A stretch of DNA of 64,000 nt from Trichoplax adhaerens (Eukaryota > Animalia > Placozoa), in contig NW_002060977.1 in the NCBI RefSeq assembly GCF_000150275.1, positions 315,235-379,234 on the forward strand. The letters are read 5' to 3'. Both the position numbers and the translations under genes were made by a program. Positions 1 to 64,000 of the stretch are shown in pieces. Below the pieces are notes generated by a model. That model ran no database searches. It saw only the letters and a list, made by a program, of their open reading frames with translations, and was not told where the DNA came from. Position 1 is the stretch's first letter, and the number at the start of each line of letters is the position of its first letter.

Positions 1-1814
1 ATTAATTGCTATAGCCGAGGATAGGTGCTTGCTTTCATCAGCATCTAAATTTACCAAACCTACTTCTATTTATCATCTTACATGAAGTAATAATGACAAA
101 GTGTATACTATATAAGAAACAAGCAATCACTTTAAAAAACTCCCCATAGACCAAGGGGAAAACCCTACTTTATTTAAACTTTAGCAAATATCTTATAAAA
201 TCAATTAAAAAATATAACAAGGGCAGAATTGCTGCTTCAGCCAATCATACTATCAAGAAAATTTTTCACGGTATCTTGAGCTCCTTAATACTTCCTAACT
301 GGAACAAAAACTTAAACTGCTTTTCTATAGAACCATGCCACCTTTTATATGCTACACAGAGCAGTTAGCGATCGTAGGCTATCATATCACCATTATAAAG
401 CATTCCAAATAAAAATAGCAATTAAACAAATACGATCAGATAAATTGTACCATAGATTTCCGATATTAACAAATCTAAAAATTGTACTTTCAAGTGTATA
501 TGTTTTGCATATATAATACATAACCACAAATTAGACGAAGACAGAACAGTCTTAACTTAGAACCCACATCAAAACGTTTGGGTTTACACTGCATTCAATA
601 AAATAGTAATATGACTTTTACTTCATTTCGTTATCAAATTAGTCATAACGTTTCATCATCACTAAAGTATGAGTATTATACTGACTAAATATATCAAATA
701 AATTACAATCTAAAATCGTGTAATTCTTATCAAAAATTATGCCACCTACTATTCTCAAGTTCTAAACCGAATAAAGAAGTCAAGTTTACAATATGTTATG
801 ATTCTAAATTAAATTTACTGCAATTTAGCCAAACTAAGTTATTTTTAAATCTACAATATTTATTAAAATAATATACTGTAAAGCTTGAAGAAGAATGCTA
901 AAATTAATCTTCGTTACGTTAATGATAGGTTTTCGTCATCAATTAAAAATCTTAGTCTTAGGTTAAATTGACCAATTGTCCGCATTTTCCTACTCACCCA
1001 CAAATTGGTACATAAAATTTATGCATTATGATACAATTGCTTGAACATTATAGAAAGACAAAGCATCCTAACACACAATCTTACGGTGCTTTTTAATAGA
1101 AAAAAAACAACATAGCGATGTGAAAAAATGAAAAAGTAAATGGCAAAGAACGCAACAAGATAATTAAAAGAGAAAATATAACTTTATTTACGTAAAGGTA
1201 CACATGATGGACTTGGCTTCAATCCGTTGTAACAATTATATTATCAAATTATAATCAAAGTATAAAATTCTAATGTAATTTTTAATCATATGAATGCTTA
1301 ATAAAAATATTCTCCTTTTCATATTAGTAATTTTACAACAACTAGAATAGTTCATAAGACATTTTTATAATTAATTACAGTAATTAATTTTTTCAGTTCC
1401 GTATCAATTATTCCGCCAGGGAGTAAATTACAGAAACGTGAGTATTATAGATTACTTTCTTAATAAATTTAATGTATGCTTACGTATTAGTGATATTTTC
1501 GATCTTATTAACTGAAGCTTCAGTGAATGATGTAAATTGTTGTATAAACAATTCTAAACTTAGGAATCAGTAGCCTGAAATATTAGTTTTGAATTATTTT
1601 AATTATGGTCTATCAATCGGCTCGATGATCTTAGAAAGTGAAAATATCCAACTTCCAATTTTAGATAATGGTTATGAATTTGTGATACTTGTTATGCACT
1701 GAAACTGATATACCAGCTTGTATATTTCTGATGACTAATAAAAATTCTTTCAACATTTCCACGTTTCTCACGCACAATATCTTGTCCTTCCGTTGTATTT
1801 TTCTTACGTACATT

Positions 1815-2444
1815 TGTTACGGTGTTAAATACTATATTACAGTAGAAATAACTATGTTAGGATAATTCTGTTAGACTATCCTTGTTTAGTTAACTTCTAA
1901 TTTGGATATACTGTGTTTTAATATAGCACTGACTTTTTATGACAGTGACACTTATACACATACTGAAATTAATAGTTATAATAGGGAATGCAAATCATCT
2001 ACTTACAATTCGAATCATTGCCATTGTAATTTACTTATGCTAGATTGTAAATTATCATGGAAATGTTCCGTGATAGGACATATCGTAATCTGACTATTCT
2101 GTATTAGTCATTGCATGTCTATGTTCGCAAATACTGTTGTCTGCATTAAGGGAGCAGTAGCTATAATTAATATCTAATTCAGTAAATGATTCCGAGGTTA
2201 ATTGTATTAACTATGACTCATGAACTATTGAGGAGTAGTATATAAATGCAGTATATCGTGAAATAAAGAGAATTCTCCAACTTAGTGTTTAACGTAAAAT
2301 ACGAGGCGTTTAAGTCTTTGTGTAGTCTGCTAGTAGAGCAAAAGTGTTTGTGATAGTGCAGATATCGTTCCTTGATACGTGGTTCAAGGAATTGACTTAT
2401 TGATCGTATATTAAGTTATCTTGTTGCAAAGCTGTTTTGTGACA
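1815..2444 (+). mobile_element. Solo-LTR-like element, family A copy 1 (630 bp)
   Basis: TGTTAC...GTGACA termini; exact 5-bp TSD ACATT (1810-1814 / 2445-2449); internal TATAAA followed by AATAAA; near-identical copies elsewhere in the window. Confidence 0.9.
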
Positions 2445-5400
2445 ACATTATAAATATTCTTTTACAGCACCACCATAAGAATCAGATGCTGACCCTCAAT
2501 TATTAGCATAGATTGAAAAATATATTCATGAAATTTGTTCTTTGGTAATATATAACTCCTAATAAGCCTACGATGTTAAACTTTTAAATAAGATTGACAA
2601 AACTATTGAGTAAAATATAGTATTTGCTTTTGTTACGGAAAAAATCGGCTATCCTTTAATCATATTAGTTACTTTTGTTACGATACCAAAAAAATATGCA
2701 TCTTTTTTTGTATTTACGCAATATATATTATACTTTCCTCTTAATCCAATTCTTTTCCAATAAGATGCAGTATCAATTCTGAGCGAAGTATTACACCTAA
2801 TTTAATTAAATTTTCTTAAGATTTCGAGGAGGATAACTAGTTATTTCCCAAACGTATTAAAAACTGAAAGTAGAAACATTTGCAAAATCTATTTTGATTT
2901 GATAGATTCTAATAAAACTTTAGTAACTTGCAGTTTTACGTTCAAGATACTGTAAAATTTTTATATTACAAATGAAACCTTTTTCATTCTATCTTTCTTT
3001 AGGTGCTCGCAGACAATTTAAATAAAGACTCTCGTTGCATCATTTACGAATGCGGCATTTTATTATTATATTTATGGAAGTAAACTACAGCAATTAATAC
3101 AGGATTGATTTATTTGTGATCTCAGCACACGTGATCAATCAATAACATAATGTCATAAGTAATACTTATTTTTGGCCTATTTAAGATTCACCTGCTAACA
3201 AATATTAAAACGAAAGTCATAATTCTGTAATTTTTTTACTTTTAATTTCCGTATCATTGACACCCTCCAATACGAATAGAGCTCTTTATCTTATGACCAT
3301 CGAAGGCTATTAGAAAAGCTAATATTAGCTAGACAGTCAGAACCTTGGGAATTGAGTTTCTTAAAATAAAACGACGATCTCAATCATTTTTTATTCCACA
3401 TATGTATTAAAGAGTTTATCAAATTTAAATATCAATAATCAAAAGTTTAAATTGCTAAGGCAAAATCACACGATGAAGACTGTAACTTTACGATTCTGCT
3501 TAGTTAATAGCAATAAAAATGTTATGATACTGTATTTAACTTTACAAACAGCCAGTGATATGAAAGATTATTCAGATTAATAATTTTTAATCCAAGATAA
3601 TTTAGAATTTTCTCAATATGATAAACAATTTTTACATCTCTATAACTCAGAAGTTTAATTTCCTTCTAAATTAGTAGTAATTATGAATTTAAAATAACAT
3701 GGTACGATTCTGCTGGTGCGCTAGCTATGTGACACTTCAATAAGAAATTTATCCGGCTAACAAAAAATGAGATAAAAATAAAAGAGCTAAGTAAGATTTT
3801 AATAATTTAAATACATATGTGCCAAGATAATAAGGTCAAATAGTAATAGCATTCTAACTTTCAATACAATCAAAATAACAAATTTTATTTCTATTGAATA
3901 ATGAATAAAAGCAGCTATCCTGATTCAAAGCTTAATTTACATACTATTACATTGCAATCTAATATTGTACATACTACTACACTGGTAGTATATCCCGTTG
4001 AAAAATGCTTAATCAATCTATTTATCGAAAGAAAAGATAACATCTATTAGAATTTTCCATAGCTCTATAAATTAACTAGTAAGATCAAGAAATACAGATT
4101 TATCTATTCAAATAAACTGCAAACTAATTTTTAAAGGAAGAGAATTATTCTTTAGCAAAAAAGATAACGAACAAGTTGGCTAATTAACGATATCTGACTA
4201 CCTTTTGTCTACATGAAGATACAAGAAATGGTTATTGTGGACGTTCGAATTCTCCTTCTAATTTTTATTGGTAAGAAAATATCACGGTAATCGAATAAAA
4301 TTCTGCAACAAAATTTTTGCATCCTTTTATACCTAAAATCTTACCTAAAGTCTTAAAGATTCACATTTTCATCTAATGCCAGAGTGAAATGGCTAAGCTG
4401 CTATTTGCAAATAAAATTTTCTAATTCTCTGATAATACTAAAATTCACATTAATGAATACTGTAGTCATTCGTCCCCATAACTCTAAAAAATATTAACTA
4501 GATACTTTTTTACTTGTAAAATGTGATCGCCCTTCATCTACACCATAGATAAAATAAAGTTAAGATTTTACAAACAGTAATACTCGATGTCAGTTTGGTT
4601 TAAGTTCGAATGGACAGATATTGATTTACTTTTAGCAAAATTTGAGTTAAAATTCATTACGTATTCATTCTCTAGCGATCGTCATTTAAAGCTATAATTT
4701 CAATGAATTAAAAATATTTAGGAAGTAGGGTTAAATTAAAAACTGTAACGTTTAATGATAAACTTTGATAGTTCTGTTAGTCATTCGTTGAAATTAGCAA
4801 ATTTCGGCCAGTAATAAATTTAGTAGTTCGATAGCTGGCAATAAAAGATGTCGTAACCTTAATAGATATATCTAATTACTGATCAGAAATTTGCAAAACT
4901 ATCACACCGTTGATTTGACAATCTTTACCTTCAACAGTTACACAGACGGTTCATGCTTAGTTATGTATCCATTTAATTTAAGTTCCGTAAGGTAATGTAA
5001 CAATTCACAGTGTAAATAAGGATAAGTTTCATAAGGCGAATCAGAATTGTTTATTTATTTGTATAATTTGGTTTTACAAGTAATTTAATTTTAGATTTAA
5101 GTATAGCAATTGTTGCTGAACTAATGCGAAAATTTACAATAAAGTATGTGTTTTTATGGTTAGTACACTTGTAGTTTTTCCGTCATTAAAACGACTTGTG
5201 GTTTAATACTGGCTATTGGTAATAAATGTATAAAATAATTATTTAAAATTTATCAGGGAATTGTAACTGTTTCGACGTCCTGGTCTTTTTCGATAACGTA
5301 ATTAATAGTTAATGAAATATTAAACTAGAACGATACCATAGAAGTTATAGTATCTTATAGCATCACTTCCGCTACTGCACTATCAATCTTCATAGACTGC

Positions 5401-6843
5401 AGTATCACATAATTTAGATTCTTATGTAATATTGTTGCTTTAGAAATGTTAGGCATTGTCGAATAATGTTAATCGTATCAAAAACTTAAGAGCTTTTTAT
5501 CATTGAATTTTAATGCTTGAATGCCTACTTACTTATATTCCTGTAACCGTAGCAATTATTATTAGTTAGCACAATAAAGTATGTTTGTCACCAACTCTGA
5601 TCATATTTTACGTGCATACTGCGAACAATTTGATTACGATATACGAAAGCATATACATGCATGTATGCATATCTATACCTAACCTCACGACAACAACCAG
5701 TAATCCTTTAACGTTTTTAAATTATCAGTATCAATCCGATGGCATTCACGTTATAGATTTGTTTATCAAATTTTATTTAATTGCAATTTAAATATTTTAA
5801 TTCAAGTACAACTTTCGCCCAAAAAATTTATCATAAATCGATTCTGTGACAAAGTAGCGTGAAGGGTAGATCTTAAAGGTCAAATTTCTTTAATATCCAA
5901 CTATATTAGATATTTGATGAAAAAAGAAGCTCATCTCTACCCTTTCAGATTATATGATAGCGCAAATTCCCTTTTATTTCATAAAATATGCACAACTAGG
6001 AAATGTAAAACAGAATATTTTGTCGCATTTAATGCTAATTCCATTATTTATTAACAGCTAATATCAACTTTACATCGGCAAAAATTAATTGCATTAATCG
6101 CCGATCTACTTGGTTAATTTGCAATGGATTTCCACAAGACAGTAATGGCAACATTAATATATCGTCAAAATTACCAAAACTGTAAGTCGATAGCTTAAGC
6201 CAGCATAGTTTCTAAGCGAGCATGCTGCAGTCTCTGAAATCTCTGCATCGCCTTTGCTTAAAAACTGATTTGCTTATATTGCTTTTAAAATATCCATATA
6301 GAGTCAGATATTATAGCAGTTGGTAATGTTTGAAAACTCTGCTAAAACTAAATAATTTGATTGCCAAAAATACTAAAGTTTGCGAGCTTAAATTTTCCTA
6401 TCCGTATTTTCTATGGCTTAATCGATTTTAAGCAAATTCTAGAGTAATTCTAGGTAGTATGCATCCATAATATTTATTAATACAATACTACTTTTCAAAA
6501 TAGAATCATATTGCCAAAACGTTCGGGTAGTTTCTAGTTACTGGTTGCAAAGCGTTACACGGATTTTCAAGCTTTTATTTAGATTAGAGCATTGGCGTAC
6601 ATAAAGGAGCAAAATAACACTAACTGAAAAACTGTTTTAATGACCCCCTTATATTAGCTTTGTTAGTAAAATTTCATCTGTAAATGCTTTTCAGCGAAAA
6701 AATGTACTGATGTAACTATTACAGTATTTCGACTAAATTAATATTGTGCGTCGTAAAATTTTTATTTTAATTATATGTACGTGTGCTATTTTATTAGATT
6801 TAACAGACATTATAGGACGGAATTTCTATAACAATGATTTAAG

Positions 6844-7239
6844 TATCATAGTGATTGTGATTTTTCGGAGATTAAGAGTCCGCTATATTCTCCAGAAATT
6901 ACAAGAAAAACGAATAAGAGAAATACTGGTCTTCATTGTATAATATATGTTCAACATACGCGTATATACTAAAATAGAATAGCGGTCAATAAAGCTAGCC
7001 AGCTTCCCGTGTGTAACTAGCAGAAGTAATAAAAGAGATATATGCAGAAAGATAATTCATATAACACAAGAATCATATTATGAGAGAATTATTCATATAC
7101 GCGAACGAGTAATAAGACTGACATACTTCGATCTTAATGTATTTCCATAATACAATTGGATCAGAGTATAAATAGAACGTAAATAGAGTTATACTATAAT
7201 ATAATTAAAATTAACTTTTACTAAGAAGTAGACACTATA
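6844..7239. mobile_element. Diverged repeat, family D (LTR-like), immediately upstream of the gene 1 ATG
   Basis: Shares gtgat..ttcgga(a)gatt near its start, taactagcagaa internally and agaagta.acacta.a at its end with 26303-26771. Confidence 0.55.
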
Positions 7240-7287
7240 GTGACCGTCTTTTTTCTACTTTAAGAGAGCTTATTAATTTCACTTGCT

Positions 7288-10200
7288 ATGAGAAATACGG
7301 TACCTTTTATTATTATAACATTATTCCAGTCATATGAATTAATGATTGCTTCCGATAATTGTCGACGGACGCCATATAAAATAAATGGACAGTTCTTTGT
7401 ATTCAAGCAAGGAGGTCCGAATCTGAGCTTAACTTGGCCGAAAGCCGCAAGTTAGAACATAATACGACAACGTGATTAGTATTAATATGTAACAATACCT
7501 ATGAAACTATTTCATGGTGTATAAAGAGTAAATTTATAAATTTGAAGCCTTATCTTTGAGCGAAATTGTAGGTTAACCCCGTTAATTTCAACGTAAAAGT
7601 TTAAGCTTGCGACCTCTAAAAGGCAAAAAATGACGTAATTTTGCGTCGTAGTTGTCAAATAGTGCCAATAAAAAATAAGCATAACCCATCATTTATCAAG
7701 CTATGCTGAATTATTATGCACGCCGATCTCTTAAGGATGCTTAACATTTTGAATTAAAATTTACGAAAAGAAATGCCTGAAACAAATCTATATTTAATTA
7801 TTTAAAGCTATACTTCGTTGACTTTCAGCTACAGTACGGGCATTTAATAAATGTTAGTTTCCTAAGATCCTTGTAGATCCAAGATAGTCTTAGATCGTAT
7901 CTCTATAATAAATTAACATAATTTTCTATCTCGTAATTTGATTTAACTATATATTATGTTTCAAACAATTGACAATTTAATTCAATTAATTGTCGAAGTT
8001 ACTACTTATATCTTAAATTGAAAAATTGAATTGGATTTATATTATTTATTAGATATATTATATATATAGCCAAGTATTCTTATGACCTCAATTGATTTAA
8101 TTAACTAGAAATTATTCCCTTCTAATTGTGTCCGTAAAGTTATCTTAAATATAAATGGAGCATTTACGGGAAATAATGTAATAATGCCATGTAAAAACAG
8201 ATATTTGATGTCTACGCTTGATCAGAAGAAGACAAAACTGCTCTAACAATTTGTGCTTTATTACCCACTGTCAACTATTACATCTGAATGGGACTATTTT
8301 AGTGATTAAATAGAATTATTCTATGCTTACAAATCATGTTAACGTTGCATATAAGGTTTAAATAAATTTTTTTTTATTAATATCAAATAGTAAATTTAAT
8401 TTCCAAACCATGAAGTTAAGTAATGATGCTCTTGCTGTAAATAAAATAGAAGCAATCCATAAATTGAGCTAATTTTTTCCTTTTACTTTTAATTAGAATA
8501 ATTCAAGATGTTACCTCCGATTTTTTAGATCCAATAGTAGACTGTGGTGTATTTCAGGAAGTGTATGTACTTGATTCTTACCGTTTTCGCTAAACCGAAA
8601 GCAGTCATTTTTTACAAATCAATTAAGATCTACAAAGTAGGAAATAATTATCTTGCTCCCTTTACTTATCTTAACAGGACTCTTCGATTCTCTCAAGCTA
8701 AAACTATAAAACCAAATTTTTTTGCGGCTTGTCGTGAAATGAAGCATTTGTAAGTACTACAAAAGAAATTTCCCTATGCTGATCTTTATGAAACTGCTTG
8801 CTGCCATATTATCTGCTATGCATCGTATATCTTTCATTGTGCTAGTACCTACAAAAAAATACATCATGCAATAAAAATAATAAAGGTAGCATATTCCATG
8901 CTCTCACGGTCAAGCAAATTTGGAGGACTATTGCGCTATCTTTACTTCTATTTGTTATGATTCATTGTCACAAGCCGGCTTTGTGATAAGATAACATAAA
9001 AACATATTCTAAATTCCCAAGCTTCCGAGATTTACTATCCTTAAACTATTTATAAGCGTTTAGACGCTTTTGTTTCCACATTGCACAACTAGAAAACTGA
9101 TTTTACTCAACTATCTGCCAAACTTATATACCTTATGACAGCAGCTAACTTTAATAAATCATCTTATAACAATAGTTTTAAATATGAACATCTACTAACT
9201 GATTTTACATAGTAAGACTACAATACAAGATATCTATTCACAGAATCATTTCAGTACACTTACGGTCAACTATTAGTCAGAATTACAGCCACAACTACAT
9301 AAGAATTTTTTTTCAGTACCAAGTGTAATTTACTATAATACTTTATAAATTATATAATTGTTAATGATTACTGCAGTAAGAAATTAATCGTAATCTCCAT
9401 TTAGAAATATTAAATTCGCGAAATTTAGTCATTTAATTCTTCATGGTAGTTAGTACATTAATATTCGTATGATCACGAGTCTTTTAGATAGAACTGAATA
9501 GGGCCTCAATATATCGAACGACATCAGTGCTTGATTTTGACAGATATTAAGCCGGAATACCTTGGCTACGTTAATTCCCTATATAGACCCAAATACAGCG
9601 CAGTAAAGCTCAAATAATAGTACACTTTCATATTTTCAACTGTGTGCATGGTTACTATGTTAATGATTGTTAATAATTAATTTTAAAATGACGTTTCTTT
9701 TAATTTTGATTCTCGATGTTTTTGGTTGGATAAAAAAGATTGGCCTTTCCATGTTAAGTCACTTAGGTTGTTAATCAATTCCAAGACTTCTTTATTGAAA
9801 AATATATTGTAATTTGCGAAATGCCTAATCAGTTACCGAAAATGCGCAGTTAAAGCCAATAACTTAATTCTATGTATTAGCTCACGCTATAAAAAATATT
9901 AAATCAGAGAATCCTCTTTCTTTACTGACAGCTAATTCATTGCAATAATCCAAAAGATCAATAAGAAAATGTTATATACCACTATTTTACTTTGAATATG
10001 CAATATGACTAATTTATACGTATGCGATAATTAAAAATCTTATGCCTTTTACGAGTATTCAAATACTTATACATAGATTTGCAGGCGCTAATGCAGTACA
10101 GATAATGAATGAAATAAGTACCAAAATTACATGATTAATCTATAGTCTGTTTTCCCTTATTAAAAGTACTGTATCACTATATTTTAGAATATTCCTTGAC

Positions 10201-13200
10201 GTGATAGTAACATCTGAAATGGAAGATTTATTCGCAAATTCTTCGAAACTTTCTCATATGTAAGCAAATTACAGCGTTAATTAATACGATGATTACCAAA
10301 ATTGCATTACAAATAAATTGTTTAATGATCATTTCTATATGTCCCATTCCGTATACTATGGTAGCCAAATAACTAGGAGTCAATTTGGTAGCAATAATCT
10401 CGCTAGGGCAGTCGGACGTTTGCCTGCTCTGAAAACAGTGTAAGGCGCTGATTCAATTCCTTACTGCTTTTACATGTAGTAGCTACTAAAGTTATCATTT
10501 GTATTATTACCTGGGCTTCAGTACTTTGGACTATAACACCATTGGTAATAACAACATCGATATCAAGTTATTAATCAACAAAAATATTACATCGTTGGTG
10601 ACAATGTAAGTGTATTAATAAAGTTTTTAATAAGATCCTTAATCAATTTTTTAAAGTATTACAACTGATATGAATAACATGGCCAGTGAACTCTACTGTG
10701 TAGTACCGATTCTGCTGTAAATTAATTAGCAAAATGATAAATAATTTTTTCTGCACTTTAATCTAAATGTAAACGGAGTTGCAATTCTTCTTTCAGTAGT
10801 TGTTACTCTATCAATGTTAGTAGCTATACTGTACATCAAAATATCGAGTATTGTATTGGATAATTATGTTGGCGAAGATTCGAAAAAGAAATTAACATTT
10901 TGTGAGGAAATCGCTCCTATTTATGCTTAATATAAGAGACTATAAAACTAATCGAGTAGAGTTAATTTTAGATGTTAATTGTTTTATGGCTTATCACACT
11001 CTATATAATCAATACCAAGCTACCATATGTAATAATATTGCATAAAAATTGTAGCATAATCGGAATAAAAGTTGCATAGTCTTTACGTGATCATAGAATA
11101 CATCATCACATATTACTGCCTTTTTGGAACCGTTTAAAAATACTTCTTGCGCCATTAGGGACCTATCCGGAAATTCTTTAACTTCCTTAGGTCAAGGAAC
11201 GTTTCAAAATTATCAAATGTTGCAGACATTGTAAGCATCATAACGGTATTTTATCCTTACGTATGCATTTGATCGAGTAAACTTAATCAAAAAATTGTTA
11301 GCAATCTTCATCAAAAGATGTGAAATGGATAAAGCTCTTCAATAGCAATCAAATATTAAAATTTATGAACAAGAATTGAGAAAATATCAGCAAATTATCT
11401 ATATAAGTCTGTATTGAGCAGTCCTGAATGAGAATTAATAATTTTAATTTCTAATACGAAATGCGCTTTAATTCTGCTCAATAAAATTTCAATCAGTTCG
11501 ATGAAAACATTATTAAAATGTAAGTAAAAAGTTTGGCATAGATTAACTTAACTAACATTTTTTAATTTTTTGCATAGAATTTTAGACAAAAACAAGATTC
11601 AGTACCTTTCTAATGAAACATTTATTGGCTTATCTAGGCTAAAGAATTTGTAAGTTTGCAGATTTGAGATTGTGATATATACCAATCACGAAATTCCAAA
11701 TTTTAGAAAAATAAGAGCTTTATTGAATCTTATACAAAGATTAACTACACACAGCTCTACTCTAGTCGAATACTACTACTAAAGACTTCTACAACGAACT
11801 AACAGAATAATCTAAAGTTGCATGCTTTATACTTTCCGTAGCATTCACAGCTACAATCCGCATGGCAACCTTTTACCTTATTTTACACATAGTTAAATTA
11901 TTCTTAGTAAGACTATTCTACTACGGACCATCATTAATCCAATATGGATACGACTACAGTACTTACGTAGACATTATTCACACCAGCCAAAGTACAATGA
12001 ATTAAGCATATCCTAATATATGATTTATAGTTCTATTTTTACCTATAGCCTTATTAGTAACTTAACACCTTACTGTATATAGTCATCTGTACTCGAGTAT
12101 AGAGTCTATATCACTACAGTCTATAGTTATAGCTACCAAATATCTCTTAGGATAAATATCTACCGTACATTATACTAAGCATGGCTAACAGTCTACAATC
12201 ACAATACTAGTTACATTACAGAGATATATAATAAAGTATAGATATTAATTTCATTTCATTCCTCTCACAGAAAAATAACTGGAAATCAAATTGATGAAAT
12301 AGAGAATGGGACTTTTAAACCGCTGAAACAGTTACAGTTGTTGTAAGTAAAGAGCATAATTGCATAGACTTTAAGTCCCATTAATCTTTTCTTTAAATAT
12401 CAGTAATATGATACGGAATAAATTTTTCCATTCCGATATAATCAAACAGACGTGTTGATATACTTCTCTAAGATAAAAACTGATTTACTCACTAACAAAA
12501 ATTTCATTGCTTAATTGTTGCTTCATTAAATAGAAACCTAGAGAGCAATTTCATATTATCTGTTCATGAACAAACGTTTGTGGGATTAAGCTCCTTGACA
12601 TATCTGTATGAATAAGAGACTTGCTAATTGTTATAGGAATCAATAACTGTTCTAAGATACTTAACTATTAAGTCAATCTTCGCTTTATGAACAGTAATCT
12701 AGGCTATAATAGAATCAGCAAGAGCAGCCATGATATTTTCCGACCAATTTCTAACATACGTACTATGTATGATAACAATATAGACATTAATTAATGAATG
12801 CTGCAACACTACTTTTAGTCATTTCCATCATAAATTTGTAGAAACCTTTTCATGCTTTCGATTTTATTCAGTGTGCATTAGCATACTATTAACTAATAAA
12901 ATTTTACTTAATGCTACTAATGCCACTTTCTGAAAATAAACTGATCGTAATTTCGTCTTAGGAAATTATCCTATAATCAATTTACTGGAGATACTGATGG
13001 TCTGATAAAGAATTTACGTTTCCTTTCTGAACTGTTAGTGCAGAATGTATTCATATATTTTACGGTTGATAGGACGATAAATTAATTGGCAACTGTAGCA
13101 TTTCTAGATTCAGACTTAGTCATAGAAGCATTGTTATGCAAAAAAGACACTACAATTACTCTGTAACTCAATATTTGCAACAATTGGTTCGTCATAATTA

Positions 13201-16200
13201 ACTATTTAAAGCTAATCTTGGATTATTTTGATTTAGAAACTTCGATAATAATAACATTACAGTCTTGGGAAAGAACGAATTGTCCAATTTGACTAATGTT
13301 GTAATCATGTAATTACAAATTTTACAAATTCTTTTGACACCATGCTACATAACTGATGCTTTATTACTGAATTTGGCTATCACGATTTATTATTAGCTCA
13401 CTAGCTAACAATGCTATCAAGAGCTTGGTGAAATGTAGCTTTTGTCATCTACCTAATTTGACGGAGATGTAAGTACTGAGACTTTGAGAGTTCCTACTTT
13501 TATGACTCTACTACCATACTTAAATTATCTCAAGTTTTGATAACAGCTACTATTGTACTATTAAGATTAATTTCTACTAATTAGGACAATCATTTCCATA
13601 TTCTATATTAGATGTTTCTGAAACTAGAAATTAATTAGATTTTGTGTTTTTGTAGCTCACTACAAAATAACATAATATCCGACATCGCTGAAGACGCCTT
13701 CTACAATTTACCAAATTTATCCAAACTGTAAGTAAATACCCTTTGAGGTATGGTAACTTCTGCTAGATTTTATTCAAATATTTAACTACATAATGTCACA
13801 TCAACTCCTTTCTGGCAGCTTCTATTCCTAAGTAATTCTTGTATCGTACTCCATTATAGCGAATTGCAAACACTTTTAATTAAATAACAGGCAAAAGCAC
13901 TAAGGTATCATCGCCATACTAATTAAAACTAGAAATTTATAAAATGATCATCTACTGCTATTAGTTAATCCTACTACAATTTCTAAATCAGAGTACAAGT
14001 GATTAACGAAGTTCTACTGAAATAGTTAGCATCGCATTTTTAAGATGTATACCATCGATCGTTGTCACGGATTACTTCCTGATATGGTTACTAGTCTAAT
14101 GTAAAGCCCTTAGGTTGAGTTACCTCTACAGATTATTGCCCTAATCGACCAAAAGATTTAGCCAGAATATAGGACTTCTATTGCAACGCCTAAGAACTAT
14201 CCTTCTAAAAGGCTCGCAATCAGTAGACACACAGTACCATAATCTACAAAAAAGCTTTATTTAGTAAACTCACTACTCACTATTCTCCCTCAAAATCAAC
14301 TATTTTAAACCAATAAATACACTCATAAATAAACGTTTAAATTAACAAAGAATTACCAGACATCCCTTAATGGATAATTAGATATAAAGATAAACTTATT
14401 TAAAAAGAATAATCTTATCTAAATTACCGACGTTATTACAAAGCCTTATTGGCTAGTAGCTGTATCGCATTACAAATAGCATGCATAGCTTTCGTTTTCC
14501 AGATTAAACCAGAGTAATATTGATTTGCTATAGCGTATTAGTTCCTGTAGTTGTAAGTACTACAAATCATAGCATTTCCTGTACTATAACACTGCAACAC
14601 TGCACAGTGAGCTACCATACTTTCTTAAATACTTTAATTTAGGTAATGCATTGTCATAAAAATTGTACTGATAACGTCATATTAACTATCAGGGTACATG
14701 TTGCAATGTTTTCTAACCAAATATGAAAATTACTTGTAACTTTTTCATATTGGCACAATATTTCTTTAACGATAACAGCTAGAAAAGTGTGATAAATGTC
14801 ACCGTTGTGCGTCAATTACTAAATAATTTTTAAAACTGTTAACTATTGCATTACAGAAAGCTTAGTAAGAACAATATTGCTATCAAAAATCAACCATTTG
14901 AGGCCTTACAAAGTCTGAAAGAACTGTATGTTTGAGCTTTCCATTCAGTATAGATTACAATGTGTAGCTAACGTACTGATCACATTACTGTAAAAAATAT
15001 GAAATCTTTTCGACAGATACTTGGATCTTAACTCCGTTGGTAATTTTTCTAATAAAGGTCTATCACCGTTTCGTAATCTAAAGAAACTGGAAGTTCTGTA
15101 TGTTAATCAAACATTGTTTACTAATCATTTCACGAAACATACCAATTAACTCTCACTAGTTTAGAAAGCAAACTTAGTTATATAGTAGAATGACCTGTAT
15201 TATTCATGTACACTCAAAAGTAGATTATAAAATTGTACGCAATTGCCTCTATGCAAAATATAGCCTGCGGTAAATTTAATTTAAATTTCTTACTACTTAA
15301 CTTATCGTAATCCTGACTAAAAAGCATTAAAAATATTTAATATCTCTACAAAAATGTTGAAAGAATGCTACTATATCGCACCAAAACATTATAACAATCG
15401 TAGACTATTTTTCGGTAAAGTATTCAATAACTGATATTAAACCCAATACTCCTAATAATAAATACAATGATGTACTAACACAAGCATTTCTGAATAACAA
15501 CGTTCTAAAAATCAGGACTAGCACATCAATGTATTACCAATGGTATAGTCTACGTTTTTTTAAATATCTAATTTGTTCTAATAGGGATTTATCAGGAAAT
15601 AATATACAATTCCTCGAGAAGAGGCTCTTTTGGGGATTAAGAAACTTGAAATATTTGTAAGTATTGGAAAATGATATTTCTAGTATTTTTTTACGATAAG
15701 AAAATACTTGACAGGTAAACTGCTAGAATTTTAATTTTATACTCATACAATGCACTATAATAGTTGATTAGTATACTTTGCAACACCTAACGACCAATCA
15801 TTTAGATCCTTACTAGGGACTCACATGTTATGCAAATTCACACTGATGTACTTTATTCTATCAATGTTATACAAACAGGATGATGTTCAGTTTACTGCTG
15901 TAAAGAATAATGCGACCCAGTATATTAGATCTTTGTGTTTAAATGTAGCTCTATACTCTTAATTTTATCCCAATTTATCTATCTAAATTTTTGTCACGAA
16001 TTGAAACCTGAAAAGTCAGAAATATTAAAATCACTGCCAAAAACTAAGCACAACGAGTCTATCGTCATACTTGTCTTCCTTGGCACCTATTTACATGCTG
16101 GTATCTAATCTAAATATTCACGATTTCTTATCGTCAGGAGGAACAGTAATCTCTAACCACTAGTTTCTCTTAGACAAAATCTGAACACAACCTATACTAA

Positions 16201-19200
16201 AAGCGAATGCAATACTAGTGTATGGTGCATTATTATAGCTATTATTTTTATGACTGTATCGTAATCCATTATGAACGTAGTAATAATTTTCTGACACTCT
16301 AGAAACTGAAATTGTAGTTTAAATTATGCTCACAATTAATACAGCACACTGAATAGCCTTAGTTTTATTCTTAAATAGAAGCCTTCATATACCTCGTATA
16401 TTCTAGTAATAGCCCTCAGACAAATCTTTAGTATTTATGCTCTTGCCACAAAACAGCTTTGCAACAAGTTAACGTAATGTGCGATCAATAAGTCAATTCC
16501 TTGAACCACGTATCAAGAAACGATATCTGCACTATCACAAACACTTTTGCTCTACTAGCAGACTACACAAAGACTTAAACGCCTCGTATTTTACGTCAAA
16601 CACTAAATTTGAGAATCCACTTTATTGTACGATATACTACATTTACATACTATTCCTCTATAGTCCTTGAGTCATAGTTAGTATGATTAACTTTGGAATC
16701 ATTTACTGAATTAGATATTAATTATAGCTACTGATCCCTTAATACAGACAACAGTATTTACGAACATAGACATCTGATGACTAATACAGAATAGTCAGAT
16801 TACGATATGTCTTATCACGGAACATTTCCACGATAATTTACAATCTAGCATAAGTAAGTTACAATCACAAAGATTCGAACTGTAAGTAGATGATTTGCAT
16901 TCCCTGTTATAACTATTTATTTCAGTGTGTGTATATGTGTCTCTGTCATAAAAAGTCAGTGCCATATTAAAACACAGTATATCCAAATTAGAAGTTAACT
17001 AAATAAGGATAAGCTAACAGAATAATCTTAACATAGATATTTCTACTCTAATACAGTATATAACACAGTCACAGCTCTGTAATATGATAATAATGATTGA
17101 TAAATTATAAGTGATAATAATTGAATTAATAAGCAATTATAGCCAGTTGGTCACCATTTTCTTTACACATTTTTCGAAATTCTGAAGGATGAGATTGTCT
17201 ATAATCGATGCCATAATTTTATTAAAAGCCGATCAAGCTAAGTAATTTCTATAAATTAGAAAAGCAAATTAACATATCCTCAAGAATTCACTACTTTTTC
17301 GTAACTTCGACGCCTAGCAGCTTGTAAAGTTAGCTAAGATAGCAAACACAACAGCAGCTATAATTTTTGTTTTTACTGTAACAATCGAAATTGTGGTGCA
17401 AGAAAAGTATGGAAGTGACTGCCTTTATCCTTCATCGATTTAGTAAATTTTACCCATATCTTGCAATTACTTATAATGACTCTACCAAAGCCTATTTCCT
17501 TACCAATAATATCGGTATTGCTCTACCTTGTCCTATTGTACTGATTTCAGTTAACTGTAGTAGTACAGTAGGTGGCTAAAAGGACGAGACAGCCCACATG
17601 TACTGTTTCTAGTATAAGACTGGGGTTCTCTAGTTAAGGTCATATCTAATGCCAAATATAGGACCATGTAGACTGCCTTCCATGTAAGAGTGTGAGGTTG
17701 ATAGACTAAGAATCTTTAAAACTTTAGAAAATTAAGATTTATTGAACAAAACCTCCTTTACGAAGATACAACGTAATCGGTTAGCTGAGGACCTCTAACA
17801 AGAACGAACTATCTTACCATACTAAACTACTCGCTTTTATACTTTTCCGCGTTTACAGTATTAGCACCTTACTTACTACACACTTCAGTATTAGCATCTC
17901 AAATACAGGATAGTTTACATCTTTCATTTGAAGCTCTAGCGTGAGCACTGCAGCACTCCTCTTCAAAAGGATTACAGTTACTAAGCGAGCTCCATTTAAT
18001 ACTTAAGCCTCTAACGAGAATATCTATCACATGTTGAACACAACACCTAGGGTAGACATTACTAAATATATCATCAACTTAGAATGCAATATTACACTGT
18101 CTTACAAAGAGTTAAAGTATAATTATTTTATTAATCTTAGCAAGATGTTAAATCAAGCTTTTACAGTCTCGAATTATTATGTCTACTATAGAATAGAAGC
18201 ATTTATTGGGTATAGTTTGTATATAGATAAGATGTACTTTTGTGCAGATTTGTCTAAGTGGTATTATCCGGTATATCTTAGTCGTTTTCAATTGTTCTTA
18301 TGAGGAGAAGAAATTGAAAATCTTCTCCGACAGACGGATGTATCAATAAACGTTATTATTCAAGACTATTTTTTCGGTGTTGACCTTCATGTATCACATA
18401 AGGGAATTACCCAATTTTGTTAATTCAAATTTTGGGTTACGTAAGTAAGTGACCCTACAATAATAACAGGAGACTATCACTCGGTCATTACACCTATATA
18501 CAACTTTCTGGTTAACGTTTACAATTTTAACCTAGCCAGCTAGATCTACAACAACGGATCAATTAATTTCCACTAAAATGCTGAACTCATATTTCTAAAA
18601 TAATCCCTTATGCAAAGACTATCCTTAGTTAAGCAATAAATAATTTAATTAACTTCTCTAAATATCGATAGCAACTTAATAACATTTCCTTGAATATGCT
18701 TAACAAAATTTTGCGACTGAACGTTTTGTTTCTTATCAATAGTATCATAATATTGCTGATTTTTAAGATACCTATGCGTAGATTATACTCATAATTATTT
18801 ATTTATTAGCAAATTACAGATCATGAGCATGTTATTTTATGTTTATTACCATCATAATTTTAAAATTTTTTAATTTAATTTGAAATAACTTAATTAATTT
18901 ATCTAATTCTCTATGGCAATAGATTCCTTGCAGATAATTTCATTTTCGATATCTTACCTGATACCTTCCAATCAATGGATGCATTGATTCATTTGTAAGG
19001 CTAATCATAAATCCGATAGCAAAGCCTTCAAAGTTGATGTATACTACCTTTACGCCCATCATCGGCATTACAAACTGTTTTCATCAGTGCTTTTCTCAAT
19101 ATTCTTTCGCAACATTCTTTCGCAACATTCTTTCGAAATGTAAACATAAATTATATTTCCATTCTTTCACAAACTTTAGACGCCTAGAACAAAATTTAAT

Positions 19201-22200
19201 CGAAAAAATTACGGGGAATCAAATACGAGGCTTAACAAATCTCCAACATCTGTAAGTTCTCTTAAATTATAATTACTCTAGTATACATTGGTATGTATTC
19301 CCTTGCTGTCTATTTGATTCAAGTAAAATTAAGAAATGACGATAATTACTTAGCCTATACCAAACACTGTGAAGTCGGATATTCCAAAAATTCTTTCCAC
19401 TAATCCATTTCAAAATATTACATTTGTATGCAGAAATTTAGCAAGTAACCCAGCGAAGATGATCGAACTGGATGGTTTAAATGGTCTCAATAACTTGGAA
19501 ACTTTGTGAGATATTTTACTTTGCCTTGACATCGCAGTATATAAATTTTTATCTCAGAATTAGTAATTATTAAAAATCATTTCATCATTTCATAAAAAAT
19601 TAGTTAAATTAATGATCTAGTGCTAAGCTAAAGGACATTATGCAGATTTATCATTATATTTTATTCGTTCAGTTGTAATCCTAACACTTTTGAATTGATA
19701 AACTTAATTCATGATAGGGATTTACGAGGCATTTACCTTGACAGACTAGATAAATTGAAGATAAGCCAAATTCCAAATCTGAAAAAGCTGTTCGTATTAA
19801 AGACAGTATTATTAATTCATTTTTTGCTGATAGTAAACAAAACAGTCGATATCAATAAGGTATGTAGTCTAAACATGATAGAATGTATTATTTTCTATTA
19901 TGGTCTAGGAATATGTACAGGAATAAAATTAAGATTGTTGACTACACACCTGGATTAATTTCTACAAATATCACCATCGTGTAAGCTTATTCCATAATCG
20001 TAAACAGCAAATATATAGTGACCGATAAAATAATGTAACAAGTAACAATTTTCCATTATCCTTCCAGAGATCTTTCCTTCAATAGTATATCCGTTGTAAA
20101 GGGTTTTAACTTACTAAATTCTGTTCGAACATTGTAAGAAGTCATACGTATATTAATTAATTTCTTGCAATAATTATAATCATCTGTCGCATTGCGTATA
20201 TCCTGGGATCATAATTAAAGTCATTAATTAGCGATTATTTACCATTAATAGCAACCTATCATATAATCAATTAACGTCGATGTCGCAACTAAATCTTCAA
20301 AACTTAACTTCTTTGACAAAACTGTGAGTTCAAAAATCACTCTCCTTCGATGTTTTAGTAATAGTAGTAACAGTTATTATAAGATTTTTTTTCTAATTTA
20401 CCTTTTAGATTATTAAACTACAACCTTATAAGAAAGATAGAGGCAAAAGATATCCATCGAACTCTAAAAATTAGTACTATCAATAAACTGTAGGTTATAA
20501 TTCGGATTTATAGTATTTGAATGGCGTATTATCTTTGAATATAAAAACTTATAGCTTGATCATCCTGTACTATTGCTATGAAAGAGATTAACGAATCTAT
20601 TACATAGTTAATGTAAATCATGCTTGATTATACGTTAAATACGGACATTGCTTAAATTTTTTTCTGTATGCATAAAACTAAAAAAAGCTTAGTGATTAAT
20701 TTGAAACCAGAATAGTTATAATATCAGGAGTGCCTAATTAAGTTAAAATAATATGCAAATAAACCTTAATTTCATCAATGATGCTCGAAATAACTTATCA
20801 TCAGATCAAAATTAATTTATTCTCGAACATTAACAGCAATAGCTATAAAATAAAGGCAATCATAGAATAACAACAAGCCAGTGATAAGTAATACATAAAT
20901 AAGTAATGATAAAGCGAATTTTTCGGAGATCCGACAGTCCCCTTTTACAAATTTATGTAGCTAAACAAACTTTATTTCGTAAAATAGCGGATAAAAAACT
21001 ACTTTAAATAACATTTAATGCAGGGATTTTGCCAATAACCGTTTGTATAAGATTGATCCATTAGCTTTCATAAATGCTGAAAATTTGAAAGTAATGTAAG
21101 TTGAGGTTTCCTCTATGATATCCAATGCTTGTCTGCTTTAATCAATAACTTTATGTAATGGTGGATGATTCTTAATTTAAATTTCAAATGTGTCATGCAC
21201 AAGTTACGAATTGCCGATAGCTAGTCAGTTTGAACTGATAGCGATTGTAATTTAATATCACAAAGCCAACATTACTACATTTCCTAAACTAAATTCATTT
21301 ATTTTGAATAGCTATATTAATAATAATAAGCTACAGGAATTAAGATTTCTCCAAACGATTCCAAGTCTGGAAGAAGTGTAAGTTTAAGAAATAATAAGCA
21401 TCTCATAAATTTTGTTGATTTATATTAGTAAGTATTTGAGCTACAGATTGCAAGAAATTTTACATACTATATTTATGAAACGGCAATAAAATGCTTTAAA
21501 GCTGTTGATCGTACTAAACTCAAAACGTGTATTTAAATAAAATTTATCTGTACATAAAATTATGGTGAAGTATCATCTAATATCCGAACAAGTCATTTTT
21601 ATTGAAATCGATTTGTATTTTCAGCAATGCATCGTCCAATTTCATTCTTAATCTTGATCAATATGTATTTACTCAACTCCGTTCCTTGAAAATCCTGTAA
21701 GTTATCAGATCTGAAAGTAGCTAAAGTTGAGAATTAAGCATTAATACAGTTTATGATTCGTTGACAAAATCAACTTGGTTTAAGTTACATATTACTATGT
21801 TTTATCCCTACTTGATATTTACGTCAGAGATATATCCTCAAATCACCTGCAGAAAATCGATTCTGAAGCCTTCGTCAATTGTTCTAATTTGACAGAATTG
21901 TAAAATACTTTTTTAAGACTATAATATTGCTGTGGCTATTGCTTTAAATATTTTCTTATATCTTTATTTTGTTTGTATAGAAATTTCAAAGCAGAAATAA
22001 AAATACAGAAATATTTTCTCTATCTTATGCACTCAGTTCTCATTATTCTTTATTTTAGATATCTTGAAAATGTCGGATTAACATCGTTAAGCCAGATCAA
22101 TATGACCAAACTTGATAAATTAACTAAGCTGTAAGTTTTACTTCAAACTATGACCTTATTGTCTTTGATAACTACGGAAATATTTAACAATGCTACTTTT

Positions 22201-25200
22201 CACATAATCTAACATAAGAATAACTCAGTTAAATAAGATATGGTAAAATTTTTAACCTATTTAAATTCAAATTTAAGCCGATTTTCGGATATAATTGCAG
22301 AATTATTCGAAATAATAAAATATTGAAACTTGAAAATGAATCCTTTGAAGGTTTGACTGCGTTACAGTTATTGTAAGTGCTATAATATAAGCAAGATATT
22401 TATTATTTTAATATTTTAGTTAATTATAGCTGCTCTAACTAATGAATTTATAGATAAAAATTTGCAATAGATGATAATATATACTACTCAATTCCATATT
22501 AATACACAAGCTAATCTTGCATTTTAAATAATTCTACTATCACTCTCGATTTATAGGGATTTATCAAAAAATATGATCTCTCATTTATCCAGCAAAGTTT
22601 TTTCATTAGCTCAAAATTTATTTAAAATGTAAATAATTAACTTTCATGCATATTGTAACTTACTGCAGTATAACACAAATATATAGAGCATTAGAAACCT
22701 TAAATAGAAATTTTTGTTTCTTATAGTACGGCTGACGAAAATCAATTATCGACGTTTGACAGCGGCATACTTTGCATAAATAGAAAAATAGCCTTCTTGT
22801 AAGATAGACAGTAAAAGTAATATTTTATAAGATCAATATTCTATTCAATGAATATTGTCTTACGTGGATATGTAACCCGTGCATTTTTATGCAATCAAAC
22901 TATTGCTGAAAAGACATATTCTACCGCCTTTTTCAATTGTGTATATGAACGAGGCCGGATGCGAAATCAGTCATTTTGTATAATGCCCAATCCTTTCCTG
23001 TATAAATTTGACAAAATAGCTTAAAATATGCTTTGTGGTTAATAGTAATTATCTTTATACTTGGGATGATTTTAGCTGCTTACACTAGTACATTAATATC
23101 TTTTTTAAAATCTAACAGTAATATGAAGTAATGATTTATGTGACGTATAATAATCTGTTACCGTTATTAAAATAATTGTAAATTATTATCTTTACTTCAA
23201 ATCATTAGATTTTCTGACTTAATAGTGAGAAAAGAACCACGATAGTGTATGAAATATTAGTCTTCGTCACAATTTGCGTTAAATTTTGAATGTAGGGAAT
23301 TATCAAGCTTAACCTGCCAGCTGAAATGACTAAATCATTCCGATTTTCTTCAATTGTGATATACTTTTAGAAGTTTTCAGTCAAATAAAATAAGCAAAGT
23401 TATAGATACAAAGTGTCCCGGCGATTATACCAGAATAGAAGGAATGTAAGTACTCAATAAAATTGATTAATCTCATGCATTAATAGTTTATACACAACTC
23501 AAATTATCAGTGCTTATATGTAAGAATCTCTCATGTAAATCCAAGACTGTGTGATTCTCGTCACTATAATTATGTATAATTGTTATGAGTACGGTATTTT
23601 CTAACTACAATTTCAACGCAAAACTAGAAATTTAAATAATAACAGACTTGATGATGGATTTGCTGCTTTACTTAAAAGAACAGCTGTTTTGAAATTTCTA
23701 TCGGAATTGTAAGTCCATTCTAAGTTCAGTTTATCACAAGTTTGTCTGTTATTAAAGGTGTGATTCAAATTAATTTATGATTTCATTTAATAAAATATTC
23801 GTACTAAAGCTAATTCTTATCTACCTGTCATTTTAATTTGATTTGGTAATAGAACCTATTCTCCATTAGAAATATAGGTAGTAATCAAATCACGAAATTT
23901 CCGGAAGAAATCACTCGCTTAACAAAGATCAGCTTACGTGCCATGTATGTATGCTATTCTACTTTTTATGCCGGCTAAGAAAGCTAATTAAACACTTATG
24001 AAGTTCAGTACTTATTTCTTTCCTTTTCAGAAATATTGGGTATAATCGCGTTGATAGAAAGACTATCACTAATTTCATCGAAGGATTGTATTACTTTAAC
24101 TACTTAGCTTGCCTCCAAACTCCAGTACCACTAATCTGTAAATTCTACTCCATGTAAGAGTATTTATATGCCACTAAATCAAGTATTTAAGACTTCTTTC
24201 ATCTCCAGTTATTATGAATAGCATGCATCTTAATAATTATTGTACAGGATATTTAGCCCTCTACTAAATTATGTATTCCCACTCACTATACTAATCATAA
24301 GCTTAGGCATTACAATTTAGCTATTTTAACATGATCACGGTGTAGGATTTTATATTTGCCGATACCATAAACATTTTTATGCAAACACATATAAATAATT
24401 AGGCATAGTTAACCTTTATCAAAAATAGATCGATGCATCCAGAGAATGCCAATTAATGGCAGTAACGATTTTCGGGTATTTTTTAGTTTTAAATGCCTCG
24501 TCAATCTTTACAGCAAAGCAGCTGATATGAACGAAAATATACTTAGCAACAGAGAAATTTAAATTTCAGATGTTAATATTATAGAACAATAAGGCATCTC
24601 TAATCAAGAATTCTTCGCTTTATCGTTTCTAGAATATCAATAAAGTTATATTTCAATTTGATAGCGTTCATAGTAATAACATGTAAATTAAATAAGTATA
24701 GTTAATACTCAATTAGATTAGTAAATCCTATTCAGCCTCTTTTTTCCTCAAAAAGATACCATTTTCTCTAAATCGTTAACATGATTACTTAGAAATTCCA
24801 TTTGCATGATTACTAATACAAATTTCTAACTATTTTCTTACAGTGATCTTAGCGGTAGCTATTTAACAAAATTAAACCATGGAAGCTTTGCAGATATTCA
24901 CGATAGTTTGGGGGCATTGTAAGATTCTGTCTTGCTAAATAACAAAAATTAAAACATTACAGTGATAAAACAGCGTCATAGAGATAATTTTTAGACTCTT
25001 ATTCATAAACAATTCAACGTTTCATATCCAATACTATGATTGTTTATTTAATTAAATACGTTACACTAATATCTTAACATTAGATACTTAAGTGATAATC
25101 ATTTAGTCCAACTGGATGTGGCTGATTTATTCAATGTTACTAATAATGTTCTACAAAATCTGTAAGTGAGAAGTATTGAGTTCATGTCAGTATCTTAGCT

Positions 25201-28200
25201 AAGCTTAAACTCGAATTAAGATATTTTAATTACGATCGCTTTTTCAAAGTACGAATGCTTTTTATGTTTATTTTCTATAAAAAGCTATTTGGCTAATAAT
25301 AAATTAAAAACAATAACTACCAGGAAAAAATACCAAATGAATAATCTACTTCTACTGTAAGTTAATAATATTTCTTCATGCTTTGGAAACCTGTTTAAAA
25401 ATTGTATAGAATCTTTTCTAATATCCTATAGATACTGTTTTATCTTGCCAGAGTAGCGAACATTTAAAGCAGATTCGATTTAATTATTTTAATATGATTG
25501 CTGTATTTCCATAACTTGGCTAATACAATTCCCGAGTAAGATGTAGGAGATTTAATTGATATTTTTTTAACAGTGATCTCAACGGCAACATGATCACCAA
25601 TATTTGTCAAGAAAGTCAAATATCAATTTCTGCGCCTAATATTAGAACTCTGTAAGTACTGTTGTCACAAACCAGCTTCGTGACAAGGATAACGTAAAAC
25701 ATATCTCTAAATTACTATAGTCTCCGGGATTCAGTATCCCTTAACTACCTCACAACAATTTAGACGCCTTTGCTTCTACGTTAAATTCAACTAGACATTA
25801 GAGAACTACTTTATTCAAGTATCTGACGGGCTTATATACCCTTCTACAGCAGCTAACATTCATGAGTCATCTTATAAAAATACTTAGGTGAGAACATCTA
25901 CTAACTAATTTTTCACAGTCGGACTACAATAGGTCCATTCACAGAATCATTTCAGTGCACATTACAGCACGCATTAAATTTACTGTAACACATTTATAAT
26001 TAGAGTAATTCCTATTGCAGGTAACTAGTTGTAATATATTATCATTATATTATATTCACCAAATTTAGATAGCTATTTCTTCACGGTAGTTCGTACCGTG
26101 ACAACTGTATAGCAAATCTTTCATCGTTCGTAACGAATTGATGTAAATTAATTAAATTTTAATAATATTCGCTTTCTATGACTATAAATTAAACACTCAG
26201 TTTAATACACATATATGCGTTGATTCTATAAACTTACCTATTTACTTTAAGGGTCATAATTTATTTTCCTATATTAATGGCATGATGTACTTCTATCAAA
26301 TTTGTGACATTAGTGTGATGTTTCGGAAGATTGTGGATTCGTCATGATCACAGTAAATTACCAGAGTTAATTTAGTAGAGGAATAGAGTTTATTGGAATT
26401 AGTGCAAAGGAAAGACCGTGTGAGATTACAGCATGTATAACGACGTGACTAGTCGAATAGCTATAGTAATGTAGCATAGGTAAAGCGTGCAAGCTTACCA
26501 AGTAACTAGCAGAACTAACTAACGAGATAGGTGAAAGAAGATAGCTTTTATAATGTATGAAGCACAGCAGGAGGAAATCATAAATGACTAATAAGAATAT
26601 GTTACTTCTATGTTAAGACAGGGCTACGATATAATTCAGCTAGATTCAAAGCGATTTCCACAGAGTATTTTGTTAAATATAAATTATACATATTTAGAGT
26701 TATGCTACAATCTAGTGGAAATTGACTTTTACTAAAAATAGACTATACCGTATTTAGAAGTAAACACTACAATTAGCATCTTCCTTAACATTTATACCTA
26801 TCTTAGACGACTAAAAACCTAATTTGCCATTACTGTACATAAATATCGATATTTATTTGTACTATGTTACATATTTAATTCTAGACTACTAGATAATAAT
26901 GATGTCAGAATCCTCGCCAACAGGTGTTTTAAAACCTTTACAAAATTGAAAACTTTGTAAGTAGTTGTTACGGAGTAATTTTTGAGTAGCTATCGTAACA
27001 TAGATTTCATTAGATCATTTATTTAGGAATATATTTACAAACGGTTATCTTTGATGCTTTACATGTTTTTATTAGATAACTGCATATATTTTTAATATTT
27101 ATCTATAAACTAATAATTAATGTTTACGTAAAATTTTCAATAAATTGACTTACTTTTCAATAAAGTTTAGGCTCAGTTATGTCTGAGACAAACTACTGTT
27201 TTGTTACTGTTCCTCCTGATGATAGGAAATCGTCAATATTTAGAATCCTACTGTAGGTTAATGTCAGGGAGGACTATCCTGATAGTAGACTCATAGTATG
27301 CAATTTCTAAAATAGCTTAACATTTTCGTCATTAAAATATAAGTTTGGAACAGAAGTAAAATCGAAACATTTTACCTGCATATAAAATAAAAAGTACTCA
27401 ACTAAAGGCAGAGTATCACATGTGTTTATGTCGTTTCTTAAATTCTTTTCTTTAAAATAACTATTATCTAATTACGTCAATATGATAATGTATCATCGAA
27501 AAGATCGACTATAATTGCTTATTTCTCATTACTCTTATTTTAATTAGATCTCTAGTAGATAATCCATTAGTTCAGATCACTGCTTCTTCCTTTTATTTAA
27601 CCCCGGAACTAAAAGAAATGTAAGTATAACAGGAATCTAAAATTAAATTGTTATTCCAAAGAAGTCTCTATTAAAAATTGTATTAAAAATAAGTATCAGT
27701 ATTACAATTGTCTATTCCTAAGTCAGTCTCTAATTCTTAATAACTGATACTTTAATCCTAAACTATTATTTAACTTTTTATGACATCGCGCTTCAACGAT
27801 ACATGTATAACATAGAACATCCACTAGAGAATATCTATGTTGCATCGTTCCAGCTACAGTTGGATACTGCAAGCCATATATTGAACAAGATGCATTTACA
27901 ACATGCTCAGATATTTTATCTCATTATTCTCTCAAGTTATTTGTCTGGGTAATTGGATGTCTTGCCTTTATTGGAAATTTAATGGTTATCTACATTCAGT
28001 TTTTTAAAGTTACTAACGAAAGTGAACCTGTTCCAATGCTGTTGATTACCAATTTGGCAGTGTCAGATCTAATAATGTCTATTTACATGCTAATCATCGG
28101 TATTGCAGACATAATATATCACGATCATTATGCATATAATGCAGAAACTTGGCTAAGAAGTATAACATGTGGTATAGCTTGCTTTTTATGCTGTTTTGCT

Positions 28201-28923
28201 AGCTTAATGTCAGTGTTAATGATGTTTATTATTAGCATTGATAGGTATATCTATATTGCATTTCCTTATTCCACTGTTAAACTATCGCCTTACTATGCCA
28301 AAGTTCTTATGGTGATTTCGTGGTTATTTTGCTTGATATTTGTTTGCATACCAACTGCATACGGTCTGAAGACAGATGGCAACCACAGATTGTATCGATA
28401 CACTAGCATTTGCATGGCAAGCAACGTTAAGAATTATTACTATCGCTTATGGATTATTGTTTACGTTTCCATTACCTTAGTATCCTGGCTAATCACATGC
28501 AGCTTATATGCTCATATGTTTATAGCAATTCACAAGACTGCTAAAGCTACTGTATCTACTGCATCTGATAGTGAAAAGCGAATTGCTATTCGATTATTTG
28601 CGATCATTGTAACTGATTTGGTATCTTGGCTTCCTTATTATTTCTACACCATTCAGCTTCTAATCAGTCCAACATCATCTGGTGTTATTGTATTACAATT
28701 TGCAGTCATACTAGCATTGCCTATTAATTCAGCTATTAATCCCTATCTGTACACGTTAACCAGTCCCCGTATCATTAAATTAATTCAACGTCGTATCCAT
28801 AACTACACCCATTTAGGTAGGATTGAACCTCGCAGCGACGACCAAACACCACTGCGTACTAGCGGCGTAAGCGAACTAAAAGATACTTTTCCTCGTTCGA
28901 ATGGCCAGAAATTAACTGCATAG
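7288..28923 (+). CDS. Gene 1: multi-exon giant leucine-rich-repeat GPCR (LGR, type C / RXFP-GRL101-like), about 41 LRR exons plus hinge and 7TM
   Basis: Exons read from AG/GT boundaries, all open in frame: 7288-7450 (MRNTVPFIIITLFQSYELMIA..., signal-peptide-like, tentative) and 8529-8562. LRR exons: 8678-8749, 10188-10259, 10365-10439, 10522-10605, 11159-11230 (DLSGNSLTSLGQGTFQNYQMLQTL), 11578-11649, 12271-12342, 12534-12605, 12695-12766, 12962-13033, 13237-13308, 13397-13468, 13656-13727, 14857-14925, 15017-15097, 15585-15656, 18923-18994, 19180-19251, 19434-19505, 19718-19789, 20068-20133, 20252-20323, 20409-20489, 21024-21095, 21312-21377, 21625-21696, 21828-21899, 22059-22130, 22301-22372, 22557-22628, 22727-22798, 23371-23445, 23628-23708, 23870-23944, 24031-24153, 24844-24918, 25084-25161, 25285-25356, 25574-25651, 26885-26956, 27548-27619. 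Terminal exon: 27816-28923. Confidence 0.9.
8966..9463 (-). mobile_element. Solo-LTR-like element, family B copy 1 (gene 1 intron)
   Basis: Homologous to 25663-26103; starts TGTCACAA; flanks TTCAT/TTCGT. Confidence 0.75.
11671..12220 (-). mobile_element. Solo-LTR-like element, family C copy 1 (gene 1 intron)
   Basis: TGTGAT...ATTACA ends; exact TSD GAGAT (11666-11670 / 12221-12225). Confidence 0.88.
16444..17073 (-). mobile_element. Solo-LTR-like element, family A copy 2 (gene 1 intron)
   Basis: Reverse-complement copy of 1815-2444; TG...CA ends; exact TSD GCTCT (16439-16443 / 17074-17078). Confidence 0.9.
19101..19135. repeat. Short intronic tandem repeat (ATTCTTTCGCAAC x about 2.7)
   Basis: Directly visible 13-bp unit. 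Confidence 0.85.
25663..26103 (-). mobile_element. Solo-LTR-like element, family B copy 2 (gene 1 intron)
   Basis: Perfect TGTCAC...GTGACA inverted ends; exact TSD ACTGT (25658-25662 / 26104-26108); terminal region related to family A. Confidence 0.88.
26303..26771. mobile_element. Repeat family D (LTR-like, TG...CA) in gene 1 intron
   Basis: TGTGACA...ACTACA; homologous motifs at about 6844 and 40698; no clear TSD. Confidence 0.55.
27816..28923 (+). CDS. Terminal exon of gene 1: short Cys-rich hinge plus complete rhodopsin-class 7TM domain
   Basis: Acceptor catag at 27815 extends ORF 27982..28923 upstream: TSTREYLCCIVPATVGYCKPYIEQDAFTTCSDILSH... TM1 FVWVIGCLAFIGN, TM2 LITNLAVSDL, TM3 SIDRY, TM6 TDLVSWLP, TM7 LPINSAINPYLYT. 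These are LGR/RXFP-type motifs. Confidence 0.96.
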
Positions 28924-28938
28924 AATTAACATTATTAG

Positions 28939-28944
28939 AATAAA
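28939..28944 (+). terminator. Candidate polyadenylation signal AATAAA of gene 1
   Basis: AATAAA 15 nt after the stop codon; weak evidence in AT-rich DNA. Confidence 0.25.
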
Positions 28945-30611
28945 GGTTACTGATGAAAGGAAAAAGTACTTCTTTATAAATTAAGTTTCGAAGTGTAAAT
29001 TTGGCTTCAGATTTATGGGAAGACAACTGATACTCTCACTTACAGCTATAACAGGAGACTGTATAACTGCAAATATTGAGAGATAAAACTAGTTCTCTAA
29101 TTTCGTTTTACTTGAAGGTAGAAGCATCTAAGTTACTACAAGACTTATTATATGCTAAATGATACTGCAAGCAACTCACCAAAATGCGATAAACAAGGTT
29201 TTGTTTCTTCGTTATTCTTGCTGTAAAGCTGGCTTGCAAAGGCGCTATAAGCGTATATGCTTAAATCCTAGATTGTTTACTAATACTATAGTCTAAAATA
29301 ATTGCATTAGCAAAACGATGGCGTAAAGTAATTTAAGTCTACCATATCACTCTAAAATAGCTGTACTAGTACTGCTTCGTGTTAAATATTTGGGTTTATC
29401 ACTACTTAAAAGATATTTTAACTTAAAAAAATATTCTAACAGCTTTTCCTATTTATTAGTAGTGTTATAATTTTGACCGAATACAGTTCGGATCGGTTTG
29501 TGATAGTTAGTCATACCGCGCTAGCGCGTAGTAATCCAGTACATCGGTATTCATAATATTTAAAGACTTGCACAACGGTACAGCTGCTGGTTTTTGTTTT
29601 AGTGATTCGACTCTAGTCAGTCAACTCATCAGGATTGCAGTTAGTAATTGCCAGTTATCGTAAATTATAAGTAATTATAATTGTTTGAGAAGTTTAAGCG
29701 CCATCGTGTACGCTGTTCGATTTAGTCACGTTCAGTAGTAAGATTCATCAGGATCTGTATTATCTCAGTTAGACCGCAAGGTCAAATAATATTCAACGTC
29801 GTTGTGGATCATTACTTAGTCTCAAATAAAGAGTAACCCAGGACTAACAGATATCGGTCAGGTATTGATCATTTCAGTAGAAGCAGTCCAATTAGTACAT
29901 TAGTTGGAGTACCTTGAGAATTTCCCGCATCCGCAAAGGCGTAGTTCTCATACAATACGTCAAATATACTGAACGGTAACAAGTAGTGCACTCATGCTGA
30001 GCTTTTATATACTATCATAATAGCAATTTAGGCCAGTTAGTTATTTCTTTTAACATACGAGGTAAACTTATACGACTAACCTATTCTACCTTACTATAAG
30101 TATCTACAGGATTTTATCATGTAGTCCTCACTTGTAAAAATTTAGCACTATTATAGAAATGTTGCGTAAATTGAAATAAAGTGGCGTTTGCCCATAATAT
30201 AAGTTGGTATCAATTATAATTACCTGGGTTTCAGAGTAGTCATAAAATATGCTTTCCCATCATTACTTAATAAACCTAATACTTCTGCGACAATCGATTC
30301 CTAATTTAATCTAATATAGCGCGGCTGAGCAACAAATAGGCAGGAGCTACACCTGCTCTTAAGACGTAAAGTCAACTGAAATCATCAGAGATTGCACAAT
30401 GAATTGTGGGCAAATCGTAAATGTTAATTGTTTTCGAGATATGCTTAGCTGAAATAAATACATAAAGCTGTCGTACTGCTACACACAAAATTATGGCTAA
30501 ATTAAATTACTGGTATCTAATATTACGAAGTAATTTTCGATGAGAAGACTTGCCTCATATTCAGTCGATAATATAACTTGACATTGTTTGAAAATACTGA
30601 TTGCATATGAT

Positions 30612-30815
30612 TGTCACAAACTAGTTTTGCGACAAAGTTTACGTAAAAGCAAATCTCTAAATTTCCGAAGTTTTCGGATTCAGTATTTCTTATCTACTCA
30701 CAAGACCTTAGACGCCTTTGCTTCTTCGTTACAAAGCTAGAGAACTGATTTTATTCAATGATCTGCCGAGCTTAAATACCTTTCGTCGGTGGCTAACATT
30801 GATAAATTATCATTA
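30612..30815 (-). mobile_element. Truncated family B element
   Basis: TGTCACAAACTAG...GACGCCTTTGCTTC matches one end of family B; similarity is lost after about 200 bp. Confidence 0.7.
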
Positions 30816-33800
30816 TTCGACTTTAAAGGAGCTTAAATTCTATGAGGACAATTTAACATAACTTATACAAGATGCTACTATATACTAATATATAATCTTC
30901 TTTTCTGGCTTAAGTAATGCACGCAATATAAACCTGACATTAATGCTAGATAGTTAATAGATACCTCAAAAATTCATGCCTAAAATACTAGCAATAAATT
31001 ACAACATAGTATTTTTGCTACAAACTAACAGAAATAGTAATCTTATAAATTATTTTTTGTCGTTATATTAAACCTTTAAACTTTAAAGTAATATCTAATA
31101 TATCGTGAACAGTACAAGGATAATTTTTTAATTAATTTATTACTGTGCTTCATTGCTACTCATTTAATATATGATAGTATATGGTATATGATTGCAATTA
31201 TACTATTTAGGTATCTTTATTTTGAAAGAACGAGACTGAAAATTCAGAATCCTTAATGATACATCTACAAAATAAGAAATTTCAATAAATATCCCCTTTT
31301 AGCATGGCTTCCATAATATAATTATTTTATAACGTTCGCAATGATTAATTAATACTGTTGTACAGAAAACGTCCGCAAGAATTTCGCATGGCAAAAAGTA
31401 ATCGTATCTTCACAGATTAATTAGTAAATATACTTAGCAACGCTAAATCCAAACGATATGATGAGGGACCGGTAGTATAGAGTATCTTTCTATCACAATG
31501 GCCGCGGATGAATGATTGTAGATATGGGATTACTGTCTGATAAATTAAATTATCAGTCATTCTTGTCCATCAGGAAGTTTTGATAGAAATTAGCCATTCA
31601 AAATAACCTACATGTGATATACTATACAGACGTACATTAACGGACCTTCCGGTGACATTAAGTCGGTTTACGCAATTGCCAAATGCCAAATTGATATACT
31701 TAGTATCTTAACGCTTATATTGCATTTAATAGATATCTTAAAATTTCCTACTATCCATCATGCAATATTAATTCCCCTCAAATTATATAATTTGATTTGT
31801 AGAATGCAAAGAATGCATTTTTAATTTGTGATCCCTTGAAGTTACGTTTCATAATCTATTCTAAATTTCATACAAGAAGACCGCAGCTGATAAAATAAAT
31901 TAAACTTACGCTAACAAGTTAAATCATCGAATCAAATTTTCGTTTATAAATCAGGTAGTGTAGTATTAAAATATTTTGCCTAGCGCTAATGAATACTTAC
32001 CGTATACTTTAAAATTCACAAATTTTAAATGCGATAACTATAATGTATATGTTGCAGTCATAAGCTGGTTTAGATTGTAACACGAGATCTTACTCTAGAG
32101 CACCAGCTAACGTATTGACTAGCCTAATGTAATACTGAATACCGTAGTTTAACCTTAACGACAATCTAAGTAGCACACCTTAGCTGGCTTAAGTGATAAT
32201 AAAGCTTTATCAAACACAGTAAAGACCTTGATAACTAAGGCTGATATAAACTCAAGTCAGTGACACTAGATCAGATCGGAAGAACATTCATGACTGACTG
32301 ACTACTCAGAACCTCTTAGCACGTAACAGCGGCTCCTTTTATACTCTCGTAAAAGTATCCTGGTGCATACCAGATAAACTTTAGCATAGAATCAATCTAC
32401 TATAGTATAAGTGATGCCTATAAGGTCTCAGTATGAAATAGAATGTAAAAAATCTTAATGAATTTGAAATTAGTTATGAATCAATTAAGAACTAATTAGT
32501 ACTTGGCACTCAACACGATATATATTAGCTCATAACCTTGAGTGTCAACAATTTTCTCCATCTTAGAAATTTATATTAACAATAATAAAGTAGCGTTCGG
32601 CACAATTAAGCATGGTCAATTAACCCAGATATAAATAATGAAAGTAGTAAATTACAATCATGAGTTGTTTTCTAGCAATATAGAATTAATTAATTGTATA
32701 CAGCTTCAGTCAATTAGCATCTGGAAAGTACTAAACATTTATGGAGCTTCGCATGCACCGTAACGGTCTATTAAGCTGTCGATACATGATTTGATACATT
32801 GGCACACACTAATATTCATGCATAGTTACAAATACAGTAAGGAATCTACTATAACTATCAAAGACTAACTGATGTAGCCATAAATAATGTAGCCTATCAT
32901 TGCGTTTCTCATCATACTCAAATTGGCACAAACTGGAAATATATAGTGATAATTAAATCTGACAGAAACTAAAGCCAACGGGTATCGGTTAATCATTAAA
33001 GATCGTGAGTTGCTAATTCGCAATTAATCTTCCGAAAATTTCAACAAAATGCATAGGTAAATACATTATGATATATTAAAATAATGTATAAAATCATGAT
33101 ATTACGCTCAGCTAGCTAAGAGTATTTCTATTTCTTTCCTAAATTTAATCAAATAGGAAATAATGGACAATTACTTTTCATGAACCATATTTACTTATCC
33201 TTGACTTTAATCACTAAATGATAAATAACTAAATAGATTTCATTGAAAATATTTAAAGTTTACGACTAGAGTTTAAAATAAATAAAGAAAGCATGCAATT
33301 GATGCAACCTCCACGATAATCATTAGTCCAGATTTTATTTGCGATACCAAATAGAAATAAAATTACGTGCCAGGCTTCAGTTAGTATCACCTACAATTAA
33401 ATTCAATCTAGTTTATTACAAAGACAAGAAAGAAGGTATAATTGATGCCTATTCATTAAGAAATACAAATCGTTCAGTGAACAATAAATAGCTCCATAAC
33501 GTCTTATTTTTTTTTAGAAAAAGCACCGGTAATGAAATATATATATATCGTTTTAGAAATATTTAACCTTTATTCTTTTTATGACCAATATATTACTATT
33601 CACAAAGCTAAAAGATGATCTCTCAACTCTAAACCATAGAAAATTTCAAACAATATCTTATACAAGCTTATTTCTTAATTAATAACATCCCAAAAAAAGA
33701 AAACTATAAAAATATGGATTTCAATTCTATTCCCTCAAACATGATTTCTTTAGCTGGACTCAGAGTATTATAACATCAATTAACTGCATTAATTTTATCA

Positions 33801-34669
33801 TTACTCCTACTTTGTCGCATTAATCCAAACATAACTAGTATTACTTAAAAGATGATGAATTGAGATGATAATAACAGGTAAAATTTAAAACTTCAATAAC
33901 ATGTATAAAATTAATATATTTTCAAGGTAGTACAATACCGTAAATGCTAATCAAGGTTTAATTTTTAGAACATTAATTCATATTCGATTTCATAGGAAAT
34001 TTTTAATAGAGACTATAGTCAATTGAGCGTTGATTATGTTTGAACTTGTTAAGAATTAAAATAGTCTGTCGACAGTATTTGAATTGTTCGCAGGCGATGG
34101 CATAATTTATTTCGCAATATTGCTAATTATAAGTTAAATATCAAATATGGATATTTAATACAAAATTAATTTAAATTGCAATAGTAATTCATGTGATATA
34201 AGTGTTCTAATCAACAGGACTAGCCCAGATTTTTAACAGATCCTGAATGATACATTTTGGATGCGTTGGCATCCATTATTAGAAAAGTTACTAAAATGAT
34301 AACTCTGCATGTGGTCGCAGTTCTCATAATATTTAAAATCTATTTAAGATCGCACACTGATGAGTAAAGCATTTTTAGTGATTCCTCCGAGTTTTTTGTT
34401 TGTTACACTAACTACTGCAGTTGGCTAGGGATCGCCAAAAGAAGCGTAGTTCCTTTACAGTAGATTGCCTAGGTGACTTATCCTAGACTGGTTCTAGTCT
34501 TTATTGTCGGCGTAGCGGTGTAGCAGTAGCAGTGATAGAAGAGAAAGTATTTTTTCTCATTGTGCCACTGTACTTACAGAAATTTTAGTCCGTAACATAT
34601 ATAAAAGTAATAATATAGCAATTAAAATAGTCTCGTTATATTGCAATGTCTGTTTTGTATATTTATTGC

Positions 34670-35785
34670 TGTAACAGTGTTACACGCTATAATATCTAAA
34701 TCTTTTCTCAATTCAAATCACTGTGATTGTAACTTACTTATGGTAAATTGTAGATTATCGTAAAAATGTTTCGTGATAGGACTGTTGCAAAACAGCTTTG
34801 CAACATGATAACATGATGTACGATCAATAAATCAATTCCTTGAACCGTGTATCAAGGAGCGATATCTACTCTATCTGAATAACTTTTACTCTACTAACAG
34901 ACTACACAAAGACTTAGACGCCTCGTATTTTACGTTAAACACTAATTTTAAGAATTAACTTTATTAAAAGATATATTGCGTTTATACAGTATATTTTCCT
35001 CAATAGTTGATGAGTCATAGATAGTACGATTAACTTTGGAATCAATCACTGAATTAGACATTAATTTTAGCTACTACTCCCTAATGTAGACAGCAGTATT
35101 TACGATCATAGACATCTGATAACTAATTGAGAATAGTCAGATTACGATATATCCTATCATAGTACATTTCCACGATAATTTACAATCTACTATAAGTAAG
35201 TTATAATCACAGTGATTCGAACTGGAAGTAGATAATTCACATTCCCTAATATAACTATTAATTTCAGTATATGCATAAATGTCACTGTCATAGAAAGCTA
35301 GTGCTATATTAAAACACAGTATATCCAAAATAGAAGTTAACTAAATAAAGATAGTCTAACAAATTTATCCTAACATAGATATTTCTACTTTAATACAGTA
35401 TATAACACTTTCACAAGGACATATTGTGGTCTAAAAAAATTTGTATTAGTCATTCGATTTCTAAGTTCATAAATACTGATGTCTTCATTAGGTAGCTGAA
35501 GATAAAAGAAACTTTTGATTCATTAGCAGATTTCAACGATAATATTACTAACTAGGATGCCTTTGCTATTGTAAAAGAGTATAAAATGCGATACATCATA
35601 TAAATAACGAGAGTTCTTAAGATTAGTGTTTAACGTAAGATACGAAGCGTCTAAATCCGCTTATAGTCTACTAGTATAGGAAAAGTATTCCTAAAAGAGT
35701 AAATATTGCTCCCTAATACGTGGTTCAGGGAATCGTCGTATTGATCGTATATTACGTTATCTTGTTGCAAAGTTGTTTTGTAACA
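34670..35785 (+). mobile_element. Older diverged family A element interrupted by copy 3
   Basis: Starts TGTAACAGTG and ends ...GTTTTGTAACA; family A sequence resumes across the insertion (gtgatAGGAC | atattg); flanks ATTGC/ATTGA (4 of 5 match). Confidence 0.8.
34783..35415 (-). mobile_element. Solo-LTR-like element, family A copy 3 (nested)
   Basis: Reverse copy of family A; exact TSD AGGAC (34778-34782 / 35416-35420). Confidence 0.9.
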
Positions 35786-37374
35786 ATTGACCATTAATTT
35801 AACACATAATTGTATTTAACAATAATTTAATACTAACGATATTGGAGCTAAAATCAAGAGCGATAGGATTTTAATTATAGTCACAGTTTTATGAAATATA
35901 CCATAATCTGTATCCAACTGTGACATTACTTTTCATTTAATAATGCAGTAATATTAAACTAAAAACATAGTAAGCAAAGTGATTAAAATACATTTATGTA
36001 CTAATGTAAGAAAAATTGGTGATTATTTATAAGCAAATTCAAATTAATCATTAAGCTCGCTATATGTCGCTACCGTATTTTGATGATATTTTAATTGGAA
36101 TAATATGCCTAAAGTCATTATCTAAAAATGCTACCTTTGAAAAGAGAGTCACCTAGCTAAATGAAATTCTATAAGTGTTGATGTCAACAAGTTTACTGGT
36201 TGTACCAAGTTTGCGTTAATAATTCGCAGCTGATAACATCTACGTAGTTATGTAAATTTTTAAGTATAGATTGACCCGACGATTTTTAATCTACTTATGT
36301 AATCTATAAATAATAATCTTGTTCCTACTTAAGCACTACTAAGTAGACAATTTTTAATTTAAATTGGATGATCGACTAACAGCATTTAATGTAGTGCAAA
36401 CCTTTACCGGTAGGTACGATATTTTAGTAGACAAAAGATTACCCCTATTTGTGTAATCAATTTTTATTAGAAATCTAAAGCAAATGTTTCAAACTTGATG
36501 TAACTAAATATGATCACATTAGATTCATGGCAATGAAAACTTCGTTATAAGCTATAGCATTGGTAATAAGTTAAAGTTAACCATATTCTACTATACTATA
36601 ATTTGCCAGACTTGAAGATATTAGAAAACAATAAAAATTGATAAAATTAGGATTGAACTTTTATTATTGTGACTTTACCGAAGCCGTAATTAACATTTAC
36701 GGTCCAGTTATTCCATTATTAGTCTAGCTTAAGTAATTAAAGCTTTTATCTACCATTCTACATAAAAGGCAAGTTTTTCTTCGAAAATGAACTTAATTAG
36801 CTTTATGATTATCAGTTCAAAGTCACCTAAAGCTTCAATAGCACATTTACATTTTATATATATATTATCTAGACTGGTTCTTTCAGCTCTAGTACCGGAT
36901 ATTGTGGCTATTTTAATATTAATAAATCTTTAACGAGTAATGGATTTTATAGATAATACAATATTTATTATCGTAGTGTTCTTTTACGCGTATCTCTGAA
37001 TTATAAATCGATATCAGGGAGCCAAATTAATCGCATGTGATAATACTCGGATAAAATTGCAATCAAAAATTACTCGTTAAGAAGAAAATCAATTTTATTA
37101 CAAAAAACCAATCGACTCAGGACAAATATAGTTATACAAGTAAGAGCAATTTTGTTACTATTCCTTTTGTATTTTAGAAAGTGATTTGGATAGTTAATTT
37201 ACCGCAATTCATAAATTTATATTCACTAAAACAATACGATCATTCTATTTAAGTTGCCTTAACTACTTATTATGATGTAATACTGGTCTAATATCCTATG
37301 TTGATTTTTGGACCTTATTGATGGCCTTTACTTAAGTACGAAGAATTGATTACCAATAAAATTATGAATATCTA

Positions 37375-37936
37375 TGTAATGTAACTTAGTATTGTGATTG
37401 TAGAGTGTTCGCCATGTTCAGTATAATGTACGGTAGCGTAACTTCTATATTTATCCTAAAAGATATTTGGTAGCTATAACTATAGACTGTAGTGATATAG
37501 ACTCTATACTCGACTACAGATGACTATATACAGTAAGGTGTTGAGTTACTAATAAGGTTATAGGTAAAAATAGAACCGTAAATCATATATTAGGATATTG
37601 TTAATTCATTGTACTTTGGCTGGTGTGAATAATGTCTACGTAAATGCTGTAGTCGTATTCATATCAGATTAATGATGGTCTGCAGTAGAATAGTGTTAGT
37701 AAGAATAATTTAACTATGTGTAAAATAAGGTAAAAGGTTGTCGTGCGGATTATAGCTGCAAATGCTACGAAAAGTATGAAAGCATGCAACTTTAGATTAT
37801 TCTGTTAGTTCGTTGTAGAAGTCTTTAGTGGTAGTATTCGGCTAGAGTAGAGCTGTGTGTAGTTAATCTTTGTTTAAGATTCAATAAAGCCCTTATTTTT
37901 CTAAAATTTGGAATTTCGTGATCGGTATATATCACA
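37375..37936 (+). mobile_element. Solo-LTR-like element, family C copy 2
   Basis: Near-identical reverse complement of 11671-12220; exact TSD ATCTA (37370-37374 / 37937-37941). Confidence 0.88.
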
Positions 37937-39464
37937 ATCTAAAATTATTGAATTGAATGAAATCAATAAAGTAAAAACAATAAACTGTTATTGATAGTGC
38001 TATTGTTCGAGCCGAATTTTCTTGTTTTTTACAGTCTAAGTTCTGAATAGAATTAGATCTGAATGCAAAATTATTTATTCCTCGTCACAGGAAGCTAAAA
38101 TTAAAAATACGAAGTAATTAGTTGATATTAAATTAAAACAGTCGCTTCATGGTTAAACTCTAGGAGAAGCAGAATGCTGTAATTATCAATAGTCTTCCAA
38201 AATTTTGAAAAGGTCTGAGATCTATTCATATTTTAATTTAGACTCTTTCTGTCAGCTTGTCATTGTATCTTGATATTTGAGCTATTTCTTTTCATTTAAA
38301 TCCACAATACTGTTAAATTAACTCTTATCGTTAGAATCTTTACCAGCAACCGCATGCAAAATCCTCGCAAGTGTGTTAAAGATGACTTCGCAACAAAATC
38401 CAGTCCAAACTTTCTTGCTGTGCTATCTTTTCTTTTACGGTTAGTTTGATGCACTAAATTAATCTGTTGCTATTACTAGTAGCTCATTATAGAAGCAGCT
38501 GTTTTGGTCAGATTCGACTTTTGCAATTAATATCGACTTATTAAAAATTTATTTATTTTACAATAGACTTTATCAATTTCTAGTAATATTCGTAACAACA
38601 TTTCTTGAAAACTGACACACTTTAGAAATTTTTCCCCGCTTTTACTATCTAAAGTTAATTTGAGAAGACCTGCCAGTGAATTTTGGTATATTGATAAATC
38701 ATGGGCAGACTACATTATGTTTAATGAGCGTTAGCCTTAAGATCGACATTAGACTATAAATTCCAACAATTTAGATACAATCAGGAATTTTGAAGATAAT
38801 TCGAGCTGCTTTTTCTGCATTTAATTATTTTTCATTAACATCCTTAAATATTAGCTTTCAAAACTATTGATAATTAATCACTGTGCTCATTTATTACTCT
38901 TAATAACATCTGAAAGATATTTTTAATTCGAAGGTATCTTAACCAATCCTCACTTTAATTCATGTACCCAGCAATTAATGAGCTTGTTAACATAGAATAT
39001 TTTGCACCAGTAGTATTCGGCTTTATATTTATTAATAAATAAGAAAATTGAATTAGCATCTGTTCTATTCCGTAAGATTCTGCAAGGAAAAAATATACTG
39101 AAAAATATTTAGGGCTTCAAAAATTTAAAAAATTTATTAATTCATTAAACCTGGGTATGAGCTCATTATTTCGATTACAGCTTAAGCGCCGATAGTAGAA
39201 GCTACGTAGGTAACGTGATCAAAATAATGTTTGCCTAAAAAAATTAAATTACCCAATTTACGTGCACTTGCGTTAAGCTCATAACATACCTTGAAGTAGT
39301 CAAAAAAGGAGAAAAAGTTACCTTAATCCATAGCTAAAATTATTCACTATAATAAAGGGACTATCGGGCATGGACCTATAACTATCTAATTCGCTCGATT
39401 ATACGCGATACATACCACTGGCTTTAAGTAACTAAAACAAATTTTTTTAACAATCATTAATACC

Positions 39465-40031
39465 TGTCACAGTGCAAACTACCGTGAAGAGTAAATGACT
39501 AAATTTAGTGTTTAACATTTATATATGGAGATAACTAATAATGACTAACAGTAAGAAGTACGGTAGTTAGTATTTTATTACAGTAAATTATGCTACACTG
39601 TAGAAAGAGTTCTCATAAGGTAACTAATGTTAATTGATTATAGTGTTACGTCTTGTAACGCTTATGATAAATATCCTGAAGATATTCAATTACAGAAGAT
39701 ACTATATATAATTCTGTGTATGGACATACTGTAATCTAATTATCTAGAATCGTTCAGTACATATCTAAGATTATGAATAATTTCTGTATTAATTTAGCTA
39801 TCCAATATGAACTAAATTTCATGAACTGTCATGACTCATGCATGATAGCAGCTGCCGAAGGGTATTTAAGCTCGGCAGATAGTTAAATAAAGCAGATTTC
39901 TATAGTTGCCTAACGTAGAAAGAAAGGCGCCTAAATTCTTGTGAGATAGTTAAGGGATACTGAATCCCGGAGACTACAGTAATTTAGAGATTTGTTTTAC
40001 GTTATCTTTGTCTCGAAGCTAGTTTGTGACA
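39465..40031 (+). mobile_element. Solo-LTR-like element, family B copy 4
   Basis: TGTCAC...GTGACA ends; reverse complement of the other B copies; flanks ATACC/ATACA. Confidence 0.82.
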
Positions 40032-40697
40032 ATACATTAGTTAATTAATTTCCCAATCTATCTTATTTGAGATACTCCTATTCTAAATTAAATTCGATGG
40101 AGCTTGTTTACCTATAAAGTAATTGTATCTTGATTAAAAGTTACGTTTAGTAATTATTGGAACATTTATCTATTTTCAATTATTTAGTTATAGTAAGAAT
40201 TGCATACTGCCACTTAAAAAAATAATAATTACATCAATTAAGCTGTAGAGGTACTACTAAGTAAAATAATCATATCGTATAATGCTGTTACGCATCTATG
40301 AATATTTACTATGAATTATTGATAACTTTAAACTCATTGGGATCATTTTAAACATTTAATTTTTCGTTAACCATTCATCCATTATGTATATATATGGGGT
40401 ATTCTTTTTCTGTATAATAAATCAATTTGATAATAACAGTTGAGTTAGACAAAGTTAATACACTTTCACAACCTTACAAAAGTCTTAACAAAGCAAGAAA
40501 TTAAATTATATCTTAAACTACATGTAGTTGATAGTACATTTAATAAGTAATTACCAATATCACCAATAGCAGTCTATTAAGTTTGGCTTTACTTAAGTAT
40601 ATACTATATCTTACTATTCTACAACAAACGAATGATGAAAATTATCGATGAATACTAAGGTAAATAACCAGAACCAATAGCAACGTACAAATCGTAT

Positions 40698-41087
40698 TGT
40701 CGTAAAATTCTGACGTTTCGGAAGATTAGGAGCCCGTTATAACGGCAAGAACATACAAATGATTAATTATTAATAAGGAAATAGTAATATTTATTATAGT
40801 TAGCGTTAGAAAAACCATTTTAGGATACGGCTAAACAAACGATTTGTTCTAGTCAAATAACTATGTTAAAATAAAAGTAAAACGTGCGTGTAACCGTATC
40901 ACGTAGGTATTAGAAGTATATGACAAGATAAATACTCTAGAATTGCTTTCATAGTGTGGAAAACACAATAGTTGTAAGCTGGATGTTCCGGTAATATACT
41001 TCAAAATATGGTGCTACAATTGAAGATTTACGATAGAATACCGAATATTTTACTAAAGATTGAGTTAATTATTAAAGATACATAACA
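40698..41087. mobile_element. Repeat family D copy
   Basis: TGTCG...tgacgtttcggaagatt start and tgctacaat...ttttactaaa motifs shared with 26303-26771. Confidence 0.5.
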
Positions 41088-42499
41088 TGCTTTTCAGTCT
41101 TCTTTATATTTCTAAAATATTGTAGATATCTTTACGATAAATGCTTTTGAGACGCTAATAGAGAAACTATCTGACGCAAAATTCTGATATTAAGAATGGA
41201 AATAAAAAACTATTTCCGTTATGCAGATACCGTAATGAAGTTATTCCAGATCTATTAGTTAAAGCTCTCGAAAGAATAATTTTAAATTTGTTTATGCTCC
41301 ACAGCAGCTTACTTGTGCTTATTGTAAATGATCATATCTATTACATAACATTTAAAATCGCAACATAGATAAGTTTATTTCCAATAGGCAAGGTAGTTGT
41401 TATAAGTGCTCAAACTGAAATGTTCTGCCATATTTTGTGAGCATTATTAAGACCCACTAAAACCTTAGGGGAATTCCAACGCTTACAGTTAAAGGTATAG
41501 GTAGCAATGGTTCCCGATAACACTTAATTATGATATAAGTATCAATCAAAATCAGCATATGTATTTCTACTAAAGATTCCCTGATTAATTTTCAAGTTAA
41601 GTAAAATTATATTTCTCGAATTTACAATACAGTCAACAAAATATAGGTCTAACGTATAGCTTTTCCTTTCGAATGCAGAAAATATTCAATTCGAAGTTAA
41701 TATTTACTGTGATAGGTTTCGAGTTATAATAAGATGAAATTAATACGAAGAAAAAAATAATTATGTTTTTATTTATTAAACTTTGCTCTATTGTAATATA
41801 ATAAATTTAATTTTCAGTATTGTCTAAGCATTTGATATCTAGCTCTCTCTCTGACTACTCTGAGAATCTATCACCAAAGTTTTTCTTAGGCTTGAGCCAA
41901 TCGGCTGTAAATTGTAATTGATAAGCCAATATCGCTTACTAAATCATTAACTGAATAAGGTAATAACTCACAGGCAGGAGTATTCACATTAATTTTGAAT
42001 TCCACTAGATAAATTACTAGTTTGTATATTTTATTAATGGCTTAAAATATCTAAATCAGTACTATTGTTAGTCTTGGTATACAGACAACATTTTAAATAA
42101 TTTTTTCTTTCCTTCTCGAATTATAATATCCTCATTTAATTTAAAATTATTTTAAAAGTGTTTTCTTGCTAATAACATCGGAACAACTTAATGTTCTAAT
42201 AGCTTTAACTACGTTTTGTGCACTTAACATACATTTCTATCAACCGTATGGTTCTTTCAAATCGCCGTTCAAATTAAAGTATAGGAAGAGCGACTAAATT
42301 AAGCTTTACAGTAGCTTGGTGAAAGACTACCATCAACCAGTAAATATTGAGAAAAAAAGATCCATATGCTTTATGTCTTCTTCTTAGACAAGTCTCTCAT
42401 AATTCAATGACCTTTTAAAATTTAACATACTTCAAGGCTTTTAAAAATAACAACTGAGAAAAATATGTCTAAAATGAAATTTATTTCCTGGTAAAATGT

Positions 42500-45000
42500 T
42501 TTGTAAGTCATTATCTTGTAAGGAAGCAATCGGGCCCCAGACTCGGACACCAAAACATAACAGGATCATTGTAGTGAATGTTATTAATAGGAGGAACATG
42601 AAATATTCATTTCACATAGGTAATAGCCTAGTCTTGCATAAAGAATACGGCACGAAATGATTTTTGCCTATGAACAAAATTGCAGACAGCGAAATAATAG
42701 TATAAGTTTCAAATACTTTCCGTTTTAGACCTTGCGTGAACAAAAACTTTTAGTGCCTTTATCTTGAAGAAATTAATACACCATGCTTCAGGGACTCTAA
42801 ACCTTACTGCCTCTCTAACAATTGTTCTATCATTCGAAATTGGTTATTTATTAATGAATGGAGTATTATAATAATCATCTCGCAAAATAATAAAATGTTA
42901 TGCTGATGTCAATGCCTTCGGCTTCAACTATTTAGGAGATTCGATCAGCCATGATAATGATTACCTCTAATGCTGACTTTAATTGATTTAATTTTGTTAC
43001 AATTTTATTATAATATCTTTAATACGTATAATTTAGAAAATTTATCCATTTTGATTTTATGAAATAAATTCTGCGCCATTTTAAGTTTCGATTCTATTGT
43101 ACTAACTACTTCCATTTTAATCTCGCTGATTTTTATTCGCATTTATGAAGCATACTCGAGCTTAAAGGCGTTTACCGTAAATCGCTGAATCAAATTATGT
43201 ATTAACATCTATCATAAGATACATTTTCCAAGAAATAGAGTCATCATGAAGAAATTTTCATTTTGCATCCTAAACTCTTAAAACTCTTATCGCCTAGTAT
43301 AATTAGACACCATATATAGCATCATCATACTTAATGTTCTATCTATCTCGTTATAAAATATCATATCGATATCACTGTCATAATTCAAGAAAAATTCGTC
43401 TAAGTTGATTCCACATGAATTTTTAATAATTTGTTCTACAAGTATAGTCTTTAAACGGTTCTCATTCATGGCGATAAAATATAGAGTGACAAAGACGTCC
43501 ATACGGTAATGTTGTAAATTACTAAAGTTAGGAAGTGTAGCAGTTACTAGAACGTCGATTCTAGACAAACACAATCGCTAATTCAGGTTATTTAAACTAA
43601 ATCTATTTGGACCATTTAATCCGCAAACAAATTACTAGTTTTTATATTCAGGTCTTTAATTACCGTAAAACAAAAATTTTTTCCTCCATATTTAAATAGT
43701 AACTGATGAATAACATTTTTATCGATTCTACGGATTGTAAATTTTTAGAAATACTGGTAGCTATCTCCGTCACCTTCACTGCGGGTTTATCTGCTATATC
43801 GTAGTCAATATCGCCAATAATGAATTCTTATATATTAATGATACTGCGCAGTGAATACCTGGAAATAACAAAGTCCTCCCGAACATATTGATACGTTAAT
43901 AATACTTTTAATTTTAGAAACATTTTTGGTGAATAACCCCGGTCAATTGATTTTGTCTGTATTAAACTGCAATTATAAGAGGTACAATTACCAGAACTTC
44001 GGTTAAATTATCATCTTGAAGCATTATTCTCCGATGAAATGTCTCGTTTGTTTTATTTTTGACTATTTCAATTCTTTGCTGAAATTTCATTATCAACAGC
44101 CGAAAATAGAATCAGTCTAACATTAGAAGCTAAAGTGACAACTTTCAACATTCTCTCATCTGATATAAATAGGCATTAATGCCTTAGCGACAGTCCTTAA
44201 TCTGATATTGATTCTTCACAATGATTTTCTGAACTTAAAAGAAAATTATTTTTAAGACGTGTTGAATAAAGTAAGATTAAAATACGCGTACAGTGACAAG
44301 TGAGTAATAAGACACTGTACCTGTAAATTCGCTCCTAAAGGTAATTATGGAATAGGTAATAAGGTTATTTTGGTTAGCGAGCAAGCTGAAATAGTCTCAA
44401 TTGTAGACTAAAACTCCATATTTACAGCTAAATTATTAAAATACCCTTCAAAAAACCAAACAATGGCGATACATTCGTAGTCACGTTCGTAAACCTAATC
44501 TAAGTATCTAGGGTAAAATTTTTCAATATCTTATAGCAAACAATGTCGAGATAGTCGCAATTATTTGACTTAACTTTGGCTTTCATGATGAAATCATGGA
44601 ATACCTTGAAGCAAAACAATACCGACATAGTCACAATCTTAAAATTAATCTCAGGGTTTATAGTAAAATTAATTAATACCTTAGTGCATCAGATCTAAGA
44701 GTTGCTCAAGAAAGATATTTCATCCAGCTGTACGTTACCTAATCTGAGATACCTTCCCTAGATTTAATTTTAGCGTTAAAACTGTTAGGCAATCTCTGCA
44801 GAGAAATCAAACTTTTACCATTTAATTAACCAATTTCTTAATACTAGTAAAATATGTTGACTTATGCATACGGATACAGCGTTGAATCTCTCAAAAGGCT
44901 GTAAAATCAACTTACTAATTCTAGTGAAACTTATACAACGGATGCTTTCGCATCTGTTGCTGCAAACTTTTTATTACTGTTGATCAATTCCCACTTTAAC
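42500..45000 (-). pseudogene. Decayed LRR (possibly LGR) relic on the minus strand
   Basis: Minus-strand fragments broken by stops and frameshifts: RYLRLGNVQLDEISFLSN (about 44750-44700), TLYFIAMNENRLKTI (ORF 43287-43574), LIHNLIQRFTVNAFK (about 43200), KMAQNLFHKIKMDKFSKLYVL (about 43080), LINNQFRMIEQ...GLESLKH (about 42850). Confidence 0.45.
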
Positions 45001-46691
45001 AAGTAGATTGTTACGCCGATACTATCTCACCGCAATGCGCGATGCTTAGCGAAATAGTTTACTTATTACATTACAAAACATTTTATACTTTAAACGCCTT
45101 GTACTGTAATACGTAATCGTAACTAATTCCAACTAATTTGGAATTATAGTTAATTATTAAAAGACACTTATTGTGCTAATTGTACTAATAAAAGTGCTTA
45201 ATTATAATTTCTTAGCTAATACGTCTAGTGATGTAATATTGTACGTGACTAATTCATATTCGATTATTGTTAAAAATCTCCTTTGTAACAAGAAACCGGG
45301 TCTTAAAGACTGTCTTCACTAGTACTCGTGTTCCCAACTAACTTAGGGACCTATCGTAGTTAAACTAACTCTCAGCTACACAAATAAGCTACTAATGAGT
45401 AATAGATTTAAATACTTCACTTTGTTTTCGTTAAACTTAGTCGTAAAATGTACTAAAGAAAAACGTACGAATATTCTTAGCAATAATAGTCAAAAGATCC
45501 TGCAAGTGACCAACTGGAACTAAACAGCTAAGCTAGTGTTCGGCTTTTTATAGTCTCGTCCAACGCCGATGGTGCACTTGTGAATATTCTTGACATAGCG
45601 ACTTACACTGTACAGTATACATATCCTAGCATAGCAACTAGAGCCTCAAGGCTCTACAAAGTAATTGACTTTACACTTAAGGTGTTATTAATTAACGTTT
45701 ACTGACTAAGCGTGGTAGCTCCGACACGTCAACAATATTGAACTTTCTGATATCTTGGCAATAAGAAGTACTTATTAATAAACATTAATATCTGACAAGC
45801 TACTGGAGCAAACAATAATTTAAATGAGATATTTTAATTAATATAACAATTAATATTTCGGAGCATAGCTCTTTAACAATTGTATATTATGGCTTGGCGA
45901 TCTTGAGAGTAAGCATATTGTAATCAAATTGCCTCGTATGATATTAATTAGGTCTTAGGGTATAAATTCACTTCCTAATTACATAAATGCTATCGATACT
46001 AATTGTAAGTTCTAACTACCGCAAAAATAAGGTACCATACATAAGCTCAACTGTTTTTACAATAAAGTTTACCTTCATTGTAGTATTTAATTAACGTAAA
46101 ATTAAAGGCGTACCAATCACTGAGAATGTACTGAATTAGGGATAAGTGCTCCCAACTGACTTTTAGATATACTTTAATGCCCTGACAAGTACAATAATTT
46201 AAGGAGAAAATTTATTTATAGATTTCACTTTTTCGCTATGTAATCGTAGAGTTGGTTTGTGGTAATTATTCATTCGCAGATCTTTGTAGATTTGCTATGA
46301 GTCCACCGTACGAGTATACAAGTATATACCCTGGAAATTGTAACTAATTGGTAACCTTATTACATGCTGAATATTTAAGTATTGCTGAATAAACAAAATT
46401 GATATTGCAAACTTTAAAAATTATGATACAAATTACAAACGGCAAGGCTATCCTCGTTATCTAGCATTAAAGTATTCGTGCCATGGCTACCGATTAAACT
46501 GGACCATAACTTCGAATTGCTTATTTCAGATTTCGAATTAAGTTGGGATCAATCTATCTAATTCCTCTTTTTTATAGTCACTTATGGTCACGACCAGTGC
46601 AAGTCAGTTTCCACGAATAAAAATAAATGCTGCAGAGATGGAAATAATTTAATATGTCAGAATATTCTACCTTTGAACAATTCTGATGCAG

Positions 46692-49600
46692 GAAGAAATA
46701 TCTCTAACGCGGATACCTTACTTCATTTGTAAGTTTTTAGATACACAAGTTTATCAGCGAACATTTAAATACGCTTAGCAAGAATGTTCAGGCATAGTTT
46801 AAGTAATTTTTTACCTTGTTTTTAATATAATAATCTTTCAGTATTATATAGCTAGAGTATATTATGCAATACCAGATGGAAATACCATTAATTCTAGTGT
46901 CAAACATTACTACGTTTTTTTATCCTTTTGTTGTGATAGTCTAAAATTACTCGTTGGCTTTGCTAAATATGAAATTACATTCCGTGAACAATTAAATTAC
47001 TTAATGATATTAAACCTATAACTTACATCTAGAATGATTCAGAATGTGAAATTAAACTATTTGGATACGATCAGTTCCTGTCACTGCTATCAATCTATGT
47101 AAGTATTAATACTGTTTTCGTATGTTTGATGCCACGGAAAATGCAACGGTAATTGCAATACTGCATTTGCTCTAAATTTCAGAACTCCGATTTGTACTGC
47201 TGATTACTATATAATGACTGCTTAAAATTTAATAATATTTAATAAATTTTCTTCATAATCCAATCTTCATGTTGACGTAGCATGTTCCGCAAAATTGATG
47301 TCAACATTATTGATGGCAAAGCTTTTGACAAATGCACGAACTTAAAATCTTTGTAAGTCATTAATTGCCCAATCCACTTTAGTAAATATTAATAGTTATA
47401 TCGTACTTCAGTATAGGTGGAAAAGTGTTACTTGATGACAAATGCTATTTAATTGCATTTCAATTGATATTCAGCTCTCCTTCGTTCTGTCACTAGAAAA
47501 TTTCGATATTCTAGAATTAATAGCATATTAGCTAACACATTCTCATCCATCTTAAGCCTACAATCATTGTAAGTAGAAGGTATCCTAGCGAAATCAGGTC
47601 TACTTGAAATCTAAATATCATGAATAAAACATTTAGTTTATTAATAATAGACATGCAATTTAAATTACATAATCACATCAATTTTCAAAGTTATAGCAGT
47701 TTAAAATCAAGTAAAAGGCAAGCGTATACGATGTTGCATAGATAAATTGTACTAATCTCTTACCTTTAAATTTTAGAGAATTAATTGATGTTCGTATTGG
47801 TAACGAAATAACGCTAGCTTTCGATAATTTAGCAAATCTTACCAACATGTAAGANNNNNNNNNNNNNNNNNNNNNNNNNNNNNNNNNNNNNNNNNNNNNN
47901 NNNNNNNNNNNNNNNNNNNNNNNNNNNNNNNNNNNNNNNNNNNNNNNNNNNNNNNNNNNNNNNNNNNNNNNNNNNNNNNNNNNNNNNNNNNNNNNNNNNN
48001 NNNNNNNNNNNNNNNNNNNNNNNNNNNNNNNNNNNNNNNNNNNNNNNNNNNNNNNNNNNNNNNNNNNNNNNNNNNNNNNNNNNNNNNNNNNNNNNNNNNN
48101 NNNNNNNNNNNNNNNNNNNNNNNNNNNNNNNNNNNNNNNNNNNNNNNNNNNNNNNNNNNNNNNNNNNNNNNNNNNNNNNNNNNNNNNNNNNNNNNNNNNN
48201 NNNNNNNNNNNNNNNNNNNNNNNNNNNNNNNNNNNNNNNNNNNNNNATGAAAAGACAAGTTATAAACTACAAATGATCAAATACTGTCATAAGTATTCCT
48301 CATTCTAATAATGTGCCTCTCAAATCTCTAAAAAACACTCTTCTAAAAACTTTCTCAGCTATAAAGTTTTAATTCTGATAAATTGTACAATATATTTAAG
48401 TTGTAGATGATAAAACTGATTCTAGCCGGCGTAGTATGATCAGTGTAATGACTTTGTCTATCATAGAACTCCCTAGTATGTTATGATATATCAAGTTATA
48501 GCTGAGAATACCGCTACATTATTTAAATTCGGTCAACATCGACTTTAGTCAGGCTATCTGAAATAAAATTACACCTAGGCCTCAAGGAATAAGTATTATA
48601 AGATGTATTCCTTTAACTAATGAAAGCAACCTATATTCAATAACCTCACAAAATCTTAAATTTTAACCCGTTCATGGATGTAATACTAAGTGGATTGCTC
48701 CTGATCTCGTGTCTAACTGTAATCCAAACTTTAATGACACAATAGGATTTTAAACTATAATAAAGTCTTAGATGGTAGAGGTGACATTCAGGATTTCTTT
48801 GACAATCACCTTCCAATGCTAAAGGAAATGTGAGTGTCATTATTTCCTGTCCTAGTTGAAATGATTAAGAAATCTTCAAGTTTGAATTATAAGCCATCAA
48901 TAAACAAACCGCTGTTAAAGCATGTAATCTTCTGATGTTCTAGCGATCTGGGGTACTCTAATATTGAGAGTATTTACCCGAACAAGTTCAAGCACCTTTA
49001 TGAAGTTCAACGTTTGTAAGTTGCCAATATGTTATTTACATCGTTATAATAATTAAGTAGCTATAGATAAATAAAGCGACTTGAAAGAATTATTATTAGT
49101 ACAAACTTTCAGTTCTCCAGTCTATCCTAGTTTTCAAGCTTGCAAATAAAATGAGTGGATGATCATTCATACTGTATCAATCGAATTTTAATTGCTACTT
49201 TGAATTCAGTAATTTAAGCTAATAGCATTTATCATTTATTCCCTTCAATTTACTCATTGACAGTTTGCGTGAATGCCATGATTCGATGTTAAGACACTGC
49301 ATTGTAAAGATTAGAATGTTAATGTTTATGATCATATTACAAACCAGCTCTGCGATAACATTTATGTAAAAACAAATTTCTAAATTTCTAAAGTTTTCGG
49401 GATTCAGTATCTCTTAACTACTCACAAGAACGAAGACGACTTTGCATCTACATTACAAAACTAGAGAACCGATTTTATTCAATAGTCTGCTGAGCTTAAA
49501 TATCTTTCGGCAGCCGCTAAAACATTAATGAATCATCTTACACCAATAATTATCAATATGGATATCTACTGACTGATTTCACCTACAGTAATCGGACTAT

Positions 49601-52600
49601 AGTATATCCTCTCATACAGTCTTTTCAATACACCTAGAATCTAACATTAGGCAGAATTTCAATAACAAGAGTTTGTACTGTATGCCATTACTATATAAGA
49701 ATTGCATTGCAGTCTAACATATAATTTACTGTTACAAATTATAACTTCAGCGATTCCTACTGTAAGTGATTATAATTACCATACAAAAATGTTAATTCAC
49801 TAAATTTAGTCATTTATTTCTTCAAAGTAGTTCGAACCTTGACAAAGCCGGTAGATTTTACGTTAATTAGAGAACGTTCTATGTAAGGACATAATATAAC
49901 CTAAGTATCTAGTCATTAGATATTAATATATTTAAATACCACTATCTTTATTAAATATTTGAATGTAAAATCGCCATCTAATTCATTGGAAAGCTTAACG
50001 CCTAGCTAACCAACTAGGACGCATGAACTATATAGAAGTGTTCAATCTATGCAAATCACGATCCATTGTATAATAACTAGACTTCTAAAGAATCAATATT
50101 TAACGTAGACGGAGTGGTATTTAAGTCATTCCTGTTTGTAGAGCAATAGTACTCCTGATAAAGCGAATATTATGCCCTAATACCTTGTATAGTAACATGA
50201 CCTATAAATCGTAAACTACGTTACTTTATTGCAAAACAGTTTCTTGATTTTCCACCATTGCACAAAAACGCTAGCATGAACAGGATGAACCCATTTTAAT
50301 CTTTTCCAAAGGCATTCTACTAGTATGACTTTATGAATAAAAGTTCTAAGTCACATTCATTTTACTTAAAGGTCCATTAGCCATAACATCATTAAGGAGT
50401 TGAAAAACAATGCATTCTTTCCATTTGCCAGTTTAGAAATATTGTAAGTTAAAACCAAATTATATAGTAAATTAAATTTTCCCTAATAATATTCATTACA
50501 TATGCTTATTTGATAAAACTGGTATAAATTGTATTAAAGAATGCAATAATATCAAGTCTTAAGTTTAATCATCATATTCTTCAAGGTTACTGTCAGTTCT
50601 TATTTCTTAAGTTAATGTAATTTCCTAACAGAGAACTACAGTGTAATGAAATAGCAACAATTGAAGCCGGAGCATTTAATGGACTGGATAATTTAAGGCA
50701 TTTGTAAGCTTATAGATAATACAATGTATGATAACTCTCAGATCAACGCTGCCAAAGTGCAAATTCCTGGCGATTTAAAAATTTAGCAGCTCAAAATTAC
50801 AGCTATGAATAGGACTCTAAGATAGTATTAAGTATAGCTAATCAAGGCTTTAAAATCATCTTATTTAATATCTAGAAATTTAGAATGGAATAAGATCGCG
50901 ATTATGGAAATTAGCGTCTTGGACGTACTTCCAAATTTGATTACTTTGTAAGAAATTCAAAGTTCATCAGAATTTTCACTATTTTGCTCTATATTACGAG
51001 AGAATGGTCCACTAAAACCATTGCATTAGCTATAATTAAATTCTAATCAAAATAATTACCAACTTGTATCTAGGAAAGGCAGCCACAACCAAGTAAAAAA
51101 TTGGATAGTTCAGAATCAGACCGAATTAATGCATCTGTAAATAACTATTTATCAGATTGTTTTCTATTCCTCAAATTGAACTGTTTAAATCATCTACAAG
51201 TATTTCTAGTTGTATTAAATCTGTTTTTTCTAATTCTCCAATAATTCTAATCCCAAATGATTCAGAGTAAAACAATTCATTAGAGGGCTCTCATTAATAG
51301 AAGTCTTCAACTGCAGAATATAATCTCAAGTACAAAAGACAGATTACGTTACCTTAACTGCTCATATCCTTAGCCCTTTTACAACCCGAAGATCGTAACA
51401 AGAATTACTGAACAAAATCTCTTAACTTCTAGACTCAGTATAAGAACGAAAATTCTACGATTACTATAGTTTCCTACGAAACTTAAAATGGAGTATCCTT
51501 TTGTATTAACAACATGACCATACTTGTATTTGTATTATTAGCTCCATAATATTGACCACGTTACTATAGCCTACGCGATAACACACAGTATCATATTACT
51601 CTAGTATTACATTTAATGCTGTCACTAGGCAATAGTTTAAACTCCTATCTGATTAGTATCTAGAGATCTAAGATCGTATAACTCTACCTTTATTTTTAAA
51701 ACTGATCCTCATTATATAGACCACAGAATACACATAAACATATTGTTTTAACTTAGATATCAAGAGGTATCATGACAAACACGAAGACATATACTCTTAG
51801 ATAAATCTGATTCAGCATCACCTACTGTCTAAATTAACTATTCACGCCTTTGAAATTGCGCTTATCATTACAAAACTACGGTCAATACTTTATACCAAAC
51901 TTGGTGTTCAAATCGAATAACATGAGCTATATATGTAACCTTTCTAAATATCTACATATCCAATTGAATAACCTAACCTAAGAAAGTACTGTTTACCATA
52001 TGTAACTTCACAAAATACGACAGATGCTGTGAACTTATTAGTACATTTCTGTTTACTGTTGCTAATCGAAATTTGTTACCGGAGAATTTAAAACCATTGA
52101 TTGCCAATATACATTACCAGCCTACCACCAGGTCTGTCTTCCCTTGCATCTACTTACAATATGGAAGTAAATATTAACGCTCTCTTCATTGTCAGAACAT
52201 TACAGTAAACTATACGCCTCTTTAGACAATACTGAATCCAAAGTTCATATTAAGATCAACGTTATATAATTAATCTAAATAGCTATCCATTATCTTTACA
52301 CACAAAAAATTATAAAATTAGCAGTTATCTATTATAAAATGTAAGGCATAATAGATAAAGAATTTTAATAAATTCCTACTTAATTAAACCATATTTTGAA
52401 AACTATGCTCTGCTGTAACTTCGCAACAATAACATAGTTACATGACCATTTTTGTATTTCCCCTACGAAATATAATGAGATTAATTTTATAATTTTTTTC
52501 CCTTAGAAACTTAGATCATAATCGTATCAATAATATCTTAAAAGATGATTTAAAGTATCTAGCCGGATTAATTAAAATGTAAGGGAGAATTTATTTCAAT

Positions 52601-55600
52601 TTTTGCATAACTTTAATGCTACAGCAAATAAAATTGGGTAGCTTATGATTTTTTATTAGCAACCTAGCAGAAAATGAAATTAAAGAAATTAGCCAAGAAA
52701 GTTTTCAGAATCTTGTCGATGTAGTAGACATGTAAGAACCTACATAGTACTGCATATGCCTACATTTCAACAAAAATTTATTTCATCTGCTGTAAACTTC
52801 AATATAATATTCAAAACTGATAACCTTTCGTCAATTAAGTAAGTTCTTTATCTAACGATTTACAGTTGTTTAAATGAAAACTCAATCAGTCGTTTAGATC
52901 AAAACATGTTTCATGATTTGCCGGAATTAAAATACCTGTAAGATATACCTGATATCATAATAAATATATAGTATCTATTTTAATACTTTGGCACAGATCT
53001 ATAAACTAACTTTGATCATAATTTTATTAGCTGCAACCTTGTATATTGGCTTCATAACGTAAAATTTATAAATATGTTTATCCATCAAAAGGCGACTAAA
53101 CAGAAATAACATCAGCCTAATTACTAATCCATTCCGAAATTTGCCTAAATTACATTTATTGTACGGTTGACTTGTGAATAGAAATTTAAATCTTATTATG
53201 CAGAGCCTTTACTGCATTTTCCCATTTTTATTAATTTAGCTTCAATGTATCAACTAATCAAATAACTTTCCATCATTATTTTTCTAGGGATTTAAGTTTC
53301 AATAAAATCGGTACTGATTTCATATCTAGCAGTGTCTTTCAGAATTTAACTTCCATTGAAATTTTGTAAGAGTTACTTAAATGATCTCTAAAAATATATC
53401 GTATTTTCATGCAAAAATGGTAAAATTAACAGTAAGATGTAAGATATTAGCTTAACCTTGTGAGTTTTTAATAAATTAAAAGTTTAATGCTTACATTAAT
53501 ATTTACATTAATGTACAAATAATCATGTTATGAGCTTAAGCTTGCTAATGATTTATTCTAGTTAAGTTGAAGCTCTAAAATATTTTAAATACAATTGCAG
53601 AAATTTGGAAAACAACCAGATTCGGGATTTAAAAACAATTTCCTTTCGAGACCTAATAAATCTACAAATTTTGTGAGAGAATGAAACCGGATATTTTGTA
53701 TACTACTCATATAATTTACATTGATCTTAATTTATGAACGATAAAATGCAGAACATACTTTTCTATACTTATACTTGGTAAAATTTTAGGTGTCTTCGTA
53801 ACAATTTGGTATCGAAAATTCCGCCTTATACTTTTCAAGACCTAAGAAAGTTGCAAAAGCTGTGAGAAAGTTTCTCCTTTAAGTTATGATTAGCAACAGC
53901 CTTAACAAATGACTTTCTTAATACGTAATTCAAAGCAGTAAAGCTATAAATTAATATTCTTATTGATATTTTAGGATTGTAAAATCTATTCGGGATTGAA
54001 CAACTTAAGTGATATTATGACAATGATTGTATAATTATACAGGCAATTACAGCAAAATAATATCATATCATTGATAGAAAATCAACTTGAAGGTTTAAAT
54101 AACCTGCAGATATTGTATGAATATTTTTATTGATAATTAAAATTTAACTCAAATATAAATCAACAGTTATCATACAGCATATCATCAGGCCATTCTTATT
54201 CTAGAACATTAAATTAGCTAATGGATATATTTTTCTCTGAAGAAATTTAGGCAACAATCCGCTAAATCACATTTCTGGAAATTCCTTAGCAAACTTAAGA
54301 AACTTAACATACCTGTAAGCATCTAAATTTTAGAACTTGTTTATAAAGTTATTAGTTTAGATATAAAAATCATATTCTAAGTTCTTTACTCTATAAACTT
54401 AACCAGTATATTTCATGCACATCGGTGATTTATCGGTAAGAACTTTAATTTAATGTGATTGAAGCACCTATACTTAAAAGATAAAAAATAAGAATTTCAG
54501 TATCGAATTCTGATTAAAAGAGTAGGCATAAAGGGATAAAAGTCCGAAAACGAAAATTATAAAGTTGTAGAGAACTAGAACTTTATTAGAACAAAGACAA
54601 GCTACAAACGGCTCTACCCTAACACAATACAACTTCTGAGAGACTTCTAGAAAGAGCAATCAGATAATTTAATGTCTCCTGATATTATACTCTTGTTACA
54701 GTGTTAAATACTGTATTACAGTAGAAATAACTATGTTAGGATAATTCTGTTAGACTATCCTTATTTAGTTAACTTCTAATTTGGATATACTGTATTTTAA
54801 TATAGCACTGACTTTTTATGACAGTGACACTTATACACATACTGAAATTATAATAGTTATAATAGGGAATGCAAATCATCTGCTTACAGTTCGAATCATT
54901 GTGATTGTAATTTACTTATGGTAGACTGTAAATTATCATAAATATGTTCCGTGATAGGACATATCGTAATCTGACTATTCTGTATTAGTCATTACATGTC
55001 TATGTTCGTAAATACTGTTGTCTGCATTAAGGGAGCAGTAGCTAAAATTAATATCTAATTCAGTAAATGATTCTAATGTTAATTGTATTAACTATGACTC
55101 ATGAACTATTGAGGAATAGTATATAAATGCAGTATATCGTGAAATAAAGAAGAATTGTCCAACTTAGTGTTTAACGTAAAATACGAGGCGTTTAAGTCTT
55201 TGTGTAGTCTGCTAGTAGAGCAAAAGTGTTTGTGATAGTGCAGATATCGTTCCTTGATACGTGGTTCAAGGAATTGACTTATTGATCGTATATTGCGTTA
55301 TCTTGTTGCAAAGCTGTTTTGTGACAACTCTCCATGTCTTGCACAGCTGCAATCAGCATGGCAGCATTCTATCATATTTTACACCTATTCAGCTTATTAT
55401 TAGGCAAAATATTTTATTGCGAACCGTCATTAATCTAATATAAAAATGATTACAGTATTTTAGTACACATTATTCCTACCACTCTAAGTACAATGAATTA
55501 AGGATATTCTAATAAAGGATTTACGATTCTATTTCTGCCATCTAACCTTATTAGTAGCTCATCATCTTACTGCATATAGCCATCTGTACTTTAGCATAGA

Positions 55601-58600
55601 GTCTATCCTTACAGTCTATAATTATGGGCTACTAAATATATCTTAAGATAAATGTAGAAAAAGCACTACCGTACATCACACTAAATATGGCCAATAGTTT
55701 ACAATCATAATACTTGGTTACTTTATACGTAGAAGATATATGCATAATAATTTCTGTAAGTAGATAGCCTAAATATTCAGCATGATAGTAAAAATCTCTT
55801 ACATCATAAGTGGCAGAAGTTTTTCAAGATGTACATAATATTAAACGCTGGTGATCTTATAATTTGGATAGAAATCTGATGGGAGCAAACTTGGTAAAGC
55901 TATTCCCATTCCCAGGACATGCTCTATCAAAAATGAAAATATTGTGAGTTTTTTGTCGAAAGCTAGCTTAAGCACTTGATTATATTCTATTTTCTGACAG
56001 TAAGAGCTTTTTAGGTCATGATAACACCTTAGAATCTTTAATATCACAAAACTTAGGCATTATAAAACCTCATATGACTACTTTCACAAATGATTGTAAT
56101 TAATTAATCTGAACAAATGCGTTCGACTATCTTTTCATTAACACTAATAGAAATCTGTCCAGAAATCTCTTTCGAAGCATTAGCTGGCAACCCCAAACCG
56201 AATATTTCAATTTTACATCTATGTAAGTCAAAGCATATATAGAAAGCATAAAATTGTACTTGGTCTGCATTCTAGCTGTAGTTAAATATCGCTCAACAAA
56301 ATCTAGTTTAAAAAAGTTTTAAATAAATAGAAACCGTAAGACTGTAAATTTTGTTTACTTTCAGAGATTTTTCCTACAATTCCATATCCAAGATTCAAAG
56401 TATTAATTCCGTCTACTTGGTAGAGTCATTGTAAGTAATCATTATAAAATCTGCTTTCGTTGAAGATAAAGATATAGCAATGTTATCTTAGTTTCCATAC
56501 AATCATGCCGTTTGTAATTATTACACAGTAATTTATCATTCAACTACCTGACCCAATTATCCCACTTACGAATTCGAAATATATCACTAATCACAAATCT
56601 GTAAGTTTTCTGGGTATGAAAATAATCATGAGTATGCGTTACAATCATACCTTGATCTTGATTGAAACCAATTTAAATTGTTATCTTTGCTTAAAATTAT
56701 TTTTCAACTATCAGATATATAAATTACAATTTTATTGCCAAAATTGGCATCCATGATATGAAAGAATCGATGAATATAAATAACATAAAAAAGTTGTAAG
56801 TAAAATTTTCACTACGTATCATTTTTAGCCCCTAAAATTAAATATTATGCAAAAACACATACATTATTTGATAACATTTTATTTGGTTAATTAATACCTA
56901 TCTTATATAATTACAGAGTCAATCAATATCAATTGACTTTAAAAAATTTTAACTTCTATATACGAGACTTTCTAATCAAGCCTCAAATATGTTTTCAATT
57001 TCAGAGATATGTCGCATAATCGAATCTCTTCCATACATCTGCAAGCTTTTCAATCAGCAAAACAATTGAAGGAAATGTATGTTAAGTGCGCTAGCTTATA
57101 AATTTTCAATGTTTCACGTCTTCATTTCCATATCATCATAACTACTAGCAGCACTATTAAATTTACAAATTGCAAAAATGTGCTATAGCCATGTCTACAA
57201 TGACACTAAAAAGGTTTAATGCTCGAATTCTTGCAAATATAGTTACCTTGATACTAATTACCTAAGAAATTTGAAATTTACTTCTATGATGCCTAATGTA
57301 AAGGTTCTGTAAGTATCAACTCAAAAATAAATACTGAAGAAGCTAAGCATTCAGTTACAATATTCTTTTGACAGAGATGTATTTTAAATTTGAGTTATTC
57401 ATGCATTCATAAATATCTGTAATCCATTTAATTATGGAAGAAACATATTTTAAATTATTATTCAGCTACCTATAAAAACTGCAAAGTGCTCGAATGAAAT
57501 AATATTGTAACCGCAGTCTTATAAAAATAATACCTGAAGTAACAATGCAGTCAAATTATGGAGGCATTTATTTTAAAAGTATTCAGTTTTCACAATGAGT
57601 CACGAGGCGATTTACGATTTAAGCCCATTATTAAAGTCTTTTATAAATTCTAGTTCAGCATCCTATAATCAATTAAGCCACTTTCAAAAATTCGAAAATC
57701 TGCATCAATTAGAGATTTTGTAAGTAATAAATCATTAAATAAATACCATTATGTAAGTAAATCGTACAAAAATTGTCAAAATATTAAAATATGGTTGCTG
57801 TTAATGTAAATGATGCATCTAAAAGGTTACTAATTATCAACTATCTTATAACCATTCTAAGTCTCTTACACACAATTAAATTTTTACTTCAGAAACCTAT
57901 CGTGCAATCCATTTCAGAAGTTCGAAGCTAAAGCATTATCGGGTCTTTCTAATATTATAGAATTGTAAGTAATGTAAATTTTCAAAAGTCCTTTAATAAG
58001 TTATTATGCAATTATTTGTAATACTGCTATCTTACAAATAGTTCAATCGAATCTATCTTCAAAGATGGTTTCGGCTATTTTTGTACCTTTTCAAGTGACA
58101 AATAGTAATCGAAATAAGTATTTCCTTTAAAATATTGCTTAATTGCTTAAATTATTTCGTCTTGCAAACACAAACATCAACTTTAAATGAATTTCTGGAG
58201 CTATACTACATTCATTTAATTACAATATATTGGGCGTTTATATTTTCTCTCACAGGCATTTGGAAAATATCAATTTGTATTCCTGGGATAATTTGTCCTT
58301 CAGTGGTTTATCAAAGTTATCAAAGCTGTAAGCTACTGATTATTTCACCTTTTTGCTTCAACTTATTGCTTCTTTTAGCTGTTCAAGCTAGTAGCTTTAA
58401 CTAAATATTCCAAAACATTATACTTCTATTAGCGTCCTCAGTAAAAATCATTTAACTGTCGTCAAGAGCCAATCACTTGAAAATTTAAATACTTTACAAG
58501 AACTGTAAGTTATAGATTATCTATTTAGATATTTATGAATTTATTCTCTAATGTTTTATACAGCCATTTTACATTAGCAATCTTACGAATTAAATTTTTC

Positions 58601-61600
58601 GCAGAATTGTTGTTTCATACGATTATCAAAACTGAACTTTTCGTACATCTCAACCATTATTAATATGAGAGTCATTCTATCCTTTTGAAATAATAGGGAT
58701 CTGTCGAGTAACAATATCTCCTTCATACCTCAGGGTGCTTTCAACTCTTTAACGAATTTACGTAAATTGTAAGCTTAATAGTAAGCTTAGGGCTATTTAA
58801 TGGTTGTATATATAAATGAAATTAATACACTATCACCAAAAAGTGATGTATTATCTTATAACATAGATGAACTATGAGCATATTATAGATAAAATTTAAA
58901 ACGATAGCTTATAGGTAGCCTAGGATTGAGACGAAATTATCCTTGTAGTTTTCCACGAAATTTTAATAAAGCTCTGAAAAGTAGCTTAATAACGTCAACT
59001 ATAAGATATATCGAAGCAGTTTAATAATCGACAAATCACCATTAATTCGTGAGCAATTGTTTTAAGCGAAGTTACCGCAAAAGCAATAATGTGTAATATT
59101 TATAATTTACTCTTAATTAATCTGGCAAATTCATCTTGTATTTTTAATTTATCAGAAGTAACCTTCTAATGCTAGTTTCTACAGTGATATATTAGGTACT
59201 ATAACCATTTGACGATACGTCATATACTACTTTACTTCTTATTTCTCGTACATTTTTAATAAACTTTACTAGCGTAATTAGCATAAATCATGACCACTTC
59301 TGTCACAAGACAGCTTTGCAACAAGATAACCTAACGTACGATCAATAAGCCAATTCCTTGAACCACGTATCAAGGAACGATATCTGCACTATCAGAAACA
59401 CTTTTGTTCTACTAGCAGACTACATAAAGACTTAAACGCCTCGTATTTTACGTTAAACACTAAGTTTAAGAATCCATTTTATTGCACGATATACTGTATT
59501 TATATACTATTCCTCAATAGTCCATGAGTCACAGTTAGTATGATTAACTTTAGAATCATTTACTGAATTAGATATTAATAGTAACTACTGCTCCCTAATG
59601 TAGACAACAGTAATTACGAACATAGACATCTGATGACTAATACAGAATAGTCAGATTACGATATGTCTTATCACGGAACATTTCCACGATAATTTACAAT
59701 ATACCATAAGTAAGTTAAAATCACAATGATTCGAACCGTAAGTAGATAATTTGCATTCCCTATTATAACTATTAATTCAGTATGTGTATATGCGTCTCTG
59801 TCATAAACAGTCAGTGCTATATTAAAACACAGTATATCCAAATTAGAAGTTAACTAAATAAGGATAGGCTAACAGAATTATCTTAACATAGATATTTCTA
59901 CTCTAATACAGTATATAACACTGTCGCAACTGCCTACAAACTGTATAAACCAGAATAAGTAATGGCTAAGCTATCCTATTACGTTATATTTTAGGCTCTA
60001 GGAAGCTAAAGGTTATCAATTTGTTAGAATAATATACTCATTGTAACATGTAGATCCATCATTTAAATTCAATATACTTTGCGATTTACGGTGAATTAGT
60101 TTGGCAATAATGTACATCCTAAACCATATATTGATTACCGTACCATATCATTACAATTGAATTAATATACGCACATCATATACAAGACCAATTTAAGATC
60201 AAATTTAACCCCAGATTTTAACAAGGCTATTTGAGAGTATCTTATATTACAACAATAAGTAATTTCTTATTTGCAATGCAGTAGCATAACAAGCAATGTA
60301 GAGAGTATAACATATTTGTTCAGCTTAAATAATCGTTAACGATCAAAAGTACTAAAATTTCATCTTAAAATTTCCTTACAGAATAATTGCACAAAATTTG
60401 ATAACGGAATTTGAATTTTATACCTTTAAGAACAACAACAAAATCGAGACAATGTTAGAGAATCAATTACTATGACTATTCAAACAAATATTCTTTAAAA
60501 TGTTATTTCCATCAAATTGCTACCTGTTTTATCTCGGATTTCTATAGGGATTTACAATCCAATATGATTACAAATATAACGGAACAGGATGACGAGTTAC
60601 CGAATTTAAAATCGCTGTAAATATTTAAATAACTTTGCATTCGACAACATACTTCTAGCTCACTAGTTTTATTCGTATGCTTCGTACAATTTGTTTAAAT
60701 CTTTTTCTAATTACTTAATTAAAGTAAATCACCAGCTTTGCTATTTTAATTCTCAAATTCATAACGTGGTGTTTCGTATATAAATATAACCATTATTTAT
60801 ACCAATTAATATAGGAATCTAAACAAAAACTTGTTAGATAATGACATTGCAGAGAAATTAAAGAACGGGCATTTGAATAAATTGCATGAACTGTAAGTAG
60901 CTAAAATTTTCATAAAGTTCTTGTTCGACCTTTAGAATATAACTATGCTGCCATAAAGATTTCATCGCGGATTATGAAATGTATATAAACGAGGCCGCAC
61001 GCGAAATCGGTCATTTTGCAAAATGACTATAGGTAACAGTTTTTCCTTAAATTTTATAACATAAAATGTATTTTTTCATTTAGTCAAATAGCAGAGAACA
61101 ACATTAGTGCATTACCTAAAGAATTCTTCTATTATCTGAAAGAAAGCACTAGAATCTAGTAAGTGTTAGCATCATACCATTTCACGTTACCATTTACCTA
61201 TAAACCATTAAATTTCGGCTTCTATATTTATTAAAATTTAGTATAAGATTCCTAAAACATGATTATTTTAAACTATTCTTTCTTGAATTCCTTTAGCAAT
61301 TTGGGATTTAATAAATATCTAGAAACGCAAAATGTCTTAGAAGCGATTAATGAATTTCTACCCTTGCTCCCTTATGAATGCGCAGCAGAAAATATATCAC
61401 GTTGCCAATCATTTTCGATGTGAGTTAACCACTATTCATGACTGGTTGCACTTGCGGCCATGTATCAGAGATGCATTAGCTTTAAGTATCCATTTCCAAA
61501 TGCCTGTTTTGGTCTAATAATAGATAACTGTTTATTTTAGTCTAAACTAAAATAATTTTCAAGCTGGTTTTAGTCAAGTACAATTTTAAAGAACTAATCT

Positions 61601-63163
61601 AGGCCATAGCATCCTGTGAACCAAATTTATATATAATATATTATTTCGATATATAGAGATATTAGTGGATACCGCATAGAACGGAAAAGAGAAGAAGGAG
61701 ACTATGGAGTGCTCTCTTCACTTCAAAACAACGTTAAAACATTGTAATTTAGCAATAATTAAAACTAGTAGAATTCTATCGTTCTGTGATTCACCTAAAT
61801 TAAACGTCATCAAATATACATTTCACTGAAATATTTTACGTCATATTATAGGTTTCTTTTACTATCTACCAATTTACATCAATACTTATTCTATTACAGA
61901 TATATCAGTAAAATTGGTATCCATAGACTCGATCTTAGAATCTTATTTAATCGAACAAATCGAATTTTAAAAGAGCTGTAAGTCAACTCTTATGTTAAAA
62001 ATTATGTAAGAAATGTATTATAAAGCTGTTACAAGGAATCTATTGATCAATGTAATGTTATGAAACACGTTTTTCATCAACCTCATAAAATATTCTAATT
62101 CGACGTTAAATTTGATGAATACTGTATCGTATTTTGGCTTCAGTAAAATAACTATAATGCTATCTCTGTAGACTTACCAGCTTATTCTACAAATGGGAAC
62201 TTTCGTAATATTAAGGCAACAGTAATCGTTAACCATGAATCGTTAGCCAAATTATTGATAAAAATTTTCATGATAGACATTATACTAGAAATTTTCTAGA
62301 AGAAATCACAAGTAACGGAATTCAATTTCCGAACCTAGAGATCATGTAAGAGTGCATAAAATCATACTGTATACGTTACGGACATATATAAATTCATTTA
62401 AAAATTTTAATTGCAATCAAATTAATATTAGTTTGCAATACATAAGGTTAAACTTAAAAAAGTTTTGCTTCAGTGCCGATATGACATAAACAGTTATAGT
62501 TTGTAATGTTCGTTTTGTATAACTCAAATTTTCAGAAATTTAGAAAATAACTTCCTACAAGGCGCATGTTTTACTGAATCCTACTATGACGTCTGGCCCA
62601 ATATCCATACACTGTAAGATTATTCGGCCTGATTCTTGATCAATTTATTTTATGATATAATCAAATTTTCAGTAAACTACATAATCTTATAATTAACTAT
62701 TACATACATTGAAATCAGGCTTCATAAATTGTAATTAATTATGTGTAAGTGCACGAAAAATGTACTACCTTTTTAATTATACCAAGCCACAATTATTTTC
62801 TCTTTTAACAGGATCTTAAAGCAAAATCGCATTCGAACCTTGAATAATGACTGTTTTTATAAATATAAGCGACTTCGTATATTGTAAGCTTTCCTAATTT
62901 GTAATAGTAAATTAATTTTACAACTCTCCTGCCTTTGATAAAATTTATTTGAATTTTATGATAACACTTTACCGAATTATAAAATTATATTACTTAATTC
63001 TAAATTAAAAGTTGAAAGCTACCGATATTCCATAATAACAGCATTTTATACGTTATTACGGTCATCTATTTATAACTTATAATCTTTACAGAAATCTGGA
63101 GCTAAACATTTTGACCCATGTTAGTGATCAGGCTCTTCGTGGACTGACGAATCTTAGAAATGT
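46692..63163 (+). CDS. Gene 2: paralogous giant LRR receptor, probably an LGR (5' exon not identified; 3' end and any 7TM lie beyond the window)
   Basis: Exon 46692-46728 (phase 1-2), then LRR exons: 47033-47098, 47281-47352, 47497-47568, 47777-47848, (N gap), 48944-49015, 50372-50443, 50632-50703 (ELQCNEIATIEAGAFNGLDNLRHL), 50876-50947, 51074-51136, 52507-52578, 52660-52731, 52866-52937, 53092-53160, 53288-53365, 53601-53672, 53790-53861, 54043-54114, 54243-54314, 56151-56222, 56365-56430, 56529-56600, 56715-56795, 57005-57076, 57243-57308, 57654-57719, 57893-57964, 58256-58327, 58433-58504, 58697-58768 (DLSSNNISFIPQGAFNSLTNLRKL), 60382-60453, 60548-60616, 60815-60892, 61084-61158, 61297-61419, 61657-61743, 61900-61977, 62277-62345, 62536-62613, 62812-62883, 63092-63163. 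GPCR status is inferred from collinearity with gene 1. Confidence 0.87.
47855..48246. other. Assembly gap (392 N) within gene 2
   Basis: Run of N; may hide one or more LRR exons. Confidence 0.99.
49335..49844 (-). mobile_element. Solo-LTR-like element, family B copy 5 (gene 2 intron)
   Basis: Full-length homology to B copies; degenerate left terminus; no clear TSD. Confidence 0.75.
54454..55727 (-). mobile_element. Diverged family C element split by family A copy 4
   Basis: Sequence on both sides of the A insertion aligns collinearly to family C (...tattatACTCT | ccatgtcttgcacagctgcaatcagcatggca versus ...tttatactttccgtagcattcacagctacaatccgcatggca). Confidence 0.72.
54694..55326 (+). mobile_element. 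Solo-LTR-like element, family A copy 4 (gene 2 intron, nested in a family C copy)
   Basis: Near-identical to 1815-2444; exact TSD ACTCT (54689-54693 / 55327-55331). Confidence 0.9.
59301..59928 (-). mobile_element. Solo-LTR-like element, family A copy 5 (gene 2 intron)
   Basis: Reverse copy of family A; flanks ACTTC/ACTGC (4 of 5 match). Confidence 0.88.
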
Positions 63164-64000
63164 GTAAGTATCAATGACATCACCAATAGTTAATATATTA
63201 TATAATCGTTACATGCCTCTACAACAATATAAGCTTGTACCTATAGTACATTATGACTACACGTTGATTTTAGCTTATCCTTTTTTATAAACATAGACTG
63301 AATTAATGCGTACTTGCCTATAGACATAGCATGCTAAGTCTAGCATTTGCAGCATGTACTATTTCTTTGCAGCCACAAACAGCGTTGTCATCTACTAATA
63401 CTTAGACCGTTTGTGACGAGTTTACTTCTATAGTCTTAGCTCTCTACATTATCTCTATTCCAAAGCCTTAAATACCACTAATTTCTAACCCATATCTCTA
63501 CTCTTGCGTTCATTACAGTATTAGTACTTTCTTGATTGCTTCATAACAGCTTATAAGCCACTCTACGTTAATTACCTCAATACTATAATTTTTACAATGT
63601 GCAAGACGAATCTTGCTAACTTACTAAACGTATTGCACTGATTTCTAAATTACTTATAACCGTTATAACTCTTAGAAATTAGCTCAAAATCACTCTGGTC
63701 ACTAAATAAAAAAATAATTAAGAAATGCTTAGACTGTTCTTTATCAGTGATATATGAGCCTCATTAAGTTAGCAAGACTAGAAATTAAGAATCTGATATG
63801 TTAAATACTGTACGCTGCGAATTTATACAGAAAAGCAAGTTGCAGTGCTAAACTAAATTTAACTTAAAATTTCAACAAAGTTTTATTTCTACTAGTATAT
63901 TGAACTCGCCTCCCACAAATTTCTACTGATGAATATTTCTTGACTCTACTTAATCTAATCAGTGTTTACGGGGTAAATTTATATATATAATAATAATTTA

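Follow-up and report, generated by a model that had tools for sequence, protein, structure and literature searches.

A Trichoplax adhaerens gene for a hormone-receptor-type G protein-coupled receptor in which each of about 42 leucine-rich repeats has its own small exon

The window analysed here, a stretch of 64,000 nucleotides of Trichoplax adhaerens DNA (contig NW_002060977.1, positions 315,235 to 379,234), carries on its + strand a long chain of small exons. A putative start exon (7288–7391) is followed by 42 internal exons of the leucine-rich repeat (LRR) type (8678–27619) and by a single intact exon encoding a hinge and a seven-transmembrane (7TM) domain (27816–28923). Each of the 42 exons is a multiple of three in length and is bordered by phase-2 introns on both sides. 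The most common size was 72 nt (28 exons), the remaining ones being 66 (two), 69 (one), 75 (four), 78 (two), 81 (three), 84 (one) and 123 nt (one), with a summed length of 3123 nt or 1041 aa. An earlier note on this DNA had described about 41 symmetric phase-2 exons of 66–123 nt, mostly of 72 nt; interval and PSSM scans upheld this pattern and corrected the count to 42.

In the interval scan, AG..GT intervals that were a multiple of three, open in the phase-2 frame and matched the LRR pattern were found 67 times in the frame of the gene on the + strand, as compared with 4–6 times in each of five control frames/strands. For 72-nt intervals alone, the numbers were 44 and 0–3, respectively. When 217 kb of the scaffold was scanned on both strands with an LRR PSSM combined with a splice-site score, 233 hits exceeded the cut-off of 8 bits in the forward direction and none in the reverse one. 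The codon split by the exon junction encoded L, I, V, M or F in all 38 exons from 11159 to 27619, which corresponds to the conserved hydrophobic position of the LRR. The exon pattern of a giant LRR gene was confirmed as real.

Five paralogues, each with 40–42 LRR exons, are arranged in tandem on the scaffold, and the gene occupies the fourth place among them. At its 5′ end, exon 1 (7288–7391) was predicted from the sequence by an ATG, a hydrophobic signal-peptide-like stretch and a phase-2 GT donor; no homologue of it was found in the paralogues, nor was a CxC-type cap motif observed. The next four exons are LRR-type: exon 2 (72 nt, 8678–8749) with a splice score of 19 bits and a weak colinear match in paralogue gC (C1380:283668), exon 3 (72 nt, 10188–10259) with an open phase-2 frame and good splice sites, exon 4 (75 nt, 10365–10439), colinear with gC at 286132 (E = 0.001) and gB at 244374, and exon 5 (84 nt, 10522–10605), colinear with gC at 286332 (E = 3e-4). 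Paralogues gA and gC likewise have the 75/84 size pair of exons 4 and 5. LRR exons 6 to 14, all of 72 nt, are located at 11159–11230, 11578–11649, 12271–12342, 12534–12605, 12695–12766, 12962–13033, 13237–13308, 13397–13468 and 13656–13727. Exon 15 (14857–14925) has 69 nt, a size kept at this place in all five paralogues, exon 16 (15017–15097) has 81 nt (78 or 81 nt in the paralogues) and exon 17 (15585–15656) again has 72 nt.

Exon 18 (72 nt, 18923–18994) is preceded by an intron of 3266 nt that contains a repeat of about 640 bp at 16432–17073. An interspersed repeat is also contained in the intron before exon 8 (12271). Hidden exons in the long introns were considered and rejected, as interspersed repeats account for the intron length.

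Downstream of the long intron, exons 19 and 20 (19180–19251 and 19434–19505) and the degenerate repeats of exons 21 and 22 (19718–19789 and 19909–19980) are of 72 nt. Exon 23 (20068–20133) has 66 nt and exon 25 (20409–20489) has 81 nt, both sizes being kept in five of five paralogues; between and behind them lie exons 24 (20252–20323) and 26 (21024–21095), each of 72 nt. Exon 27 (21312–21377) has 66 nt, and exons 28 to 33, located at 21625–21696, 21828–21899, 22059–22130, 22301–22372, 22557–22628 and 22727–22798, have 72 nt each. For exon 34 (75 nt, 23371–23445), the acceptor at 23371 was picked by the 75-nt size of the exon in the paralogues.

Ten GT..AG joints were identified within 23000–28923 in spliced RNA contigs from four runs of four studies. 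These are all the introns between 23445 and 27816, including that between the last LRR exon and the 7TM exon. The donor joint of exon 34 (23445>23628) and both joints of exon 35 (81 nt, 23628–23708), exon 36 (75 nt, 23870–23944), exon 37 (123 nt, 24031–24153), exon 38 (75 nt, 24844–24918) and exon 39 (78 nt, 25084–25161) were present in all four runs. Exon 37 is irregular and contains a Cys pair; its counterpart in gA, gB and gC is a 120-nt exon with both Cys kept. For exon 40 (72 nt, 25285–25356), the joint 25161>25285 was found in four runs and 25356>25574 in three. The joints of exon 41 (78 nt, 25574–25651) and of exon 42 (72 nt, 26885–26956; 25651>26885 and 26956>27548) were found in three runs, and exon 43 (72 nt, 27548–27619), the final repeat, was joined to the last exon (27619>27816) in four. 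Single contigs of 1648–3293 nt span the ten introns into the 7TM exon, and the RNA depth was zero in intron bins. One X7 contig reads 23296–23445 unspliced.

The splicing of LRR exons to the 7TM exon, as claimed in the earlier note, was checked directly for exons 23371–27619, which are joined to it in four RNA runs. The contig of run X4 is the longest one (3293 nt), and its length implies about six further exons and a reach of ~21377–21600, that is approximately to exon 27 and with exon 28 inside the inferred reach. For the exons upstream of ~21600, the continuous frame, the colinearity with the paralogues and the length of this one contig point to membership of the same transcript. The earlier note was right in describing a single giant gene for an LRR-GPCR, in which every LRR occupies a symmetric exon of its own, with the 3′ exons joined by RNA and the upstream ones by such reasoning.

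An alternative is that the exons from 7288 to ~21000 form a separate transcription unit, encoding a secreted or anchored LRR protein, or are used only from an alternative promoter, with the receptor beginning downstream, e.g., after the 15656–18923 intron. This agrees with the reach of RNA to ~21377 by contig arithmetic and strictly to 23371, with the unusual length of the 3.3-kb intron and with the public models of the paralogues, which are N-terminally truncated and begin inside the LRRs. However, the repeat insertion accounts for the long intron, phase and frame are unbroken over 42 exons, and the hydrophobic junction codons run on from 11159. Moreover, all five paralogues keep a series of 40–42 exons before one 7TM exon, no other terminal exon being found between the LRR series and the 7TM exon in any of them, and in the Trichoplax sp. 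H2 model RDD37287.1 (GenBank; partial, 1270 aa) about 35 LRRs are joined to a 7TM domain. Two separate units are thus very unlikely.

The comparison of the five tandem paralogues revealed a near-identical series of exon sizes. For 34 of the 42 exons, the best match in gC lay on the diagonal; with gB, this was true of 30. Exon pairs within the gene shared at most 48% protein and 58% DNA identity. The size series and the exon-for-exon similarity shared by five genes indicate that the array is old and fixed and does not consist of interchangeable cassettes. At concave-face positions, the fraction of identical residues relative to gB and gC was 0.51–0.67, as opposed to 0.23–0.30 at other variable positions; judged from these alignments, such conservation fits a constrained binding face. 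In the AF2 model of paralogue P0054 (mean pLDDT 78), seven helices come after about 30 beta strands at even spacing.

These data bear on the combinatorial receptor proposed in the earlier note, in which varying subsets of exons would be skipped to give many ectodomains on one 7TM domain, similarly to Dscam or VLR. Skipping of any of the 42 internal exons would keep the reading frame, so such skipping is possible in principle, the unspliced stretch of the X7 contig indicates that processing is not perfectly uniform, and rare isoforms, which contigs drop, are compatible with the contig data. Nevertheless, no exon-skipping joint was present among the RNA contigs of four runs over the last eleven exons of the gene, and single contigs contain all of these exons. 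The position-specific conservation of size and sequence in five colinear paralogues is expected if each repeat is needed in place, and the strong divergence of the exons is unlike that of alternative-exon clusters. Symmetric LRR exons of ~72 nt with one intron phase are the ordinary design of LGR genes, as in FSHR, LHCGR and TSHR. Like Dscam1 and lamprey VLR, the gene builds a recognition ectodomain from numerous small coding modules. Dscam, however, has clusters of similar, mutually exclusive exons and VLR relies on somatic cassette assembly, whereas the exons here are dissimilar and fixed in order, have 1:1 counterparts in the paralogues and are all included in the observed transcripts. The combinatorial proposal found no support and is regarded as highly improbable.

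The last exon is open and matched Pfam 7tm_1 (PF00001) with E = 1.9e-24 over the full 260-position profile. Its translation contains a Cys-rich hinge (CC..C..C), with four Cys within the first 36 residues, seven TM helices and a C-terminal tail ending with the stop at 28921–28923. The DRY and NPxxY motifs are intact, as are the Asp of TM2 and the cysteines of TM3 and ECL2, which upholds the earlier description of an intact hinge and 7TM end exon. The equivalents of the hinge cysteines (C709, C710, C719 and C731) were invariant in 16 long relatives. Among solved structures, the exon was closest to RXFP1 (4.7e-33), TSHR (7e-30), FSHR (1e-28) and LHCGR (6e-28), with SSTR2 (1.8e-13) as the best non-LGR match, and therefore resembles the known LGRs more closely than the remaining class A receptors. 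The similarity to type C LGRs (RXFP1/2, GRL101) extends to the hinge, as the alignment with RXFP1 (7TMW) begins at residue 9 of the exon. The gene thus combines a rhodopsin-family 7TM domain, a Cys-rich hinge and an LRR ectodomain that, in its upstream part by inference, lies on the same polypeptide, as in LGRs.

The LGR4 match of the 7TM exon reached only E = 4e-14, no better than that of somatostatin receptors. This is relevant to the idea, drawn by analogy with LGR4-6, that the protein may be a G-protein-independent scaffold or adhesion molecule, in which the 7TM domain would serve as an anchor or co-receptor and the solenoid would mediate cell–cell or matrix contact. LGR4-6 provide the precedent that an LGR-type 7TM domain need not act via G proteins, and a solenoid of ~1000 aa could bridge intercellular distances. 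Against this stand the intact signalling motifs of the 7TM domain, its far closer similarity to RXFP1/TSHR than to LGR4 and the position of the stop inside the 7TM exon, with no long open frame downstream of it; such a role is considered improbable.

The general layout of an LRR ectodomain, a hinge and a class A 7TM domain is shared with FSHR, LHCGR, TSHR and LGR4-6, but glycoprotein hormone receptors and LGR4-6 have 9–11 or ~17 LRRs, and type A LGRs differ from the studied gene in that their hinge is long and carries a sulfated tyrosine. RXFP1/2 also have one LRR per exon. Unlike here, RXFP carry ~10 LRRs and an N-terminal LDLa that is essential for activation; at the motif level, the LDLa cysteine/acidic pattern was absent from all + frames of 1–12000, and in length the ectodomain exceeds that of RXFP by a factor of four. 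Outside placozoans, the relatives of the 7TM domain included long LRR-GPCRs from invertebrates, among them echinoderms, such as Amphiura filiformis XP_072040752.1 (1311 aa), with E of ~1e-35, an ectodomain of ~900 aa and at least 26 LRR motif matches. The identity was ~30–35%, concerned the 7TM domain only and was matched in two stretches. Ectodomains with more than 25 LRRs are therefore found beyond placozoans as well.

The best protein relatives were all from Trichoplax (40–67%), and 107 related 7TM matches were detected in the genome. Between the window and a contig of Trichoplax sp. H2, the identity is 99.58%; the H2 orthologue bears the public name 'GRL101-like'. The last exon matched the H2 protein P0001 by 100%, with one residue differing; this model includes exons 42 and 43, and the H2 model of the gene ends at a contig break within an intronic repeat. 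No full-length public model of the gene was found.

Hauser, Koch and Grimmelikhuijzen (2022) reported 46 LGRs of T. adhaerens, described 41 placozoan-specific LGRs with unusually many LRRs, such as Tadh-LGR15 with 34, and identified the models by TriadITZ numbers in their Supplementary Table 2 (PMC9545775). The studied gene very probably belongs to this expansion, having an LRR number far above types A–C and its own hinge, and may be one of the 46 models. It shares with the published receptors the species, an LGR-type class A 7TM domain, an own Cys-rich hinge, a long LRR ectodomain and membership of a large lineage-specific family, some gene models of which follow one another in tandem. In contrast to the 34 repeats drawn for Tadh-LGR15, there are ~42 here. 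Exon structure, tandem-cluster colinearity and splicing evidence, which are not part of that report, are given here for the studied gene. The novelty that the earlier note had seen in the scale of the ectodomain was overstated in view of the published oversized receptors (PMC9545775), RDD37287.1 and the four neighbours with 40–42 exons.

Taken together, the locus is a real, expressed T. adhaerens gene for a hormone-receptor-type GPCR with ~42 LRRs, one per small exon. It very probably represents one constitutively spliced gene of 44 exons with an inherited exon plan, encoding an LGR-type receptor of ~1,440 residues. The predicted protein would consist of a probable signal peptide, ~42 continuous LRRs of the 24-residue 'typical' type, each on its own exon, the short hinge with its four cysteines and a 7TM domain of the rhodopsin class, of the same kind as in LGRs (RXFP/glycoprotein hormone receptors). 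The ligand, bound by the concave face of the LRR solenoid, would be a macromolecule and most likely a protein, either secreted or at a surface. As in RXFP1 and glycoprotein hormone receptors, the hinge would transmit the ligand-induced change to the 7TM bundle, which would activate a heterotrimeric G protein. The symmetric phase-2 layout would go back to the inherited design of LGR genes, enlarged by ancient duplications of exons, and would not be a device for making variants.

The ligand could instead be of microbial or food origin, the giant LRR-GPCRs acting as pattern-recognition receptors with G-protein or arrestin signalling and not sensing endogenous hormones. This reading agrees with the gene structure of the constitutively spliced receptor and differs in the ligand alone. 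Placozoans do not have true TLRs and have C-type lectin domains linked to GPCRs (PMC6321704), the family is large, both in 7TM matches and in placozoan-specific LGRs (PMC9545775), and the ectodomain exceeds that of any hormone-binding LGR in length. On the other hand, the concave face is conserved between close paralogues and not hypervariable, and the 7TM domain and hinge are nearest to those of hormone receptors; this function is considered unlikely. In a further version, judged extremely unlikely, the receptors would substitute for TLRs as environmental or microbial sensors, with low-frequency in-frame skipping varying the ectodomain per cell or clone and wired to G-protein signalling.

The presented analysis does not define a new class of system, as oversized Trichoplax LGRs have been published and combinatorial splicing is unsupported. 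It provides an evidence-backed gene structure where the public models are fragments and a plan of 40–42 repeats that is fixed and common to a tandem cluster of five genes. For the cloning and de-orphanising of placozoan LGRs, the unit to express is the full ectodomain, and close paralogues with the same concave face may have related ligands.

The window, C1380:315235-379234 of Trichoplax adhaerens, is AT-rich eukaryotic DNA (28-35% G+C). The last large open frame of the gene, 27816-28923 on the forward strand, was stop-free on translation and covered the whole Pfam 7tm_1 profile (E 1.9e-24). To find the exons lying upstream of it, an exon-aware scan was performed for AG/GT-bounded intervals with a length that was a multiple of 3, an open phase-2 frame (a single base over at the 5' end, two at the 3' end) and a start of the form xLxxNxI. 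The scan returned 67 LRR-type intervals in the phase-2 frame of the forward strand, versus 4-6 for each of five controls (the other frames or strands), and 44 intervals of exactly 72 nt compared with 0-3 in the controls. When 217 kb of the scaffold were scored with a position-specific LRR profile together with splice-site scores, 233 candidates exceeded 8 bits on the forward strand and none did so on the reverse. A strict LxxLxLxxNxL expression applied to six-frame translations showed no enrichment because the LRR motif is split by the intron.

The internal LRR-type exons, 42 in number, spanned 8678-27619 and summed to 3123 nt, or 1041 residues. Their lengths ranged from 66 to 123 nt, 72 nt being found in 28 of the 42. 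The codon split between neighboring LRR exons (two end bases and the first base of the next exon) falls where the repeat conserves a hydrophobic residue, and it encoded Leu, Ile, Val, Met or Phe at all 38 exons from 11159 onwards. Such uniformity would be surprising unless the exons are spliced in the order given. A layout with each LRR on its own exon and all the introns in one phase is usual for LGR genes, such as those of FSHR, LHCGR and TSHR. The earlier note had proposed about 41 symmetric phase-2 exons of one LRR each, ending in an intact hinge and 7TM exon, and both parts of this description were borne out. A putative exon 1 was predicted at 7288-7391 (forward strand) from an ATG, a hydrophobic signal-like stretch and a phase-2 donor. 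No homologue of it was detectable in the tandem paralogues, and a 5' exon was not recovered by tblastn with the N-termini of the paralogue models, which begin within the LRRs. Interspersed repeats, and no hidden exons, were present in the three very long introns of the gene.

The expression and splicing of the 3' part were examined by comparing 5924 letters (23000-28923) with the contigs of four RNA runs from four studies. All 10 predicted GT..AG joints in this region were present in spliced RNA contigs: 23445>23628, 23708>23870, 23944>24031, 24153>24844, 24918>25084, 25161>25285, 25356>25574, 25651>26885, 26956>27548 and 27619>27816, the last one connecting the final LRR exon with the 7TM exon. 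Seven of them were found in every run; the other three were each found in three of the four. The depth of RNA contigs was zero in the intron bins. Individual contigs of 3293, 2473 and 1648 nt ran across the joints into the 7TM exon, and the longest continued 946 nt beyond the stop codon. Its 513 nt lying 5' of 23628 corresponded to a 75-nt exon and six 72-nt exons and, by length arithmetic, should reach to about 21377. The giant LRR-GPCR gene is real and expressed. The suggested splicing of the upstream LRR exons to the 7TM exon was confirmed by RNA joints for the 11 exons nearest to it and probably holds for the last 17, the connection further upstream being inferred. No exon-skipping joint was listed in the contigs of the four runs over 23000-28923, contigs being prone to drop rare variants and minor isoforms, and the idea of combinatorial ectodomains generated by skipping was thus left unsupported. 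In one run (X7), a single RNA contig was unspliced across the acceptor at 23371 (23296-23445), representing pre-mRNA or intron retention.

The intron between 25651 and 26885 carries an interspersed repeat of 443 bp, at 25662-26104 and 26314-26771, with at least 40 full copies in the genome at 94-97% identity (491 first-look candidates). RNA contigs covered this repeat at depths of hundreds to thousands and joined it to many different flanking sequences, and an Rfam search with this highly expressed sequence gave no match. Its features suggest a transcribed, non-autonomous element of recent origin. Between 25831 and 26500, RNA contigs differed from the genome most often by A>G; such an excess could come from differences among the copies of the multi-copy repeat, strain differences or editing. 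Another repeat of about 640 bp was present in five copies in both orientations (1815-2456, 16432-17073, 34783-35416, 54682-55328 and 59301-59932), and a second element formed an inverted pair (11662-12159 and 37447-37945). Copies of these elements were located in the intergenic stretch as well as within the long introns of the two receptor genes. LRR exons and long open frames were absent from the region of about 17 kb separating the receptor genes (28924-46600), the longest frame there being 96 codons on the minus strand (43290-43577). This region seems to be mostly repeat-bearing spacer. Downstream of the stop, no long open frame was detected, kinase-like or otherwise.

A genome search with the 7TM exon gave 107 matches with E < 1e-10. 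Five of the 7TM loci lie on the same scaffold (NW_002060977.1, C1380) at 34-39 kb intervals, at 230668, 269792, 309209, 343051 (this gene) and 379534, and each is preceded by 40-42 LRR exons. The fifth gene, a second complete giant LRR-GPCR gene, occupies the right third of the window, with about 40 one-LRR phase-2 exons at 46636-63163 on the forward strand and its 7TM exon 300 bp past the window end (C1380:379534-380463, forward strand). That exon is only 35% identical to the 7TM exon of the gene studied here, yet the two genes have nearly the same series of exon sizes. Across all five genes, the series was almost identical (...69, 78/81, 72 x6, 66, 72, 81, 72, 66, 72 x6, 75, 81, 75, 120/123, 75, 78, 72, 78/81, 72, 72), yet the 7TM exons shared just 35-64% identity. 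In exon-by-exon comparison, 34 of the 42 exons had their best partner at the corresponding position (on the diagonal) in the upstream neighbor, and 30 of the 42 did so in the paralogue beyond it; different exons within the gene showed at most 48% protein and 58% DNA identity. The irregular 123-nt exon at 24031-24153 (forward strand), confirmed by RNA and located six repeats before the 7TM, encodes two cysteines and is conserved in three paralogues as a 120-nt exon with both cysteines. This exon may add an insertion closed by a disulfide bond, or it may act as a joint within the solenoid. Elsewhere in the genome, the 1.5 kb preceding each of the 29 next-closest 7TM loci contained phase-2 LRR exons directly upstream in all 29, on the gene strand only, and many of these loci finished in the same 75-78-72-78-72-72 series. 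The positional identity and the conserved lengths across paralogues indicate that the LRR array is ancient.

In Trichoplax sp. H2, the 7TM exon corresponds to a 418-aa protein annotated as 'GRL101-like, partial', from which it differs by one residue. The H2 contig NOWV01000271.1 matched the window at 99.58% identity across 12.3 kb (45 mismatches and 4 gaps between H1 and H2), its positions 202-12532 corresponding to 26593-38926 and its end (1-151) being repeat. The H2 protein is a fragment because the assembly is interrupted within the intronic repeat. Protein searches, restricted by a length filter and a word index, were run with the 7TM exon and with the 7TM region of a paralogue of 1270 aa, and gave no public model covering the whole gene; GenBank has H2 models of 1062-1270 aa.

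The size of the ectodomain had been put forward as novel, a view overtaken by the literature. The re-annotation of T. adhaerens by Hauser, Koch and Grimmelikhuijzen 2022 lists 46 LGRs, with Tadh-LGR15 drawn with 34 LRRs (PMC9545775). Long proteins of this kind occur in H2 and also in the brittle star Amphiura filiformis, whose relative (XP_072040752.1) has 1311 aa and at least 26 LRR motif hits. What is added here is the full exon map of the gene, the five-gene colinear cluster, the transcript evidence for constitutive exon inclusion, the cause of the truncation of the public model and the conservation of the concave face described below.

The nearest solved structures to the hinge and 7TM exon were hormone-type LGRs: RXFP1 (E 4.7e-33), TSHR (E 7e-30), FSHR (E 1e-28) and LHCGR (E 6e-28), followed by LGR4 (E 4e-14) and somatostatin receptor 2 (E 1.8e-13). 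The translation retained DRY, NPxxY, the TM2 aspartate and the TM3/ECL2 cysteines, and the four hinge cysteines were invariant among 16 long relatives. A motif-level search of every forward frame of 1-12000 revealed no LDLa motif, so under a strict definition the gene falls outside the type C LGRs. As a stand-in for its protein, the 1062-aa database paralogue was modeled with AF2 using a 16-sequence alignment. The model (mean pLDDT 78) placed about 30 beta strands at regular intervals along residues 7-721 and seven helices after them.

The solvent-exposed concave-face positions (x5, x7 and x8 of LxxLxLxxN) were compared between colinear exons. Their identity between the gene and its two closest paralogues was 0.51-0.67, with 0.23-0.30 at other non-scaffold positions and 0.20 and 0.11 in a shifted control; the signal was lost against two more distant paralogues. 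Judged from these alignments, the concave face looks like a constrained binding face common to a subgroup. In immune LRR receptors this face is hypervariable, whereas here it is conserved between close paralogues. A conventional LGR mechanism with a macromolecular ligand is likely, its ligand, coupling and cell type being presumptive. That every repeat holds its place and length is what would be predicted for a solenoid that functions as a whole.
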